DNA of 61,651 bases, filler included. It is 4 parts of 4 records of this genome, joined end to end, with 100 filler letters (N's around TTAATTAATTAA, not from the genome) between each part and the next. Parts side by side here need not be neighbours in the genome. Positions count along the whole stretch, not along the records: positions 45,640 to 50,920 come from SRR2962707_2023; 3 more parts are not named here. One strand, given 5' to 3'. Position 1 is the first letter of the stretch. Every line of letters begins with the position of its first letter. Shown in pieces: positions 1 to 61,651 of the stretch. A model generated the notes under the pieces. It searched no databases. It worked only from the letters and a program-made list of their open reading frames with translations, and was not told the DNA's origin. Both the position numbers and the translations under genes were made by a program.

Positions 1-63
1 GCCGCTCTTAGCGACTACACTGCCTTGGGTGGACAGCTGACAGTGTTCGCACTGCCGAACTGA
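1..63 (+). CDS. xoxF: 3' end of XoxF-type lanthanide-dependent PQQ methanol dehydrogenase (partial)
   Basis: Frame 1 reads AALSDYTALGGQLTVFALPN-stop, matching the XoxF C-terminus (Y-T-A-L-G-G-x-L-x-V-F-x-L-P); followed by cytochrome c, xoxJ and rhodanese as in Rhodobacteraceae xox operons. The lanthanide-binding Asp is outside the window. Confidence 0.8.
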   Translation, partial: AALSDYTALGGQLTVFALPN

Positions 64-83
64 TACACCAAAACCACTAGATG

Positions 84-105
84 GGCGCGGCCTTGCGGTC
101 GCGCC
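84..105 (+). terminator. GC-rich stem-loop between xoxF and the cytochrome gene (mRNA stabiliser or leaky terminator)
   Basis: GGCGCGGCC-ttgc-GGTCGCGCC inverted repeat; no U tract. Confidence 0.5.
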
Positions 106-114
106 TGCATCAAA

Positions 115-648
115 ATGAAAAAGGCGAGACGAATGAACACCACAGGAAGATTGTTGGCCTTGTTCCTTGCAGCAGGCATATCGCAAACCGCCATTGCTCA
201 GGACATCGACAACCTGACAGCCGCCTATAACGAGGACGGCAAGTATTTTACCGAAGATGATGTGCCGACGTACAACGTTCAGGAAGATGGAACCATTGAT
301 TGGCCCAGCTATTCTGGCTTTCGTCGCTATCATTCCGAATGCCATGTCTGCCATGGACCAGAGGGCGAAGGGTCTTCCTATGCCCCGGCGCTTAAGAAGT
401 CCGCCATCGACATGGATTACTATGATTTTGTGGATGTCGTCGTGAATGGACGCACGCGCGTTGGTGCTGCGGAAAATTCGGTGATGCCATCCTTTGGGAA
501 CAACCCAAATGTGATGTGCTATCTTGATGATATCTATGTTTACCTAAAGGCACGCGGTGCCGAGACGATACCGCGCGGTCGACCCCGCAAGAAAGAATCC
601 AAACATGAAGCCATTCGCGAAGCCGAAAATGTGTGCTTGGGGACATAG
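115..648 (+). CDS. xoxG: Periplasmic c-type cytochrome, methanol-metabolism related (XoxG/cytochrome c553i-like)
   Basis: Signal peptide, CHVCH heme motif, MPSFG axial Met region, two extra Cys; directly after xoxF; start may be ATG 133. Confidence 0.85.
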   Translation: MKKARRMNTTGRLLALFLAAGISQTAIAQDIDNLTAAYNEDGKYFTEDDVPTYNVQEDGTIDWPSYSGFRRYHSECHVCHGPEGEGSSYAPALKKSAIDMDYYDFVDVVVNGRTRVGAAENSVMPSFGNNPNVMCYLDDIYVYLKARGAETIPRGRPRKKESKHEAIREAENVCLGT

Positions 649-1474
649 GTTTTTAGCCCTGTTGGTGACCCTTATCATGGGGGTCACTTTTGCAGGTGTG
701 GGACAGGCGCAAACGTCTGATCTGGTGTCCGGCAACGCATTGCGCGTGTGTGCGGACCCTGCGAATTACCCCATGTCGGCCAAAGACGAGTCAGGCTTTG
801 AAAACGATCTGGCCAAACTGGTCGCCGATAAACTGGGCCTGCCGCTGCAATATACATGGTACCCGATGGCGACGGGGTTCATCCGTAACTCGCTGGGGGC
901 CAAGAAATGTGATCTGGTGATTGCCTATGCACAGGGTCACGAGCTGGTCCTGAATACCAATCACTATTTCACATCCGTTTACGTTCTGATCGTACCCAAA
1001 GACGGTGATTTGGCGGGGGTGGAAACGCTGTCAGATCCGGCGCTAAAGGGGCGGCGTATTGGCGTTATTGCGGGTACACCGCCGTCCGCGCATATGGCGC
1101 GCAACGGTTTGATCGGCAAAGCCAAACCCTATAATCTGGTGGTTGATCGCCGTCACGAAAGCCCCGCCGAAGACATGCTATCAGATTTGGAGAACGGCGA
1201 TATTGATGCGGCGATCCTGTGGGGGCCATTGGGCGGGCCGCTTGTCCATACGGATCACCCCGATTTCAAGCTGGTTCCATTGATCAAAGAGCAACTGCCG
1301 CCCCGTTTGTTTTACCGGATTACCATGGGTGTCCGTCAGGGCGAGAAAGTCTGGCAGCGCAAGCTCAATTCGCTGATCCGGCGCAATCAGGACGAAATCA
1401 ACGCGTTGCTTCATAACGCCGGGGTGCCATTGGTGAACGATCTTGGGACGGAGGTTCTGGAGGTTTCGAATTGA
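629..1474 (+). CDS. xoxJ: Quinoprotein dehydrogenase-associated substrate-binding protein (XoxJ/MxaJ family)
   Basis: LRVCADPANYPMS, GFENDLA and CDLVI motifs typical of MxaJ/XoxJ; start moved to ATG 629 (signal peptide follows). Confidence 0.88.
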   Translation: MCAWGHRFLALLVTLIMGVTFAGVGQAQTSDLVSGNALRVCADPANYPMSAKDESGFENDLAKLVADKLGLPLQYTWYPMATGFIRNSLGAKKCDLVIAYAQGHELVLNTNHYFTSVYVLIVPKDGDLAGVETLSDPALKGRRIGVIAGTPPSAHMARNGLIGKAKPYNLVVDRRHESPAEDMLSDLENGDIDAAILWGPLGGPLVHTDHPDFKLVPLIKEQLPPRLFYRITMGVRQGEKVWQRKLNSLIRRNQDEINALLHNAGVPLVNDLGTEVLEVSN

Positions 1475-2028
1475 AACGGTTTCTAGCAATCGCAATGCTT
1501 TCAATCTTGCCTCAGACCGGCGTGGTGGCGCAGCCGGTGCCGGAACCTTCAGACTACCGCATGGACCACTATCGAAGCCCGGTACCCAGTGTGCTGTCCG
1601 GCGGAACGGTCGTCGGCCCGGAAGAAGCATATGATATATGGCGCGCGGGCAAGGCTGCCTTTGTAGATGTGTTGCCGCAACCGCCTAAGCCGAACAACCT
1701 GCCCAAAGGCACGATCTGGCGCGATAAACCGCGTCATTCGATCCCCGGCGCAATCTGGCTGCCAAATGTTGGATACGGTGCCATTGCCGATGTGACCGCG
1801 CAGTACTTTCGCACAGGATTGGACAGCGTGGCACAGGGCGACACGGCGCATCCGGTTGTTTTCTTTTGCCTCGAAGATTGCTGGATGAGCTGGAACGCCG
1901 CCAAACGTGCCATCGAATGGGGATATACATCGGTCTATTGGCTGCCCGAAGGCACCGATGGCTGGGCATTATGGGGCTATCCGCTTGAACAGGTCACCCC
2001 TGCACCGGGTCAACCGCAAACGCAGTGA
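1471..2028 (+). CDS. PQQ-catabolism-associated rhodanese-like CXXCW protein (XoxI-like)
   Basis: SIPGAIWLPN and FFCLEDCWMSWNAAKRA motifs; signal peptide; overlaps xoxJ stop. Confidence 0.85.
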   Translation: MKRFLAIAMLSILPQTGVVAQPVPEPSDYRMDHYRSPVPSVLSGGTVVGPEEAYDIWRAGKAAFVDVLPQPPKPNNLPKGTIWRDKPRHSIPGAIWLPNVGYGAIADVTAQYFRTGLDSVAQGDTAHPVVFFCLEDCWMSWNAAKRAIEWGYTSVYWLPEGTDGWALWGYPLEQVTPAPGQPQTQ

Positions 2029-2841
2029 TCAGAAACCGGCAAGATCCTTATGCACGGTACTGATGGTGCCGTCCGTGTCGGTCATTGTGACATCAACAGA
2101 TCGGGTGCTTTGCGGGACGGCCAACCCGACACGCGGATTTTCCGACAACGAGATCGATCCCGTCATGTCCACGAACCCCGCACCATCCAGATCAATCTCG
2201 ACCTTATCAACATAGCGCATGGGTATGAACAAAAGAGATATTTGATCCATCTGCATGCCAGACAGCGACGGGTGCGAAATATCCACATCCATCCGGCTTA
2301 ACCGCGACGCAAGGCTGGTCAGCGCACCACTGGCCAGCCCCGGTTTTTTGTTCGTGACGCTGATGTTCATCTGCCCCAGCGTCGCAAGGGCAAGTTCGGG
2401 ATCGGTGCCGGGTGGGGCCGCGCAGGCCCCCGTGCCGGACGTCTTCACAAAGGTTTCTGTGACAAACAGCCGACCGTCTGTGGTCTCTGCAATCACATGC
2501 AGGGGGGTCGGCCCGTTCACGCGCATGGTGATGTCAAAATAGAAACTTGGCTGGGGTGTATTCAGCGCGAAAACAGCCGAAACCGGCATGGGGTTTTCAT
2601 CCAGAACCACGGTGATCTTGCCAAGGTTCACACCCTGCGGTGCCACAATTTGTGCCGCCAAATTCGTACGCGCATCGTCAGCCGTGCGGTAGGGCGCATC
2701 AATCGCAATGAACTGCGCGCCGTCCAGCATTGTGCGTTCGCCATAAAGCTGGGTCTTGACCGCATCCCACGATTCACCACTGGCAAAGACGGGCAGCGCG
2801 GTCGCGCAGATCAAGGCGGCGGTTAACGCAATTCGTTTCAT
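2029..2841 (-). CDS. Quinoprotein dehydrogenase-associated fused SoxYZ-like carrier protein
   Basis: APYRTADDA, LDENPMPVSA, KTSGTGACAAPP (SoxY-like Cys arm), HPSLSGMQMDQ and ISLSENP (SoxZ-like); start MKRIAL at 2841. Confidence 0.85.
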   Translation of the reverse strand: MKRIALTAALICATALPVFASGESWDAVKTQLYGERTMLDGAQFIAIDAPYRTADDARTNLAAQIVAPQGVNLGKITVVLDENPMPVSAVFALNTPQPSFYFDITMRVNGPTPLHVIAETTDGRLFVTETFVKTSGTGACAAPPGTDPELALATLGQMNISVTNKKPGLASGALTSLASRLSRMDVDISHPSLSGMQMDQISLLFIPMRYVDKVEIDLDGAGFVDMTGSISLSENPRVGLAVPQSTRSVDVTMTDTDGTISTVHKDLAGF

Positions 2842-3809
2842 TTGAAGTCCCTCTGAACAAACTCCCCGAAAGCGCGGGGACCATCGCAGGTCTCGATCTC
2901 TTTTATCACAGAAAGCGTAACTGCGTCGAATATTGTCACTGAATTGTCGAACCAATTGGCGACAATGATGGATTGGTTGTCGGTGCTTGTGTCGATACCT
3001 TCGGGGTATTCACCGGATGGCAGGGTGGCGACGGTCTGGAACGTGCTGGTATCAACGACGCTGACCGTGTCGGCATATTGATTGGTGACAAAGGCCCTAC
3101 CTTGGGCAAAGGCGACGCCATAGGGGCGTTCCCCCACGGCAAACGTCGCGACTGTTTTGTCCATCTGCGGGCCAATAACCGTGACATCATTGCTGCCGAC
3201 ATTCGCCACAAATAACCGGCCATCCGGCGCAAACCGAAGACCGAACGGGCGGCTTCCTACATCAATGCGGCGATGCAGGGTCAGGTTACCCGCGTCAAAG
3301 ATCGATACTTGATCCGCGTCCCTGTCTGTCGAAGCAAGAAAGCGACCATCGTCTGACAGGGCCAGTCCGGCAGGGGCCGCACCTGTCGACAAGTCACCCA
3401 AATGCGTTAGATCGTGTTCTGCCAGAACCCAGATCCGCGCGTTGTACCAATCCGAGACAAACAGCCGCCCGCGCGCCCGATCATGTGCGATACCAATCGG
3501 CCCGCCCCCAAGCTGGATTTCGGCTGTGACCTTGCCCGTCGCAGCAGCATGACGCCGCACGGTTTTACTATCGGGTGCGACGGTGAAAACATCGCCGCCC
3601 GCCACCGCAACGCCCGCAGGTTTTCCGGGCACCGACCATCGTGAGATTTCCGTGCCAGCGTCCAGGTCAAGCACGCTGACACCATCGCCGTTCTGGCAGG
3701 TCACAAAGGCCAGATCACCCGCGGTTGTCGGCGCTGCAACAAGGGCCAAACCCATTGCTGCAACAACCAACCTAACTGGCAGGCGCACCGAACTTCTCGA
3801 CCAGGGCAT
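2838..3809 (-). CDS. YVTN/YncE beta-propeller protein
   Basis: Repeated V-G-x-x-P-x-G-(I/V/L)-A, FVAN and FVTN blades; signal peptide; start uncertain. Confidence 0.85.
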   Translation of the reverse strand: MPWSRSSVRLPVRLVVAAMGLALVAAPTTAGDLAFVTCQNGDGVSVLDLDAGTEISRWSVPGKPAGVAVAGGDVFTVAPDSKTVRRHAAATGKVTAEIQLGGGPIGIAHDRARGRLFVSDWYNARIWVLAEHDLTHLGDLSTGAAPAGLALSDDGRFLASTDRDADQVSIFDAGNLTLHRRIDVGSRPFGLRFAPDGRLFVANVGSNDVTVIGPQMDKTVATFAVGERPYGVAFAQGRAFVTNQYADTVSVVDTSTFQTVATLPSGEYPEGIDTSTDNQSIIVANWFDNSVTIFDAVTLSVIKEIETCDGPRAFGEFVQRDFK

Positions 3810-4317
3810 CCAGGCCGGTTTGATACACACCGGTCACGGCTGCAATTGCTGCCGCATCGCTCAGGTTTTCGGGCGGATCGTTATTGGGGTAACCGCGATA
3901 GAATGCGCCGCGCCATTCGATCAGCGACCCGCCCCCGTCGCGGGGTTTGACCGTCAGGTGCGACGAATAATTCGTGACCGGCAGAACCTCCACCAAGACA
4001 TCGGTGATCCGGTAGGAATAGCTCATCTTTTCGGCGCTGTATTTGTACAGGACTTCCGAAATCGTCGGGTCGCCTGTCGCGGCTAGTGTCAGCACGCGGG
4101 TGGCATCAACGTCATTGCCGTTTTCCCCGACCGACGACCGAACCGCTGGATGCCAGGACATGTCCTGAAAATTCCCGACAGTGGCCCAGACGGTGGCGGG
4201 GTCTGCGGCGACCTCGGCGGTTATGGTGACCTTTTGCCGTGTGGGGCCGTGGGCCTGTGCCACGACGGGCAGCATTGATGCCGCCGCCAAAATCATCAAG
4301 AATTTCCGCTTTTGCAT
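3772..4317 (-). CDS. mxaD: SRPBCC family periplasmic protein, MxaD-like
   Basis: Signal peptide then HGPTRQKV, WHPAV, LPVTNYSS, FYRGYPNNDPP; strong RBS upstream. Confidence 0.75.
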   Translation of the reverse strand: MQKRKFLMILAAASMLPVVAQAHGPTRQKVTITAEVAADPATVWATVGNFQDMSWHPAVRSSVGENGNDVDATRVLTLAATGDPTISEVLYKYSAEKMSYSYRITDVLVEVLPVTNYSSHLTVKPRDGGGSLIEWRGAFYRGYPNNDPPENLSDAAAIAAVTGVYQTGLDALVEKFGAPAS

Positions 4318-4576
4318 TACTTCTCCTCCACAAAAAAGCTGTTCTTCGGACGATAGCGCATGTCGCGCGTCTGTATGCCCACCGTCGTCGCCAAAGGGGG
4401 ATGAAAACATAAAGCCAGCCGCATAACACCGTTCTTAAAAAATAAGAGTCGAGCTCTATCGTGGCCCTGTTAGGCTGATTGTCACAACCCGGCCAAAAGT
4501 ATTGGTTCACGCGCCCCTGCAATCAGTGCGTAGTGCAAGAACCCAACACCTAAGGTCGGGGAGGGAGGTCTTTGTT

Positions 4577-5761
4577 TTGAAACTTCACACGCTGTTCGCA
4601 GCAGCAGTTGCCCTATTTCTATCGACCGAAGCGGCAATCGCCGTTGAGGTAAAAGCCGCGGTGCTGCGCATAGATTACCCCAGTTTACTGCCCATCAGCC
4701 GCTATGATTTGCGGCCGTCGGATATCGGTTTGGCCGGGGCTGTTTTGGCGGATGAGGACAACGGCACCACGGGCAGTTTTCTGGGACATACATATAAAAC
4801 TACGACGCGCGCCGTGCCCCCCGCAGAGGCCGACAGCGCGTTAGAGGATATGCTGACCGATGGCATCCGGCTGATCGTGATCGCAGCGCGCAAAGATGAT
4901 CTGCTGCGGCTCACGGACAGGGCCGCGCAAAACGGGGCGCTGGTGTTCAACGCGACCACGCCCGACAATGATTTGCGCAGCGAGGGGTGCCGCGCCAATC
5001 TGCTGCATGTTGCCCCGTCGCATGGCATGATGGCAGATACTGTGGCGCAGTTCGCCGTCTGGAAAAAATGGCGTAACTGGTTCCTGATTTCAGGATCAAA
5101 CCCGCAAGATATCGCACTGGCAGATGCCTATCGCAAAGCCGCGCGCAAGTTCGGGGCCAAGATCACCGAAGAACGTTCCTTTGAGGATACCGGCGGGTCG
5201 CGGCGCACGGATTCCGGCCATGTGTTGGTGCAACGGCAATTGCCCGCCTTTACCCAAGGTGCCGCAGAACATGACGCCGTGATTGCCGCCGATGAAACAG
5301 ATTATTTTGCACGCTACCTAAGCTATCATTTGTGGACACCGCGCCCGGTTTTAGGGTCTGGCGGGCTGGTCCCCGTAACATTTCACGGTGCGCACGAGGC
5401 ATGGGGTGCCACGCAGTTCCACACCCGGTTCGAGGGCCTGACCGGACGTTATATCAAACCCGAGGATTACAATGTCTGGCTGGCCCTGCGGATCATCGGA
5501 GAGGCGGTAACCCGCACCTCAAGCGCTGACCCGAAAGCCATACGCGATTACGCGATCTCGGACGAGTTCGAGTTGGCTGCATTCAAGGGGCAAAAAGTGA
5601 CCTTTCGCGATTGGAATGGTCAATTGCGTCAGCCGATCCTTTTGTATGATGGGTCCATTACCGTCAGTGTCAGCCCACAAGAAGGGTTCCTGCACCAGAC
5701 CTCGCCGCTTGATACGTTGGGTCTGGACCGCCCTGAATCCGCCTGCACCGCATTTAATTAA
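4577..5761 (+). CDS. ABC substrate-binding protein of the PQQ-dependent alcohol dehydrogenase system (LutA-like)
   Basis: DNGTTGSFLG, CRANLLH, HEAWGATQ, FKGQKVTFRDWNGQLRQPIL, LDTLGLDRPESAC; TTG start after GGAGG. Confidence 0.85.
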   Translation: MKLHTLFAAAVALFLSTEAAIAVEVKAAVLRIDYPSLLPISRYDLRPSDIGLAGAVLADEDNGTTGSFLGHTYKTTTRAVPPAEADSALEDMLTDGIRLIVIAARKDDLLRLTDRAAQNGALVFNATTPDNDLRSEGCRANLLHVAPSHGMMADTVAQFAVWKKWRNWFLISGSNPQDIALADAYRKAARKFGAKITEERSFEDTGGSRRTDSGHVLVQRQLPAFTQGAAEHDAVIAADETDYFARYLSYHLWTPRPVLGSGGLVPVTFHGAHEAWGATQFHTRFEGLTGRYIKPEDYNVWLALRIIGEAVTRTSSADPKAIRDYAISDEFELAAFKGQKVTFRDWNGQLRQPILLYDGSITVSVSPQEGFLHQTSPLDTLGLDRPESACTAFN

Positions 5762-5773
5762 TTGGAGTTTGCA

Positions 5774-6745
5774 TTGAGACACCATTTTCTAGCCACGGTT
5801 TTGGCCCTTCTGCCCGCCTTTCCTGTGATGGCAGACAAGGCGTTTGTGTCTAATGAACGCGGCAACACGATCAGCGTCGTGGATACCGCGACATGGGAGG
5901 TCGTCCACGAATTTTTCGCGGGAAACAGACCGCGCGGGATCACGGCCAGCCCTGATGGGACCAAGATTTACGTCTGTGCCTCTGACGACAGTCTGGTGCG
6001 GGTGTTTGATGCAAACACCTATGAGGAACTGCCAAGCCTGCCCTCTGGCCCCGACCCTGAATTGTTCGTGCTCGAGCAAAGCGGCAAGCGGCTTTATATT
6101 GCGAACGAGGACGACAATCTGGTGACGGTGACAGACACCGACACCCGTACCGTGATCGCCGAAGTTCCTGTCGGGGTGGAGCCCGAAGGCATGGGGCTAA
6201 GCCCAGATGGTAAATTTGTGGTCAACACATCCGAGACCACCAATATGGCGCATTTCATTTCGACGGATGATTACAAGATCAAACATAATGTGCTGGTCGA
6301 TCAGCGCCCTCGCTATGCGCAATATTCGGGTGACGGGAAACTGCTTTTCGTCACCTCTGAAATCGGCGGCACGGTGACGGTGATGGATATCGCCGAGGAT
6401 GGAACACCAACGGTTAAGGGCAAGATCACCTTTGAGGTTGCTGGCGTTCAGGACGAGTGGCTGCAACCCGTTGGCGCGCGGGTGACGTTTGACGGAACCC
6501 GTTTGTTTGTGGCTTTGGGGCCTGCAAACAGGGTGGCTGTGGTTGACGTCAAAACCCTTGAGGTGCTGGATTATATTTTGGTGGGTCAACGGGTTTGGCA
6601 GCTTGGGTTTACGCCGGACGAAAAATATCTGCTGACCACCAACGGCAATTCCAACGATATTACCGTGATTGATGTCGCCAAGGAAAAAGCGATCAAATCA
6701 GTGCAAGTGGGCCAGCAGCCTTGGGGTGTTGTCGTCGTGAGATGA
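5774..6745 (+). CDS. PQQ-catabolism-associated YVTN beta-propeller (LutB/PedA1-like)
   Basis: FVSNER, RPRGI, LPSGPDPELF, ANEDDN, GVEPEGM, NTSETTNMAHFI, VGQRVWQL motifs. Confidence 0.88.
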   Translation: MRHHFLATVLALLPAFPVMADKAFVSNERGNTISVVDTATWEVVHEFFAGNRPRGITASPDGTKIYVCASDDSLVRVFDANTYEELPSLPSGPDPELFVLEQSGKRLYIANEDDNLVTVTDTDTRTVIAEVPVGVEPEGMGLSPDGKFVVNTSETTNMAHFISTDDYKIKHNVLVDQRPRYAQYSGDGKLLFVTSEIGGTVTVMDIAEDGTPTVKGKITFEVAGVQDEWLQPVGARVTFDGTRLFVALGPANRVAVVDVKTLEVLDYILVGQRVWQLGFTPDEKYLLTTNGNSNDITVIDVAKEKAIKSVQVGQQPWGVVVVR

Positions 6746-6786
6746 CCCGACAAACGGATGCAGATGCCAAAATTAAGGGAAAACAG

Positions 6787-7227
6787 ATGATGAAAAAAGA
6801 AATGATGGCTGCGGCTTTTGCAGCATTGGCGGGGCCGGCGATATCAGCGCCGCTTTGCGATGACATGGGGTTTGCCGGGCTTTTGGCGAAATGCAATCGG
6901 GGCGAAACGATCAACCTGTTGCTCGCCTCTGGGCAACCGTTAGGGCAAGACGTCCAACTGCAATCGGGGGCGTATTACAAGCTAGAGATCACGGCAGACG
7001 GGTCCGCTGAACTTGCCGTTGAAGGGCCCAGCTTTTTCCGCGCGATCTGGATGAACGAGATCGTAATCAACAAGATCGAAATTCGACCGATGGCCATCGA
7101 CAGTATCGAATTCGACAAGGCAGGCACGGTCGAGTTGTCCTTTATCGCCATTCAACCCGGAAACCATGTTTTGCGCATTCCCGGCAGTACCGGGGACAGC
7201 CAATCCGTAACTATTTCAATTCAATGA
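6787..7227 (+). CDS. Exported hypothetical protein, possible cupredoxin-like fold
   Basis: Signal peptide; LQSGAYYKLEI, FFRAIW, ELSFIAIQPG pattern; no His/Cys/Met copper site visible. Confidence 0.55.
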   Translation: MMKKEMMAAAFAALAGPAISAPLCDDMGFAGLLAKCNRGETINLLLASGQPLGQDVQLQSGAYYKLEITADGSAELAVEGPSFFRAIWMNEIVINKIEIRPMAIDSIEFDKAGTVELSFIAIQPGNHVLRIPGSTGDSQSVTISIQ

Positions 7228-7241
7228 TAACCTTGGAGGAT

Positions 7242-7493
7242 ATGATGAAAAAACTTGTTTTGATGATCGCTATTTGTGTCGCGGGGCCGGCGCTGGCCAG
7301 TGACGAGGTTGACGCCGAAACCGTCCAAAAGATCGAGGCGTATCTTGCGTCGATTGAGTGCCAGATGGACCCCGATGATATCGAGGTCGAGGATGGTGGT
7401 TATGAATTGGATGATGTGATCTGCAAAGGCGGCCTTCAGTTCGATATCGTGTTGGACAAGGATCTGAACGAGGTTTCCCGCCGCGCAGAATAG
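7242..7493 (+). CDS. Small, very acidic exported PepSY-like protein
   Basis: GGAGGA RBS, signal peptide, IEVEDGGYELD and FDIVLD PepSY-like strands, 2 Cys. Confidence 0.7.
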   Translation: MMKKLVLMIAICVAGPALASDEVDAETVQKIEAYLASIECQMDPDDIEVEDGGYELDDVICKGGLQFDIVLDKDLNEVSRRAE

Positions 7494-7519
7494 GCCCACC
7501 TATCGATAAGGATAAACCC

Positions 7520-8485
7520 ATGCGACTGATCCACTTTGTATGCGCCCTTGTGGGCATGCTGTCAGTACCGGCCTTTGCGCAAGACCTGCCAACCATTCGC
7601 GCTGCTGTCCTCAAGATCGGGACAGTGAATTGGGAGCTGGCAACGATTTCTGCGAACGGGTTGGATCGCAAGCACGGCTTTATTCTTGAGGTGCAGCCCT
7701 TTGCCGACAATGGTGCCACGCGCATCGCGGTCGAGGGGAATGTGGCGGATATGGCCGTGGCTGATTGGGTCTGGGTCGCCCGGCAACGGGCGGCTGGCAA
7801 GGATTACGTCTTTGTACCATATTCGAAAGCCGTGGGCGGGATTGTGGTGCCCCAAAGCAGCAGCGCGACATCGCTCAAGGATCTTATGGGCGGCAAAATC
7901 GGCATTGCCGGGGGCCCGCTTGATAAATCATGGCTCATCCTGCGCGCCTATGCCCAGCAGGCTTACGGCATCGACCTTAAGGCAAAGACAGAGCAGGTTT
8001 TTGGCGCGCCCCCGCTGATCTTCAAGACCGCGATGGGGGGCGAATATGTCGGTGCGATCAACTTTTGGCACTTCCTTGCCAAAAGCAAGGCCGCCGGGAT
8101 GAGAGAGCTTATTTCCGTTCAAGAGGCCGGTAGCGCGCTTGGCCTGGATGCAAACACCCCGCTGTTGGGATACTATATGAAGGACAGTTTTCTGGCGCAG
8201 CATCCCGGGCTGGCCCAGTCGTTTTTCAATGCCAGCCGTGACGCCAAGGATCTGCTTGCCAGCTCTGATACCGCGTGGGATGCCATCCGCCCTATCATGA
8301 ACGCCACCTCTGATGCGCAATTTGACCAGCTCAGGTCCGACTGGATTTCGGGTATTCCTGACCGCGCACCGGTGAACAAGGCAGCTGTCGACAAAATGTT
8401 GACGCTGATGAATACCCTCGGCGGCGCTGAGCTGGTGGGCAAGGCAACGTCGGTGCCCGCTGGCCTGTTCGCCGACGTAAACTGA
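7520..8485 (+). CDS. NitT/TauT-type ABC substrate-binding protein, PqqT-like (putative PQQ binding)
   Basis: GTVNWEL, DWVWVARQR, AGGPLDKSW, GAPPLI, NFWHF motifs recalled from the xox-linked PqqT family. Confidence 0.75.
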   Translation: MRLIHFVCALVGMLSVPAFAQDLPTIRAAVLKIGTVNWELATISANGLDRKHGFILEVQPFADNGATRIAVEGNVADMAVADWVWVARQRAAGKDYVFVPYSKAVGGIVVPQSSSATSLKDLMGGKIGIAGGPLDKSWLILRAYAQQAYGIDLKAKTEQVFGAPPLIFKTAMGGEYVGAINFWHFLAKSKAAGMRELISVQEAGSALGLDANTPLLGYYMKDSFLAQHPGLAQSFFNASRDAKDLLASSDTAWDAIRPIMNATSDAQFDQLRSDWISGIPDRAPVNKAAVDKMLTLMNTLGGAELVGKATSVPAGLFADVN

Positions 8486-8491
8486 CCGACG

Positions 8492-9247
8492 ATGCAAAGC
8501 CCTTACACGCGCCTGACACCGATCTTTTCGATCTTTGGTTTGTTGGCTCTTTGGAGTGTGGCCGCCCTTCTTACCGGTGATGCGCAGGTGCTGCCGCCGC
8601 CGTGGGGGTTGATGGGGCCGTTCCAGCAGGAATTCGCATCGGGTGAACTGATCAGACATTTGGGCGCGACCCTATCGCGCGTGATTTGGGCGTTTTGCCT
8701 TGCGATGATATTGGGCGTGTCGCTGGGCCTTGCGATGGGCCGTTCCGCAAGGCTGAATGCCTGGCTGGACCCGTGGTTGGTGATCTTTCTGAATTTGCCT
8801 GCGCTGGTGCTGATCGTGCTGTGCTATCTGTGGATCGGCCTGACCGAAGCGGCCGCAATCATCGCCGTCACCCTGAACAAGGTGCCAAATGTCGCCGTTG
8901 TGTTGCGCGAGGGCGCGCGCGCATGTGATCCGGCGCTTGATGCATTGGGCCAAGTGTACCGGATGCCGTGGCGGACCCGCATGCGCCATGTGTTATTTCC
9001 GCAGCTTGCACCGTTTATTGCCGCTGCCGCACGGTCGGGCGTGGCGGTCATCTGGAAAATCGTGCTTGTGGTTGAATTTCTGGGCCGCTCATCCGGTGTG
9101 GGTTTTCAGATCCACCTTTATTTTCAACTGTTCGATGTCGCGATGGTGCTGGTTTACGCGCTTTCTTTCATCGGCGTGATGCTGGTGGTCGAATGGCTGA
9201 TCTTGCAACCGCTTGAACGGCACGTCAGCAGATGGCGGCGCGCATGA
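8492..9247 (+). CDS. ABC transporter permease (TauC/SsuC type)
   Basis: Several TM segments, LREGARACD loop, WKIVLVVEFLG. Confidence 0.9.
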   Translation: MQSPYTRLTPIFSIFGLLALWSVAALLTGDAQVLPPPWGLMGPFQQEFASGELIRHLGATLSRVIWAFCLAMILGVSLGLAMGRSARLNAWLDPWLVIFLNLPALVLIVLCYLWIGLTEAAAIIAVTLNKVPNVAVVLREGARACDPALDALGQVYRMPWRTRMRHVLFPQLAPFIAAAARSGVAVIWKIVLVVEFLGRSSGVGFQIHLYFQLFDVAMVLVYALSFIGVMLVVEWLILQPLERHVSRWRRA

Positions 9248-9843
9248 TCAAGGTTGATATTCAGTCGAAAAACTTTGGCGTGGTGCCCGTTCTGGGGGCG
9301 ATCCGTTTCGATGTTTCCCCCAGCCACACAGTTGCGCTTGTGGGCCCGTCTGGCGTTGGTAAATCAACGTTGCTGCGCATCATTTCGGGCATTGATACGG
9401 ATTTTGAGGGTGCTGTTACCCGGCCCGAAAATCAGGCCGTCGTTTTCCAGGAACCGACGTTGCTGCCATGGCGGTCGGCCCTTGAAAACCTGCGCATCAT
9501 CCATCCCGAACTGTCCAAAAAACGTGCGCTGGATATGCTTGAACGTGTGGGTCTGGGCGGGGCGGGGGCATTATTTCCCGGTCAGCTTTCACTGGGTCAG
9601 CAGCGCCGTTTGTCGCTGGCCCGTGCCTTTGTCGGTGCGCCTGAAATGCTGATCATGGATGAACCGTTTGTTTCGCTTGACCCTGAGACGGCTCAAACCA
9701 TGTTGACCCTGACAAAGGAACTGATCGCCGAAACCCGTCCCGCGACGCTGTTTGTGACACATGATAGCCGAGAGGCTGACATTCTGGCCGACCGTGTTCT
9801 TAGGCTGCAAGCCGGCCCGCAGGGGGCAGTATTAACGGCATAA
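9244..9843 (+). CDS. ABC transporter ATP-binding protein (TauB/SsuB type)
   Basis: GPSGVGKS, LSLGQ, MDEPFVSLD, VTHD; ATGA overlap with permease. Confidence 0.92.
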   Translation: MIKVDIQSKNFGVVPVLGAIRFDVSPSHTVALVGPSGVGKSTLLRIISGIDTDFEGAVTRPENQAVVFQEPTLLPWRSALENLRIIHPELSKKRALDMLERVGLGGAGALFPGQLSLGQQRRLSLARAFVGAPEMLIMDEPFVSLDPETAQTMLTLTKELIAETRPATLFVTHDSREADILADRVLRLQAGPQGAVLTA

Positions 9844-9872
9844 TGCCTGTTGTTCTTTCGAGGTTGCGATAG

Positions 9873-10568
9873 CTAGGGGCGATGGGCACGAAGCGCTTCG
9901 GGTGCGGCGATGAGCAATAGTATCGCGGCGGCGATTGCAAACATCCAATATCCGACAAACCCGAACAATACTGCGCCGCAGACGCCCCCCATTGCAAAAC
10001 AGGCAAGGGTCAAGCTGTGAAGGCTAAGCTTGGGACGCGCGTCTTGCCGTGATGCATCGTCGCCGACCAACGCGGCCAGTTCGATCCCTATGTCGGTCGC
10101 CATGCCAGACACATGGGTCGTGCGCACCCGTGCCCGCGATATCATGGTGGTAACGGCATTCTGAAGCCCCATCACAAAGCTTAAGACCACGACCAAAAAT
10201 GTCTCTTGCATGCCCATGGGGGCCAATACGAGCGCCGCGCTGAGCAGCATAAGAATGACGGCTTCGGCGGCAATCGCCAGAGCATAGATCGAACGTATTT
10301 TCCTGCGTTCGCCGGTTTGTATCGCAAGGGCAGCCACGCCCGCCCCGCCTATGAAGGCCACGACCAACCCCGCAAAGGACAACGCTACAAAAACTGCACC
10401 ATTCGCAAGGGTATCTGCAAAGGCCGAGATATTGCCGGTCATGTTCGCGGTAAAAGACCCCGCAATCAGGAACCCGACGGCGTTTAGCGCCCCGGCAACC
10501 GACGACAACAGCCCGGCCAGCGCAAGATCGATATTTGCAGTACGCTCATCGCCAACTCTGATCAGCAT
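9873..10568 (-). CDS. YoaK family (DUF1275) membrane protein
   Basis: [27 protein letters not shown] motifs. Confidence 0.88.
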
Positions 10569-10656
10569 TTCCGAGCCTTCTTGGTGTGTTCGGTCGGATG
10601 ATAGGGTACTCTTTCAACCGAGGCAAAGCTGTTTGGCGCTCGCGGCCCTAGTGGGG

Positions 10657-11088
10657 TCAGACCCCCGAGGTGTTTTGCAGCCAGATAGACAGAAAACCCT
10701 CGTCTTGTGCGGCTGTTGCGGCGTCGTCGGATGCGCGTTTACGGGCCTCTGAACGGCGATTTCTGATCAGGTCGATGCGCTTTGCGTCTGCGAACAGATC
10801 GTTCAACTGCCTGTGAATGTCGGCGCTGTTTTCCCGCAGGCGACGCGCCTGTGTTTCCTTGTGATGGATCGTTGCTGAAACATTGCGAATGAAATCAGAC
10901 AGAACGCGCGTGGCCTCGACAGCGTCGGGATCACCGCGATCATTCAGTTGCTCCATCAGCGCTTGCCGTTCGGCTTCGATGAGGCCAAGGGCGCGGTTCA
11001 CCTCTGCCATCTCTAGTGCCACATTTTCAGTCTCGTGGCGTTTGAGCCGTGCCAGCACCGCCAGCCCATCGGTACGCCGAGACGTCAT
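10657..11088 (-). CDS. fliJ: FliJ-like flagellar export coiled-coil protein
   Basis: 143-aa all-helical protein ending AAQDE; in the motA operon. Confidence 0.55.
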   Translation of the reverse strand: MTSRRTDGLAVLARLKRHETENVALEMAEVNRALGLIEAERQALMEQLNDRGDPDAVEATRVLSDFIRNVSATIHHKETQARRLRENSADIHRQLNDLFADAKRIDLIRNRRSEARKRASDDAATAAQDEGFLSIWLQNTSGV

Positions 11089-11345
11089 TCTTCGACGTGC
11101 TGCGAAAACACGATCAACCGGTCACGCATACGGGCAAGGATATCTGCATCAAGGATATCCATTCCGTCTGGAAGGGGAACATGCCCGATCACCCCATGAT
11201 GCCGCATTGACGCGGGCAGGGGTGGCCCGGTCGGGATAACCTCGGCGGTGTCTTCTTCTTCCGCGGCTTTGGTGGCCCCTGAAGCGTGGCCAATGTCTGG
11301 CACAGTCCAAAGGGCCACCAGCGCCAAAAGAACGCAGGCCCTCAT
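11085..11345 (-). CDS. Small exported hypothetical protein
   Basis: MRACVLLALVAL signal peptide; ATGA overlaps with motA stop and the fliJ-like start. Confidence 0.65.
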   Translation of the reverse strand: MRACVLLALVALWTVPDIGHASGATKAAEEEDTAEVIPTGPPLPASMRHHGVIGHVPLPDGMDILDADILARMRDRLIVFSQHVEE

Positions 11346-12208
11346 ACGACGGGCAGTTCCCGTTGCGACGCCTCGACGCTGGAAAAGCCGGGCTGTTTGG
11401 TTGTGGGAATATTGCCGCGGCCCAGTTCGATACAGACGCCGGGCGGGTGGCCCGCGACAATCGCCACGATGATATCCCGGATCACGGTATAGATCGCGCC
11501 GTCTTCTTCTTCGATTTGTTCCAGGCGGCCGGCGATGGGTTGAACCATGCAATAGGCAAGGAAAACCCCAAGGAATGTACCAACAAGCGCGCCACCGATC
11601 ATCGCGCCAAGGATTTCCGGCGGCTTGTCGATAGACGACATGGTTTTAATCACGCCAAGCACAGCGGCAACGATGCCGATTGCAGGCAGACCGTCGGCCA
11701 TGCTTTGAATTGCGCGGGCGGATACCAATGTTTCGTGGTGGTGTTTTTTGATCTTCCGGTTGATGACGTCTTCCATTTGAAAGCGGTCATCAAACTGCAT
11801 CGACATAATGCGAAAGCTATCGCCGATCAGGTCAGTCAGGAAGTGGTCCTTCATCAGCTTTGGATAACGCTGAAAAATCGCGCTATTTTCAGGGCTTTCG
11901 ATGTGCTCGTCCATCGCCACGATGCCTTTGGTCCGGTACAGCCGGGCCAATTCGAACATCAGGCTTAATAGATTATTGTAATCGTCGGCCTTCCAGCGCG
12001 GCCCTTTGAACACCCGCATCACCCCGGACAACGACGATTTCACCACCGCGAATGAATTGGCAATGACAAAGGCACCCAGAGAGGCCCCACCGATCATCAT
12101 GCCTTCGTAGGGAAGAGCGTGAAGAACGATGTCCATGTTGCCGCCCGACAGCATAAAGCCGCCAAAAACCAACCCAAAGACCATAACAAGGCCAAGCAAG
12201 AGTGTCAT
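11342..12208 (-). CDS. motA: Flagellar stator protein MotA
   Basis: ADGLPAIGIVAAVLGVIKTM and GGALVGTFLGVFLAY. Confidence 0.95.
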   Translation of the reverse strand: MTLLLGLVMVFGLVFGGFMLSGGNMDIVLHALPYEGMMIGGASLGAFVIANSFAVVKSSLSGVMRVFKGPRWKADDYNNLLSLMFELARLYRTKGIVAMDEHIESPENSAIFQRYPKLMKDHFLTDLIGDSFRIMSMQFDDRFQMEDVINRKIKKHHHETLVSARAIQSMADGLPAIGIVAAVLGVIKTMSSIDKPPEILGAMIGGALVGTFLGVFLAYCMVQPIAGRLEQIEEEDGAIYTVIRDIIVAIVAGHPPGVCIELGRGNIPTTKQPGFSSVEASQRELPVV

Positions 12209-12303
12209 TGAGGTACGCGCCTCCAAGTAAAACTATTCTTAGTTTATCCTTGAGTAGTAGCGTTTCTACAAGTATTATATCCAAAAGAACTTGGATTTAT
12301 TCA

Positions 12304-13416
12304 ATGAATAGTGATTTTTTAGTCAAGAACCGTGCGTTGGGGGATGCGCAAGCGTCCTCCGAAGTGGATGCGTTTGCCTATTTCGTTGATCCAGCAGAGC
12401 TGTCCCTTCTTGTGCCGGGCTGGCCTGCCGAGATGCGGCTGCTGCTTTGCATGGATTCGGCAGAGTTGTGCGAATTCGTCGTTTTCCATGATGATGAGGA
12501 AGATGCTGTCTTTGAGCGTGTCGCCGAAATTCTGGACAGGCCGCTTGGTTCCTTTGCGATTAGCCCCGAAGTCGCGGGCCACCCTGGCCGCCGCTTGCTG
12601 TTCTCCGAAGAGAACGCATTGCTCAAGGCGATACAGGACAGCGACAGCCTAAAGGAAATCGCGGCGGACTATTTGATTAACTACGATTTCGCCCTCGAAG
12701 AGGGGTTGGATTTCGATGCGCTCATGCGCCCGAGGCGGAGCGCCGAGGACGATCAGGTGTTGCGTGTGACTACCGACAAAATATTCCCGTTGGCCTCAAA
12801 GAGCGCGCGCAAGAAACGCAAAGTGCAATCGGGGCCACCCGAAGGTTATGGTTCTGTCGAAGAGGCGGCACCGGAAGAGTGTTTCTATCTAAGTCTCGAG
12901 ATGTGGCTTACTGGTGGTCGCATCCGTATCGCGGCCAACTCTGACCAGCCGTTGCCAATGGTGCCGAACTTGGCCCGCGAGGTCGCGTTTCGCGATGATT
13001 TCTCGTCTGTATATATCCCGCGCAACATTTTGCCTGGGCACTGGCACCCCGAAGATCAGATCGTCATCGACATCCCTGCTGAATTATTTCCTGCCGGTTT
13101 CTCGGACAATTGCGTGCACCGCAAAGTGCAGGTCGCGGTGATGCCTCGGGGTGTGTTTGTTGAATTTGGCGCACCCGTTCGTGCGTCAGGCGCCGTTGAT
13201 ACGATGATGGCCGAGGGTGATGTGACCCAGGTTTTGCCCACGCCAAGCGGGCGCAAACAGCCGTTCAGAAACTTTTACATACCGCTCATCGCGATTGCGG
13301 GGCTGGGTGCAACCGGCTTTTTCAGCACAATTATCGCGCAGACGACTGCGACAGAAGTCGCAACTAAGCTCCCAAAAACAGCAATTTACGGAGCGATACC
13401 CCAGTCGCAGCCATAA
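12304..13416 (+). CDS. Hypothetical protein with C-terminal membrane anchor
   Basis: About 370-aa ORF divergent from motA; hydrophobic FYIPLIAIAGLGATGFFSTIIA near the end. Confidence 0.65.
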   Translation: MNSDFLVKNRALGDAQASSEVDAFAYFVDPAELSLLVPGWPAEMRLLLCMDSAELCEFVVFHDDEEDAVFERVAEILDRPLGSFAISPEVAGHPGRRLLFSEENALLKAIQDSDSLKEIAADYLINYDFALEEGLDFDALMRPRRSAEDDQVLRVTTDKIFPLASKSARKKRKVQSGPPEGYGSVEEAAPEECFYLSLEMWLTGGRIRIAANSDQPLPMVPNLAREVAFRDDFSSVYIPRNILPGHWHPEDQIVIDIPAELFPAGFSDNCVHRKVQVAVMPRGVFVEFGAPVRASGAVDTMMAEGDVTQVLPTPSGRKQPFRNFYIPLIAIAGLGATGFFSTIIAQTTATEVATKLPKTAIYGAIPQSQP

Positions 13417-13604
13417 CGCGATCCGACAGTTTCAGCAAAAATATGCTTGTCGTAGCTTGTTATTGTTACAAAAACAGTCCGAATCATGTTAAGAATAGAT
13501 CGCAAAGTCGTATTTATCTTTGTGACATATAAAGCAGAGCTCGAATTTGAGCTTTTATTGAACTTGCAGAAGGCAAAACTAACTCATCCAAGGAAAGTTT
13601 CCTC

Positions 13605-14039
13605 ATGCCTACCCTGATTACAAAAAATAACCTAAGCGATACCGCGATTGCGTCTATCGCAGCGGGATTTGCAAGTCGTTCCGATGTTTCTATTGACGAT
13701 ATTCTGACACTTGTTGAGCGGTTGATGGCAATTACGCCCGAAGCCGGTACACGTAGCGAGCCAAAATCCAAAGCAATTCCGGCCACGCCTGCCGAGCAGA
13801 AAATGACCCAAGACACGATCTTTTGTCTGTGCTGCGGTAAGGGCTTTAAGATGCTCAAGCGTCACCTTGGAGCAGAGCACGGCCTGACCGAAGAAGAATA
13901 CCGTGTCATGTTTGATCTGTCTGCCGATACGCCGCTGGTTGCGCCAAGCTATAGCAAGCGCAAGGCTGAATACGCCAAAAGTTCCGGGTTGGGAAAGTAC
14001 ACCCGGGACAAGTTCGGCAAAAGCGCAGAGATCTCTTAA
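13605..14039 (+). CDS. mucR: MucR/Ros family zinc-finger regulator
   Basis: IFCLCCGKGFKMLKRHL...HGLT...YR...PLVAPSYS. Confidence 0.92.
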   Translation: MPTLITKNNLSDTAIASIAAGFASRSDVSIDDILTLVERLMAITPEAGTRSEPKSKAIPATPAEQKMTQDTIFCLCCGKGFKMLKRHLGAEHGLTEEEYRVMFDLSADTPLVAPSYSKRKAEYAKSSGLGKYTRDKFGKSAEIS

Positions 14040-14081
14040 TCCGGTGGTCTGACTGTCAATGACGCGTCCGGAGATATCCTT

Positions 14082-15038
14082 GTGAGCAATAAGAAAAACG
14101 AGACCGTCATCATCAAGCGCTATGACGAGGCGGGCGGTCACGCCCACCACGGTGGCGGCTGGAAGGTGGCTTATGCCGACTTCATGACCGCCATGATGGC
14201 TTTCTTTTTGCTGTTGTGGATTCTTGCCGCTTCGGACGAAGAAAAACTGCGGGGGTTGGCGAATTATTTCACGCCCACCCTGTCTGATAGTGGTGCCGCA
14301 TCGGATGCGGCTGCGGATTTGCGGCCACTGACGGCGCCAGGTGTGATGACCGGCGGCGTTGAAAATACCGGCACCATAAAAGCACCCAGTTTCGGGCGTG
14401 ATAATCCGATGATGGTGTTTGACAGCCGCCTGCGCGACCGGCCTGCCGAGGTTATCGTCGAATATGCGGACGAGCCGGAGCCGTCGAAGACACCCGATCC
14501 CGCCAAAGCAGAGGACCCATCTAACCCCGCAGATGTTTTGGCGGCCCAAGAAGCCGATACGCGACGCCGCGAGATTGATCGCATGGCCGAAGAAATCGCC
14601 GATCGTATCACCTCTGACGCGGGTCTGCGCGATCTGGCGCGCAACGTACGGTTGGAAAAATCCGACGGCGCGCTGACGGTTCAGGTGTTGGATCAGGATG
14701 AACGGTCGTTGTTCGAAACCGGCAGTTCCGAGATTAGCGAGAAGACCCGCAAGTTGCTGGAAGCCATTGGCGGGGTTATCGCATCCCAGTCAGAGCCGGT
14801 CGAGATTGTCGGACATACGGACGCTGCCACATATGATGCCGCGACGGATTATTCCAACTGGGAATTGTCGGCGGATCGGGCAAATGCAACCCGTAGAATG
14901 CTGATGGAAGCAGGCATATCATCTGCACGATTTATGCGCATTTCCGGTGTGGCAGACACCCAGCCAATCAACACGATGGATCTATTTGCACCGGAAAACC
15001 GCCGCATTTCGATTAAGTTACTCTACCAGGCGGAATGA
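14082..15038 (+). CDS. motB: Flagellar stator protein MotB
   Basis: HHGGGWKVAYADFMTAMMAFFLLLWI; OmpA-like GHTD, NWELSADRA, NRRISI. Confidence 0.95.
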   Translation: MSNKKNETVIIKRYDEAGGHAHHGGGWKVAYADFMTAMMAFFLLLWILAASDEEKLRGLANYFTPTLSDSGAASDAAADLRPLTAPGVMTGGVENTGTIKAPSFGRDNPMMVFDSRLRDRPAEVIVEYADEPEPSKTPDPAKAEDPSNPADVLAAQEADTRRREIDRMAEEIADRITSDAGLRDLARNVRLEKSDGALTVQVLDQDERSLFETGSSEISEKTRKLLEAIGGVIASQSEPVEIVGHTDAATYDAATDYSNWELSADRANATRRMLMEAGISSARFMRISGVADTQPINTMDLFAPENRRISIKLLYQAE

Positions 15039-15218
15039 TGGCGCGTGATATACAGCATATCCAACACACATAGATATTGAGTGTTAATGGTTTCGTCGTA
15101 ACAAGATAAGCTAAATATTTTCAAAAAGTGAATTTTTCGCACTAGGCGAATGATTCGGAAAGCTTTACACTTCTTGCGAGAACTGTCGATCAAGGCTCAT
15201 ACCGCTGCCTAATTTAGT

Positions 15219-15977
15219 GTGTTTTGGATCGAAATAACCAAGGTGGGGGCCGAGGTGTACGAGAAATTTGTTATTGGGGGCATCTGGAAAGGTGCCTGTT
15301 ACTCAGGCAATGCTGCAGATAATCAGCTTTTGAAAACGTGGATCCGTGCGCTTGTTCCGGTTCAAACGTCTATTTTCGAAATGCACGGGTGGTCGTTTGA
15401 CCCAGCGGCGATGCCGGAAGACGTTGAACCGTTTCCCGGTATTTGCCTTGGTGATATCCTTGCCGAAGAGTTGGACGCCGATGTGCCTTATGGGTCGATC
15501 GTTGTTATCCGAAGCCAGAACGCGTTTCCGAACCTTTCGCAGGCCGCTGGTCGGCTTGTTGGTGAAATTCTGTTGCGTGTTGTCGGGCGTGGTCTGTTCC
15601 CGCTGATCGACGAGGACGGCCTGCTTTATGCATTGGGTTTGGCGTATTATCGCGCCGCGTCAGCAAAAGAACTGGTGCAGTTGGGGCTGGAGCCATCCGC
15701 GTTTCAGGCGGGACTGAATGCGGTTCTGACGAAATACTGGGCGCAACCTTGCGAGGATGGTGGCCTCTTTTCCTCTGGTTTGACCCCAAAGAACCAGCCT
15801 GTCCAGCGGCGCGAGTTTATCCGGCGCAACATGGCGACGCCTTCCTTGGCTGCGCTGAATGATTTTGACGTCAGACCGACGCTTAACCAATGGACGTTGA
15901 AATTAAAGATGCTGATCGGTGGCGATCCTGGGCGTATTGCGCAGCCCCCGCTACATGGCAATGTTGGGATCGCCTGA
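15219..15977 (+). CDS. Hypothetical protein
   Basis: About 250-aa ORF between motB and fliK; start uncertain (possibly GTG 15255). Confidence 0.6.
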   Translation: MFWIEITKVGAEVYEKFVIGGIWKGACYSGNAADNQLLKTWIRALVPVQTSIFEMHGWSFDPAAMPEDVEPFPGICLGDILAEELDADVPYGSIVVIRSQNAFPNLSQAAGRLVGEILLRVVGRGLFPLIDEDGLLYALGLAYYRAASAKELVQLGLEPSAFQAGLNAVLTKYWAQPCEDGGLFSSGLTPKNQPVQRREFIRRNMATPSLAALNDFDVRPTLNQWTLKLKMLIGGDPGRIAQPPLHGNVGIA

Positions 15978-16017
15978 ACGAAACCTCATTCGCCGATCAC
16001 AGACACGGAGGGCACAT

Positions 16018-17220
16018 ATGATACCCCAAGCACTGCCCGCAAATACCCCGCAAAAAACCGCCGGAGCCGGTGCTGCGCCCGATGCCGGTAAGGCATCCGC
16101 GTTTGAATTGCTGATGCAGCAGACCACCGCGCTGCAATCCCCCGAGGGGTTGCAGGCATCGCTTCAATCGGGCCCGCAGACAGGGCTGCCGACCGAGGCC
16201 GCGCCGGAATTGACACTGCCCGAAGGGATCGACCTCGATACTGCCGAAGGGTTGGTAGCGTTGCTTGATCACATCATTACAGAGCTTGAAAACGGCGGCG
16301 AACAGCTGACCAGCACCAAGGTGTTGGCCGAGTTCGCAGAGGCACTGGGCGCGGAGCCTGCCCTGACCATCGGCGAACTGGCGGCGGTCGCGCAGTTTGC
16401 GGATACCACGCTTGAGGCCACATTGACCGAGCGTATTGCCAATGCCGTGCAAACAGCGACGCCAATCAGTCAGTTAAGCATCGCTGCGGCTGGGGTGCCT
16501 GCGGTCGATCGTTCAGCAGCACCAAGGACCGAGGCCGTGATCGCAGCTGACAAGGTGAACGCCGCCGCGACCACCATGCCGCTGCGTGATTTGTCTAATG
16601 AAAACAGGGTGCAAGAAACACCCTTGGCAATGAATTCCCCTGACAAGGTCGTCGCGAAGGACGCCGCGATTGCGGTGCCTGGTCAGCCGGGAACCGTCGT
16701 CGTCGATGGCGCGCGGGACCTGTCGCAGGCGACGGGCAGCGTTCAACTGCCGCCCGAAATACACCGCAGCACCCCGACAGCCGAAAGAATGCCAGCCCCC
16801 TCAACAGCCGCGGATGTTCAACTGCGCCAGCACGTCGCGCAGCAGATCCGCACGGTTGAAACGGGTGATTCAAAGTTCCGCTTTTCGCTTTCGCCCTACG
16901 GCATGGGCGAGATCGAAGTCGAGATCGGGCGCTCTGAAAACGGGCGGGTGCAAATCTCGATGGTTACGGAAACCGCATCGGTCCTAAATGTCCTGCGTCA
17001 AGATCGCGAACAGTTGCTGGACGCGCTGCAATCGCGCGGTATCGCGGCCGAGAATTCGGATCTGGATTTCCAGACCTTTGGCGAGCGGGGTCGCAATGAC
17101 CAACAACAGCCTGAAAACGGTCTTTATCCCGATCACGCCGAAGCGCAGGGCGACAGCAATGAACCCGTGCAGGTGCAGGGTCCGTCAACCGGTACGGGAT
17201 TGCTGGATATCCTAACCTAA
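16018..17220 (+). CDS. fliK: Flagellar hook-length control protein FliK
   Basis: Ala/Pro/Thr-rich N-terminus, C-terminal FSLSPYGMGEIEV domain, upstream of flgD. Confidence 0.88.
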   Translation: MIPQALPANTPQKTAGAGAAPDAGKASAFELLMQQTTALQSPEGLQASLQSGPQTGLPTEAAPELTLPEGIDLDTAEGLVALLDHIITELENGGEQLTSTKVLAEFAEALGAEPALTIGELAAVAQFADTTLEATLTERIANAVQTATPISQLSIAAAGVPAVDRSAAPRTEAVIAADKVNAAATTMPLRDLSNENRVQETPLAMNSPDKVVAKDAAIAVPGQPGTVVVDGARDLSQATGSVQLPPEIHRSTPTAERMPAPSTAADVQLRQHVAQQIRTVETGDSKFRFSLSPYGMGEIEVEIGRSENGRVQISMVTETASVLNVLRQDREQLLDALQSRGIAAENSDLDFQTFGERGRNDQQQPENGLYPDHAEAQGDSNEPVQVQGPSTGTGLLDILT

Positions 17221-17230
17221 AGGAAAAATC

Positions 17231-17899
17231 ATGATCGATGCCACCACGACGAGCAACCTTGCCGCGACAAGCAGCACTTCTGCATCTAAGACCGCTACGA
17301 CCGAGCTTGAGGAAAGCTATAATAGCTTTCTGACCTTGTTGACGGCACAGATTTCCAACCAGGACCCGCTTGAACCGGTGGATTCAACGCAGTTTGTGTC
17401 TCAGTTGGCGCAGCTGACGCAGGTCGAACAAAGCATTGCAACCAACGCCAATCTGGAATCAATCGGCAGCATGCTGTCTGCGGTGGCGGCTATGTCTGAT
17501 CTTCAACTGATTGGCCGCGATGTTCTGGTCCCCTCGGACCAGGTCCGCATGACAGAGACGGAATTCCCGCTGAGCTATCAGGTGGCTGCCGGTGCGTCTG
17601 AGGTGAAGATCAAGATTTACTCCGACGGAAACTTGGTTCGCGAGCTTAACGGTCCCTCGACCACAGAAGGTGAGCTGATCGATGTTGCGTGGGATCGTCT
17701 GGATGCGGTGGGTTTGCCAGTGCCACCCGATACGTTTCAGGTGGAGATCACAGCCAGTGACGAGAATGGCGATCCCGTCGGCGTTACCAGCCTGACCAAG
17801 GCCGAGGTCGAACGTGTGGACTTTACCGTGCGGGGGCCTGAGTTGCAGTTAAGCAATGGTGAAACGGTACTGTCACAGGTCGTTCAGTCGGTTCTCTGA
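17231..17899 (+). CDS. flgD: Hook capping protein FlgD
   Basis: FLTLLTAQISNQDPLEPVDSTQFVSQLAQ. Confidence 0.95.
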   Translation: MIDATTTSNLAATSSTSASKTATTELEESYNSFLTLLTAQISNQDPLEPVDSTQFVSQLAQLTQVEQSIATNANLESIGSMLSAVAAMSDLQLIGRDVLVPSDQVRMTETEFPLSYQVAAGASEVKIKIYSDGNLVRELNGPSTTEGELIDVAWDRLDAVGLPVPPDTFQVEITASDENGDPVGVTSLTKAEVERVDFTVRGPELQLSNGETVLSQVVQSVL

Positions 17900-17911
17900 C
17901 GCGAAGTCAGA

Positions 17912-18433
17912 TCACAGCCGGGCGATGTCTTGCTTGAACAGCGATACAAACAGGACATCCTCGACGCCCTCGTAATCCTTACTCAGCAGATCGCGGATCA
18001 ACGCTGACAGCGCGTCACTGTCGATTGCCACGCCGCGCAATACCGCGCCTTCGGCAGCCAAGTTCATTGCCGTCAAAAGGGAATCGCGAAGCCGCGTGGC
18101 ATCTTCCACACGTTTGTAGCGCTCTGCAAATTCGAGGTTTTCCAGCTTCAACGCAAAGTCGGCCACGACATAGGAAACGCTATTGGCCTTTTCGACCGGG
18201 ATTGTCATTTGCCCTAGGCGAATGATCGTCCGGTCTTCTGCCAGCACATGCCCGATGCTCACTTCTTCTTCGACGTCTTGTGTGTCTTCCGCTGCGCGGT
18301 GACCCGTGTCTGTTATACTGTCGGCAGCGGCGTGGCTTTCGGAGGCGGGCGGAGCCAACACCATTCCGGTTGCATAGCCGCCACCCAAACAGGCCAAAGG
18401 CAGCGCAATAATAGCGATTGCAAGTTTGTTCAT
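17912..18433 (-). CDS. fliL: FliL-like basal body-associated protein
   Basis: N-terminal TM, linker, RLRDSLL and VEDVLF pattern. Confidence 0.65.
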   Translation of the reverse strand: MNKLAIAIIALPLACLGGGYATGMVLAPPASESHAAADSITDTGHRAAEDTQDVEEEVSIGHVLAEDRTIIRLGQMTIPVEKANSVSYVVADFALKLENLEFAERYKRVEDATRLRDSLLTAMNLAAEGAVLRGVAIDSDALSALIRDLLSKDYEGVEDVLFVSLFKQDIARL

Positions 18434-18515
18434 GATCGACCTTTCCACAAATGCTTAAGCAATTGATACCGGTCGATTGAGACAGTTTTCGTCTAACTTT
18501 GTGACTTAGTTATGG

Positions 18516-19286
18516 TTAATACGGAAGGATAACATCCAAGGCATCTTCGCCATAACTGCGCTGTTGAGTACGCGAAATAGTGCCCCGTCCACCATAGGCG
18601 ACGCGGGCCTCTGCGATCTTTTCATACGAGATCGTATTGTCATTTCGGATGTCTGCCGGACGAACGATGCCAGCCATACGCAGCTCTCTCAGCTCGTGAT
18701 TCACCTTAATTTCTTGACGTCCAGCAACAACCAGCGTGCCGTTGGGCAATTTCTCGATCACCAGCGCGGCGACTTTCAGGTCGACCTGTTCGTTACGATT
18801 GATCGCGCCCGAACCGCTGGCCTGAGTTTGCGAATTGATGTCGACAATGTCGCCAGTCGGCAAATCGTCCCGGCTGATTCCGGGCAGAATTGAGGCGATC
18901 TTTGCCCCATAGCCGAAGAATGTCGGAAAACCGATCGTGCTGCCGCCGTCACGTTGGCGGTCGGTTGAATTGCTCAGTTGGGCGCTATCGTCGATCGAAA
19001 TGATGACGGTGACGATATCGCCCACATCGTCCGCCCGCTGATCTGCAAACAGCGGTTCGCGTATGTTCGAGAAAAGCGAGGCCCTGGCACTGCCTGTGCG
19101 CGGGGCCGCCATTGTGACGGCGGGCATTGGTACTTGCACGCGTGCGACCTCGGGAATGGTGTCACCATCCACCACAAGATCCGAGGTTCTGGGTTCACGG
19201 TCAAAATGCTTGGAGGCATTGCAGCCCGTCAGGACCAGAGCCGAGCCAATGAAAAGAGCAGTTGTATGGCTGCGTAGGGAAGTCAT
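18516..19286 (-). CDS. flgH: L-ring lipoprotein FlgH
   Basis: Lipobox LTGC, VGDIVTV, LPNGTL, GIVRPADI, KIAEARVAYGG. Confidence 0.95.
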   Translation of the reverse strand: MTSLRSHTTALFIGSALVLTGCNASKHFDREPRTSDLVVDGDTIPEVARVQVPMPAVTMAAPRTGSARASLFSNIREPLFADQRADDVGDIVTVIISIDDSAQLSNSTDRQRDGGSTIGFPTFFGYGAKIASILPGISRDDLPTGDIVDINSQTQASGSGAINRNEQVDLKVAALVIEKLPNGTLVVAGRQEIKVNHELRELRMAGIVRPADIRNDNTISYEKIAEARVAYGGRGTISRTQQRSYGEDALDVILPY

Positions 19287-19942
19287 CGTTTGATCTCCAC
19301 GGTGCCATCGCCGGTGGCGACAGCAGTGACCGTTTTGTTGCTAATAAGGTTTACGATACGAATTTCTTGACCGCGGTGCGCATCGCTGAGCGCGCGTCCG
19401 GGGGATGACAGCGCCAAAATCCCGTCGCTGAAATGGATTTCGACCCGGTCACCGCGGCCGATGATCAGGGGTTGAATGATGGATTGGGCCTGGATCGGAC
19501 GCCCCGGCGACAGGATGCGGCGCACCTGTTTGCCAACGACCTCGGTCGCGTCTGTGACGACATAGCTGCCAATCCGCCCCATAGGAAGCCGCACCATGGC
19601 CAGATCGGCTTCGCTCACGATCTCATCGGGCAACAACCGCCGGTTCGGCACAGGGACGGGCACGGTGATCTGCGCCAGCCCCGCGATCCGTTGGATGTCG
19701 CCGTTGCTGAGCACTGCATTCGTCAAAAACTTGCCAGTGCGCACATCCATCCAGAATTCCGCCAGCGTTACGACGTCACCCAGCAGCGTGTCCTTAACAG
19801 TGATGTCGAATTCGCCCGCGTCTGGCAGGTCGCTGCCATAATCGGCGCGTGCGCGTTCCTCGATCAGCACGTTGATTGGTGCCGACAGGGCTGGGCCTGC
19901 CAACATAACCAGTGCCATAAGGATCGCAGCGAGGTACCGCAT
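19283..19942 (-). CDS. flgA: P-ring formation chaperone FlgA
   Basis: SAF domain; GRALSDAHRGQEIRIVNLISNKTV; between flgG and flgH. Confidence 0.9.
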   Translation of the reverse strand: MRYLAAILMALVMLAGPALSAPINVLIEERARADYGSDLPDAGEFDITVKDTLLGDVVTLAEFWMDVRTGKFLTNAVLSNGDIQRIAGLAQITVPVPVPNRRLLPDEIVSEADLAMVRLPMGRIGSYVVTDATEVVGKQVRRILSPGRPIQAQSIIQPLIIGRGDRVEIHFSDGILALSSPGRALSDAHRGQEIRIVNLISNKTVTAVATGDGTVEIKR

Positions 19943-20727
19943 TAGCGGATTTGGTTCGCCGAGGACAGCATCTGATCAGCTGTTTCGATGGACTTTGAAT
20001 TCATCTCATAGGCGCGCTGCGCCGAGATCAGATCGGTGATCTGTTGTATCACGTTGACGTTGGACGCTTCGAGATAGCCCTGCCGGATCAGTCCGGTGCC
20101 GGGATCACCGGGGTTCACTGTCTGTGCTTCGCCCGATGCTTCGGTGGCCAGCAAGAAGTTGTTGCCGACCGGGCGCATGCCGGGTTCGTTGATAAAGGTC
20201 GCAAACGTCAGTTGGCCTAATTCCACCGGTACGGGGTCATTCTCGACATAGGCCATGACGATACCTTGTTCGTTGATATCGACCGATGTTGTATTTTCGG
20301 GCACGACGATGCCGGGATCAAGCTGATAGCCCTGCATCGTTACGATTTCGCCCTCGGCGGACAGCTGGAAAGAGCCGTCACGCGTGTAAGCCTGGCTGCC
20401 ATCCGGCATCAGAACCGAGAAATAGCCGCGGCCGTCGATGGCGACATTCAGCGAGTTTTCAGTAGATACCATGCCGCCTTGGGTGTTCAGCCGCACTGTG
20501 CCGGCTGTTTGCACCCCCAACCCGATGTCGATGCCGACAGGGCGGGCCGATCCGGTTTCGGACGTCAACGCACCTTCGCGCTGCATAGATTGATAGATCA
20601 GATCCTGAAAGGCCGCGCGGCTGGATTTAAAGCCCGTGGTATTGGCGTTCGCGATGTTGTTGGAGATGACATCCACATTGGTCTGTTGAGCCATCATGCC
20701 GGTTGCGGCGATGCTAAGTGCCTTCAT
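19942..20727 (-). CDS. flgG: Distal rod protein FlgG
   Basis: ATGMMAQQTNVDVISNNIANANTTGFK; LEASNV...QRAYEMNSK; 261 aa. Confidence 0.97.
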   Translation of the reverse strand: MKALSIAATGMMAQQTNVDVISNNIANANTTGFKSSRAAFQDLIYQSMQREGALTSETGSARPVGIDIGLGVQTAGTVRLNTQGGMVSTENSLNVAIDGRGYFSVLMPDGSQAYTRDGSFQLSAEGEIVTMQGYQLDPGIVVPENTTSVDINEQGIVMAYVENDPVPVELGQLTFATFINEPGMRPVGNNFLLATEASGEAQTVNPGDPGTGLIRQGYLEASNVNVIQQITDLISAQRAYEMNSKSIETADQMLSSANQIR

Positions 20728-20752
20728 CGTTTCACTCCTTCCGTTAGGGGGG

Positions 20753-21496
20753 TCAGACGCTTTGCCCGATCCGCTTTAGCGCGTCGCGGCGCAGGGTGTC
20801 TGAATTGCCCATCAGGGCGTTGGTGCGCTCGTAAGCGCGCTGCACGTCGATCAGTCGCGTCATTTCCCGCACCGGGTTGACGTTGCTCATTTCCAAGGTG
20901 CCTTGCATAACCTGTGTAGATGCGGCCGGTTTCGGTGCTTCGACACCTTCGGGCGCTGTCAGCATGCCAAATCCGGCCCGCTTGTAGCTTTGGATCTCGG
21001 GGATGTCGAAAACGCCGATACGCGCCAATGGCCCGGTACCAACGCCCGATATTGTACCGTCTTCGGAAATGGTCAGCGCGCCGATACCTTGGGTTGGCAA
21101 TATGATCGGTGCCCCCCCTTCGTCGAGCACCTTTGCGCCGGAAAGCAGGGTCAGATTGCCTTCGGGATCAAGTGTAAAGCTGCCGTCCCGACCAAAGGCT
21201 TCCTGACCTTCGGCTGTTTGGTAGCTAAACCAGCCATCGCCGTGCAAGGCCACATCCAGCGGATTGCCTGTCTGCGTCAAGGCACCGGGCCGGGTGTCGA
21301 TATACGATCCTGTATCGCTGACGAATGCTGCCGGGTCCTGGCCTGCGCCCGCATCTTTTTGCAGAAGGCTTTCGAACACCACGTGTTCGCCCTTGAACCC
21401 AGCGGTACTGGCGTTGGCGATATTATTCGCCGTCATGTCTAGCTGCCGCTGCAAGGATGCGGCTAGGGACATACCGATATGGCTGGTTTCTGTCAT
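20753..21496 (-). CDS. flgF: Proximal rod protein FlgF
   Basis: ANNIANASTAGFK, TGNPLDVAL, LEMSNVNPV; upstream of flgG. Confidence 0.9.
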   Translation of the reverse strand: MTETSHIGMSLAASLQRQLDMTANNIANASTAGFKGEHVVFESLLQKDAGAGQDPAAFVSDTGSYIDTRPGALTQTGNPLDVALHGDGWFSYQTAEGQEAFGRDGSFTLDPEGNLTLLSGAKVLDEGGAPIILPTQGIGALTISEDGTISGVGTGPLARIGVFDIPEIQSYKRAGFGMLTAPEGVEAPKPAASTQVMQGTLEMSNVNPVREMTRLIDVQRAYERTNALMGNSDTLRRDALKRIGQSV

Positions 21497-21596
21497 CAGT
21501 GACCTCAAGGTTAGCGAGCGAAATGTGGCAACATTAAGAGACAGTGTGAAATAAAGAATGGACCTTTACAAGAATAAATTGCATCTATTCATATAA

Positions 21597-23372
21597 ATGA
21601 TGCACAAAATTAACATTGTTCTTGCTTTTTTCTTGCTGTTGGCTCCGCCGGTGTGGGGCCAAGAGGAGGATGTCTTTGCGCCTTTGACACTGGTGGATTT
21701 TGGGCAGCGCGACCTTTTGGAGGCGCGGCGATCCCTTCTGCTAGAGATGGTCACGCCAGATCAGCAAGGGGACGCAGCACTATCTACCGAAGCGCACGCG
21801 CGCGTGTATCTTGATCTCGCAGAACTTCACCTGGCCAAGATGATGCGGTTCGAAGCTGAGGATTATCTGGCGGCGGTCGATGTTAAAACCGCGTCGCCCG
21901 AAGCACAACGGCGGCACCGCACCTTGCAGCTCGCGCTTGATTTGTTGTCAGAGCGGGCGGCGTTGGGGCAGGCGGTATCGCGTTCCGTCGGTTGGACCCA
22001 AGGACAAGCGTTGCGCACCGCAGCCTTTGCCCGGCTGGGCGAGGATGACGAGGCCGCGAGGCTGCTTCCCGTCACCATCGAGGCGTTGTCCGAACTTTCA
22101 CCCGCCATGACGGCGGCGATCCTGCCCGATCTGTTTGAGGCAGCGATTGCAGCAGAGAACTGGGAGGTAGCCGAGGCGCTAGCCGCGCGTTTCCCCGATC
22201 ACGCCGAGCTGCGCGATGCCGCTGCGTACCGGTTTCTGCTGGCACGTACGTCCGAGATTTCGGGTGATTTGCTGATGGCTTATGACGGGTATGCCCATGC
22301 AGCAGGGGGCCGCGATGCCTATGCGCATCGGGCGCGGCTGGCGATTGTGCAGATGGGGCGGCGCACCGACACATTGCCCCTAGAGGATGCCGTCGCGCTT
22401 TTGAAGACGGCCAGATGGGCATGGAGCGGAGACGTATTTGCCAAAGAAGGGGTGGCGCTTTTGGCGGATTATACCTTGGAGCTTGGTGATTATCAGACAG
22501 CATTATGGGCATTGGGCCAGTTACTGACCGAAGCGGAATCGCCCAAAGAGGCCGAGGCAGTGCGCGAGCGCGCCAGAGAGGCAATCGAAAGTTACTATCA
22601 GGCGGGAGCCGCTGGCGATCTTAATCTGGCAGAGTTTATCAGTGGGCATGCGGCCATTATGGCGGGCTGGCGCTACGATAGTGGCTTTGTCGAAAGCGCC
22701 GTGGCACTGCCGCAGACACTTCTGAGTTCCGGCATGACAGCCCTTGCCGCGCGAGAGTTTCGAAACCTGCGCACGATCGCCGAAGCTGCCGAAGAGTTGG
22801 AGCTGTTTACGCCTGATCCCGAATTGATCACACACCTGTTCCGCGACGAGGCCGGTGCGCTGCTTGCTGGTGGGCAGGCGGATGCGGCTGTTGATTTGCT
22901 TGGGGGGCTTGCGCCAGGGCAGGGCGACGATGTCGAAACGGAACGCCTGCTTATTCAGGCATTAAGTCAGGCGGGCAGGTCGGATGAGTTGGCCGATTGG
23001 CGTGGTCGCGCGCTCGACATAGACTCGCGGCGCAGCAGGGCAGTCGCATTGTACGAGACCCGTAAGTGGGCCGCCGCACGTCAGGCATTGCTTGGGCTGT
23101 GGGGCGCCTATCCGGCGCAGTTCAGCTTTTCCGACGCCACCCGTCTGACGCTTGCGGCGTACGAGCTTGGCGACGGGGTGACTGTCAGCAGGGCTATGAC
23201 TGCATTTCCATCCCTGACGGATTTGCCCGGTTGGACCGAAATCGCAATGCGGCTCGAGACCCAAGGGCCGCCGCCCACTGACCTGAACACCGACACGATC
23301 CGTTCAAGCGTGGATAGCGCCAACCGTGTTCTGGACGCAGTAAACGAAGTCAGCGATACCATGTACAAATAA
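21597..23372 (+). CDS. Exported alpha-helical, TPR-like hypothetical protein
   Basis: Signal peptide; Ala/Leu-rich helical repeats over about 590 aa; inside the flagellar cluster. Confidence 0.65.
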   Translation: MMHKINIVLAFFLLLAPPVWGQEEDVFAPLTLVDFGQRDLLEARRSLLLEMVTPDQQGDAALSTEAHARVYLDLAELHLAKMMRFEAEDYLAAVDVKTASPEAQRRHRTLQLALDLLSERAALGQAVSRSVGWTQGQALRTAAFARLGEDDEAARLLPVTIEALSELSPAMTAAILPDLFEAAIAAENWEVAEALAARFPDHAELRDAAAYRFLLARTSEISGDLLMAYDGYAHAAGGRDAYAHRARLAIVQMGRRTDTLPLEDAVALLKTARWAWSGDVFAKEGVALLADYTLELGDYQTALWALGQLLTEAESPKEAEAVRERAREAIESYYQAGAAGDLNLAEFISGHAAIMAGWRYDSGFVESAVALPQTLLSSGMTALAAREFRNLRTIAEAAEELELFTPDPELITHLFRDEAGALLAGGQADAAVDLLGGLAPGQGDDVETERLLIQALSQAGRSDELADWRGRALDIDSRRSRAVALYETRKWAAARQALLGLWGAYPAQFSFSDATRLTLAAYELGDGVTVSRAMTAFPSLTDLPGWTEIAMRLETQGPPPTDLNTDTIRSSVDSANRVLDAVNEVSDTMYK

Positions 23373-23393
23373 TATCTTATGTAACCTATCAAG

Positions 23394-23450
23394 TTTATTC
23401 TTGATTTATATTTATTAATTTGCATTAATCATGTGAAAATCAAGAATAAA
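23394..23450. promoter_or_regulatory. AT-rich perfect 14-bp inverted repeat upstream of flgE
   Basis: TTTATTCTTGATTT (23394-23407) and AAATCAAGAATAAA (23437-23450), 29-nt spacer. Confidence 0.6.
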
Positions 23451-23474
23451 TCAAAGCGAAAGCAGGAGCAGTTC

Positions 23475-24743
23475 ATGAGCATTACCAGCGCGCTTCAAAT
23501 CGGGGTTAGTGGGTTGCAGGCCAACTCCTCTCGGGTCGAGAATATTTCGAGCAATATCGCAAACGCCAGCACGGTCGGCTATCGCCGTACGTTCGCGGAT
23601 TTTGTGACGCAGAATACAGGCAGTTCGCAGGCCGGTGTGCTTACCGAGGTGCGCGCCAGCATCAGCACAAACGGGAACCTGCAAAATACCGGACGTTCGG
23701 CTGACCTCGCGGTCGAGGGCGACGGCTTTTTTGTCGTATCGCGCACCCCTAACGATCCAGTTGAATCGAACTACTACCTGACCCGCGCGGGTTCCTTTAC
23801 GCCGGACCAAGACGGGAACCTGCGCAATTCGGCGGGATATTTCCTAGGTGGCTTTCCGGTTGATGCTTCGGGATCGACCGGCGCGGTGGCTGGTGGCGAT
23901 TACGCCGATCTGCGCACGGTTAATGTTTCATCTTATCAGGTGGACGGGTCGCCCAGTTCGCAGATCAACATGTCTGGTAACGTTCCTGCACAGGAAACCG
24001 GGCTTGCCACCCCGGGTGATCCTTTCGCGTCAATTGTGCGCTATGTGAACCAGCTGGGTGGCGCAGAGGAACTGAACCTGTCGTGGCAACCGAGTGCGAC
24101 AGGCAGCGAATGGACGGTCAGCATTACAGATGACGCCGGTACGAACTATGGTTCTGCCACCGTTACGTTTAATGACAGTGGTCCTGACGCCGGCAGCCCG
24201 GCCAGCTATGTGTCGGGCGGTCTGCCGATTGACCCCGCAACCGGTGTGATCAGTCTGACGATAAACAACGGAACCACGCCGCAGGTGCTGGATATCGCGC
24301 TTGGTGCGCCCGGCACCTTTGAGGGCGTGACGCAATTCGCCGGTGACTATACGCCACCAACCTTTACCGATGATGGCGTAGAAACAGGCAGCTTGAGCCG
24401 CGCTGAAATGAGCGATACCGGTGTGCTTTATGGTGTGTTCAGCAATGGCCAACGCCGTGCCTTGTTCGAAATCCCATTGGCGAATGTGACCAACCCCGAT
24501 CAGTTGCGCTCGGTTGATGGCAACGCCTATGTGTCCACCCGCGATTCCGGCGTCATCAGCCTGAACTCGGCGCTGACCAATGGTATGGGCGGCGTAGTGA
24601 GCGGCGCGTTGGAGGGCTCCAACGTTGATATCGCTCAAGAACTTACGGATTTGATCCAGACCCAGCGGGCGTATGCCTCGAACGCTAAGATCATCACAAC
24701 CAGCGACGAGATGTTGGACGAAACCCTTCGTATCAAGCGCTAA
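23475..24743 (+). CDS. flgE: Flagellar hook protein FlgE
   Basis: SSNIANASTVGY, YLTRAGSF, LEGSNVDIAQELTDLIQTQRAY. Confidence 0.96.
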   Translation: MSITSALQIGVSGLQANSSRVENISSNIANASTVGYRRTFADFVTQNTGSSQAGVLTEVRASISTNGNLQNTGRSADLAVEGDGFFVVSRTPNDPVESNYYLTRAGSFTPDQDGNLRNSAGYFLGGFPVDASGSTGAVAGGDYADLRTVNVSSYQVDGSPSSQINMSGNVPAQETGLATPGDPFASIVRYVNQLGGAEELNLSWQPSATGSEWTVSITDDAGTNYGSATVTFNDSGPDAGSPASYVSGGLPIDPATGVISLTINNGTTPQVLDIALGAPGTFEGVTQFAGDYTPPTFTDDGVETGSLSRAEMSDTGVLYGVFSNGQRRALFEIPLANVTNPDQLRSVDGNAYVSTRDSGVISLNSALTNGMGGVVSGALEGSNVDIAQELTDLIQTQRAYASNAKIITTSDEMLDETLRIKR

Positions 24744-24756
24744 TCCGGAAAACTGA

Positions 24757-26175
24757 ATGAGCATTTCGTCCGCCTACAATATCGCTCGCAGCGGTCTGCA
24801 ATCCACCGAAGGGCGGGCCAATTTGGTTGCGGGCAATATCGCGAATGCGCAGACGGCGGGCTATGCCCGTCGCGAGGGCGTGCAGGTCAGCTCGGGTGGC
24901 GGGCAAGGCACCGCCGTAGAGCTACGCATGGTGCGCCAGATCGACGAACGGCTTGCGGGTATGACGCGGGGTGCCGGTGCTGAACTAGGTAGCGCCAACG
25001 TCACCGGAGAGATACTGGGCGGTTACTTATTGACGCTGGGCCAACCCGGAGACGAGGTATCGCCCGCCGCGCGTATGGCTGAGTTTCAAGTTGGGTTAGA
25101 CCTTTTGGCCAACAACCCGTCCGATGCATCTGTTCAAAATGATGTGCTACAACGCGCCAATAGCCTGGTGAACAGCCTGAATAGCGCGGCCAGCGCGCTT
25201 GACCGTAGCCGGGCACAGGCAGCGGACAGCTTTGAAACCAGCGTGGCACAGGTGAACGATGCCCTTTCAGGGATCGCCGCGTTGAACCAACAATTGCGCG
25301 GGGCAAATTCGGGCACGTCAGGCGCTGGCGGCTTGATGGATGAAATGACCCGTCGGCTGGATGCTTTGGGCGAACAGATGGATTTTCAAACCCGTTGGGA
25401 GGCTGACGGCACACTGACCTTGCACACGGCAGGCGGCACCGAACTGGTGAACGGGAATGATGCGGCCAAACTGACCGCCAACGGACAGACCGGCGCGCTA
25501 TATGCCGACGGAATCAACATCACGCCCGGTCAAACAGGCGGGCGCGGGTTCACGTCGGGGCGGCTCGCGGGGCTTAGCGATATGCTTTCGTCCGTCATTC
25601 CACAAATGAACCTTCAGTTGGATGAACTGGCGCGCGGCTTGGTCCAAAGCTTTGAGGCCGCGGATACCTCTATCGCGGTGGGCGATCCGGGGTTGTTTAC
25701 CGATAGCGGTGCGGCCTTTGATCCCGCGAATATAGATGGGCTGGCCGGCCGTTTGGCGGTTAACGACAGTGTGCAGCCCGAAAAGGGTGGTGCGCTGTGG
25801 CGGCTGCGTGACGGCGTTGGTGCCGTCACAGCCGGAGATCCGGGTGCCACCGACCAGATTAACGCCCTGATCGGCATCTTTGATGACGTTCAAGCCATGG
25901 ATTCCGCCGCAGGATTGGGCACCAGCATGCGTTTGGGCGACTATGCGGCTGAACTGGTTGGCCATCAGCACAATATCCGCGTTAGCGCGGATGCCCGTGC
26001 GGAGACTGCCAGCATCCGGCTGGTGTCATACGAAGACGGGCGCAGCAATGTCGAGGGCGTCAACATCGATACCGAGTTGCAGAAACTGCTGGAGATCGAG
26101 CAAGCCTATGGGGCGAATTCGCAGGTTCTCAGCAGTTTGAGCGACATGATCGATACCCTTTTGAATTCGGTGTGA
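24757..26175 (+). CDS. flgK: Hook-associated protein FlgK
   Basis: AGNIANAQTAGYAR; GVNIDTEL...EQAYGAN. Confidence 0.93.
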   Translation: MSISSAYNIARSGLQSTEGRANLVAGNIANAQTAGYARREGVQVSSGGGQGTAVELRMVRQIDERLAGMTRGAGAELGSANVTGEILGGYLLTLGQPGDEVSPAARMAEFQVGLDLLANNPSDASVQNDVLQRANSLVNSLNSAASALDRSRAQAADSFETSVAQVNDALSGIAALNQQLRGANSGTSGAGGLMDEMTRRLDALGEQMDFQTRWEADGTLTLHTAGGTELVNGNDAAKLTANGQTGALYADGINITPGQTGGRGFTSGRLAGLSDMLSSVIPQMNLQLDELARGLVQSFEAADTSIAVGDPGLFTDSGAAFDPANIDGLAGRLAVNDSVQPEKGGALWRLRDGVGAVTAGDPGATDQINALIGIFDDVQAMDSAAGLGTSMRLGDYAAELVGHQHNIRVSADARAETASIRLVSYEDGRSNVEGVNIDTELQKLLEIEQAYGANSQVLSSLSDMIDTLLNSV

Positions 26176-26183
26176 GGCGATAA

Positions 26184-27266
26184 ATGAGCGAAATATCCCG
26201 TACAGTATCGACCGCCCTGCAAAGCCTGCGCCAGCGTGAGACCACCAGCCGTCTTGCTGCGCAAATCTCGGATACGTCTTACGAGGTGACGACAGGATTG
26301 AAGGCCAATCCCTATGATGCGCTTGGCCATAAATCCGCCGACGCCATCGCCATCCGCATGCAGATCGTGCGTAATGACGGCTTCCTTGCGTCAAACGCGC
26401 TGTTGGACGGTCGGTTTCTCGCTGTTGAAGCATCACTGGGTGCAATCCGCGATGCCGGACAAGACGTTCTGGAACAGTCGTTTCTGGCGCAATCCTCTGC
26501 CGGGCAGACCTCGGCGCAGTTGTCGCAGGCGGCGCGTTCGGCAATCGACACGTTGATCGGGCGCAGCGGGGTTAGTGATAGTTCGGGTTATCTTATGTCG
26601 GGAACCGCGACCGACACGAAACCGATGCAGGGCTGGGACACACCGCACCCTGATACCGGCTTGTCGCCATCGGGCATTGTGGATGATGTGGTAAGCGGCG
26701 GGCTGAATACGCTGGCCGATGTGCAGACCGCAATCGACGCGATGAAGGATATTTTCAACGATCTTAACGCCGGCGATCCCGCGCGTAATTTCGAGGCCAG
26801 CTTTTACAATGGTACCCCGGCGACGGATGGTGGCGGTCAGCCGAATTCGCCGCTGACGGCGCGGATCTCAGAGACGGAAACGATTGCCCAAACTGCGCAG
26901 GCGAATAATCCGGCCATGCGTGATCTATTGCGTGGGCTGGCGATGCTAAGCGCCGTTGACGTAAACCAGATCAGCGATCCCGACGCCCGCGAAGCATGGG
27001 CAAGCGAAGCACGCGATGCAATCGCCAGCGGGTTAAGCGGACTGACCGAGCTTGAGACCAACACAGGGCTGAAACGTACCCGGCTGGCCGACACCATTGC
27101 TGCGCAAGAAGGCCGGGGCGGTTTTCTGGACAGTGAAAGACTGCTGCTGGAAGGAACCGATCAATATGATGCAGCGACCCGCCTGACCCAACTGCAAACC
27201 CAGTTGGAATCCAGCTATGCGGTGACGGCACGGCTTTCGAACATGTCATTTCTGAATTTTATGTAG
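26184..27266 (+). CDS. flgL: Hook-filament junction protein FlgL (flagellin family)
   Basis: After flgK; EVTTG N-terminus; QLESSYAVTARLSNMSFLNFM C-terminus. Confidence 0.85.
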   Translation: MSEISRTVSTALQSLRQRETTSRLAAQISDTSYEVTTGLKANPYDALGHKSADAIAIRMQIVRNDGFLASNALLDGRFLAVEASLGAIRDAGQDVLEQSFLAQSSAGQTSAQLSQAARSAIDTLIGRSGVSDSSGYLMSGTATDTKPMQGWDTPHPDTGLSPSGIVDDVVSGGLNTLADVQTAIDAMKDIFNDLNAGDPARNFEASFYNGTPATDGGGQPNSPLTARISETETIAQTAQANNPAMRDLLRGLAMLSAVDVNQISDPDAREAWASEARDAIASGLSGLTELETNTGLKRTRLADTIAAQEGRGGFLDSERLLLEGTDQYDAATRLTQLQTQLESSYAVTARLSNMSFLNFM

Positions 27267-27282
27267 GCCGGTACAGCAGACC

Positions 27283-28383
27283 ATGAATATCATCGTCAAA
27301 TTCCTGTTGATCGGCCTGATGTTTGGCCTTTGCGCGCCCGCCAGCGCGCAGGTGCGGATCAAGGATATCGTCACGGTCGAAGGCGTGCGTTCGAACCAAC
27401 TGGTCGGGTATGGCTTGGTGGTCGGGCTGAATGGCACCGGCGATACATTGCGCAATGCGCCGTTCACGCGCAGCGCCATCGAAGGCATGCTGGAACGGCT
27501 GGGCATCGGCAACCTGACCGAAGACCAGATGCGTACGTCAAACACCGCCGCCGTTATGGTTACGGCCTCGTTGCCGCCCTTTGCCCGCGCAGGCAGCACC
27601 ATTGATGTGGTCGTATCCTCCTTGGGTGATTCATCATCGCTGCGCGGGGGAACCTTGATTGTTACACCGCTTTCCGCCGCCGACGGAGAGATCTACGCCG
27701 TGGCACAGGGCCCGATTGCCGTCGCAGGATATGCGGCGCAGGGGTTGAATGCCTCGATTGTTGAGGGTGTCCCAACGGGGGCCCGGATCGAGAACGGGGC
27801 CATCGTCGAACGCGAGGTCGCGTTTGCGTTTAAGGATTTGGACCGCGTTCTTTTGGCGTTGCGCAATCCTGATTTCGTCACGGCCAAACGGGTTGAAACG
27901 GTCATCAACGAAGCGATTGGCCCGATTGCCACGGCACTGGATTCACGCACAATCGCCATAGAAGAGGGCGGTAAGGTTTCGCTGTTCGATCTGCTTGCCG
28001 ATATCGAGCCGCTGTTGGTTGAACCGGATCAAGTTGCAAAAGTCGTTATTGACGCGCGATCAGGCACTATCGTCATCGGTGCCAATGTGAGGATTGACCG
28101 GGTCGCGGTCAGCCAGGGCGGCCTGACAGTCACCGTGCGCGACGATTTCGATGTCAGTCAGCCTGAATCGCTGTCCATCGGCGGGACCACAGTGGTTGTG
28201 CCCAATTCAACGGTCACGGTCGAAAAACGCGATGCGAAGTTTGCGGTTATCGACGGTTCGGTAAGTCTGCAACGTTTGGTCGACGGGTTGAACGCCATCG
28301 GGGTGGGTGCGACCGAGACCATTTCGATTTTACAGGCCATCAAAGCGGCAGGCGCGTTGCATGCCGACCTTGAAATTATTTAG
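27283..28383 (+). CDS. flgI: P-ring protein FlgI
   Basis: RIKDI...NQLVGYGLVVGLNGTGD; ILQAIKAAGAL. Confidence 0.97.
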   Translation: MNIIVKFLLIGLMFGLCAPASAQVRIKDIVTVEGVRSNQLVGYGLVVGLNGTGDTLRNAPFTRSAIEGMLERLGIGNLTEDQMRTSNTAAVMVTASLPPFARAGSTIDVVVSSLGDSSSLRGGTLIVTPLSAADGEIYAVAQGPIAVAGYAAQGLNASIVEGVPTGARIENGAIVEREVAFAFKDLDRVLLALRNPDFVTAKRVETVINEAIGPIATALDSRTIAIEEGGKVSLFDLLADIEPLLVEPDQVAKVVIDARSGTIVIGANVRIDRVAVSQGGLTVTVRDDFDVSQPESLSIGGTTVVVPNSTVTVEKRDAKFAVIDGSVSLQRLVDGLNAIGVGATETISILQAIKAAGALHADLEII

Positions 28384-28394
28384 GAGGTATTTGC

Positions 28395-28697
28395 ATGGAA
28401 CTCCCTCCCATTTCCGCCACGCCGCTTTCCTCGACTGGGGGCACGACGGCCAGCCAGAACCGGCAGGTGCCCTCGAAATCATCGCAGGATTTCGAAGCGA
28501 TGTTTCTGGGCCAGATGGTCGATGAAATGTTGTCGACCGTGAATATCGGTGATTTCGGTGGCGGCCATGCAGAAGAGACGTGGCGCAGCTTCCTGTCTGA
28601 CGCGATCGGGCGCAGTATCGCCGAACAGAATTCCACAGGCATTGCCAAGGGCATCGAAGCCGCGATCCAGCGTTATCAAACAGGGCAAGACCTATGA
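28395..28697 (+). CDS. flgJ: Rod-binding protein FlgJ (short form without muramidase)
   Basis: FEAMFLGQM...FGGGHAEETWRSFL. Confidence 0.88.
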   Translation: MELPPISATPLSSTGGTTASQNRQVPSKSSQDFEAMFLGQMVDEMLSTVNIGDFGGGHAEETWRSFLSDAIGRSIAEQNSTGIAKGIEAAIQRYQTGQDL

Positions 28698-29071
28698 ACA
28701 ATCAACGCAAAGCGCTGGCCGCAGTCGATGCCTTGGGCGATCTCTTGCGCAAGGAAATCGCAGCTGTCGAGGGCGGCAAGTTTTCGCAGTTGGTAGAATA
28801 CGCAGGGGAGAAAGCGCGTTTGAGCGCAGTTCTGGAAAAACAATTGCAGGAAAACCCCCAAGCGGTGAGTAAAGAGCAGCTAAGCGGGCTGAAAGACCTG
28901 ATCCTGCGGGACCAGCAGCATCTTCAGCAGGCGCAGCGCGCAACAGCAGAAATTATCCAAGAAGTATCTGACACACGTGAACGGCATAGCATCGCAGGGC
29001 TGTATGGACGTGGGGGTGCAAAGCGTGTCAACCGCGCAACACCTGCCACATCCGTGGACAAAAGCTTTTGA
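28694..29071 (+). CDS. flgN: FlgN-like export chaperone
   Basis: Helical 125 aa with LYGRGG near the C-terminus; between flgJ and flagellin. Confidence 0.65.
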   Translation: MNNQRKALAAVDALGDLLRKEIAAVEGGKFSQLVEYAGEKARLSAVLEKQLQENPQAVSKEQLSGLKDLILRDQQHLQQAQRATAEIIQEVSDTRERHSIAGLYGRGGAKRVNRATPATSVDKSF

Positions 29072-29174
29072 TTTGCCTCAATGTTGACAGATTTGCGGGT
29101 AAAACAGTTAACGCGGCTAATCCCCGCAGTTGTCAGAATGACGACATGACGTACTAAGAATAGTCAGGAATACC

Positions 29175-29306
29175 ATGTCCTCCATCCTCACAAACAACTC
29201 CGCAATGAACGCACTCTCCACTCTGCGGAGCGTGAACAATAACCTTAGCGAAACCCAAAACCGTATCTCTACGGGCATGAAGGTTAACTCCGCCAAGGAT
29301 AACGCT
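29175..29306 (+). CDS. fliC: Flagellin, N-terminal fragment cut by the contig end
   Basis: MSSILTNNSAMNALSTLRSVNNNLSETQNRISTGMKVNSAKDNA; not in the ORF track. Confidence 0.93.
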
Positions 29307-29406
29307 NNNNNNNNNNNNNNNNNNNNNNNNNNNNNNNNNNNNNNNNNNNNTTAATTAATTAANNNNNNNNNNNNNNNNNNNNNNNNNNNNNNNNNNNNNN
29401 NNNNNN
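29307..29406. other. Artificial contig-joining spacer
   Basis: 44 N + TTAATTAATTAA (stops in all six frames) + 44 N; genes on both sides are truncated. Confidence 0.98.
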
Positions 29407-29692
29407 GAAGATCAAGGAAAACGGCTGGGTGCCGATTCACGGGATCGACTGGCGCGAAACCGACCGCAAAGCAGGCCCAGCCTGGCTGAAACGGCACGGC
29501 GATCCTTATACGCTTGCCGGGGATGATCCGCGGTCCGTCGCCGCGATTTCGTTCGGCGTGACCGGCGCACCCGAAACCTTCGTTGTCGATCAGAAGGGCA
29601 TCATCCGCTACAAGCACGTCGGCCCGATAACCGAAGAGGTCTGGCAGGATACACTGCGGCCGCTGATCGAACATCTGCGGGAACAGGGCTGA
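29407..29692 (+). CDS. ccmG: CcmG/DsbE thiol:disulfide protein, C-terminal part
   Basis: WLKRHGDPY, FGVTGAPETFVVD, YKHVGPIT; upstream of ccmH. Confidence 0.9.
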
Positions 29693-30168
29693 TGCTGAGA
29701 ATTCTTTTAGCCGCCCTTGTCTTCATGATGCTGGCATCACCGGTCCTTGCCGTGCAGCCGGATGAAATACTCGATGACCCGGCGCTCGAAGCCCGCGCCC
29801 GTGACGTCGGCAGGGAATTGCGCTGCCTCGTCTGCCAGAACCAGTCCATCGATGATTCCGATGCGGACCTGGCCCGCGACCTTCGTGTCCTGGTGCGAGA
29901 GCGGATCGTTGCCGGAGACAGCAATCAGGAAGTGATCGATTACGTCGTCTCCCGTTACGGCGATTTCGTTTTGCTGAACCCGCCGTTCAAGCTCAAGACC
30001 TATGCCCTCTGGTTCGGTCCGGGCGTGATCATCCTGTTCGGCATGTTTGCCGTATTCATGTTCTTCCGGCGTAAACGCGACGATTCGAAAGAAGACACCA
30101 AACCCGAAGCATTGAGCGATGCGGAAAAGGCACGCCTTGCCAGACTGATCGACGAGGACCGCGGATGA
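29692..30168 (+). CDS. ccmH: Cytochrome c biogenesis protein CcmH/CycL
   Basis: LRCLVCQNQSIDDS, RYGDFVLLNP. Confidence 0.95.
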   Translation: MLRILLAALVFMMLASPVLAVQPDEILDDPALEARARDVGRELRCLVCQNQSIDDSDADLARDLRVLVRERIVAGDSNQEVIDYVVSRYGDFVLLNPPFKLKTYALWFGPGVIILFGMFAVFMFFRRKRDDSKEDTKPEALSDAEKARLARLIDEDRG

Positions 30169-31376
30169 TGTTCTGGGTGCTTGCCGGTTTGCTGACGGTT
30201 CTGGTGCTGGCAGCTCTGCTGTTGCCGCAGTACCGTGCCCAGCAGCGTGCGGCCGGCCGCTCCGAGTACGATATCACCGTCTACAAGGATCAGCTGAGAG
30301 AACTTGAACGCGACCTGGCCGAAGGCCGTATTGCTGAATCCGAGGCCGAAGCCGCACGCCTTGAAGTGCAGCGCCGTCTGCTGGCTGCCGCCGATGCTGC
30401 CGAGAGCGAAAAGTCCCGCGAGGTTGCTCCGGTCAAGGGCAGACGGCTGGTGCTCGTTGCTTCCATTCTGGTGCCGGTCGCGGCGTTCGGCATGTACCTC
30501 AAGACCGGCACCCCCGGTATGCCGGATTTCCCGATGGCTTCGCGCACGGATATCCGTCCGGCGCCGGTTGCCGGTGCGAATGATCCCGAGGGTCAGGCGA
30601 TCGTCGATCTGGCAAAGCGGCTCGAAGAACGCCTGCGCGAAAATCCGGACGATTCAAAAGGCTGGGTTTTGCTGGCCCGCACCTACGGCAGCATAGGCCA
30701 GCCGCGTTCCTCGGCAGCCGCCTACCAGCGTGCGATTGAACTGCTGGGCCGTGATCCGGAACTGCTCGCCGACTGGGCTGAAGCACGGCTGATGGCCAGA
30801 AACGGCAGCTTTACGCCTGAGATTTTCGGCGACTTTCTGGAAGCGCGGGAGAAAAACCCGGTTCTGCCGAAACCATGGTTCTACATCGGTCTCGACAAGG
30901 CGTTTGGGGGCGATCTTTTGGGCGCGGCGCAGTTGTGGACCGATCTGCTGACGATCCACCCGGACAACACAACCTTCGGGCCGACGATCCGTGCACAGAT
31001 CGCGCGTGCGGCAGAAGAGGGCGGATTTGCCATCTCGGACCTGCAGCCGAGCGAAAAGGCAAAGCAACTGGCCGAAGGTCTGGCTGCCGTCGCGGGGCAG
31101 GACCAGACTTCCGTCCCGTCCGGACAGCCGGAAATGTCAGCAAGACCGGTTGCACCAGGTCCGTCACGCGAAGATGTCGAAGCGGCGCAGCAGATGACGG
31201 CTGAAGAGCGTGATGCGTTCATCCGCTCGATGGTGGCGCGGCTGGCCGAAAAGCTGGAAGAAAACCCCAACGACCCGGCCGGCTGGGAACGGCTGATCCG
31301 GGCCTATGATGTGTTGGGTGAAACGGAAAAAGCGGCGGCGGCACGGCAACGCCTGAAGCAGATTCAGGGAAATTGA
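30165..31376 (+). CDS. ccmI: Cytochrome c biogenesis protein CcmI/CycH
   Basis: VYKDQLRELERD, EVQRRLL, TPR region, IRSMVARLAEKL. Confidence 0.92.
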   Translation: MMFWVLAGLLTVLVLAALLLPQYRAQQRAAGRSEYDITVYKDQLRELERDLAEGRIAESEAEAARLEVQRRLLAAADAAESEKSREVAPVKGRRLVLVASILVPVAAFGMYLKTGTPGMPDFPMASRTDIRPAPVAGANDPEGQAIVDLAKRLEERLRENPDDSKGWVLLARTYGSIGQPRSSAAAYQRAIELLGRDPELLADWAEARLMARNGSFTPEIFGDFLEAREKNPVLPKPWFYIGLDKAFGGDLLGAAQLWTDLLTIHPDNTTFGPTIRAQIARAAEEGGFAISDLQPSEKAKQLAEGLAAVAGQDQTSVPSGQPEMSARPVAPGPSREDVEAAQQMTAEERDAFIRSMVARLAEKLEENPNDPAGWERLIRAYDVLGETEKAAAARQRLKQIQGN

Positions 31377-31452
31377 GCGCCGAAAATCTGGAAAAACCGG
31401 AACGCGCCATTTATAACCTCCGCGTGTCGGGTTCTTCACGGACGGGGATACC

Positions 31453-32088
31453 ATGAGTTTAACAGCGATCATCGCACTGGCGCTCGCCAGCTTCGTGTGG
31501 ATGGCGGCGCCGGGGCCGGGTGTATTTGCGACCTCAGCGCGCAGCATGGCGTTCGGTTTCCGCTCGACCCTGCCGTTCATCATGGGGATCGTCAGCGGCG
31601 ATCTGGTTTATCTGCTTTTTGCAATTTTCGGCCTGTCGATGATCGCCGGCATGATGGGGGAACTGTTCATTGTCGTGCGCTGGGCGGGAGCTGCTTATCT
31701 GATCTATCTGGGCGTCAAAGCCTGGCGCCAGCCTGTTGTCCTCGCAAAAGAGGATGAGCGGAAACTGCAGACGTCCGAAGACCGCCGGCGAGGTGCCGTA
31801 CGCGGTTATCTGGGCGGGCTTTTTCTGACACTGGGTAATCCGAAAGTGATTATTTTCTATCTCAGCTTTCTGCCGACATTCACCGATTTGTCGGCCCTGA
31901 CATTCGCGAGTGGTGTCGCCATCGTGGCAATTCCGCTGACGGTGCTGTTGGGCGTGCTGGTGATGTATGCACTGGCGGCAACGCAACTTCGCCGTCTCTT
32001 TCGTACCGAACGTGCGGTCCGCTTCATGAACCGGTGCGCCGGGTCGATCATGATCGGTGCCGGATGCGCGGTCGCGGCCCGTAACTGA
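31453..32088 (+). CDS. LysE/RhtB family exporter
   Basis: APGPG, GAAYLIYLG, GNPKVIIFY. Confidence 0.92.
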   Translation: MSLTAIIALALASFVWMAAPGPGVFATSARSMAFGFRSTLPFIMGIVSGDLVYLLFAIFGLSMIAGMMGELFIVVRWAGAAYLIYLGVKAWRQPVVLAKEDERKLQTSEDRRRGAVRGYLGGLFLTLGNPKVIIFYLSFLPTFTDLSALTFASGVAIVAIPLTVLLGVLVMYALAATQLRRLFRTERAVRFMNRCAGSIMIGAGCAVAARN

Positions 32089-32121
32089 TTTCAACTTTCT
32101 AACGCCGAGGAACGAACCTTC

Positions 32122-33318
32122 ATGGCCCAACTGAAAACCCTTGATGATCTTGATGTCGCCGGTAAGCGGGTTCTGGTCCGCGTCGATTTCAACGTCCCCA
32201 TGCGCGATGGCAAAATCACCGATACCACGCGGATCGATCGCGCTCTGGAAACATTGAACGAGCTGGCGGACAAGGGGGCCAAGGTCGTCATTCTGTCGCA
32301 TTTCGGCCGTCCCAAGGGACAGGTCGTTGCCGACATGTCACTGCGTCCAATCGCCGAGGGTCTGGCGGATATTTCCGGCCGTGCGGTCGTTTTTGCCGAA
32401 GACTGCATCGGCCCCCAGGCGCAGGACGTGATTGCTTCGGCACCGGACGGCGGCTTCGTTGTACTCGAAAATCTGCGCTTTCACGCCGGTGAGGAAAAGA
32501 ACGACCCGGAATTCGCCAAGGCGCTGGCGGCGAATGGTGACATCTTCGTTTCCGACGCTTTTTCGACGGCGCACCGGGCCCATGCCTCAACTGAGGGGAT
32601 CACTCACCTTTTGCCGACAGCTGCCGGACGTCTGATGCAGGCCGAGATCGAAGCCCTTTCGGGCGCCCTTGAAACACCGGCGCACCCGGTGATCGCCGTC
32701 GTCGGCGGGGCCAAGGTATCGACCAAGATGGCGGTTCTCGGCCACCTTGCCGAAAAGGTCGACCAGATCGTCATCGGCGGCGGGATGGCCAATACGTTTC
32801 TGTATGCCAACGGTGTCGGGATCGGCAATTCCCTGTGTGAAAAGGAAATGGCTGACGAGGCCCGCGCCATTGTCGATGTCGCCCGCAATGCCGGGTGCGA
32901 GATCGTCCTGCCGCTGGATGCGGTCGTCGCTGCGGCCTTTGCCGAAGGCGCACCGTCGAAGACCGTCGAGCTTTCCGACGTGCCGGATGACATGATGATT
33001 CTGGATATCGGCCCGAAGAGCATCGCCGATCTGCAGACGCGTCTGCAGTCCGCAAAGACGGTCCTGTGGAATGGCCCGCTCGGCGCCTTTGAAGTCACGC
33101 CCTTCGATGCGGGAACGACCGCTGTTGCGCGGACCGTCGCCGAACTGACGGGGGCGGGCAAACTGCTCTCCGTCGCCGGCGGCGGGGACACGGTGGCGGC
33201 TTTGGCGAATGCCGGAGCGGAAGACGGGTTTTCCTATGTCTCGGCTGCGGGCGGCGCTTTCCTGGAATGGATCGAAGGCAAGTCGCTGCCGGGCGTCATC
33301 GTCCTGATGGACGGCTGA
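32122..33318 (+). CDS. pgk: Phosphoglycerate kinase
   Basis: [32 protein letters not shown]. Confidence 0.98.
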
Positions 33319-33331
33319 AACGCAGTACGGA

Positions 33332-35323
33332 TCAGGCGAACGGATCGTCGTTTGAGCGTTTCGGTGCACGCTGTTCCGACAGGGCACCCGGTTTTGCCGG
33401 ATGTACGCGGCTCAGAATATCGTCCAGCATGTTCTGCAGGTATTCCGACTGGTTGAGCAGCCGGTGCGTGGCATCGAGAGCCTGATGCGATGCCGTTTCG
33501 GCGATTTCCCGTGCGATTTCACTGACTTCGGACAGGGTGTTCTTGATCCGGTGCGCCGTCCGCTCGGTCTGGTCCGTGGCTTCACGCAGATGATCGAAGC
33601 GCTGGGCGTAGACCCGCTCGGCTTCAGACGTCCGCTTGTCGGTGGAAAACGCTACCAGATTGTCCTCATCGTCGCGGGACGGATCACGGACGGCTTCCTT
33701 GCCGGGTGAGCGGAAGGCCAGCAGATTGCTCTGGTCCCTGATCGTCATCACCAATTCCCCGATATCGTCCACTAGAACGGTCATCTGATCGATGCCCTTA
33801 ATCAGGGCTTCGGTCCGTTCAACGTCATTGGCGGCGGCCGTGACGTACTGGGTGAAGTTCTGCAACTGCTGACTGACCGAGGAAATGGCGCCGCCGCGGA
33901 CGTCCTCGCCGATATCGAGGGCCGGGATGGGCCGGCTGCGGGGACGATAGCTCGGGCGCTCGATCGCTGCTTCCGGCTCCGGCGCCGGTTCGGGTTTCAT
34001 TTCAGGTTCTGGGGCCGGCTGCGGTGCCGGTTCAGGTGCGGGCAGCGCTTTCATCGGCGCCTCATCGCGTTCCCGTTCAGCTTTCTCGGCCCGCTGCTCA
34101 GCGACATATGCACGTTCGCTCGCCTCGTCGGCATCGGCGATGGCATTGCCCAGACGCTCGCGGGTGCGTTCCAGGTCCGTGCGCAGCTGATCCACTTCGA
34201 TGATGGTATCGGCCCAGCCGTCGAGCATCCTGGCGATACGGCCGAAATCGTCCTTGTTGCCCTGCGCGGGGACCGTGATGTGGCTGGCGCCGCGCGCAAT
34301 CCGCTCGGTCGCATCGGCGATCCGTCGTGCCGGGCTGCTCAGGCTCTTGATCAACAGCAGACCGAAAAACAGCAGCCACAGCAGGATCGCCATGGAACCG
34401 CCGAGGATCGTGTAACGGCCGAACAACTGCATGTTGCGGACGTCGGCGGCAGCCTGTATCCGCAGGCGCTCGGAAAATCCGGCAAGACCGGTCAGGCTCG
34501 GCACGAAGTATTCGAACAGTTCCTCGAACCGGCGGGTCTGGTCGGCAAGCGCAAAGCGGGCATTGATGATCGACAGCATCTGCGTTTCGTGCTGCTTCAG
34601 CAGTTGATCGATCCGCGCCTTCTGGATGGCATCGAGATTTCCGGCGGCGACGAATTCCGTCAGGGCATCGTATCGTTTGCGGATTTCCTCGACCCCCTTG
34701 ACCGAACCGGAACGGATCGTCTCATCGCCCTGCTGGTCGATCCGCTCGACCTGATTGATCAGGTTAGCATTACCGCTTTCACGAAAGGCAGCCCGCAATT
34801 CGGCAGAGGTGCGGCGCAACTGTGCCATCAGGCCGGTTTCAGAATTGCCGCCGATTTCGCGTTCGGCATTCAGAAAAGTCTGAAACTGCTGGTCGTACTG
34901 CACCAGGCCGTCGCGGATGGTGGTGACATGCTGCGCCAGGGGCTGGGCTTCCGGGAAGCTGAACAGTTCATCCAGCGCGGCTGAGACGTCGGCGAGATCG
35001 GCTGAAAAACCGTCGGCGATCTCGGTGTCGCGGGTCAGCAAGAATTTGCGCTGGCGTGCCTGCAGGCTATAGGTGCCGCGTTCGACCCGGTTGGATAATT
35101 CGTCGATCCGCGAGGCCCGCTGCAGGTTCTGCAGGGATTGATCGAGACGTTGATCGACATGGTAATAAAGAGCGGCGAAAGCACCGGCCGCCATCAGGCA
35201 GGCGACAAAAAACAGCCAGGAACGCGCCCCCAGACTGAGCCCGCCCAGAAACGTCCGCTCACCCAGACCGCTGGAGGCCGTATCGTAGTCCATGTCGTCT
35301 TCGCGATCCGCGCGGATTGCCAT
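33332..35323 (-). CDS. Two-TM HAMP protein with helical periplasmic domain and degenerate MCP-like signalling domain
   Basis: TM1, about 270-aa helical domain, TM2, HAMP, coiled coil, PAPEP linker, IRDQSNLLAF remnant of the MCP motif. Confidence 0.75.
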   Translation of the reverse strand: MAIRADREDDMDYDTASSGLGERTFLGGLSLGARSWLFFVACLMAAGAFAALYYHVDQRLDQSLQNLQRASRIDELSNRVERGTYSLQARQRKFLLTRDTEIADGFSADLADVSAALDELFSFPEAQPLAQHVTTIRDGLVQYDQQFQTFLNAEREIGGNSETGLMAQLRRTSAELRAAFRESGNANLINQVERIDQQGDETIRSGSVKGVEEIRKRYDALTEFVAAGNLDAIQKARIDQLLKQHETQMLSIINARFALADQTRRFEELFEYFVPSLTGLAGFSERLRIQAAADVRNMQLFGRYTILGGSMAILLWLLFFGLLLIKSLSSPARRIADATERIARGASHITVPAQGNKDDFGRIARMLDGWADTIIEVDQLRTDLERTRERLGNAIADADEASERAYVAEQRAEKAERERDEAPMKALPAPEPAPQPAPEPEMKPEPAPEPEAAIERPSYRPRSRPIPALDIGEDVRGGAISSVSQQLQNFTQYVTAAANDVERTEALIKGIDQMTVLVDDIGELVMTIRDQSNLLAFRSPGKEAVRDPSRDDEDNLVAFSTDKRTSEAERVYAQRFDHLREATDQTERTAHRIKNTLSEVSEIAREIAETASHQALDATHRLLNQSEYLQNMLDDILSRVHPAKPGALSEQRAPKRSNDDPFA

Positions 35324-35492
35324 ATGTCATTCCTTCGCCCGCATCCCTGTAAGCGGGGTCTGTATGTATACCACCCGGTTACCGGTTTCGCAGCCGCATT
35401 TGCAGCTATTTGTTATACCTGACAGTATGCGCCGCTGTAAGATCGGGTGTGAAGAGGGACGTTTTCCCGAAATTGGGTAATTCGGCAGTATC

Positions 35493-36032
35493 ATGAGCGA
35501 ACACAAAGATATTCAAACCAGACCGGCGCAGGGGCCGGTGGTGAAGGCCGTCCCGGAAGGCGATGACCGTGAACGTATGATGTGCGTCGATTGCGGGTTC
35601 GTTCACTATGATAACCCGCGCATTGTCGCCGGTGCGGTGTGTACGTGGGAAGGAAAAATCCTGCTGTGCCGCCGGGCGATCGAACCCCGGATCGGATACT
35701 GGACGATCCCGGCGGGTTATCTGGAACTGAATGAAACCATCCAGGAAGGTGCCAGACGCGAGGTCGTCGAAGAATCCGGGGCGATTGTCGAGATCGGCCC
35801 GTTCCTGGGTATGTTCGAGATTCCGCGAATTTCACAGATCTACATGATCTATGAGGCCGCGATGACCGGCCCTGAACTTGATCCCGGCCCAGAAAGCCTT
35901 GAAGCGGGGTTGTTCGCATGGGACGAAATCCCCTGGGATGAGCTTGCATTCCCAAGCGTCACCTGGGCGCTGAATAAGTTCCGGGATGGCGGGGGGCCGC
36001 ATTTCGTCATTCACAACCATCCGAAAACCTGA
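35493..36032 (+). CDS. NUDIX hydrolase with N-terminal zinc-ribbon-like segment
   Basis: [34 protein letters not shown] Nudix box. Confidence 0.92.
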
Positions 36033-36067
36033 GCTTTCCACAGAAAAACCCACTCAGCCGGATATCG

Positions 36068-36083
36068 TTTACCGGGCGTTAAC
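36068..36083 (+). promoter_or_regulatory. Near-consensus CtrA box
   Basis: TTTA-ccgggcg-TTAAC versus TTAA-N7-TTAAC (one mismatch), 24 nt upstream of ORF 36108. Confidence 0.4.
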
Positions 36084-36107
36084 CCTTTTCCAGCTAGCGT
36101 CCTTTTC

Positions 36108-36338
36108 ATGACGGATGGGATCAAACTAAGCGGTGGCGGCCTGGGGGCGACAAAGCCCGCACGTACGCATTATCAGTCCGAGGAAGTGCGGGAAGTACAA
36201 TCGCGCGCACGGTTTCTCGAACATGAACAGACGCCGCAGGAACAGGCCGGACTCAAGCGCCTTCGGGGTCTGCTCAATCAGGGGCTGCCGCTCGATCAGG
36301 GCGCACCACGCGGTTTTTACCTGAACATCCGGGTCTGA
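36108..36338 (+). CDS. Small hypothetical protein
   Basis: 76-aa ORF filling the intergenic space; ends APRGFYLNIRV. Confidence 0.65.
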   Translation: MTDGIKLSGGGLGATKPARTHYQSEEVREVQSRARFLEHEQTPQEQAGLKRLRGLLNQGLPLDQGAPRGFYLNIRV

Positions 36339-36349
36339 GGACCGCCGTC

Positions 36350-36775
36350 ATGAGACGGCTCGGCTTTTCCATTATTTTTCTGACAATGCTTCTTTCACAC
36401 GCGGCAGACGCGGCGACGTTGAATGTCGAGATCACCGGGTTGGAAAGCGACAACGGTGATGTGCACATCGCGCTTTATGACAAACCCGAGGCTTTCCCCA
36501 AATCCGACGGCATGTTGGCGGAAAGACAGATCAGCATAACCGGCCGTAAAGCATCGCTGGTTTTTACGGGCCTTGAACCCGGTGTGTATGCGATCGCCGT
36601 TTACCACGATGAAAACGGCAACAACGATTTCGATCAGGGGTTTCTCGGCATTCCTCTTGAGGACTACGGCTTTTCAAACAATGCCAGGGTCTTCTTCGGC
36701 CCGCCGGCTTTCGATGAAGCAGCTTTCCGGGTCGAGGACCCTGCGACCCGGATAAGCATCGACTTAGGGAACTGA
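36350..36775 (+). CDS. DUF2141 family exported protein
   Basis: PGVYAIAVYHDENGN...GIPLEDYGFSNN...GPPAF. Confidence 0.92.
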   Translation: MRRLGFSIIFLTMLLSHAADAATLNVEITGLESDNGDVHIALYDKPEAFPKSDGMLAERQISITGRKASLVFTGLEPGVYAIAVYHDENGNNDFDQGFLGIPLEDYGFSNNARVFFGPPAFDEAAFRVEDPATRISIDLGN

Positions 36776-36787
36776 TCCCCGTCGCTT

Positions 36788-37582
36788 TCAGCAGTTCGCG
36801 CAGCCACCATCATCGAAATTGTTATAGATCCGTGCAAACAGCAGCGGAAATTCCGGTAATCCGGCAATGCCGCCGCCGGCCCCATCCTGGGCGAGAACCA
36901 GATTCTTGGTCTGTATGTCTTTAGCCGGTGGTGGCGTTTTCTTGTTCAGCGCGTAGGCCGACTCGACCCGGAGCGGCACGGAAATGCCGCGAATCTGAAT
37001 GGCCTTCACGTATGCACGCGCATCCTCGGCGCCAAAGGATGTCCCTTTGGGTGCGCAGTGAAAACCGAACATGACCTTGCTGGGCCGAAGGTATTGATCA
37101 TCCATCCGGGTATCCCAGCGGCTTGAAAAGCCGGCGCATTCGCGGCCGTTCTCGACCTGTCGGTAAGGCTGAACCCAGAACGAGGCAAAATCATTGTCGA
37201 CGTTGAAGCTCTCGTCGAATTTGAGGGTCTGGCCCATGTTGAACCGCCATTTCGGCACCTGCGAGGCAATCAGCTTGTCGTAATCAATGACAGTCCGGTC
37301 CTTGAATAGGGGTTTGGTCTCGGCAAATACCATTTCCGACTGCCCCTTGGCGGAGCGGAACAGGGCGTATTCCTCAAAGATGCGGGAATCGCCGTAGTGC
37401 ACCCGGGTCGGTGTGATGCCGCTATAGGCGGCCGCCTCGACAAGGATGCGGCCGTCCGGCTCGACCGGCTGGGTGAAAACCCCGGTATCGATCTTGTTGA
37501 AACTGCACGCGCCCAGCGTGGCGGCGAGGGCCAGCAGGCAGGTGGCTTTGAGAATTCTGTAAGAGGGCATGTGCTCTATCAT
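36788..37582 (-). CDS. Hypothetical lipoprotein
   Basis: Lipobox LGAC; 264 aa; C-terminal CANC. Confidence 0.7.
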   Translation of the reverse strand: MIEHMPSYRILKATCLLALAATLGACSFNKIDTGVFTQPVEPDGRILVEAAAYSGITPTRVHYGDSRIFEEYALFRSAKGQSEMVFAETKPLFKDRTVIDYDKLIASQVPKWRFNMGQTLKFDESFNVDNDFASFWVQPYRQVENGRECAGFSSRWDTRMDDQYLRPSKVMFGFHCAPKGTSFGAEDARAYVKAIQIRGISVPLRVESAYALNKKTPPPAKDIQTKNLVLAQDGAGGGIAGLPEFPLLFARIYNNFDDGGCANC

Positions 37583-37588
37583 CCTTTG

Positions 37589-38173
37589 TTAGAAGCCGGC
37601 CCCCGGTCGGCTCAGGTATTCTTCCTCGTCTGCGGTATTTTCGCGCCCCAACGCGGCATTCCGGTGCGGGAACCGCCCATAGGCGGCAATGACGTCGTAA
37701 TGCGCCTTCGCATATCCCGTTAAGTCATCGTACCCCATTTCCTCGAATAATCGAACCGCCTCGGCCTGATCATCCATGTTTTCGGCATGTTCGAACGGCA
37801 GATAGAAGAACATGCGGCGGTTGGGGGCTGGCTGATGCAGGTCGAATTCCCTGTCGATGGCGGCACGCGCCCATTTGCGCGCCAGGGGGTCGCCGGCAAA
37901 GGCCTTGGCTGTCCCGCGGTAGATATTGCGCGGGAACTGATCAAGGGTGATGACGATCGCCAGGTAATCATCCGCGGTTTCCACCTCGGCGTCGAAGTCG
38001 CCGTTTTTGGCTCGTTCGTGGATGTCCTGAAACCGGCTGCGAATCTCTTCGTCCTTTTCAGGTGTCGACTTGAACCAGAACGGCTGCATGGTCTCGGTAT
38101 CATCGCCTAGATCGCCGAACCAGAATGACAATACCGCCTGTGTGACGTCGCGCATGGTCAAAACTTCGCTCAT
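37589..38173 (-). CDS. DUF924 family protein
   Basis: VLSFWFG, LDQFPRNIYRG, FFYLPFEHAE, GRFPHRN. Confidence 0.92.
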   Translation of the reverse strand: MSEVLTMRDVTQAVLSFWFGDLGDDTETMQPFWFKSTPEKDEEIRSRFQDIHERAKNGDFDAEVETADDYLAIVITLDQFPRNIYRGTAKAFAGDPLARKWARAAIDREFDLHQPAPNRRMFFYLPFEHAENMDDQAEAVRLFEEMGYDDLTGYAKAHYDVIAAYGRFPHRNAALGRENTADEEEYLSRPGAGF

Positions 38174-38328
38174 AAGAGAATATATGGCACGTTCCGGCGT
38201 CAGTAAAAGGTCCTCGCGCTTGACCGGCTGTAAAGTTCCCGTGAGCATGCGCGAATGCCTGATCAACATCACCATCATCTGATAAGGTACGAACCGCTTC
38301 CGATTCTGTCCCGAGAGCATTGAGGCGC

Positions 38329-41300
38329 ATGAGCCGCTCCATCCTGTCATTGATTTTTATCGCCATCGTCGGCGCTGTGATTGCCACGGCATACATGGCC
38401 TTGCCATGGATGGTGGGCTGGCTTGCACGCGATTATCTCGCCGACCGGGGATTTCCGGATGCAAGCCTGACGGTCGAATCGGTCGGGCTGACGGAAGTGA
38501 TTATTGATCGCATCGATTTCGGTGGCGATAGCAATATCAGGGCCAGAAAGCTGAGCGTTGCCTATTCGCCGGGCCGCCTGTCGCAGGGGATCATTGACGG
38601 AGTCACGGTCGCGCAACCTGAATTGCCGCTCTCCGTCGGTGTTGCCGGCATCGATCTGGGAAAACTGCAGCCGTTTCTTGAAAATGACTCGCCCGATACC
38701 GAAAGGGCCGCCGGCGGGGTTCGTCTGATCGGTCCGGTCACGGTAACGGCGGGGTTGCTCAATGTTGCGACACCGTTGGGCGACGTGGTCGCCGCGATTG
38801 AAGGTGTCGTGCTTTTGACGGACGGCATCGGCACGGATGCCAATTTCGAGTTCGCGTTGCAACACCCCAAGGCACGGGTGGGCGGGCGGCTGCATGCGAT
38901 CCTTGATTCCTTCGAACAGTTACAGCTGACCCTTGATATTCAGAACGCTCGCAGCGACGCCCGGGTCGCTTTTGAGGAATTGGCGGGTGCCGTGAATATC
39001 CGGGGGCAGATTGCCGGTGCGCTGGAGGGAGGCGGGTCGTTGACCCTGCAGGACGTGCGCATCGATGGCGTTCAGCTGGGGAATGTCGATCTGGCAGGGC
39101 AGATCAACGGCAAGGCGGCCCGGGGCGAGTTTCTCATGGGGGGAACCGGAACCGGGCTGTCCATGCAGGTGCGTGCTGAAACCGAAGATGTCTTCGACCC
39201 TGCCACCAAACTGCACCTGTATGGAGAGGCCGCGACGGATGGGCTGAAGGGGCCATACAAGCTGCCGATAGACATCGATGTCGTCGGCGCAATGGAATTT
39301 GATCTGACGGGATCGCGGCGCGATCTGCAGGCCCTGCCCGGACAGGTTACGACCGGGGCCGTGCGGGCCTTGGACGGTATCGCCGGTGTGCTTGATTTGA
39401 CCCATCTCGGGCTGGCCGCGCCAAACGGGGTCGATGCCACGCTGGATGGGAAGTTGCAGATTGCGGTGGACCGGCAGGGATGGCGCATGCGCCCGGTGAG
39501 CGGCCTGCATTTTGATCTGGGCCTGCCGTCCGGCGGCGCGGATCGGCGGTTTGAACTTTCCCTCGGCAATATTGCCGATGTCCCCTTTCTCGCAGGCGGT
39601 CCGACCGCCGCCGATCCGTTACGGCTCGGTGCGGTCTTCGACGGGGTTTTCAACAACTGGTTCCCGTTCTCGGGGGATGCCGGCGGGACGGTCTGGCCGG
39701 CGACGACGGATGGCGTGATGTTCGAGGATCTGGCATTGCGGTTTGACCCGTGGCAAATGCGGCTTGGCGGGTTGGAGGTGGTGGCCGAGCAGATCGGGGT
39801 GCGCCTGTCGGGTCCGTTCCATCAACTGGATATGGACGTATCGGCGGACGCGCGTTTTTCAGGAAGTCCTGCCACTGGGGTCACGATCAACGGCGGCCAG
39901 GTGTCGCTCGCCGGGAATGTCGGCTACGGCGCCGACGGTATCCGAATCTTTCCTGACGGCTGCATGGAACTGCGCGCCTCGGATATGGATATCCACGGGG
40001 CGCGGTTACGCCCGGGTCCCGTTGCGGTCTGTCCGCGCGCCAACGGCAGCCCGGTCATGCATGCGGTGATGGGCGATGACGGGCTTAAGCGTATTGATCT
40101 TGCTGCGGTTCTGAAAAGTACCGAAATCGCACTGGAAGGTGCAGGGCCGTATCCGCTCAGCGGCACGCTCCCGCGATTTGACGGCACCGCCAGCCTGGAT
40201 GCTGCGCGCGGCACCTGGTGGGCGAAACTGGCGTCGATGGGTGGCGACATACGTGCCGAAGGACCCGACATCGCCGTGGCGGATGTGCGCGCGGATATCA
40301 GTCTGGAAGGACGGGAAACCTTGCTGGGGGCCCGGATCGACCTGACCTCGGCGGTGCTGGCGGACAAGCAGCGGCCGCTTCGGATGCAGCCGTTATCGAT
40401 CAAGGGCAAGGGAACGTATCAGCCCTCGGCTCTGGCTTTCGACGGCAGCGCGGGGTTCGCCCGGGGGCCGTCCGTGAACATCGATGCCCGCTACCGTGTG
40501 CCGGATCGCAGAGGGTCGCTGCAACTCGGTCTGCCGGTATGGAATTTCAAAGCCGATGGTGTGCAACCGCAGACATTGCTACCGGTTCTGAAGGGTGTCA
40601 TTGCCGAAGTATCGGGCAGTATCGGGGCCGAGGCTCGGGTCGGATGGACCGGTGCGCGGATGACATCGACGGCGAAGTTGCATATCAACGATGTGGCCTT
40701 CGGGACATCTCCGGCAGAGGTTGCGGGGGTCAGCGGCGACATCGCGTTCTCGGATCTGGTGACGCTCAAGACGGATGGATCGCAGACGCTCAAAGTCGGC
40801 CTTCTGGATGCCGGATTGCCGCTCCGCAATGGGGTGATCGTTTTTGATCTGCCGGGAAATGACAGCCTGCATATCGACAGCGCCATCTGGCCCGTTGTCG
40901 GCGGTACGCTGGATATCAAGAATCTAAGCGTCCCCTTTGACCGCCCGCCGGATGTATTTGTCGCCAACCTGAAAGGGCTAGATGCGTCCGCGCTGGCCCG
41001 GAGCATGGATATCGACGGGCTTGAAGCCGAAGGTATCCTTGCGGGGAGCATTCCGATCCGGATCAACGAGGATGGGCCCGTCATCGACGATGCCCGTATA
41101 TGGTCGGACCGGAACGGCGTTCTCAGGTTTCGTTCCGAGGTGGCGCTGGAAAGCCTGAAGCAGAGCGGGGAAATGGCGGAATTGCTGTCTCAGGCACTGG
41201 CGGATTTTCGATACACCGAACTGCAGGTTTCCATGGATGGCCCGCTGTCGGGTGAAATCACGGCGAAAGCCAAGCTCAGCGGGGCCAACCCGGCACTGTA

Positions 41301-41433
41301 TGACGGCAGGCGGATCGAACTCAATGTCTCTCTCCAAGGAGCCTTGCGGGATTTGCTGCAAAGCGCTAGCGTAATTCAAGACCTTCCGGGGAACTTCCTG
41401 GACAGCGTGCAGCGTCCTTCCGGAAAGCCGTAG
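38329..41433 (+). CDS. ydbH: YdbH family intermembrane bridge protein (AsmA-like)
   Basis: N-terminal TM, long beta-rich body, C-terminal ALADFRY...GANPALYDGRRIELNVSL; followed by ynbE and ydbL. Confidence 0.88.
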   Translation: MSRSILSLIFIAIVGAVIATAYMALPWMVGWLARDYLADRGFPDASLTVESVGLTEVIIDRIDFGGDSNIRARKLSVAYSPGRLSQGIIDGVTVAQPELPLSVGVAGIDLGKLQPFLENDSPDTERAAGGVRLIGPVTVTAGLLNVATPLGDVVAAIEGVVLLTDGIGTDANFEFALQHPKARVGGRLHAILDSFEQLQLTLDIQNARSDARVAFEELAGAVNIRGQIAGALEGGGSLTLQDVRIDGVQLGNVDLAGQINGKAARGEFLMGGTGTGLSMQVRAETEDVFDPATKLHLYGEAATDGLKGPYKLPIDIDVVGAMEFDLTGSRRDLQALPGQVTTGAVRALDGIAGVLDLTHLGLAAPNGVDATLDGKLQIAVDRQGWRMRPVSGLHFDLGLPSGGADRRFELSLGNIADVPFLAGGPTAADPLRLGAVFDGVFNNWFPFSGDAGGTVWPATTDGVMFEDLALRFDPWQMRLGGLEVVAEQIGVRLSGPFHQLDMDVSADARFSGSPATGVTINGGQVSLAGNVGYGADGIRIFPDGCMELRASDMDIHGARLRPGPVAVCPRANGSPVMHAVMGDDGLKRIDLAAVLKSTEIALEGAGPYPLSGTLPRFDGTASLDAARGTWWAKLASMGGDIRAEGPDIAVADVRADISLEGRETLLGARIDLTSAVLADKQRPLRMQPLSIKGKGTYQPSALAFDGSAGFARGPSVNIDARYRVPDRRGSLQLGLPVWNFKADGVQPQTLLPVLKGVIAEVSGSIGAEARVGWTGARMTSTAKLHINDVAFGTSPAEVAGVSGDIAFSDLVTLKTDGSQTLKVGLLDAGLPLRNGVIVFDLPGNDSLHIDSAIWPVVGGTLDIKNLSVPFDRPPDVFVANLKGLDASALARSMDIDGLEAEGILAGSIPIRINEDGPVIDDARIWSDRNGVLRFRSEVALESLKQSGEMAELLSQALADFRYTELQVSMDGPLSGEITAKAKLSGANPALYDGRRIELNVSLQGALRDLLQSASVIQDLPGNFLDSVQRPSGKP

Positions 41434-41460
41434 GAGGAGCCAACTGACGGAGAGCGACCG

Positions 41461-41661
41461 ATGTCGTACCGTAACCTATGTGCTTTGCTTGCCTCGGTAT
41501 CCTTATCGTTTCCACTTATTGCCTGTGAACCCCGGGTCAAGGTTGAAGCCCCGGATAAACCCATTGTCATTAATCTCAATGTGAAGATCGAGCATGAGGT
41601 CCGGGTCCGGGTCGAAAAGGACCTGGATCAGGCTCTGTCGAGCAATCCGGGCCTGTTCTAG
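41461..41661 (+). CDS. ynbE: YnbE family lipoprotein
   Basis: LIAC lipobox; APDKPIVINLNVKIEHEVRV. Confidence 0.93.
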   Translation: MSYRNLCALLASVSLSFPLIACEPRVKVEAPDKPIVINLNVKIEHEVRVRVEKDLDQALSSNPGLF

Positions 41662-41673
41662 GAAGATATCGAC

Positions 41674-42018
41674 ATGCATAAACTTTATCGTCTGATTGCT
41701 GTTGCTGTTTTGATGGCAGGTCTTTTCACCGCGGCACCGGTTTCGGCCCAGTCGCTGTCGTTGCAGGAAGCGCAGGCCCGCGGCTATGTGGGTGAAAAAA
41801 TCGATGGCTACATCGGCGTGATCCAGAACGCTCCTGGTGTTGCGGCGCTGGTCGATGACGTCAATCTGCAGCGCCGCCAGCTTTACCGAGACATCGCGCG
41901 GAAGAACAATATTCCCCTGGCGACCGTCGAAAGACTTGCCGCTGACAAGGCGATCAACCGCGCGGCATCCGGCGAGTATGTTCAGGACCCGACAGGCAAA
42001 TGGACCAGAAAACCATGA
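41674..42018 (+). CDS. ydbL: YdbL family periplasmic protein
   Basis: GYVGEKIDGY, VNLQRRQLYRDIA, GEYVQ...GKW. Confidence 0.92.
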   Translation: MHKLYRLIAVAVLMAGLFTAAPVSAQSLSLQEAQARGYVGEKIDGYIGVIQNAPGVAALVDDVNLQRRQLYRDIARKNNIPLATVERLAADKAINRAASGEYVQDPTGKWTRKP

Positions 42019-42221
42019 ATGCCGATGATGCGTTCCGCGAATGGATGAAAACCGTACAGGCCAGCGATCTCGGCGAGCGCGAGGTGCTGAACCCTGCCCG
42101 GTCAGGAAAGCCGCTTGGCGAAATTATCCGCGATGCCGGTGGCGGACTTGTTTTCGATACCGAGCCGCCGCGCTATTACAAACTGCTCAGGGAACTGGCC
42201 CCTGCCTCATCGGGGAAATGA
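42015..42221 (+). CDS. Small hypothetical protein, possible amidase partner subunit
   Basis: ATGA overlap with ydbL; ends 4 nt before the amidase start; LVFDTEP motif. Confidence 0.6.
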   Translation: MNADDAFREWMKTVQASDLGEREVLNPARSGKPLGEIIRDAGGGLVFDTEPPRYYKLLRELAPASSGK

Positions 42222-42225
42222 TGTC

Positions 42226-43659
42226 GTGAGTGATCTGCCTGCCAATCCCTGCGATGCGTCTCTTGTCGAAATCGCCGCGGCCCTGAAATCAGGGCGGATA
42301 TCGTCCGCCGAAGTCACCGAAGCATCGATCGAGCGGCTGAGCACGCGGGGCGCTGCATTGAATGCCGTCGCCGGGATGGATGCGGATGACGCCCGTCGTC
42401 AGGCGAAGGAAGCCGATGCCGTTCCCGGTTCGGCTCCGTTGGCGGGTGTGCCGCTGGCGCACAAGGACATGTTTTATCGTCCGGGCCGGGTCAGCGAATG
42501 CGGATCGAAGGTGCGCGCGGGCTTCGTGCCAGACGTGCTGTCGGGGGCACTGAAAAAGCTCGATCAGGCCGGCGCCCTGGATATTGCCCGGCTCAACATG
42601 GCGGAATTCGCTTTCGGCGTCACCGGCCACAATGATTACACGGGGGCGGTTCGCAATCCCTGGAATCCGGCGCACATGACCGGCGGCTCATCGAGCGGGT
42701 CCGGTGCCATGGTGGCGGCGCGGGCGACTTTTGGCGCCCTTGGATCAGATACCGGTGGCTCGGTGCGATTGCCTGCGGCGTGCTGCGGTGTTGTCGGCAT
42801 GAAAGTGACCATGGGCCGGGTCAGCCGCTATGGCGCGATGCCGCTTTCGCATACGCTTGATACCGTCGGGCCGTTGACGCGGACCGTGACCGACAATGCG
42901 CTGATGCTGTCGGTGATCGCGGGGTATGATCCGGATGATGCGTCTTCTGCCGACATGCCGGTGCCTGATTATATAGCGGGACTGGAAGGCGGCGCGAAGG
43001 GTTTGAAGATCGGACTGCCGACAAGCCATTTCATGGACGGTATGGATGACGAAATCGCCGGACATTTCGAGGCTGCGGTTGACGTGATGAAGCAAGCCGG
43101 CGCCACATTCGTCGATGTGGATATGCCGGACGCCATTCAATACACCAATGCCCTGACCAGCCTGGTCACGGCGACAGAGGGCGCGTCCCTGCATCAACAC
43201 TGGCTGGAAACGCGGGGCGATGACTACGGTGCGCAGACCTTTGGCCGGCTTGCGGGCGGGCTGGCGACACCGGCCAGCCGCTATCTGCAGGCCCTCAATC
43301 TGCGGACGGAAATTCTCGCCCGGTTCAATGACATGGTCTTCAAACAGGTCGACATGATGATGACGCCGATGATGATCATGCATGTGCCGAGCATCGCCGA
43401 GTCGGATGTTCGTGCCGGCCCCGGGGCTGCCGAGCTGCTTTCAAGGATCGGACATTGCTCGCGGCCGGTAAATTTTCTGGGGCTGCCGGGGCTGAGCGTG
43501 CCCAGTGGATTTACCAAGGCCGGCCTGCCGTCGTCGGTGCAGTTCGTCGGGCGTCCGTTTGACGAAGCAACGCTGTATCGTGCCGGCCGTGCCTATGAAC
43601 GTGAAACGGAATGGTTTAAAACGGCACCTGATTCATCGCGTTGGGAAAGTGCCGCATGA
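42226..43659 (+). CDS. Amidase-signature family amidase (GatA/AtzE-like)
   Basis: GVPLAHKD, GGSSSGS, GSDTGGSVRLPA (Lys-cisSer-Ser triad); GTG start. Confidence 0.93.
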   Translation: MSDLPANPCDASLVEIAAALKSGRISSAEVTEASIERLSTRGAALNAVAGMDADDARRQAKEADAVPGSAPLAGVPLAHKDMFYRPGRVSECGSKVRAGFVPDVLSGALKKLDQAGALDIARLNMAEFAFGVTGHNDYTGAVRNPWNPAHMTGGSSSGSGAMVAARATFGALGSDTGGSVRLPAACCGVVGMKVTMGRVSRYGAMPLSHTLDTVGPLTRTVTDNALMLSVIAGYDPDDASSADMPVPDYIAGLEGGAKGLKIGLPTSHFMDGMDDEIAGHFEAAVDVMKQAGATFVDVDMPDAIQYTNALTSLVTATEGASLHQHWLETRGDDYGAQTFGRLAGGLATPASRYLQALNLRTEILARFNDMVFKQVDMMMTPMMIMHVPSIAESDVRAGPGAAELLSRIGHCSRPVNFLGLPGLSVPSGFTKAGLPSSVQFVGRPFDEATLYRAGRAYERETEWFKTAPDSSRWESAA

Positions 43660-44429
43660 CGAAACCGTTCGTTGAAATTGCCGGGCTGACGAAAAGCTTC
43701 GGCGCCAAGCATGTGTTGCGGGGTGTCGATCTCAGCGTGAATGAAGGTGAATCCCTGGTGCTGATCGGCACCTCGGGATCAGGCAAGACACTGCTGCTCA
43801 AATGCATCCTTGGGCTGATCCCGGTCGACAAGGGACAGGTCCTCGTCAACGCTGAGGACACGGTGCGATTTCGCGGCGCCCAGCGCGATGCCTTCATCGC
43901 CCGCACGGGGATGCTTTTTCAGCGTTCCGGCCTGTTCGACAGCCTGACGACTTGGGAAAATATCGGATTTCGCGCCCTGCAGGCGCACGATGCGGATCGT
44001 GATCAGGTAAAAAGTGCGGCCATCGACAAACTTGTCATGGTCGGTCTGGATCCGCATGTGGCCGATCTGTCGCCGTCTGAACTGTCCGGCGGTATGCAGA
44101 AGCGCGTCGGCATCGCGCGGGCCATTTTCGGTGATCCCGAACTGCTGCTTTTGGATGAGCCGACCGCCGGTCTCGATCCGATCATGTCCAATGTCATCAA
44201 TGACCTGATCCTTGATCTGGTGCGCCAGATTGGCTGTACGGCCATTTCAATCGACAGTGACATGGCCGGTGCAGAACGGCTGGGAGACAAGGTGGCCATG
44301 CTTTATGACGGCAAGATCATCTGGCACGGCGATGCCGACAAGATGATGGGCAGCGGCAACGAATACGTCGACCAGTTCGTGCACAGCCGTGCCGAAGGCC
44401 CCATCGACATGCCTGTGACAGCCCTCTGA
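43656..44429 (+). CDS. MlaF/Ttg2A-like ABC ATPase (orphan, altered H-loop)
   Basis: GTSGSGKT, GMLFQRSGLFDSL, LSGGMQKRVGIARA, DEPTAGLDPI, C-terminal EGPI. Confidence 0.85.
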   Translation: MTKPFVEIAGLTKSFGAKHVLRGVDLSVNEGESLVLIGTSGSGKTLLLKCILGLIPVDKGQVLVNAEDTVRFRGAQRDAFIARTGMLFQRSGLFDSLTTWENIGFRALQAHDADRDQVKSAAIDKLVMVGLDPHVADLSPSELSGGMQKRVGIARAIFGDPELLLLDEPTAGLDPIMSNVINDLILDLVRQIGCTAISIDSDMAGAERLGDKVAMLYDGKIIWHGDADKMMGSGNEYVDQFVHSRAEGPIDMPVTAL

Positions 44430-45427
44430 TGGCGGACATTCTGTCAGGCTTTTCCCGGGTGCCACTCGCCTTTGCACCGACCCCGCTTGAACATCTGCCC
44501 AATTTCAGCGCATCCCTCAACGGTTCGGACATCTGGATCAAGCGCGATGATTGCACGGGCTTTGCGCTCGGTGGCAACAAGGTGCGGAAGCTCGAGTTTT
44601 TGATGGCCGAAGCCCTCGCGCAGAAAGCCACCGTGATCGTCACTGCCGGTGGCACACAATCCAACCACGTCCGCCAGACCGCCGCTGCGGCGAGTTGCCT
44701 CGGCATGGCATGCCATTGTGTGCTTGAACGTGTCCGCACCGACGATCTGTATGAGCAGAACGGCAATGCCCTGCTTGACCGGCTGTTCGGTGCCGTCCCG
44801 CGTTACATCGACAAGGACGCTGATATGGACGCGGCGATGGCGGAGCTTGCGGCGGAACTCACGGCGGCTGGTGAAACCGTCTATGTCGTTCCGGTCGGCG
44901 GGTCCAATGCGCTCGGCGCGCTCGGCTATGTGGCCTGTGCCTTCGAGCTTTCGGCGCAGTTCCGTGAACAGGGTGTGCATCCTGGCCTGATCGTGCTTGC
45001 CAGCGGCAGCGCCGGCACCCAGGCCGGGCTGCTCGTCGGTCTTGCGCTGGCCGGTCTTGAGATCCCCGTGCTCGGCATGTGTGTCAGCCGCCCCGGTCCC
45101 GCACAGCAGGATAAGGTCAAAGCGCTGGTGGCGGATGTCTGTAGCCTGCTCGGGCGGCCCGATCTGGCGGATGTGATAGAAGTGATCTGCGACGGCGCCT
45201 ATGTCGGCCCCGGCTACGGCGTGGAGACGCCGGAGATGGGGGCCGCGGTCCGTCAACTGGCCAGAACGGAGGGCATCTTTCTGGATCCGGTCTATACCGG
45301 CAAGGCGATGGCCGGGCTGATCGATTATGCTGCGACGGGGAAGCTCGCCGGTGCCGGGTCTGCGGTGTTTCTTCACACCGGCGGCACACCGGCGTTGTTC
45401 GTCTATCCCGATGTCGCCGAAGGCTGA
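44429..45427 (+). CDS. PLP enzyme, D-cysteine desulfhydrase / cysteate sulfo-lyase family
   Basis: KRDDCTG, GGNKVRKLEFL, QSNH, LDPVYTGKA, HTGG. Confidence 0.88.
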   Translation: MADILSGFSRVPLAFAPTPLEHLPNFSASLNGSDIWIKRDDCTGFALGGNKVRKLEFLMAEALAQKATVIVTAGGTQSNHVRQTAAAASCLGMACHCVLERVRTDDLYEQNGNALLDRLFGAVPRYIDKDADMDAAMAELAAELTAAGETVYVVPVGGSNALGALGYVACAFELSAQFREQGVHPGLIVLASGSAGTQAGLLVGLALAGLEIPVLGMCVSRPGPAQQDKVKALVADVCSLLGRPDLADVIEVICDGAYVGPGYGVETPEMGAAVRQLARTEGIFLDPVYTGKAMAGLIDYAATGKLAGAGSAVFLHTGGTPALFVYPDVAEG

Positions 45428-45440
45428 GACCCTGAAGCAA

Positions 45441-45461
45441 GCCCCGGAAATAATCCGGGGC
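45441..45461. terminator. Hairpin between convergent genes
   Basis: GCCCCGGA-aataa-TCCGGGGC; followed by TTGCTT on the minus strand. Confidence 0.6.
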
Positions 45462-45494
45462 AAGTTCAGAGTAGCTTATTGCAAATAGCGGGAA

Positions 45495-45539
45495 TTACTT
45501 CACCGACGAAAACGCGGTCGGCTTCAGGATGTGGTTGGA
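45495..45539 (-). CDS. 3' fragment of an unidentified gene cut by the contig end
   Basis: Reads SNHILKPTAFSSVK-stop with GC-rich third positions, pointing at the hairpin. Confidence 0.4.
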   Translation of the reverse strand, partial: SNHILKPTAFSSVK

Positions 45540-45639
45540 NNNNNNNNNNNNNNNNNNNNNNNNNNNNNNNNNNNNNNNNNNNNTTAATTAATTAANNNNN
45601 NNNNNNNNNNNNNNNNNNNNNNNNNNNNNNNNNNNNNNN
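45540..45639. other. Artificial contig-joining spacer
   Basis: 44 N + TTAATTAATTAA + 44 N. Confidence 0.98.
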
Positions 45640-45781
45640 CTCACTCACACACTCACTCACACACTCACGCTGCCGCTCAGCTCAAAACGTCACTCCATCC
45701 ACTCCGGTCAAACGACTTGCTTTGCTGCGGTCACTCGCTCACTCGCTCGCTTTCCCTCGCTCTCACGCAACTCGCTCGCTT
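45640..45781. repeat. Degenerate (CTCA)n/(CTCG)n microsatellite region
   Basis: ctcactcacacactcactcac and ctcgctcactcgctcgct; similar tract at about 46138-46175. Confidence 0.7.
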
Positions 45782-46556
45782 GCCCTGGGAAGTTGAACTT
45801 GCACCGAAGGAAGGGAAATGGACGCGGCCACGAGAACTTTCGCGGAATGGTTGGAAGGAGCAACCTGGCCGCCCAGAAGGAAAGTGGATCGATGTTGCTG
45901 TTGACAAGCAGGCTCGCTCGCCTTCGCTCACAAGCTGCTCAACTAATCCTCAAGAACGCACGCACGCGCTCCAGCCTGGGGGGCGGTTGTGTGTTGGCTG
46001 TGCTCAGACGCAAAGCAGCACGTTGCGTGGCGATGAAGGAGATTCATGTCGCTGCTTCTGGTTGGCTTGCACAGGGCACTCAACGCTTGGCCACGGCTCA
46101 AACGTGCAACAAGCATACATTGACCACCACCGCCACCCTCACTTACTCACTCACTCACTCATTCAACTCACACACCCGCTCGCCCATTCGCCCAGCTCCA
46201 GCACGTGGTCACGACTGGCTGAAGACTCTGGAACGGTGCGAGAAGTGATCCATCCAAAGCTTGTCCGCTGCTTCTGCTTAGAGAGAGAAGACAATATACC
46301 TGCAACACGCAGAAGAAGTTCTTTGGAAAAAAGGCGTGCAGACCAGCGCCGCGACGGACAGACCGACCGAGTGTCGGTCGTCCTTTGGTTCTCATTGTGA
46401 AGGAACCCACGCCAAAAGATGCAGACTTGAACAACAATATGAACCAACTGGCCAACTAGCCGGCCAGTGCTGGCAGCAGCTAGGTGCGGACAACTCAACT
46501 CGCCGGTCGGCTGGGTCGGGTCGTGCCGTCGGTAAAGCCCACGGCACGACCACAGA

Positions 46557-48479
46557 ATGAAATCAGATTTCCTTCGACTTTATGAGACGAATGTCGCAAC
46601 AAAGCTCATTGCCCCTGAGCTGCGCATGTTGCAGCTCATTGCGTTGAGTGTGATCATGGTGTACTGGGTCGTCCGGCTTTTGACGCTCCACGAACTGTTT
46701 GTCATCGAAGCAGCGTCTGGTAGCTACACGGTGTGGTTGACGGAGCCCGAGGAGTTTGTCTCGTCACAGTGCGAGGAACTTGCTGAAAGCTCTGTCGTTC
46801 CGGCACTCGGGGCATGCCTCTACCCTGACTTGCTGTCCGACGAGGACTTGGAGACCTGCACAGCCATGGCTCTTCTTGGAGCCCCTTTCATTGGCGCAGC
46901 CGAGGACTGTCAGGAATTTGATCCTTTATTGCACGCAAAGGTTAGCCACGAGGAGATTTTTGTTACCACAAATTTGGGTGTTTCGCAGTTCGAGTGCGAT
47001 GCCTCCAACGCCGCGACTTGCAGTCGAACCGCTTCAAATCCTAACTATCCCGCACTGCGGTCTCCAGCGCTCGATCCGAACGCGACGTGGACGCTGGTCG
47101 CTGGTACTGGAGCTGCACGCGTGAACTTGTTTTACTCGTTTGCGAGCGTGTCCTTGAATGCCGGGTACATGCGCGGTGTGGAACCACGGTTTGAAACTGT
47201 GGACGGCGAGTTCATCGAGTTCCGGGATTTTGTACAGCCGGATGCCGTTGACCATTTTGAGACGTATGGTGTTGTGTCGCTCACTCTGGATGAGTTGCGT
47301 TTCCTTGCCAATGTTAGCATGGATGATGTTCTATTCAACACAACGGTCGGAGAAGTCCCGCACCGTCAAATGGGCGCCAACCTTCGCATTGACGTGCATG
47401 CCACCAACATGCTGCTGTGGAATGTGGGGGAGAACAAGCAGGTCACGATTCGGGTGTCCCGTCACGATCGCCAGTCAGGGTTTTTGCATCCAGAAGTGCG
47501 TTGGGATGATGCAGCCATGCGTTCAGGAGAGCTCATCATGAACTATGGGACGCGTATTCAAGCGGCTGTTGGCGGCGACTTTTACGTCTTCGATCCTGGC
47601 TTCCGGGTGCTAGTCATTGTCATGGCCACGGACGTCATGATCCAACTGGCTACTGTCATCGTGGACATCATTGCCATGGCGCTGTGCACGGCACAATTCA
47701 AGAAACGTTTCTTGAGGCTGAAGTACTATAAGGCCCCTTCGTATAGCGAGCTCACTGCAACTCCACGAGCAGGTGGGCGGTCGCCGCAAAATCTGAAGAG
47801 AATTCTCGTGACCCCGCGGTCTGTTGGTGGTGCTGACCGCGACGATGACGATGACTGTCTCGGTGCCCTTAGTCGACGACGCGCTGAGAGCAAAGAAGAA
47901 CCGTCAGATGGAGCTATCGCCATTGCATTGTCGGCTTCTGGGGCGGCAGCTGCAAGTGCCACCAAAGTTGCTGTGTTGGAACGTCGCCTCCTTGGAATGC
48001 AAAGCGCTATGAAGACTGCATTTGAGCGCTTGGAAGCTCGCATGATCATCCATGCAGGAGGAATCGGTCCCACTGAATCCGCCAGCCTTGCATCTGCATC
48101 GGGGCGAACATCTCGTCGACAGGCCAACAGACCCTCTGCAGGGCATCGTGAAAGGCTTCGCCCTGAGCCACTTGACTGGTCGCAGGCAATAGACAGCAAG
48201 ACAGATCCAGATTCTCGTGCCGAGGACGGGTCCGTAGCAAATCAAGATGAATCGGCATCGACCCCACGGCAGGAACAGCACTCCGTGAAACAGCGCCCGC
48301 CGGGCCTCCCCAGTCCTGCTAGCAGTTCAAGCGGCATCAGCGGCAGTGGTGGAGGTGGTGCTGAAGTTGCTCCGGTAGACTCGCGTGGTCATCGACGCAT
48401 TCAACGCCTGCGGCAACACCCGGTCAAACCCAAAGCTCAACTCCGCTCGCCACGCGAAAGTAGCCGCGCAATATTGTGA
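46557..48479 (+). CDS. Divergent P2X receptor-like two-TM cation channel (eukaryotic, no introns needed)
   Basis: N-terminal YET, TM1 (LQLIALSVIMVYWV), ectodomain LDELRFLANVSMDD...RQMGANLRIDVHATN, YGTRI..V.G..F, TM2 LATVIVDII, FLRLKY; long disordered tail. Confidence 0.75.
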   Translation: MKSDFLRLYETNVATKLIAPELRMLQLIALSVIMVYWVVRLLTLHELFVIEAASGSYTVWLTEPEEFVSSQCEELAESSVVPALGACLYPDLLSDEDLETCTAMALLGAPFIGAAEDCQEFDPLLHAKVSHEEIFVTTNLGVSQFECDASNAATCSRTASNPNYPALRSPALDPNATWTLVAGTGAARVNLFYSFASVSLNAGYMRGVEPRFETVDGEFIEFRDFVQPDAVDHFETYGVVSLTLDELRFLANVSMDDVLFNTTVGEVPHRQMGANLRIDVHATNMLLWNVGENKQVTIRVSRHDRQSGFLHPEVRWDDAAMRSGELIMNYGTRIQAAVGGDFYVFDPGFRVLVIVMATDVMIQLATVIVDIIAMALCTAQFKKRFLRLKYYKAPSYSELTATPRAGGRSPQNLKRILVTPRSVGGADRDDDDDCLGALSRRRAESKEEPSDGAIAIALSASGAAAASATKVAVLERRLLGMQSAMKTAFERLEARMIIHAGGIGPTESASLASASGRTSRRQANRPSAGHRERLRPEPLDWSQAIDSKTDPDSRAEDGSVANQDESASTPRQEQHSVKQRPPGLPSPASSSSGISGSGGGGAEVAPVDSRGHRRIQRLRQHPVKPKAQLRSPRESSRAIL

Positions 48480-48967
48480 ACCCTCTGCCAAGCTCCTGGT
48501 CTCGGTACAATGAGTCGTTCGACTTGTAGACCTTGATAGTATCCCAAACTGGATATTTGTCCATGATTTTTATTAATTAGCAACCTCCATCTCACCTCTT
48601 GAACGCCCCATTCCCCTCTGCCAACCCGCGAGTTTTCAAAACGTGAAAAGAAGATTGTGACAATAAATCACAACACGCCACCTCGAAGTGACGCAGTGCC
48701 GGGCTTGGTCTCTCTATCGCGCGCGTGTTTCAAACGTATGGCGTCAGTTCCTTGAAGGCCCCCAACGAACTGCGCGCGCTTCGTGAGCGAGAGACACGAC
48801 GCGCTGCTGTCGGCGACGATCTGCAGCTAGAATATTGGGTGGGTTCCCCATGCTGTCGAAAAAAGAATGAGCTCAGCGTTTTCTCCATGCCGTCGCGGGA
48901 AAATAAGCAAGCGCATGGGTTATCAAATGCGTATACGTTTGGTCACAAATTACTCAACTACCAAAAA

Positions 48968-50893
48968 TCAAAGACAGAGGCGCTTCCGCCGACTGCCTCC
49001 GACAGGTTTGAGCTTCTTTTTCTTCGCTGCACCTTTACCACCCTCTCGAGCGGCTGCAGCAGCCTCGAACGGATTTGTTGCGCTGTCTGCAGCTTCATTA
49101 GCGTCCCCATCCACTGGCAGTACCCCAGTCAAGTACATGTTTTTGGCGGCACTTTTCTTTCCGCTGCCCGCCGCGTCGTCGCCTTCTGCGTTAGCTGCTT
49201 TCGAAGGGTCGTCAAAAAAATCCTCCCCTGTAGGGCATTGCGCCAGCCCGCACCGGCTGGTCAGGTCCCACTTCAATCACTATTCCAAGCGCAAGCAAAA
49301 GTTCACATCGCAATGCATTGAAGAAATAGATATAAGAAATAGATATACCTGCGGCAGCAGCAAGACGCTGCGCCTGCAGAGCAAGAATGGTCTCTTTTTC
49401 TTCTTTCTCTATCCGTCGACGCTCCGCTTTTTCAGCCTGAATCGAAACCCAACACAGCGTTCATCGACGCCCGGCGCAGTACGAAATAGACGAAAAAGGC
49501 TTGATGCACGAGGCCCAAACGAGTGCTGACCTCTTTTTTCGCAGCAATAGCCTCCGCAGCTTTTCTTTTTATTTCCTTCTCTTTCCACACTCGCCGCATT
49601 GTCTTGTTTGGAGGGAAACAGCAGCGGGTGTTGTGATGTTCTCATAAACGCTCAAACGTTGAATGACCAGAGTGAACACCGCGAGTTTAGACAAGCGTGA
49701 ATGACGCACCAGTACTTCTTCATGGCTCAGAATCGTCGACTTGGTGCTGGCATGAATGATGTGATGCAAAAGGTGAGCGGGAATAAACCCATCCAGATTC
49801 CCAGGGCTCAGCACCAACTTTAGCCACCATCAAAACAATCCAACAACACACCAACAACAGCAAAACACCAGTAAACTTCCACTACACATTTCGCTGGGAA
49901 GCACCATTCAGCACAAGAAGCTTTGGCACGCTGTCTTCGAACCTCATTGTCTTCCTTTGTGTCGCCTGTACTCTCAAAGAAACGAATTCCATGCGCAGCA
50001 GCCTCCCGCACATCGACAAAGACCAAAACATTCGGGCCCTTCGTGTGGCCGGGAAGGCACTTCCTGCGCTCTGGCGGCTGTCGAAAGAAGTGGATGTAGG
50101 CTTTGTCCATGCGCGAAAGCCCAACATCGCGGATTTTGTTTATGTGTTGGAAGTGAGTGGCATGCACCACCGTGCCTCCATTTGAATCTATCAGCTCAAG
50201 GTCCGCTTCATTTAACTCTCGCACCGGCAAACATTCATCGACCTTGGGCACATGTGTATGTCGGGAACGGAGGAACAACTCCCCATCTGCGCCACGCTCC
50301 ACCTCCAGGCGCTGCTGTGGATCCAGCCGGGCTGCATTCAAATACTTGATAGGTTCATAGTGGTAGTTTTTGAGCGCCCCACTGTGCAATTCCAAGAGTT
50401 TCGAGAGCGGAACAAAGTCGTCCGGCCGTGCGATGCTGCGCGTCTCCCGCTTCCCGAGCACGAAAAGGTATGCGCGAATTCCTGCTTCGTCAATGCCCAC
50501 AAGCTCCGCTTCGGACAGAAAATGGATTTCAGAGAGGAACCACGAGTCCGGTGACTTGCCAAAAGAGATAACGTCGCGCTTTTTCACGTTCACGGTCACA
50601 TCCGGCGGGAGTTTCTTCCTGTTCAAGTACACCCCGAAAGAAGACTTGTTGTCCCGGATTGTAACGCAGCGCTTGTCCTGGCGCACCGTCACGACCGCGT
50701 GGCGTCGCGATGCAGTCTCATGGGTCAGCACCCACGAGCACAAGTCTGTGTCCCTCCCTACAAGGTGCTTCTTTGCGTTGCCGTTGCCACGCAGCACCAC
50801 TGAAGTTTCCTCAGCCTGCTGCGCGCCACCAGCGCCCTCCTGAACAGACGCGACGACAGACTCTCGCTTGGTGAACTTCACAAAGTCAGACAT
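48968..50893 (-). CDS. Spliced gene: FHA domain + Tpt1/KptA (RNA 2'-phosphotransferase)-like domain + charged tail
   Basis: Hand-spliced exons 50893-49943, 49817-49716, 49602-49531, 49436-49349, 49227-48968, all GT-AG and phase-consistent. FHA: VGR, SRRHA, D..S..G..LN. Tpt1-like: QQRL, VHAT, GLSRM, IHF, GIRF, LVLSPGN.DGFIP. May be 5'-truncated. Confidence 0.8.
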
Positions 50894-50920
50894 TCTCCTA
50901 ATGAACAGCCTAGAAGTATC

Positions 50921-51020
50921 NNNNNNNNNNNNNNNNNNNNNNNNNNNNNNNNNNNNNNNNNNNNTTAATTAATTAANNNNNNNNNNNNNNNNNNNNNNNN
51001 NNNNNNNNNNNNNNNNNNNN
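50921..51020. other. Artificial contig-joining spacer
   Basis: 44 N + TTAATTAATTAA + 44 N. Confidence 0.98.
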
Positions 51021-51024
51021 GAGA

Positions 51025-51049
51025 CTCTCTCTCTCTCTCGAGACTCTCT
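51025..51049. repeat. (CT)n microsatellite at the contig start
   Basis: ctctctctctctctc-gaga-ctctctc. Confidence 0.7.
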
Positions 51050-51414
51050 CAGCTTTTCGTTATTTGCACTTTGCCCTTGCTTCTTTGTTCGTTTTTTTTG
51101 TTTTCTTCCTTTCTTTTCTGTTTTCCTTCTTGTCGCCTTGGTTCTCGCTCCTTGGTTCTTGTGCTGCTGGGTTCTCGCTCCTCGTCTGCTGCTGACAAAC
51201 GAACGACTTCGTTTCGTGCGCGTGGCTCCCCGCACTCACTGTCACTTGCCGCAAGAGGACGCGAGACAGAGAGAACCAAAAAGAGAGCAGAGAGTTGGTT
51301 CGCGAGGTCGCTCAGAGTGTTGGTGCTCCTCCGTTCAATCGAAAGTGAACTACTCAGCGCAAAACAGCAGCAGCAGCAGTACCGCCACCAGTACCAGTAC
51401 CACCACCCAGCAAC

Positions 51415-54400
51415 ATGTCGGACGAGAAGCCCAAGAAGAAGACCATGAAGGTCAAGACTACGAAAGCGACCAAGAAGAGCGACGACGGGAGCTCGCCGAA
51501 GAAGTCGCCGAAGAAGAAGAGCACGAAGACCCCTAAGGCGCGTGGTGTGAAGCTGCGCCCTGCGCCGCTCGTGATGCTTCTTCTGCATTCAAGAATTACC
51601 AACGTCATTTACGGCGCGCTGTATTGCTTGCCACTCCCCCTGCATTTTCACGCTCTTGTGCATTTCATCATCCATTGACCGTCACTTTGTGGGCTGCTGC
51701 CTGTGTTGGTCCCAACTTGCTTGCTTGCGTGGTTGCTTGCTGGCAGACGACGAAAGATGGAGAGACGCCGAAGCTGAAGAAAAAGGTGCGCAAGTCGGAC
51801 CCGGACGCTGCCACGCCACGCACGGGCAGCAAGAAGAAGACGACCTCCAAAGCCAAGTCCACGACTGCAAAGTCGACCAAGGCCAAGTCCACCAAGTCCG
51901 CCGGCGATTCGAAAAAGTCTGCGAGCAAGACTAAAAAGAAAACCAAAGAGTCGTCCAAGGATGGTGCAGCGTCTCCCAAGAAGACGAAAAAGAAGAAGAA
52001 GGATGCGGCGGAGGCTGCCCCGGTCCCTGAAATCCCCAAGGTCGACCCTGCCGTCCAGCGCAAAGCGATCGAGACAGAGATCAAGCGGATTCGGGAGGAC
52101 CTGGCCAAGCAAAAGCGGCTCACGGCCCGCGGTGAGCAGGAGCTTGAAAGTCTGAAGCGCAACTTTTGCATCAAAAAGGCCATGCAGTCGCACATCAACG
52201 ACGCCACTCTGCGCGAGCATGACGAACTCATTGAGGACATGATTGACACCCTTTACGAGTCCGTGAACTTTGCAATCTGCCGCTTTGAAGCCGTGCACTC
52301 CACCCTCTGATGTCGAGCGACTGACATCCGTTGTGCGGCGAACCGCTTTTGTCGGCTTTTGGTTGCGTAGGTACGAGGAGCACATCGAGCAGTTTGAGGT
52401 GCTCGCTGAGTCTTTCGCTGAGAATTTTGAGGATGCCAAGGCTGACTTGGGTTTCGACTTGGAGGCGCAAGGCAAACTTTATGCAGAGCAGGCGCAAATG
52501 CTGCAGGAGTTCGCTGACGACATCACTGAGAGCAAGGAGAAGTAAGTGTTTCTGTGGAATGGTTGCATTTCCTTCTAGCTTTGCACGTGCCTCTCCGCCG
52601 TACCCGACGTCGTGACCGTTCGAGTGTTGAGGTGGCTTGCTGCATTGCTGACCACGCCGTGCCGCGCGCGTTTTGGCCGTCGCCTGTCTCAGATACACGG
52701 AAGAAATTGAAGAAGCACGCAAGCTTCAGAAAAAGCTTGTACGTGAAAACGAGGGTCTCCAAGCGCTTTTGTCGGACGTGCAGTCGTCCCTTGATGGTGG
52801 TGAGGGACTCAACCAACGCCTGTTCGATGAAAACCGCCAACTTGAGAAGGAGGTTTGTGTGACCTACGCATGATTGTGCCACTGGAGTCCCTTGAGGTCG
52901 ATTTTTGTTGGCACTCACCGAACCTGGCCTGTTTGTGGTTTTTGTGGTGCGCAGATCACCGAGCTCCAGGCTCTGTTGGAGCAAGCTGCGGCAACTTTGA
53001 AAAACAAATCACCTGCCAAGACCAAGAAGGAGGCTGCTCAAGCAAAAGTGAGCCGTGCCTCCTTCGCTATGTCCGCCATGGTCTTGCCTCCGTGTTGCAA
53101 GTACCGATCGAGATAACCATGCTCATCACTGTTTCCCCTGCGTTCAATGCGCACTCAGGCAATTCAAACCCTCCAATCAGACAACACTCGATTGATGAAC
53201 GACATCTCGAAGCTGAAGGAGAAAATGGTGGAGGCTGTTGCGAAGCAAGAAGAGGCACAGGCTGCTTACGAAGCGGCTGGCGGCGGTTCGAAAGAGGACG
53301 AGGTCAGCTGTCAGATCTACGCGCGACCTTGATTTCTTCGTTGTAAGTCCGAGTCATTGTGCCCCACAAATGTACCGGATTTTTTCATGTTTCTGGTGTG
53401 GCAGGAGGAGATGCACCGCATGAAGCAGATGAAGAACGAGGTGAAGGAGCTGCAGAAGATGATGAAGGATGTCGACAAAAAGCTCGCAAAGGCAAAGATC
53501 CCCAAACGCAAATCCGAAGTTGCCGAGATGAAGGAATTGGAAGCACGCGGCAAGAAGCTGACGGTTCGATACCTTCAAGCTTCTCGAGGCTTACCTACCT
53601 GTATTCTGCGCTGTTACCAGTTTTTTTTGTGGCTGTCCATCAATCACACCAACCGCGTCTTTCGTTGCCAGGCTGAGCTGAAGAAGGCACGCGCAGAGAA
53701 GAAAACGCTCGCAGTCCCGCAAAAACTGCCTGATCCATCAGAACAGGCAGAGCCCGACCCCGCAAAGATTGCCGAGCTTGAGCGCGAGGCAGCCGAGTTG
53801 GAAAGTGCCGTTGCAGCTGCAAAGGCTGAGGCTGAGGAAATGGCGTCAGCTGCTGAAGCTGAGACAACACCCGGCGACGGGTGCGTCAACACTTCTTTTT
53901 TTGAACGGGACCCATGTGTGCTGTGTTGCAAGTGCTAAACTGCCGTTTCCTGAACCCACCCTCAACCGGTCTGGCGTGTGTGTGAACGGCAGGCCTACCA
54001 TGCAAGATCTGCGCAACTTGGCAGAAGAGATTCAGGCCGGAGATGCGGAGGTTGAGGAAAAGAAGAAGCAAATCAAGCGCATTGAAAAAGAGATGGTTCG
54101 TTTTGCATGTGCCTCCGCGCCCCAGCTCTGGGTCCTTCCACGATGACTACTGGAGGGTGATGGTGGAGAGTAAATCGGGCCGATTCCCTTTGCTCAATTT
54201 GCCGTTTCCGCCATTGGATGCTGTTTGCGCAGGCCGAGTCGAAGGCCGAAGGTGGAAGCATCGACGACAAGCTCAAGAAAATCAGAAAAGCCATCAAAGC
54301 AGTTCAAAAGGACCTGGCTGGCGTGGAAAAAGAGGCCCAAAAGCAAGAGGCGCGCAACCAAGACAAACTCAAAAAGGCCCGCAAAAAGTACGGCGGGGTT

Positions 54401-56436
54401 GGCAAGGTAAATATCGCATGGCAACTGCTCTGCGTTGGCTTTTGTTGATGACCAAACGTCTCGAGAAACGCTGACACGATGTGTTGTTGCGCTCGCCAGA
54501 CTGCCAAGCGCGTTTCGGATGCTTTCAAAAAGCTTTCTCAGTCAACACGTGCGCTGGCTGGCGATGTTCGCGAGATTTTCGAGAACAACCTTCCCTTCAT
54601 CACCAAGAAGATGGAGCGGCTTGTGCACTTGGTCAATACCAGTGGTGAAGACAGCAACAAAGCCATCGCAAAGTACAACAAAGAGTTCATGCTTCGCAAG
54701 GTGCGTGCTTTCGTCACGTCTTGGCTCGGTGCCATAGCTCTGTGGGCGGATCTACGCGCTTTGTTTCACCGTCGAGTTCAGTTCATTGTCGACAAGCCGC
54801 CCGTTGGTGCCCACAACCCCACAAGCTTTGCGTTGACCTGATTTATTGATTGTGCAGGGCTTCCACAACAAGCTTCAGGAGCTTCGTGGCAACATTCGAG
54901 TCTTTGCGCGATGCCGTCCCATTTTGCCTTTCGAGAAAAAGCGCGGCGCCACTGTGTACGTGAGCTCAGTTTCCATCGATGTTCGCTGCTTCTGACTGTA
55001 ATGTTCTTGTCAAGGCTCATTATGTCTGGGCCGTGCACGACCTGAATGCAGTTGCGTGGAGTTCCCGATGCCGGACACCCTCCAGGTTCGCGACGAGAAG
55101 CGCAACACTACCAATACGTGGGAGTTCGACAAGGTATTCAAGCCCGGCTCTGAGAACATGGATGTATTCAAAGAGATCTCCCCACTTGTCACGTCGATCT
55201 TGGATGGCTACAACGTCTGCATTTTCGCGTACGTCGGCCTTGTGCGCACTTGTGCGCATGCTGGAGTGGTTCTGCGCGCAGCCAATTTGGCACAACTCAC
55301 ATGGCATTGTCTGATCGATTTTTCTGTCACAAACTTCCAGGTACGGGCAGACTGGAGCTGGCAAGACCTATACCATGGAGGGTAAAGGAGAAGACAAAGG
55401 TTTGAATTGGCGCACTCTTGACACCCTCTTCGCACTTAAGGAAAAGCGCGCAAAGCAGGTACGCACGCCTCGACAATTACACATGTGACTGGACTGTAAC
55501 TCAAGTCTTTCGCCTCATCTGACGCCTTTGTGCACTGGACTTCTGCGCCAGTTCAAAATTGACATTCTCATGTCGTTCCTTGAGATTTACAACGAAGAGA
55601 TCAAGGACTTACTCAATGCAAAGAAGAAGGGTGGCGCCAAGCTGAAAGTAAAGATGCTGAAGGGAGGCGGCAACGAAATCCCTGGTCTGGTGCAGAAGCC
55701 GGTCAACACCGTGGCCGATCTGGATGCATACGTCGAGGAAGGCAAGAAACGCAGAACCTGCAAAAAGACTAAGATGAACGATTCATCCTCGCGCTCCCAC
55801 GCCGTGCTCTCTATTTATTGCACGTGCCTCAACAAGGTCGGCAGCACAGCTGATTTGTAGCGTACTTTTGTTCAAGATGGAGTCGTTCGTGATGCTCACA
55901 TGCCTTTACGCTGGTACATTGGGTCTTATGCGGCACAGATGTCCAAGAAAGTAATGAATGGAAAGCTTCACTTGATCGACCTTGCTGGTTCCGAGCGCCT
56001 GGACAAGAGTGGTGCGACTGGCCAAGCTCTCAAGGAGGTGCGTTGGCCCTGTCTTTCCGAATTTCGTTTGCCGTTGTTCAATTGTGTCGGCCCCGCAAGG
56101 TGCCATTGTGCGCGGGGTTCCGATTGCACTCATAGATTCCACTTCGTGGCGGTGCGTGGGCAGGCCATTCATATCAACAAGTCGCTGTCTGCCTTGGGCG
56201 ACGTCATTGCTGCTCGAGCCAACAAGTCCGGCCATTGCCCGTACCGAAACAGTGCCCTAACGCACGTGCTGGAGGACTCTCTCGCTGGCGATTCGAAAAC
56301 GTTGATGCTTTCGCAAATTTCCCCGGCTACCGACAATGCACAAGAAAGTGCATGCACTTTGCGCTTCGCTTCACGTGTGCGCAAGGTGGAGCTTGGCCGT
56401 GCCTCAGCTCATGGTGAGGGCGGAGGGGAGAAGTGA
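51415..56436 (+). CDS. Kinesin-14 (C-terminal motor, KIFC/Ncd/Kar3-like), 17 exons
   Basis: Exons 51415-51537 (or 51546), 51747-52258, 52371-52541, 52693-52852, 52955-53047, 53159-53302, 53405-53563, 53672-53880, 53993-54095, 54233-54406, 54500-54700, 54858-54955, 55052-55228, 55341-55458, 55552-55836, 55939-56037, 56164-56436. Lys-rich tail, coiled coil, neck [42 protein letters not shown]. Confidence 0.93.
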
Positions 56437-56621
56437 TGTACGCTTACCCGATGATGCCGAGCCCTCGCGTTGTGGCTCTTCGCCATAAACTGGGTGGCGA
56501 GATGAGTAGTAGAGCCATGGCATTTTAATTTTAACTACTTGAACGAAAAAAATGAAATCCTTGTTTTCTTTCTGTACCCAGTGCGGTGAAAAGCGCGGCG
56601 AAAAGCGTTTTTGCCGCCGTA

Positions 56622-59600
56622 TCAGAGAGGCTCCGTGGCCCAGAAGTGGTTTTCGTGCAGAAGCATGCGCAACATCGGCAGGGGAGTATCCGTGCGGTGG
56701 CCGGGATGTGCGACTGACACCTCTTGCGGAGAATAGACGTCAGTCCATACGCCACCATCTGAGATCGAAGTCAGTTCAATGCGCACATGGAATAAATCTG
56801 CTGCAGCTGCGACTTCTTGAGCGCCCGCCCAGCTCCCAGGCTGTCGCATGTTGCTGAGGTATTCAGCGAACTCTTGACGGGGTGTGCCTGCAGTGCAGCG
56901 GTCACACAAACGCAAGTCAAGACATCCATTACACGTGACCTTGGGCGATAAATGAGAACTACAAAGAGTGTTGAAAAACTTGCCCAGCCCAAATATACTG
57001 TGAAACCTTTCCATGTGCGCGACAACGTCCTGGCGTGCCTGCATCGCAGCCCGAGGTCGCATGCCCGCCGCATTTCGAACAGTCTGCGTAAAAAAAAACA
57101 AAAAAAACAAACAGCATTGCGGAAACCGTGTCCAACATACGTCAATGACCGATGAGCAGGCATCGGCAAGACCCGCACGGCGCGTAAGCTCGTTCAAACA
57201 CGGTAGCGGGAACATGCCTGCGTCGAGAAGTCGTATGGTGCACCTTTTTCCACGGTCTCACGGCCGCTGGAAACTGCAGGGGGTGTTGATACCTTGTGCT
57301 GAACCAACTGATCTGCAAGTGCAAGAAAAAAACAATTTCCATCTGGGGCGATGGGCCTGCATGCGAATTTGTGCACATGTGAACAACTATGTATCACAGA
57401 AGACGAAAACTCGGGACCCATGGAGGCTTGACGAAAATTTCATTCCGAAAAGTTGACGCTTACGAACCTCGGTCGCAGCCCAAGTTGGGCAAGTTGTGCC
57501 CGAACTGACGCAAAGTGGCATTCGATCCCACTGCAACAAGACGCGTTGTGTGGTACTTCTGCCGCTGGTTTCACAAGATCTTCCCTCGCACCAGGAACTG
57601 AGTCCAACGCCACAACTAAGTGCATTGGTGTCTTGAAATCAAAAGCGAGACCACTTTCAAAAGTCGCCAAGAAAACCGACTCGAGGTTCTTCGCAAACGC
57701 AGAAGTATCCCAGTATGATGTGCCGTCTGTCGAACGGTCCCCACTGAATGTCTCTCGTCCAGGAGGCTGTGTATTTGTGCTCAGTGTGAGAGTTGCGTCC
57801 ACATCTTCCCACTCATCGTCATCCCAATCGTCTTCTTCAAAAGTACCCTCCTGCTGATTGGCTGGACCACCTACACTCGGGGCGGTCGCGTCGATTTTCT
57901 CTTGGTCGGAACCCACATCCGACCCCACATTGAGTGTGTTTGCTTTTGCGAACAGCCAGCGGTCACAGGAAGCCGCAATCATTGCCTAGCAGTACACAGC
58001 AGGTTGTAAAGGAGCTGCAGCCGCGACCACACACAAGGCTCGAAATTCAGGAAGAGATCTTCCTCAAAAAACAACAAAAAACAAAAACAAAAAAACACGC
58101 ACTGCGACGCTGCTGCGCCGTGAAACAATCGTTCCAAACTGAACGGCAATATCTTCATAATCTTTCCAGCTTACAGAAACACCAACAGCTGCCCAATTTG
58201 GCCTGCCAAGTCCAGAAGTAATGCCGCTTAAAATCGACCTTGCTACCCGTCCTCCCATGTGCTGATTGTGCAAGAACGTGACAAGGGGAACCTGTATATC
58301 GCACAAACACTTCGGCAAGTTACGAATCGGCAAGCATTTTCTACGATTGGCAAACGATTTACACTAAAGCGCAAGCCTCGCAGTGTTGCACAATACAAGT
58401 TGTCCTTACCCCACCCCAGAAGGCGTCCACAGCCCCAGTGTGGGCGTTGTAGGTTGGGGTGTCTAACACCACATCGCAGGAACAACTATAGCGACGTTGA
58501 TGGTCGAAAGGAGAGGCCACAAATGGGAGAAACACCAATCTATGCGGGGCAATGCCGCGCGCTGCGGCAAAAGCAACCGCATTTGGAATTGAGTCTCCAG
58601 GATTCTTTAATCATACCGATAGAACGAATTCAAAAATCATGCCAAAATTATTTGCGGAGAAGCCCCGCATGGCATGTCGTGTATTGGCTTCGTCGTTTCG
58701 AGCAGGTCTGTTAGTACGTACCATCAACAGCAGCAACCGACTGTTTGGCACTCGTGACAATATATTGAGCCACACATGAAACGTGGTGGGTGAGATCTTT
58801 AGATGCTTGTTGAAGCAACAGAAGTGGACCGCTTGATTGGACCGTGCATACATAGCACCCGAACAAACAGCCTGCCACGCATTCACACACGTCAAGTCAT
58901 AACAAGCGGGGTTGTCAACTGATGTGACGAGTTCAGTGACGTGTACAAAGACCACTCCGCGTGGCCAAGCAAGTCCAGAACCTACTTTAGACGGAGGCTC
59001 CATCAGGGCAGCGTGACTATTCACAAAAAAAGATGATGGCAACTACAAAGTGCAAACGTTGAACAACGTGTGTAAGGCATCACCACCCACAAAATGCTTT
59101 GCTACTGAGCAGGCACATGAGGCAGCCCGTACCAAGGCCAATTTTTCGCTGTGCCCCGAGCGTAACTCGGCTGGAGTAACAACTCGATCAGAAATAATGT
59201 GCGAAATCCAAGGCGCGCCCGTGGTGCCCACATAAACTAGGTATGCCATCTGCAAAAGGGGGAAATCGCAAGACGGATGCAGGTGCCCGATCCCAACAAG
59301 CAGTAAAGCGAAGACATCAAAGATATAGCTCTCGCGCAACCAAACAGCGATTGCTGGCCACCAATAGCAGACACACCTGAATTGGCGCTACACGTAAACT
59401 AAACAGCCCATCCAATCGCACTCCCTCATTGCTATAGCCATCCATGTCAACCGCAACATGCAGTTTCAATGTAGTGCGAAGATAGCTCGCCACTTCATGA
59501 ACATCTTTCCTGGAATTTTCAGCAACGCGACAGAATTTGCATCAAGTGTTGTGGGTTACTCCCAACACACCGAAAGGCGGCAATGTATGTCGAGTATACC

Positions 59601-61605
59601 GCGGGCACGACGCACCCGCTGACATCTACAAAGTGTTCACAGCCGTGGCGAATCCTGCGTCTCCACTCAAAATCACCCAAGGTGCTTCCACGCGGTGAAG
59701 GTGCATCACGCTTGAGCTGGAGCTTGTCGTCGGCCGAATCAGGCGTCGTAGCAATGCAAAACAACTCAATGCGGTTTCTGTCATGGTGCGTATATCTGCA
59801 AGAAAGCGTGTGGGTGAAAAAATTAGCTCCAAGTTCCTGTGAATTTGGTTGATAGTTCACAGGTCACTTGCAGGCCATGAACATCACTTACAAGTCATAA
59901 ACAAGATAAGCTGTCGCTTTCAGCCGAAAGTCGGCGCTTACAAGCCCGACTCGAATACGCTCCGATTTTTTGTGGCCGGGAGGGCCAGACTTTTGGCGCC
60001 CACGTAGCAGTGACGATTGAACCGGTGGAGGCAATGCATCTGCAGAGTTGCCCAAAACCTTGGAACGAGATTTCAGTGCCGCCGCTTTCGCAATTTGAAG
60101 TTTGAGTCTGGCGCACCACACATTTTTTGCACGAACATGGAGCATGGAAAATTCAAGCAAGTCATGCCTTATCAGCCATGTTCCTTGCGTCAGGTACGCA
60201 CCCTGGATCCATGTCATAGTGTAATGTCATGTGCGGCTGCACAATGCTTGTTTCCCGGACCGACGGACACTGGAGCGCGCTTTCGAGGGCGTGTGTGATA
60301 CGGTAAAGCTTGTCCCACTCCATAATCGTTGTCTTGAGGTATCTGAACGACGAACACCAACACGATGCGATAAAGCGAGTGTTTTTTCGCAACCCCAATG
60401 AAACTCGACGAGCTGATCGCCTAACGATCCATCCCACAACGTTGTGCAGGGAAGAGCAACCCCGCGAGATTACAAACGTACACGTGAGTGGAAAGGCATT
60501 GGACTAAAGCCACATTCTCCGCAATAAAAGAGCAATTTTCGAACAGTGACAAGTCTGCGACATTGTTGAACACACACTCTCCTTCGGAGCCAACAGTTAC
60601 GGACAACAGCAGCACCAACACGAACAGGACGGCAATGGAAGGTGAATTATGCGCCAGATGGGTTGGCGAGCCGAGCGGCAAAAGAATTTCCGAATCAAAC
60701 GTTTTCAACGGACCAAAACTTTCCGACGCGTTGCTCCATTGCTTGACGTTGAAGAAAATTGCTCCTAGCGCGGCGAGACACTCAATACAGGTGCCGTTCG
60801 ATACTTGCACGGAGTGTTGGAGCGTGCGAATACGAAGCATCAAACGCAATTGCTCTTGCTCTTCCGCATCTTCAGTGCCGCCACCGGTGCTCCACATCGG
60901 GTCGACTGCTTCAATTTGCTCCAGCAGCAGGTAGGCGTGGGGCTCGTTCGGGTTCAATTCAATTGCTAATCCAACATGCCGCCTGGCAGACATGAACTGC
61001 CCCTGTCGAACGTACGCAGCCGCAACAGCCAGGTGAGCTTGCTCCGGGATACCCTGCAGTTCATAGCAGCGGACAAACAGCGCGAAGCAGGCGCCAGGGT
61101 CTGGATGGCTCCCATGAGTCATGGCCTTCCAAAACAGTACGGACGCTGCAGCCAGATCGCCCGCTGTCATAAGCCCCTTTGCTTCCTCAAACAGCAGCAG
61201 CGCCTCCTCCTGCCGCGTCGGCGACGGCAGCTCGCTCACTTCTGCGGCGGCCACTGCCACTGCCACTGCCACTGCCTCAGCCTCAGCCTCAGCCTCCACT
61301 TCCGAGTCTGCTGCTCGAGGCTGTTGCAGCCCAGCGACCACGCCCAGTGAGGCTGAAATTGGAGCAGCGAATGCCAAGCTGCTGCAGCAGCCGCCACCGA
61401 GGGGCAACTTGAACGCGCGCACGAGCAGCACAGGACCCAGAGCGACGAAGCAGCCCACGAGAAAGAGCGTGGCAGCTCCTAGGTTCCTCCTCCTCCTGCT
61501 GCTACCAGTGGTGGTGGTGGTTCTTCTGCTTCTTCGCGCACCTCTGCGCGCCCTGAACCCAGTCGGTGCCATGGCTGAGATTTGGGGGACTGTTGACGCT
61601 GTCAT
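56622..61605 (-). CDS. Spliced gene: hydrophobic N-terminal anchor + TPRs + GT41 O-GlcNAc-transferase-like domain + C-terminal OTU deubiquitinase domain
   Basis: Exons 61605-60714, 60581-60482, 60342-60202, 60107-59892, 59795-59616, 59509-59377, 59249-59133, 59042-58722, 58604-58410, 58291-58103, 57985-57468, 57356-57293, 57083-56622; all GT-AG and phase-consistent, extra in-frame introns possible. GT41: RIRVGLVSADF, VDMDGYS, APIQMAYLVYVGTTG, FNKHLKI, LDTPTYNAHT, VPLVT, GRVARS, WDTSAFAKNLE. OTU: PDGNCFF, WAGAQEVAAAA, NHF. Confidence 0.78.
61250..61297. repeat. Coding hexamer repeats (GCCACT)n then (GCCTCA)n, encoding an EA/VA linker
   Basis: Tandem units seen directly; translate to EAEAEAEAVAVAVAVA on the minus strand. 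Confidence 0.8.
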
Positions 61606-61626
61606 TCAGAATCGCAGCACATGCCG

Positions 61627-61651
61627 AAAAAAAAAAAAAAAAAAAAAAAAA
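61627..61651. repeat. Poly(A) run at the window end
   Basis: 25 consecutive A. Confidence 0.85.

Follow-up and report, generated by a model that had tools for sequence, protein, structure and literature searches.

The window analysed here, a whole stretch of 61,651 nucleotides, carries on its minus strand a gene of five exons (50893-48968) whose span runs exactly from start codon to stop codon and which encodes a protein of 492 residues (Table 1). A six-frame scan of the window gave one Tpt1 and one FHA match, both corresponding to this gene, and the protein is called here the FHA-Tpt1 protein. The assembly linker that ends its contig also occurs at 29307-29406 and 45540-45639. All four predicted introns are of the GT..AG type. 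A single contig of 4195 nt from public run X1, a run only guessed to be RNA and whose depth is silent on expression level, joins the sequence across 4 of the 4 predicted introns with no other letters and no mismatches, skipping exactly 125, 107, 94 and 121 bases, in each case at the GT..AG borders that had been predicted. It carries an intron-less copy of the gene and extends past the end of the 5.3-kb contig in which the gene is found.

The donor GT of exon 1 is at 49942 and this border is backed by the X1 joint 49817/49943, while the first residues of the exon 1 product are shared by close homologues, which supports the start codon. Exon 2, whose borders match X1 joints, can be aligned both to the C-terminal region of canonical Tpt1 and to other members of the family, and the X1 joints of exon 3 are 49435/49530 (cut +1) and 49602/49710. 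Read in this way, the five exons contain a single, terminal stop, and the C-terminus aligns with that of family members. Both the charged helix of exons 3 and 4 and the basic, NLS-like end in exon 5, described in the earlier note, have proved to be real coding exons. The Pfam matches to FHA and Tpt1/KptA both lie inside one uninterrupted ORF of 357 residues on one contig. Since exon 1 by itself covers the whole FHA domain and the greater part of the Tpt1/KptA domain, no intron or stop codon lies between the two; a separation of the domains in cDNA, which the earlier note had named as an objection to the fusion, is borne out neither by this ORF nor by the X1 joints.

Table 1. Features of the FHA-Tpt1 gene and the adjoining linker, in window coordinates
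Feature	Position	Strand	Description
exon 1	49943..50893	-	317 aa from start codon 50893; FHA and most of the Tpt1-like domain; ORF
exon 2	49710..49817	-	36 aa; final strands of the Tpt1-like C lobe and a conserved segment beyond
exon 3	49531..49602	-	24 aa; charged helical region begins; aligns with family members
exon 4	49349..49436	-	88 nt; Lys/Glu/Arg-rich helix; ends in phase 1
exon 5	48968..49227	-	stop codon; N-M-Y-L 436-439, Ala/acidic stretch, KKKKLK 475-480, terminal RRKRLCL 486-492
FHA domain core	50522..50776	-	residues 40-124; Pfam match 44-112
Tpt1-like N lobe (winged helix, predicted)	50228..50488	-	residues 136-222; Gly147-Lys148 for Arg-His, Arg195 kept
Tpt1-like C lobe (NAD+ lobe, predicted), exon 1 part	49943..50227	-	residues 223-317; His244-Ala245-Thr246, Lys264, His268, Pro281-Gly282-His283-Thr284-Lys285
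assembly linker N44-TTAATTAATTAA-N44	50921..51020	.	27 bases upstream of start codon; ends the 5.3-kb contig holding the gene

The HMMER/Pfam comparison suggested in the earlier note recovers both FHA (PF00498) and PTS_2-RNA (PF01885, Tpt1/KptA). The FHA match covers residues 44-112 with an E value of 1.5e-14 and 54.6 bits (cut-off 20.7); the PTS_2-RNA match covers residues 156-309 and profile positions 26-169 of 177, with an E value of 2.9e-14 and 53.9 bits (cut-off 26). The predicted FHA structure is the expected beta-sandwich, superimposing on the FHA domain of CEP170 (4jon) with a VIA Z of 17.3 and an rmsd of 1.6 Å over 101 residues, and in the predicted model an N-terminal strand (residues 4-9) also packs onto the FHA core. 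With the whole-protein model, VIA found 57 chains with Z of at least 8, and 50 of the 50 matches listed are FHA domains. The residues that bind phospho-threonine, which we take to be Gly-Arg, Ser-x-x-His and Asn, are present as G46-R47, S62-R63-x-H65 and N91. The first two groups correspond in the alignment to GR and SRVH of NIPP1, and N91 lies within YLNRK; G46, S62 and R63 do not vary among 14 family members, and 13 of the 14 rows have R47.

The FHA domain of NIPP1 (2jpe) is matched with an E value of 7.6e-07 by the single sequence and of 3.1e-27 by the family profile, which also matches kanadaptin (2.9e-19), SNIP1 (1.8e-16) and DDL (2.5e-15). Ranked by profile bits, the solved FHA domains are NIPP1 (98.6), kanadaptin (72.3), TbPar42 (72.1), SNIP1 (63.1) and DDL (59.3), with all others at or below 51.7. 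Judged by sequence, the domain is of the NIPP1/kanadaptin/SNIP1 subtype, with its putative phospho-threonine-binding residues in place. These closest FHA sequences belong to nuclear RNA-processing proteins, NIPP1 (PPP1R8), kanadaptin, SNIP1/Pml1 and DDL. Proteins of the NIPP1 type share with the FHA-Tpt1 protein the extended N-terminal strand, the H.S.SR.HA motif and an organisation that places further modules and basic stretches after the FHA domain; to our knowledge, none of the four has a Tpt1-like domain. No PP1-binding RVxF motif was seen by eye in the FHA-Tpt1 protein. Its C-terminal [RK]R[LIV]x[LIVM] end was considered as such a motif and rejected, the final position being neither Phe nor Trp.

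The same design logic is found in PNKP, aprataxin and APLF, in which an N-terminal FHA domain delivers a nucleic-acid end-processing or ADP-ribose-binding module. The FHA model superimposes on those of APLF (VIA Z 13.2), aprataxin (12.1) and PNKP (11.5). These three proteins are absent among the 56 PDB sequences matched by the family profile (E <= 0.001), which suggests that the FHA domain of the FHA-Tpt1 protein is of another subtype. Moreover, unlike the FHA-Tpt1 protein, this group retains its catalytic sites.

The second domain is related to Tpt1/KptA/TRPT1 of the eukaryotic type. The family profile matches mouse TRPT1 (7yw2) with an E value of 3e-27, and mouse and human TRPT1 (3e-27) are matched far better than the archaeal and bacterial enzymes (about 1e-10 to 1e-7). 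Searches with the whole-protein structure were filled by FHA matches, leaving the Tpt1 part unprobed, and a model of the domain by itself (pLDDT 89.0) was therefore used. With this model, Foldseek ranks 1-21 are all Tpt1, TRPT1 or KptA (best E 8.7e-06, prob 1.00), and VIA gives Z 8.3 over 151 residues for 7yw2. The Tpt1-like fold proposed in the earlier note is thus confirmed by a Pfam match above cut-off and by these Foldseek ranks. Structural superposition, which the earlier note had also suggested, succeeds for each lobe separately: the N lobe fits La-motif winged helices (VIA Z 6.8, rmsd 3.3 Å over 84 residues) and the C lobe the NAD+ lobe of yeast Tpt1, 7yw4 (VIA Z 5.5, rmsd 2.3 Å over 74 residues). 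It is poor for the whole domain (TM 0.30-0.40, rmsd 11-12 Å on Tpt1 crystals), for which the model, made without the exon 2 strands, does not reproduce the crystal lobe arrangement and so says nothing about the cleft. A different fold, or a real change in lobe arrangement, was considered as a reading of this poor global superposition and was not adopted. The comparisons point to a predicted two-lobe fold with a winged-helix RNA lobe and an ADP-ribosyltransferase-like NAD+ lobe, features shared, together with PF01885 membership, with Tpt1/KptA/TRPT1. Other Tpt1 elements are also kept: an RPDG[FY]V-like motif, the Arg of 'IRA', the third tetrad Arg (QQRL), the His and Thr of HGT, the second His of HIH and the C-terminal 'VLSPGN..G.IP' strands. 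The FHA-Tpt1 protein differs from Tpt1/KptA in its added N-terminal FHA domain, in a charged C-terminal extension of roughly 140 residues and in its separate position in the tree.

Catalysis by Tpt1 depends on an essential tetrad, which the literature gives as R23-H24-R71-R138 in yeast and R18-H19-R68-R121 in CthTpt1 (PMC6333775, PMC10622864, PMC6097658). In a MAFFT alignment of 14 FHA-fused and 17 canonical Tpt1 sequences, R-H-R-R, HGT and SGxR are present in 17/17 canonical sequences. The tetrad columns of the FHA-Tpt1 protein read Gly147-Lys148-Arg195-Lys264, one residue of four being kept, and the HMMER profile alignment agrees; an intact tetrad, which the earlier note had allowed that a proper alignment might reveal, is not what is found. 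The pairings that it had made by eye (VLGK, QQRL, PGHT, HTHV and HAT) hold in this alignment, in which LGK stands for LRH, QQRL for KQRF, HTHV for QGHS, HAT for HGT and PGHT for SGMR. Its count of three substituted tetrad residues (Gly147, Lys148 and Lys264) was also right, but the fourth Arg is in the SRxHIH motif, where the FHA-Tpt1 protein reads MDKAYIH, and not in SGMR. In published descriptions, this fourth Arg (CthTpt1 Arg121, yeast Arg138) is placed 20 residues after the His of HGT. Among the 14 fused sequences, the first Arg is kept in 8, the His in none, the third residue in 8 and the fourth in 2, with Lys in the fourth position in 6 others. Substitutions in yeast Tpt1 were reportedly tested by Sawaya et al. 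in 2005.

The positions that contact NAD+ are mixed. According to the literature, the HGT Gly holds the nicotinamide amide through its backbone, the SGMR Arg (CthTpt1 Arg139) contacts the NAD+ phosphates, and Arg121 and Arg140 cage these phosphates. In the FHA-Tpt1 protein, His244, Thr246 and His268 are kept, the Gly is replaced by Ala245 and SGxR by Pro281-Gly282-His283-Thr284, Thr284 standing for Arg139; Lys is found at two lost Arg positions, 264 and 285. For SpTpt1, the literature gives a 1500-fold decrease for R50A and a 39-fold decrease for R50K, Lys partly replacing Arg. In mouse and human TRPT1, Ala mutants at three of the positions that define Tpt1 catalysis are described as abolishing both RNA 2'-phosphotransferase activity and nucleic-acid ADP-ribosylation; those of the Arg-His pair kill both known activities, although the pair is not needed for NAD+ binding. 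Given that Ala mutants at three such positions abolish both activities, and with most catalysis-defining residues gone from the sequence, 'probable pseudoenzyme', the term used in the earlier note, is fair as far as the known Tpt1 reactions are concerned.

The FHA-Tpt1 protein is not a one-off. The tree places at least 16 distinct FHA-Tpt1 proteins together in a single group, and 16/16 of these rows fall on one side of a branch (99/99) that separates them from canonical Tpt1; on this phylogenetic evidence the family is of one origin. Relatives at 64-84% identity have the same start and the same architecture, and both Pfam domains were found in 11/11 of the more distant relatives scanned. The Tpt1-like module is conserved within the family: compared with P0003, identity is 63/87 and 63/88 in the two Tpt1 lobes and 70/85 in the FHA domain, about equal. 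The residues invariant across the family (R209, N252, R255, G258 and others) are not those of the catalytic set. In the C-terminal extension, an N-[PMI]-Y-[LM] motif is aligned in 9/11 full-length rows, PPYY being found in the other two, and a basic [RK][RK][RK]R[LIV]x[LIVM] end is aligned in 7/11. Concerning the first of these motifs, it may be speculated that N-P-Y-L is a PY-type nuclear import signal; the FHA-Tpt1 protein has Met in place of the Pro of the consensus.

None of the at least 16 FHA-Tpt1 proteins has an intact tetrad, and different lineages have lost different tetrad residues, as would be expected if catalysis were no longer selected. One of them, P0026, comes close: it keeps Arg-His, the fourth Arg, HGT and GMR, and shares with the FHA-Tpt1 protein the N-P-Y-L motif and a basic KRLRL-type end. 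Its near-intact site suggests that the family may not be uniformly inactive. Two other proteins, P0032 and P0064, contain the same two domain families in the reverse order, with Tpt1 first. Their R-H-R-R, HGT and SGMR are all intact, and they are placed among canonical Tpt1 in the tree, apart from each other. For comparison, R-H-R-R is found in 74 of 98 Tpt1-only domains, and the remaining 24 are all gapped in at least one tetrad column.

A literature search found no paper on an FHA-Tpt1 fusion. The statement in the earlier note that no characterised fusion was known is supported to this extent and qualified by the size of the family which, as far as literature searches show, is uncharacterised and is also present in other environmental sequences. 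Nothing beyond the first search came from word-indexed searches for homologues, whether started from the family alignment or from P0011, and the ESM Atlas gave no usable match for the FHA-Tpt1 protein or P0083. A precedent for fusion of Tpt1 to an unrelated protein-interaction domain is the fission-yeast Tpt1-Yae1 protein, whose partner is Yae1 and not FHA; in this protein the tetrad is conserved and the Tpt1 domain has catalytic activity (PMC12810181).

Since most of the catalytic residues have been lost, the Tpt1 copy probably binds rather than catalyses. The reading that we favour, with some reserve, is that of a nuclear adaptor docked on phospho-threonine, in which a Tpt1-derived module binds something without carrying out Tpt1 chemistry. 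The protein, from a microbial eukaryote, would have four parts: the FHA domain, a degenerate two-lobe module derived from Tpt1/TRPT1, a charged helix and a tail with the conserved N-x-Y-L motif and the basic C-terminus. Through its FHA domain the protein would attach to a nuclear partner carrying phosphate. The module derived from Tpt1 would have been kept as a binder of a nucleotide (such as NAD+ or ADP-ribose), of RNA or of a protein, and would have no part in RNA 2'-phosphotransfer or in ADP-ribosylation of nucleic acids; the basic tail could serve in nuclear import or in contacting nucleic acid. Loss of activity, the binding role and the partner are inferred, and nuclear location is suggested by basic motifs recognised by eye and by the FHA subtype. 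Binding of NAD+/ADP-ribose or RNA ends, or a new chemistry, as envisaged in the earlier note, likewise has the standing of a proposal.

The new chemistry deserves separate consideration. An active NAD+-using enzyme of altered chemistry or acceptor, directed by the FHA domain to its site of action, could, for example, be an NAD+ glycohydrolase, could ADP-ribosylate a protein or another kind of nucleic-acid end, or could work on a phospho-metabolite. The clade of the FHA-Tpt1 protein keeps the NAD+-lobe contacts His244, Thr246, Ile254, Gly258 and His268, and Lys264 and Lys285 preserve a positive charge at the Arg121 and Arg140 positions, so that, with the precedent of Lys for Arg in SpTpt1, residual or altered NAD+ chemistry is conceivable. 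Side activities of archaeal Tpt1, as described in the literature, include NAD+ glycohydrolase and NADP(H) 2'-phosphotransferase, and P0026, P0032 and P0064 all pair FHA with seemingly competent Tpt1 sites. On the other hand, Gly147-Lys148 occupies the place of a pair whose Ala mutants lose both known activities, the SGxR donor loop reads PGHT, and the Gly of HGT, with its nicotinamide amide contact, is Ala. Furthermore, the NAD+ contacts drift across the 14 fused sequences (His101 is kept in 11/14 and Thr103 in 8/14), which argues against a conserved NAD+-dependent reaction. On balance an altered enzyme appears rather unlikely.

It is far less probable that the protein is simply the ordinary tRNA-splicing 2'-phosphotransferase of the organism, regulated by an added FHA domain. 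The PF01885 score is above the gathering score and one relative is named 'RNA:NAD 2'-phosphotransferase (TPT1/KptA family)' by its source, but only one of four tetrad residues is kept as against four of four in 17/17 canonical sequences, the 24 Tpt1-only domains that do not show R-H-R-R are gapped, and the 99/99 branch sets the FHA-fused group apart from canonical Tpt1. Least credible of all is an artefact, whether through chimeric assembly, a wrongly joined reading frame or a pseudogene in decay. Such an origin might be suspected in a window in which linkers connect unrelated bacterial and eukaryotic contigs, and for a gene that starts 27 bases from a contig end. It is largely refuted by the uninterrupted ORF that holds both domains on one contig, by the spliced form in the independent run X1, identical and reaching past that end, by the start and architecture shared with relatives at 64-84% identity and the two domains in 11/11 distant ones, and by the one terminal stop and the C-terminus aligned with the family.

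Tpt1/KptA/TRPT1 proteins occur in all domains of life, and their role outside fungal and plant tRNA splicing is presented as an open question in the literature. A conserved eukaryotic lineage in which the fold has been kept, the tetrad lost and a phospho-threonine reader attached points to a second, non-catalytic use of this fold, and the FHA partner and the ligand of the dead site would provide a handle on what Tpt1-like proteins sense in cells. The family also calls for caution in annotation: the relative automatically named 'RNA:NAD 2'-phosphotransferase' reads R-G-L-Q in its tetrad columns. With the intact reversed-order fusions, the near-intact member and the strongly degenerate members, it offers a graded series and a natural set for the study of the transition from enzyme to pseudoenzyme. 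A more specific and tentative proposal, held as possible but doubtful, is that the module derived from Tpt1, once an enzyme, now serves as a reader. Its FHA domain, of the NIPP1 type, would bring it to a phosphorylated nuclear RNA-processing complex, where the dead copy could hold 2'-branched or ADP-ribose-marked nucleic acid or an NAD+-derived metabolite. If true, this would make it the first 'Tpt1-fold reader' without catalysis and a connection between signalling through phospho-threonine and the marking of nucleic acids with ADP-ribose or 2'-phosphate, and P0026, together with the reversed-order P0032 and P0064, would record the path from targeted enzyme to targeted reader.

The FHA-Tpt1 gene opens with a 357-aa ORF on the minus strand (first base 50893), and the ATG at this base is taken as the start codon because close homologues share the same first residues. 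A model derived from the three reading frames, GT..AG borders and family C-terminal sequences joins five exons (table) across introns of 125, 107, 94 and 121 nt, giving 1479 nt and 492 aa with one, terminal stop. A copy of the gene lacking introns exists. In X1, the sole public sequencing run found to contain the stretch, 0.73 of the sampled words are present (for comparison, 1479 of the 2021 bases queried are exonic), and a single 4195-nt contig of this run covers the five exons with no differing letter, omitting exactly 121, 94, 107 and 125 bases. The skipped stretches have CT..AC ends on the plus strand, equivalent to GT..AG on the gene strand. The simplest explanation is mRNA, the RNA nature of X1 being only a guess. 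No intron or stop separates the two domains, so the refuting case raised in the earlier note does not arise: the FHA domain and most of the Tpt1-like domain lie within exon 1, and the remainder of the latter continues in the spliced form, in the same protein. In P0003, a 402-aa homologue (69% identical), the stretch matching intron 1 is open in frame and the source gene call runs through it into exon-2 sequence, a case of prokaryote-style gene calling applied to eukaryotic contigs.

Features of the window, in positions of the whole joined stretch
Feature	Position	Strand	Remark
Exon 1	50893-49943	-	FHA-Tpt1 gene
Exon 2	49817-49710	-	FHA-Tpt1 gene
Exon 3	49602-49531	-	FHA-Tpt1 gene
Exon 4	49436-49349	-	FHA-Tpt1 gene
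Exon 5	49227-48968	-	FHA-Tpt1 gene
640-aa ORF	46557-48479	+	convergent to FHA-Tpt1 gene, same contig
First two segments	1-45539		bacterial genes: YdbH-like, amidase, FlgK, CcmH-type TPR protein, periplasmic binding protein
Third segment	45640-50920		5.3-kb, own contig of FHA-Tpt1 gene
Fourth segment	51021-61651		eukaryotic contig (ORF-level reading)
Linkers	29307-29406, 45540-45639, 50921-51020		identical
Lys-rich ORF	51415-52310 region		fourth segment
Kinesin motor	55489-55857 and 55861-56433	+	two ORF pieces
OTU protease	56625-57257	-	weak match
Glycosyltransferase family 41 (OGT-like)	58614-59042	-	fragment

The three linkers (44 N, TTAATTAATTAA, 44 N) identify the window as a concatenation of contigs rather than a single genome piece, so that gene neighbourhood across them is meaningless. 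Segments 45640-61651 carry eukaryotic genes and 1-45539 bacterial ones; the record mixes two organisms. For the 640-aa ORF no Pfam family scored E <= 0.001; by eye it shows two hydrophobic stretches. The X1 contig with the spliced form extends 2574 nt beyond 48900 towards this ORF, which may reflect overlapping 3' ends of the two transcripts or a merger by the assembler.

Exons 3-5 encode 139 residues, with a high content of Ala (31), Lys (20), Glu (15) and Arg (11), that align, in order, with the C-termini of full-length relatives, providing independent support for the exon model. They comprise the charged helix and basic end already noticed by eye: the helix is followed by an N-[PMI]-Y-[LM] motif (N-M-Y-L, 436-439; present in 9/11 rows, the remaining two showing PPYY), a stretch rich in Ala or acidic residues and a terminal [RK][RK][RK]R[LIV]x[LIVM] (7/11 rows). 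These C-terminal motifs could act as nuclear import signals. Two relatives, P0085 (480 aa) and P0039 (494 aa), have a conserved insert of ~45 residues with 'PPYYT...GREKQT' between charged helix and basic tail, where the others have only N-P-Y-L; it matches no Pfam family at E <= 0.01.

Both domains named in the earlier note were recovered by profile and by structure. The FHA domain (Pfam E 1.5e-14, residues 44-112) was modelled within exon 1 (mean pLDDT 84.5 for the whole), and model residues 1-126 superpose on solved FHA domains, best on CEP170 (Z 17.3, rmsd 1.6 A, 101 residues). By sequence the nearest solved FHA domain is that of NIPP1 (7.6e-07 when the protein is searched alone, 3.1e-27 for a profile built from 14 family sequences), followed in the profile ranking by kanadaptin, TbPar42, SNIP1 and DDL. 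G46, S62 and R63 are invariant across the family and R47 nearly so; all four correspond in the alignment to Gly-Arg and Ser-Arg-x-His residues in NIPP1. The domain is taken to be a functional phospho-threonine reader, probably of the nuclear RNA-processing type, the FHA proteins of the NIPP1, kanadaptin, SNIP1 and DDL type being presumably nuclear RNA-processing factors. Structure entry titles agree in part with such a role (spliceosome entries for SNIP1).

The Tpt1-like domain matches Pfam PTS_2-RNA (E 2.9e-14, residues 156-309), and exon 2 encodes its remaining strands, aligned to the canonical 'VILSPG..G.IP'. The family profile finds TRPT1 of mouse (3e-27) and human (3.7e-27), yeast Tpt1 (4.3e-16) and archaeal and bacterial enzymes (about 1e-10 to 1e-7). 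For a domain-only model (residues 125-317, pLDDT 89.0), Foldseek ranks 1-21 are all Tpt1/TRPT1/KptA entries, and VIA gives 7yw2 at Z 8.3. Superposition supports the modelled fold of each lobe, the NAD+ lobe fitting yeast Tpt1 (2.3 A, 74 residues) and the N lobe a La-type winged helix (3.3 A, 84 residues), whereas the whole domain fits solved structures only at rmsd 11-12 A; the modelled lobe arrangement is untrustworthy because the model omits exon 2 and reaches a pTM of 0.65.

Published work (PMC6333775, PMC10622864, PMC6097658) gives the essential tetrad as Arg18-His19-Arg68-Arg121 for CthTpt1, R14-H15-R63-R116 for ApeTpt1 and R23-H24-R71-R138 for yeast; in CthTpt1, HGT is His101-Gly102-Thr103, and the SGxR arginine, Arg139, cages the NAD+ phosphates with Arg121 and Arg140. 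These positions put the fourth Arg 20 residues past the HGT histidine, in SRxHIH. Residues were read against 17 canonical Tpt1 sequences aligned with MAFFT, with R-H-R-R, HGT and SGxR present in 17/17.

Active-site positions of canonical Tpt1 and their equivalents in the fusion protein
Canonical	Fusion protein	Status
CthTpt1 Arg18	Gly147	
CthTpt1 His19	Lys148	
CthTpt1 Lys66	Gln193	
CthTpt1 Arg68	Arg195	kept
QGHS	His212-Thr213-His214-Val215	
HGT	His244-Ala245-Thr246	
CthTpt1 Ile111	Ile254	kept
CthTpt1 Gly115	Gly258	kept
CthTpt1 Arg121	Lys264	
HIH, first His	Tyr266	
HIH, second His	His268	kept
SGxR	Pro281-Gly282-His283-Thr284	
CthTpt1 Arg140	Lys285	

The assignment of Lys264 is firm because the alignment is ungapped from the conserved GLSRM to IHF, and a HMMER profile alignment to TRPT1 gives identical pairings. 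The motif pairings made by eye in the earlier note were thus correct, as was its count of three substituted tetrad residues out of four. Its choice of the SGMR arginine as fourth member finds no support in the literature, which places the fourth Arg in SRxHIH; both arginines are replaced here.

By homologue searches the fusion is a family rather than a singleton. A word-indexed search returned six relatives (64-84% identity) plus the window's own product, 7 matches among 3887 candidates; an exhaustive search of 1.84 billion representatives returned 281 proteins at E <= 0.001, the majority matching one domain only, and 14 at <= 1e-10. Both Pfam domains were above cut-off in 11/11 candidates, preselected as spanning both, and local HMM classification of the 171 proteins collected gave 27 with both, near-duplicates and the window's own product included. 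The tetrad columns of FHA-first proteins vary and none has R-H-R-R: in a 14-row MAFFT table of fused sequences the first Arg occurs in 8/14, His in 0/14, the third Arg in 8/14 and the fourth in 2/14, with Lys there in 6/14. P0026, a homologue that joined the set later and lies outside this table, has R-H-L-R with HGT and GMR intact, and has the N-P-Y-L motif and basic end in common with the family. In line with the earlier note, no description of an FHA-Tpt1/KptA/TRPT1 fusion was found in the full-text literature covered, which includes few subscription journals.

Maximum-likelihood analysis of 35 Tpt1 domains separates the 16 FHA-first proteins from the rest by a 99/99 branch; the support in a previous 31-row tree was 98/97. 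Neither tree is rooted, and P0021 and P0080 form long branches. Two homologues of reversed order, P0032 (524 aa) and P0064 (471 aa), in which Tpt1 precedes FHA, fall among canonical Tpt1, separate from one another. They retain all catalytic motifs (R-H-R-R, HGT, SGMR) and have a common C-terminal 'KRKLLWGGK ... RFLALTGAKR'-like segment. R-H-R-R is present in 74 of 98 Tpt1-only domains; the other 24, fragments or partial alignments, are gapped in at least one column, and three of them, whose fourth tetrad residue is K or N, may be pieces of FHA-Tpt1 family members. Three further proteins, P0014 (776 aa), P0017 (466 aa) and P0020 (448 aa), carry two or more tandem canonical Tpt1 domains with LRH, KQRF, QGHS, HGT and SG[MF]R intact.

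In mouse and human TRPT1, Ala in place of the His, or of the first or fourth Arg, abolishes yeast complementation and nucleic-acid ADP-ribosylation is 'completely' gone in the same mutants, the Arg-His pair being dispensable for NAD+ binding; fission-yeast Tpt1 R50A is 1500-fold down and R50K 39-fold down. Both known Tpt1 reactions are predicted to run very poorly in the fusion protein, because Gly and Lys replace the Arg-His pair and Lys the fourth Arg. The reading of the protein as a normal tRNA-splicing Tpt1 regulated through its FHA domain is very improbable, even though one relative was automatically named 2'-phosphotransferase by its source. Nucleotide binding or some altered reaction is possible, since the adenosine/ribose-contacting residues His244, Thr246, Ile254, Gly258 and His268 are kept and Lys stands at two lost Arg positions; an enzyme still active but altered in chemistry or acceptor nevertheless seems unlikely. 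Least credible of all is an artefact or pseudogene.

Identity to P0003 is 63/87 and 63/88 in the Tpt1 lobes and 70/85 in FHA, and to P0004, another homologue, 55/86 and 49/87 against 69/85. Over the 14 rows, L146, R156, D158, E197, R209, N252, R255 and G258 are (nearly) invariant in the Tpt1 part; canonical Tpt1 sequences do not conserve N252 and R255. These lobe identities and family-invariant residues show that the Tpt1-like module is under selection with its catalytic residues drifting lineage by lineage, the pattern that would be expected of a pseudoenzyme. The protein is probably a nuclear adaptor, in which the FHA domain would dock on phospho-threonine and the Tpt1-derived module may hold a partner molecule or ligand instead of catalysing Tpt1 reactions.

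Follow-up and report, generated by a model that had tools for sequence, protein, structure and literature searches.

A single spliced gene encodes a GT41 glycosyltransferase joined to a predicted OTU cysteine protease

A gene on the minus strand of the window (the whole 61,651-nucleotide stretch of DNA analysed here, filler included, joined from four parts of four records of one genome) encodes a GT41-family glycosyltransferase followed, in the same open frame, by a C-terminal domain predicted to be an OTUD-like OTU cysteine protease. The fusion is genuine at both the DNA and the RNA level: there is one gene and one spliced message. In protein order, the product comprises an Arg-rich leader, a hydrophobic segment, TPR-like hairpins, a GT41 domain carrying an acidic insertion, a linker, and the C-terminal OTU domain. 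The sequence-only reading of this DNA, which placed both domains in one spliced gene, knew of no described natural GT41-OTU fusion; likewise, a limited literature search recovered no paper describing this architecture, which occurs here in a microbial eukaryote. Taken jointly, the proposition that one gene and one spliced message yield a GT41-OTU polypeptide and that this architecture is functional appears to us likely.

Gene structure and transcript evidence

The coding region extends from an ATG at 61605 to a stop at 56624-56622 and, after splicing, forms a single open frame of 1130 codons plus the stop, in agreement with the earlier reading that the minus-strand exons join without a frameshift. 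That reading had counted 13 exons and assigned GT-AG borders to every intron. The gene instead comprises 15 exons, as the proposed first exon contains introns 60582-60713 and 60343-60481, both present in the model derived from run X2; of the 14 introns, 12 are GT-AG and two (57084-57217 and 56888-56983) are GC-AG. Intron 60582-60713 is in frame and stop-free. All on the minus strand, the exons are E1 (61605-60714), E2 (60581-60482), E3 (60342-60202), E4 (60107-59892), E5 (59795-59616), E6 (59509-59377), E7 (59249-59133), E8 (59042-58986), E9 (58871-58722), E10 (58604-58410), E11 (58291-58103), E12 (57985-57468), E13 (57356-57218), E14 (57083-56984), and E15 (56887-56600).

This structure was obtained from the public run X2, which bears the same organism label as the window and belongs to a study different from that of the DNA run. 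One 3164-nt X2 contig (record 7) covers 56600-61354, omits all 14 introns, and is identical to the exon model, the exon lengths summed from 61354 to 56600 likewise giving 3164; the run's label as RNA is itself a guess, and it is these 14 removed introns from which we infer that the contig derives from RNA. Twelve listed splice joints occur in X2 only, with none in the DNA runs X1 and X3, and two further joints were deduced from the coordinates of the X2 contig. The two junctions previously proposed at the borders of E12 are both used in this contig: 57468/57356 is a listed joint, and 58103/57985, which lies inside a masked repeat, is one of the two deduced from coordinates. The X2 contigs, being short-read assemblies, establish every junction singly; they do not show exons 1-15 on one molecule, and transcript ends and isoforms are invisible to them. 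The agreement nevertheless exceeds chance, because the junctions were read off an RNA-derived contig rather than chosen by an open-frame search and yet restore one frame over 14 junctions, and because the restored frame is colinear with intron-less homologs of both domains.

The introns near the domain join deserve particular attention. Intron 12 (57357-57467, minus strand; 111 nt, GT-AG) separates E12, which holds the end of GT41 and the first OTU helix, from the exon encoding the catalytic Cys; its joint (listed as 57355/57467, cut +1) was found in one X2 contig and in none from X1 or X3, and its retention would lead to a stop eight codons further on. Two more introns interrupt the OTU part, namely intron 13 (57084-57217, minus strand; 134 nt, GC-AG), which X2 record 7 skips, passing from 57218 to 57083 at record letters 2776/2777, and intron 14 (56888-56983, minus strand; 96 nt, GC-AG), whose joint is also present in X2. 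In an X1 DNA contig, one letter is missing from a run of seven T at 57326 in the Cys exon E13, which would break the frame if genuine; the X2 contig and the homologs agree with the seven T of the window (57326-57332), against X1.

Two candidate starts lie within 61570-61605 on the minus strand: the ATG at 61605-61603, which has an in-frame TGA immediately upstream, and the ATG at 61572-61570 (Met12), which has the better context (gccATGg).

The glycosyltransferase domain and the N-terminal region

The GT41 (Glyco_transf_41) catalytic domain occupies 57641-60332 on the minus strand (residues ~335-905, E3-E12). Six of 12 frame pieces match the PF13844 profile colinearly over positions 96-525 of 543, three of them above the 25-bit cut-off (29.2, 40.3, and 34.8 bits) and three below it. 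Residues 281-787 align in a single stretch with the product of an intron-less bacterial GT41 locus, L021 (28% identity, 530 columns, E 1.5e-40), and bacterial GT41 ORFs from L020-L022 show 28-33% identity over 324-530 columns. Among structures in the PDB, the GT41 exons match XcOGT (the GT41 protein of Xanthomonas campestris; PDB 2JLB, 2VSN) and human OGT, with E10 finding its best match in XcOGT (37.3 bits, E 3.3e-8) and E9 in human OGT (36.3 bits). As had been read previously, the GT41 C-terminal motif lies in E12, whose frame has no stop before the splice donor, and the next exon begins with the DGNC Cys motif; the terminal motif, beginning YWDTSAF (57650-57715, minus strand; residues 881-902), matches that of a bacterial GT41 protein in L022.

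No intervening domain is present, as PF13844 positions 226-355 are unmatched and a short stretch alone parts the exon bearing the end motif of the first lobe from the beginning of the second lobe. By these alignments, the two-lobe domain is complete and of the bacterial/XcOGT type. As in XcOGT, a short TPR-like N-terminus leads directly into the two lobes, and a Tyr occupies the donor-gating position. The bacterial GT41 proteins, on the other hand, are devoid of the Arg-rich leader, the hydrophobic segment, the 80-residue acidic insertion, and the OTU domain, and unlike their genes the present one has 14 spliceosomal introns. The acidic insertion (57716-57958, minus strand; ~80 residues, ~800-880) lies within the last helical part of GT41; its acidic character is seen in its composition, and its absence from the bacterial relatives in a MAFFT alignment with the ORFs of L020-L022.

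In the active site, Lys637 (58797-58799, minus strand), placed by aligning E9 with human OGT chains, corresponds to K842 of human OGT and K665 of the plant enzyme SPINDLY (SPY), the Lys that binds the nucleotide phosphate. The donor-site loop Y714-N-A-H717-T718-G719 (58434-58451, minus strand) was placed by aligning E10 with XcOGT and human OGT; in its phosphate-binding part, His717 and Thr718 are kept and the second Thr is replaced by Gly719. In the alignments, Lys637, His697, His717, Thr718, and Asp722 all coincide with nucleotide-binding positions of XcOGT and human OGT. The departures from the canonical GT41 site are Pro694 and Gly719, which stand at the positions of human OGT K898 and T922, and Lys441, where the bacterial relatives carry His.

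Tyr714 falls on XcOGT Y463 in the E10 alignment. According to a structural paper (PMC9715652), this donor-gating position is C917 in human OGT and Y744 in SPY, a bulky residue there is argued to disfavor UDP-GlcNAc, and SPY K665 and T748 hold the nucleotide. UDP-GlcNAc is a doubtful donor for the present enzyme, given the Tyr of XcOGT type at the gating position. With SPINDLY (a plant/protist GT41 O-fucosyltransferase; PDB 7Y4I, 8DTF), the protein shares this Tyr and, going by the same source, the pair K637/T718, equivalent to K665/T748; it differs in lacking the 11-TPR array and in matching SPINDLY more weakly than human OGT or XcOGT (25.1 bits on E9; none at E<=1 on E10). With human or metazoan OGT and plant SEC, it shares membership of GT41, a Lys matching K842, and a conserved His-Thr loop, but it is without their long TPR superhelix and intervening domain and has Tyr for Cys917. 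Neither a small residue at the donor-gating position, giving space to the N-acetyl group, nor a metazoan-type intervening domain, both expected of OGT/SEC in the strict sense, was found. The earlier description of the enzyme as O-GlcNAc-transferase-like therefore holds at the level of the GT41 family but is too specific beyond it, there being no metazoan intervening domain and Tyr714 occupying the C917/Y463/Y744 position.

Upstream of the catalytic domain, TPR-like helical repeats span 60904-61221 on the minus strand (residues ~129-234) and comprise six predicted helices of 13-16 residues each. A low-confidence single-sequence fold (mean pLDDT 55.7) places the helices at 129-143, 148-163, 170-184, 187-200, 204-217, and 222-234, with per-block pLDDT of 58-87, and Pfam TPR_2, TPR_14, TPR_19, and TPR_1 match residues 189-231 with E-values of 0.003-0.01, all under their cut-offs. 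We model the region as about three TPR-like hairpins. The proposed TPR plus GT-B organization stands for the two GT41 lobes, whereas its TPR part is short and scores below threshold.

The N-terminal leader (61408-61605, minus strand; residues 1-66) has two parts. Residues 1-41 abound in Arg, Ser, and Thr and lack any acidic residue, and residues 42-66 form the sole strongly hydrophobic segment of the protein (Kyte-Doolittle maximum 2.43 at 44-62), within one long helix predicted at low confidence over 35-65. The segment is predicted to be a membrane anchor or an organelle-targeting leader, and together with the Arg-rich part it bears on the protein's site of action: were it a type II signal anchor, with the positive charge N-terminal, both domains would face a lumen without ubiquitin. 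Neither the leader nor the hydrophobic segment featured in the sequence-only reading.

The OTU domain and its relatives

The OTU cysteine-protease domain lies at 56625-57517 on the minus strand (residues 947-1130) and is encoded by the last 16 codons of E12 together with E13, E14, and E15. In blastp, the spliced C-terminus aligns with a stand-alone relative, P0003, at 40% identity over 183 columns (residues 947-1127, E 7e-45), with the catalytic Cys and His aligned, and the OTU span also matches all five metagenome loci retrieved (L001-L005). E12 holds both the GT41 terminal motif and the start of the OTU homology at residue 947, with no stop between them and a linker of ~40 residues separating the domains; because the OTU match starts inside the exon that ends GT41, the join of the two domains is independent of any splice.

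Both catalytic residues named earlier are present. Cys971 lies in D968-G-N-C971 (57332-57343, minus strand; E13), aligned with the DGNC of the relatives and with its codon adjoining the run of seven T, and His1123 lies in H1123-F-W1125 (56640-56648, minus strand; E15). Their counterparts in P0003, P0005, and the locus ORFs occupy the same alignment columns. As had been noted, the WAG... and NHF motifs lie in the last exon. For the Pfam OTU profile (PF02338), the last exon by itself reaches 21.1 bits, short of the 23.3-bit cut-off, and the full-length OTU relatives at 30-40% identity (P0003, P0005, and the five locus ORFs) exceed the cut-off in 7/7 cases.

In OTU proteases, the third member of the triad is usually an Asp or Asn two residues past the His. 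Here this position is Trp1125, and the sequence-only reading took it as a hint of weakened deubiquitinase activity. The alignment argues otherwise: the subfamily shares an H-[FY]-W-[AS]-T motif in which H, W, and T are invariant in all seven aligned members, and Trp at His+2, being invariant across the subfamily, is by this comparison no sign of decay. Another residue may take the triad role, or catalysis may rely on a Cys-His dyad. In a structural model of one 40%-identical relative, the core has pLDDT of 83-96, and the top PDB hits are OTUD3, OTUD5, OTUD1, and Otu2, the best being 4BOU (OTUD3; E 2.8e-8, TM 0.77 on target). Like OTUD3, OTUD5/DUBA, OTUD1, and yeast Otu2, the domain has a Cys in DGNC and a His near the C-terminus, and the relative's model predicts that it shares their OTU fold; unlike them, it has the invariant Trp rather than Asp/Asn at His+2 and an insertion of 30-40 residues that parts the Cys helix from the central helices.

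The stand-alone relatives of this OTU subfamily, P0003 and the ORFs of L001-L005, are encoded by separate genes of about 300 residues (288-317 codons). They share ~40% identity with the present domain over its whole length, including the helix before the Cys loop, and end in H-F-W-[AS]-T, but the L001-L005 contigs carry no GT41. These contigs are giant-virus-like, AT-rich (31-43% GC), intron-less, and gene-dense, and the OTU genes on them are flanked by DUF5871 on the upstream side and DUF2828 on the downstream side. The search uncovered no fused relative: each of the five metagenome OTU relatives stands alone, and the 0.4-3.3 kb examined upstream of them contains no GT41. An 80%-identical relative, P0002, has an intron at the same place as intron 14, which its own sequence reads through; the OTU exons are kept there (22/27 and 71/87 identical), in contrast to the diverged intron that separates them (9/32). 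This combination of exon conservation and intron divergence indicates purifying selection.

Functional proposal and alternatives

We propose, conditionally, that the enzyme would reach its substrates through the TPR-like part and the putative membrane anchor, and that GT41 would there transfer one sugar from a nucleotide sugar onto Ser/Thr. Given Tyr714, UDP-GlcNAc is probably not the donor, its place being taken by a smaller or different one, in line with proposals made for SPY, XcOGT, and TtOGT. With Cys971/His1123, the OTU domain would take ubiquitin or a ubiquitin-like modifier off the same client protein or off the enzyme itself, coupling glycosylation in cis with rescue from a ubiquitin-dependent fate. 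That both domains are active and share their clients, so that glycosylation and deubiquitination are coupled, we hold tentatively, its chances being somewhat short of even. The fuller picture, in which a membrane-anchored bifunctional enzyme puts a non-GlcNAc sugar on and takes ubiquitin or a ubiquitin-like modifier off, with an OTU domain from an unnamed H-[FY]-W-[AS]-T subfamily whose nearest members lie on giant-virus-like contigs, is a possible but more speculative reading, on the unlikely side.

Several other explanations compete with this proposal. The fusion could be genuine with one domain a pseudoenzyme, the OTU domain then serving as a ubiquitin-binding recruiter of clients or GT41 as a TPR/GT-B scaffold for the deubiquitinase. 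The Trp in place of Asp/Asn at His+2 fits such a loss, as do Pro694, Gly719, and Lys441 where human OGT or the bacterial relatives have Lys, Thr, and His; moreover, XcOGT and TtOGT, the closest solved types, have little or no O-GlcNAc activity in vitro according to PMC9715652. Against this, Cys971, His1123, and DGNC are kept on the OTU side, where the Trp is subfamily-wide rather than a private loss, and Lys637, His717, Thr718, and Asp722 on the GT41 side, while the OTU exons are conserved in P0002 across a diverged intron; we consider this explanation unlikely. Less probable still is an OTU domain acting in cis instead of on clients, either cutting the linker to free GT41 or stripping the enzyme's own ubiquitin and so stabilizing it. 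Its C-terminal position behind the ~40-residue linker and the ~80-residue acidic insertion would suit such a role, viral OTU-fold proteases, processing ones included, are among the structural neighbors, and the nearest OTU relatives sit on giant-virus-like contigs; yet by eye the linker has no ubiquitin-like or Gly-Gly cleavage motif, and cellular deubiquitinases (OTUD3, OTUD5, and OTUD1) top the structural matches.

It is very improbable that two adjacent genes, one for GT41 and one for OTU, are joined merely by read-through transcription or contig assembly. Contigs are no proof of single molecules, every other OTU subfamily member found is stand-alone, and an ATG within intron 12 (~57421) shares the frame of the Cys exon; however, the 57468/57356 splice occurs in an RNA-derived contig, and the first conserved OTU helix (947-962) lies upstream of intron 12, sharing exon and frame with the GT41 end, so that an OTU protein begun at the intronic ATG would miss this helix. 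In addition, that ATG and the stop of the unspliced frame would be just 20 nt apart.

If the more speculative reading of a membrane-anchored bifunctional enzyme is true, the protein would constitute a hard-wired switch between two protein modifications, and the nearest members of its OTU subfamily would suggest a module that was exchanged between giant viruses and protist hosts before being joined to a bacterial-type GT41. Human OGT works with the deubiquitinase BAP1, a separate protein; by comparison, the link to a predicted deubiquitinase is covalent here and involves an OTU instead of a UCH enzyme.

Transcript support and structure of the fusion gene

The exon structure of the GT41-OTU gene (56622-61605, minus strand) was resolved by comparing two DNA runs, X1 and X3, with X2, a run of transcript-like contigs that carries the same organism label as X1. 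X1 may be the run from which the assembly was made. X2 comes from another study than X1 and contains 55% of the sampled words, and its RNA label is a guess ('RNA?'). A single X2 contig of 3164 letters follows the minus strand between 56600 and ~61354, omitting the successive introns. Each of the 12 listed joints is present in one contig of X2 and in none of X1 or X3, and two further joints, lying in repeat-masked stretches, were read from the X2 contig's own coordinates (57218 to 57083 at contig letters 2776/2777; 58103 to 57985 at letters 2119/2120). With splice sites picked within the stated ambiguity of each joint, the introns comprise 12 GT-AG and two GC-AG examples; these 14 introns delimit 15 exons, the lengths of which, from 61354 to 56600, total exactly 3164, the length of the contig. 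Because this contig lacks 14 introns that are present in the DNA, it must originate from spliced RNA, and X2 was therefore treated as a transcriptome. The spliced frame is open for 1130 codons, from an ATG at 61605, directly preceded by a TGA, to a stop at 56624-56622. The sequence-only reading had proposed 13 exons with GT-AG introns throughout, and both counts needed revision; its exon 57985-57468 and its motifs are reproduced in the spliced model, and the two junctions that it singled out, 58103/57985 and 57468/57356, are both used in the X2 contig.

The 132 nt of intron 1 (60582-60713, minus strand) keep the frame and contain no stop, but are spliced out in the X2 contig; if retained, they would add 44 residues, including a hydrophobic stretch. 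X1 contigs are each one letter short relative to the window at 56950 (intron 14) and 57326 (T7, in the Cys exon). At 57326, the X2 contig and all homologs agree with the window and not with X1, and these one-letter gaps are probably homopolymer errors. An (EA)n(VA)n run in the protein stems from hexamer microsatellites in exon 1 (61239-61308, minus strand), which were masked as repeat during read placement. Three short contigs of X3, a run labelled as another organism, match GT41 exons 10-11 and adjoining introns (58106-58766); their 98-100% identity indicates that this organism, or one very close to it, occurs at low depth in a further sample.

The question of one gene or two centers on exon 12 (518 nt). 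Homology to stand-alone OTU proteins begins at residue 947, upstream of intron 12, where the last 16 codons of exon 12 specify the first helix conserved among OTU proteins, together with the loop that runs to DGNC. The same exon carries the GT41 terminal motif, in a shared frame that is stop-free in between; the end of GT41 and the start of OTU thus lie in one exon and one frame, which argues for a single gene rather than two. An ATG is available inside intron 12, and an OTU protein begun there would be devoid of the first conserved helix. Retention of intron 12 would stop the frame 8 codons on and yield a GT41-only protein. The splice 57468/57356 is seen in the RNA-derived X2 contig, and no GT41-only form was seen among contigs, which demonstrate junctions rather than entire molecules, so that isoforms may exist. 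Taken together, these data show one message and one frame, encoding two domains that, as judged from their alignments, are complete and retain the predicted core catalytic residues.

The GT41 half

The minus strand was split into stop-to-stop frames, and 12 pieces were scanned against Pfam. Six of these match Glyco_transf_41 colinearly over profile positions 96-525 of 543, three of the six individually passing the 25-bit cut-off; the first frame piece has TPR matches only, all sub-threshold, and three of the 12 have no Pfam match. In the spliced protein, residues 281-787 align in one stretch to L021, an intron-less GT41 ORF from an Acetobacteraceae genome bin (28% identity over 530 columns, E 1.5e-40), and two more bacterial loci align similarly. 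As L021 is intron-less, this one-stretch alignment independently validates ten splice junctions. The intervening domain between the two lobes is absent, with Pfam positions 226-355 unmatched. Residues 881-902, the terminal motif of GT41, correspond to the C-terminal end of the bacterial protein encoded at locus L022; an acidic insertion of ~80 residues, lacking in the bacterial relatives, lies between the preceding helix and this motif.

Against solved structures, exon 10 is closest to the Xanthomonas campestris enzyme XcOGT (E 3.3e-8), followed by human OGT (1.1e-5), whereas exon 9 is closest to human OGT (3.5e-8), followed by SPINDLY (1.4e-4); exon 4 gave nothing in the PDB at E<=10. In the XcOGT and human OGT alignments, Lys637 takes the place of the nucleotide-phosphate-binding Lys, and the exon alignments to solved GT41 structures show conservation of His697, His717, Thr718 and Asp722. 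The exon 10 alignment also places Pro694 and Gly719 opposite Lys and Thr in human OGT. Further upstream, Lys441 replaces a His of the bacterial relatives in the L021 alignment, and a His is likewise the residue at the equivalent position in other GT41 proteins. PMC9715652 states that this His, human H498, is replaced by Leu in SPY and does not serve as the catalytic base.

Tyr714 aligns with XcOGT Y463, a gating position that the same structural study of SPINDLY equates with human C917, SPY Y744 and TtOGT Y419 (PMC9715652). There, a bulky residue at the C917-equivalent position is argued to clash with GlcNAc, and XcOGT and TtOGT are described as having little or no O-GlcNAc activity (PMC9715652). 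In light of Tyr714 and this argument, we regard the protein as a GT41 enzyme but refrain from classing it among the O-GlcNAc transferases; the label 'O-GlcNAc-transferase-like (GT41)' given to it earlier is more specific than this allows.

The OTU half and its relatives

Single exons give faint OTU signals: the Cys-bearing frame piece has a weak otubain match in Pfam, the last frame piece scores 21.1 bits against Pfam OTU (cut-off 23.3), and the last OTU exon alone reaches OTUD1 in the PDB at a non-significant E 0.69. Used as query in a full HMMER search across 1.84 billion representatives, the last exon recovered 12 proteins at E<=0.001. The best match, P0001, is the fusion locus itself, as an unspliced 197-residue frame reading through two introns. 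P0002, which stems from an 80%-identical relative, is likewise unspliced; only its OTU exons are visible, and it has an intron position in common with the fusion gene. Its exon parts are identical to the window at 22 of 27 and 71 of 87 residues and its read-through intron at 9 of 32, a contrast indicating that the coding parts are under constraint. Two further matches, P0003 (309 residues) and P0005 (327 residues), stand alone and score above the Pfam OTU cut-off. In a one-sequence search, residues 947-1127 align to P0003 with 40% identity over 183 columns (E 7e-45), with the DGNC Cys and the C-terminal His in register; in the ESM Atlas, P0003 itself falls only in generic OTU clusters.

A metagenome scan with alignment A2 as query recovered five loci (L001-L005), all matching residues 918/947-1127 only. 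Their OTU ORFs are uninterrupted, span 288-317 codons and all exceed the OTU cut-off; no GT41 was found on these contigs at E<=0.01, with 0.4-3.3 kb of upstream sequence per locus. A model of one stand-alone ORF, built with an alignment of 12 rows, reaches a pLDDT of 83-96 over its core and best matches OTUD3 (E 2.8e-8, TM 0.77 on target), followed by OTUD5, OTUD1 and Otu2. The H, W and T of the H-[FY]-W-[AS]-T motif are identical in all seven aligned subfamily members. The Trp at His+2 had been taken as a sign that deubiquitinase activity may be weak; given its invariance, it is, by the alignment, a signature of the subfamily and no lesion. A scan of viral contigs with A2 returned 14 loci that were rejected as OTU relatives, each matching 16 residues (query 8-23, E 2e-4 to 3e-4).

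The nearest OTU relatives (40% identity) reside on AT-rich (31-43% GC), intron-less, gene-dense marine metagenome contigs. In all three loci with enough upstream sequence, the OTU gene is preceded by DUF5871, and in three of five it is followed by DUF2828, a conserved DUF5871-OTU-DUF2828 neighborhood. A relative of the DUF5871-like ORF, at 23% identity, occurs on a 617,453-bp IMG/VR viral contig. These observations cover loci L001-L005 in full, together with L023 (4001-4609). The contig composition, the neighboring genes and this viral relative together suggest that the stand-alone H-F-W-[AS]-T OTU members are giant-virus genes, and that the OTU module moved between giant viruses and protists, in either direction.

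N-terminal leader, proposed coupling and genomic setting

The N-terminus is Arg-, Ser- and Thr-rich and free of acidic residues over residues 1-41, and is followed by the sole strongly hydrophobic stretch of the protein (residues 42-66, Kyte-Doolittle 2.43), a leader suggestive of anchoring in a membrane or import into an organelle. The positive charge precedes the hydrophobic segment; should that segment be a type II anchor, the two catalytic domains would face a lumen, a placement hard to square with ubiquitin. A bipartite plastid signal was considered, given SLAFAAP after the hydrophobic segment, but was dropped because the 30-40 Arg-rich residues before that segment do not fit a signal peptide. 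Exon 1 folded without an alignment at a mean pLDDT of 55.7, too low for a structure search. Weak single-sequence folding and weak Pfam matches place six short helices at residues 129-234, which look like approximately three TPR-like hairpins in the model.

We tentatively propose a coupled mechanism in which the anchor and TPR-like part would choose clients, the GT41 domain would attach a single sugar from a donor probably other than UDP-GlcNAc, and the OTU domain would strip these clients, or the fusion enzyme, of ubiquitin or a ubiquitin-like modifier. That one half is instead a pseudoenzyme serving as a binding module is rather unlikely, core catalytic residues being predicted in both; were only one half active, the gene would show one modification system recruiting the reader module of another. 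An OTU domain working in cis only would confine its action to the enzyme itself, and we consider this improbable. Least plausible, and very unlikely, are two genes joined by artefact, given the frame shared within exon 12 and the spliced contig that runs through it. Under the coupled mechanism, the link between glycosylation and deubiquitination is predicted from the domain content, and the fusion has so far been seen in one lineage.

Both halves come from known families, and it is their combination that is the new element. Literature searches by the terms GT41 or Glyco_transf_41 and OTU domain found no description of such a fusion, in line with the sequence-only reading, and none describing one was found among papers that mention both an OTU domain and a glycosyltransferase domain. 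Word-indexed protein searches with exon 12, exon 10 and P0003 residues 40-225 returned no fused relatives among longer proteins; such blanks are weak evidence and do not demonstrate their absence. Exon 12 had no usable match in the ESM Atlas. Animals are known to couple the glycosylation of nuclear and cytosolic proteins with deubiquitination, each influencing the other, by way of separate proteins. A natural covalent fusion, here in a lineage remote from animals and plants, constitutes 'Rosetta-stone' evidence for clients common to both activities. It also offers a compact system, both halves of which can be expressed and mutated, in which to ask which sugar a Tyr-gated XcOGT-type GT41 uses, if an OTU with Trp at His+2 can be active, and if glycosylation shields the same substrate from ubiquitin-dependent turnover.

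Four contigs make up the window, linked through artificial spacers (29307-29406, 45540-45639 and 50921-51020) in which TTAATTAATTAA is flanked by 44 N on either side. Long, uninterrupted, intron-less, bacteria-like frames are found on contigs 1-29306 and 29407-45539, encoding a YdbH-like protein, an amidase, an ABC ATPase and a PLP-dependent enzyme, whereas contigs 45640-50920 and 51021-61651, the latter carrying the fusion gene on its minus strand, are eukaryotic. The assembly thus mixes a eukaryote with bacteria, and neighborhood across the spacers is meaningless. On the fusion gene's own contig, a kinesin gene with a C-terminal motor (55002-56522, plus strand) is convergent with it; X2 contigs end at 56522 for the kinesin and 56600 for the fusion, so that the 3' ends lie ~77 nt apart. 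On the other eukaryotic contig, an FHA domain (54.5 bits) and a Tpt1/KptA RNA 2'-phosphotransferase domain (53.9 bits), an unusual pairing, share a single open frame (49820-50920, minus strand) that extends to where the contig meets the spacer.
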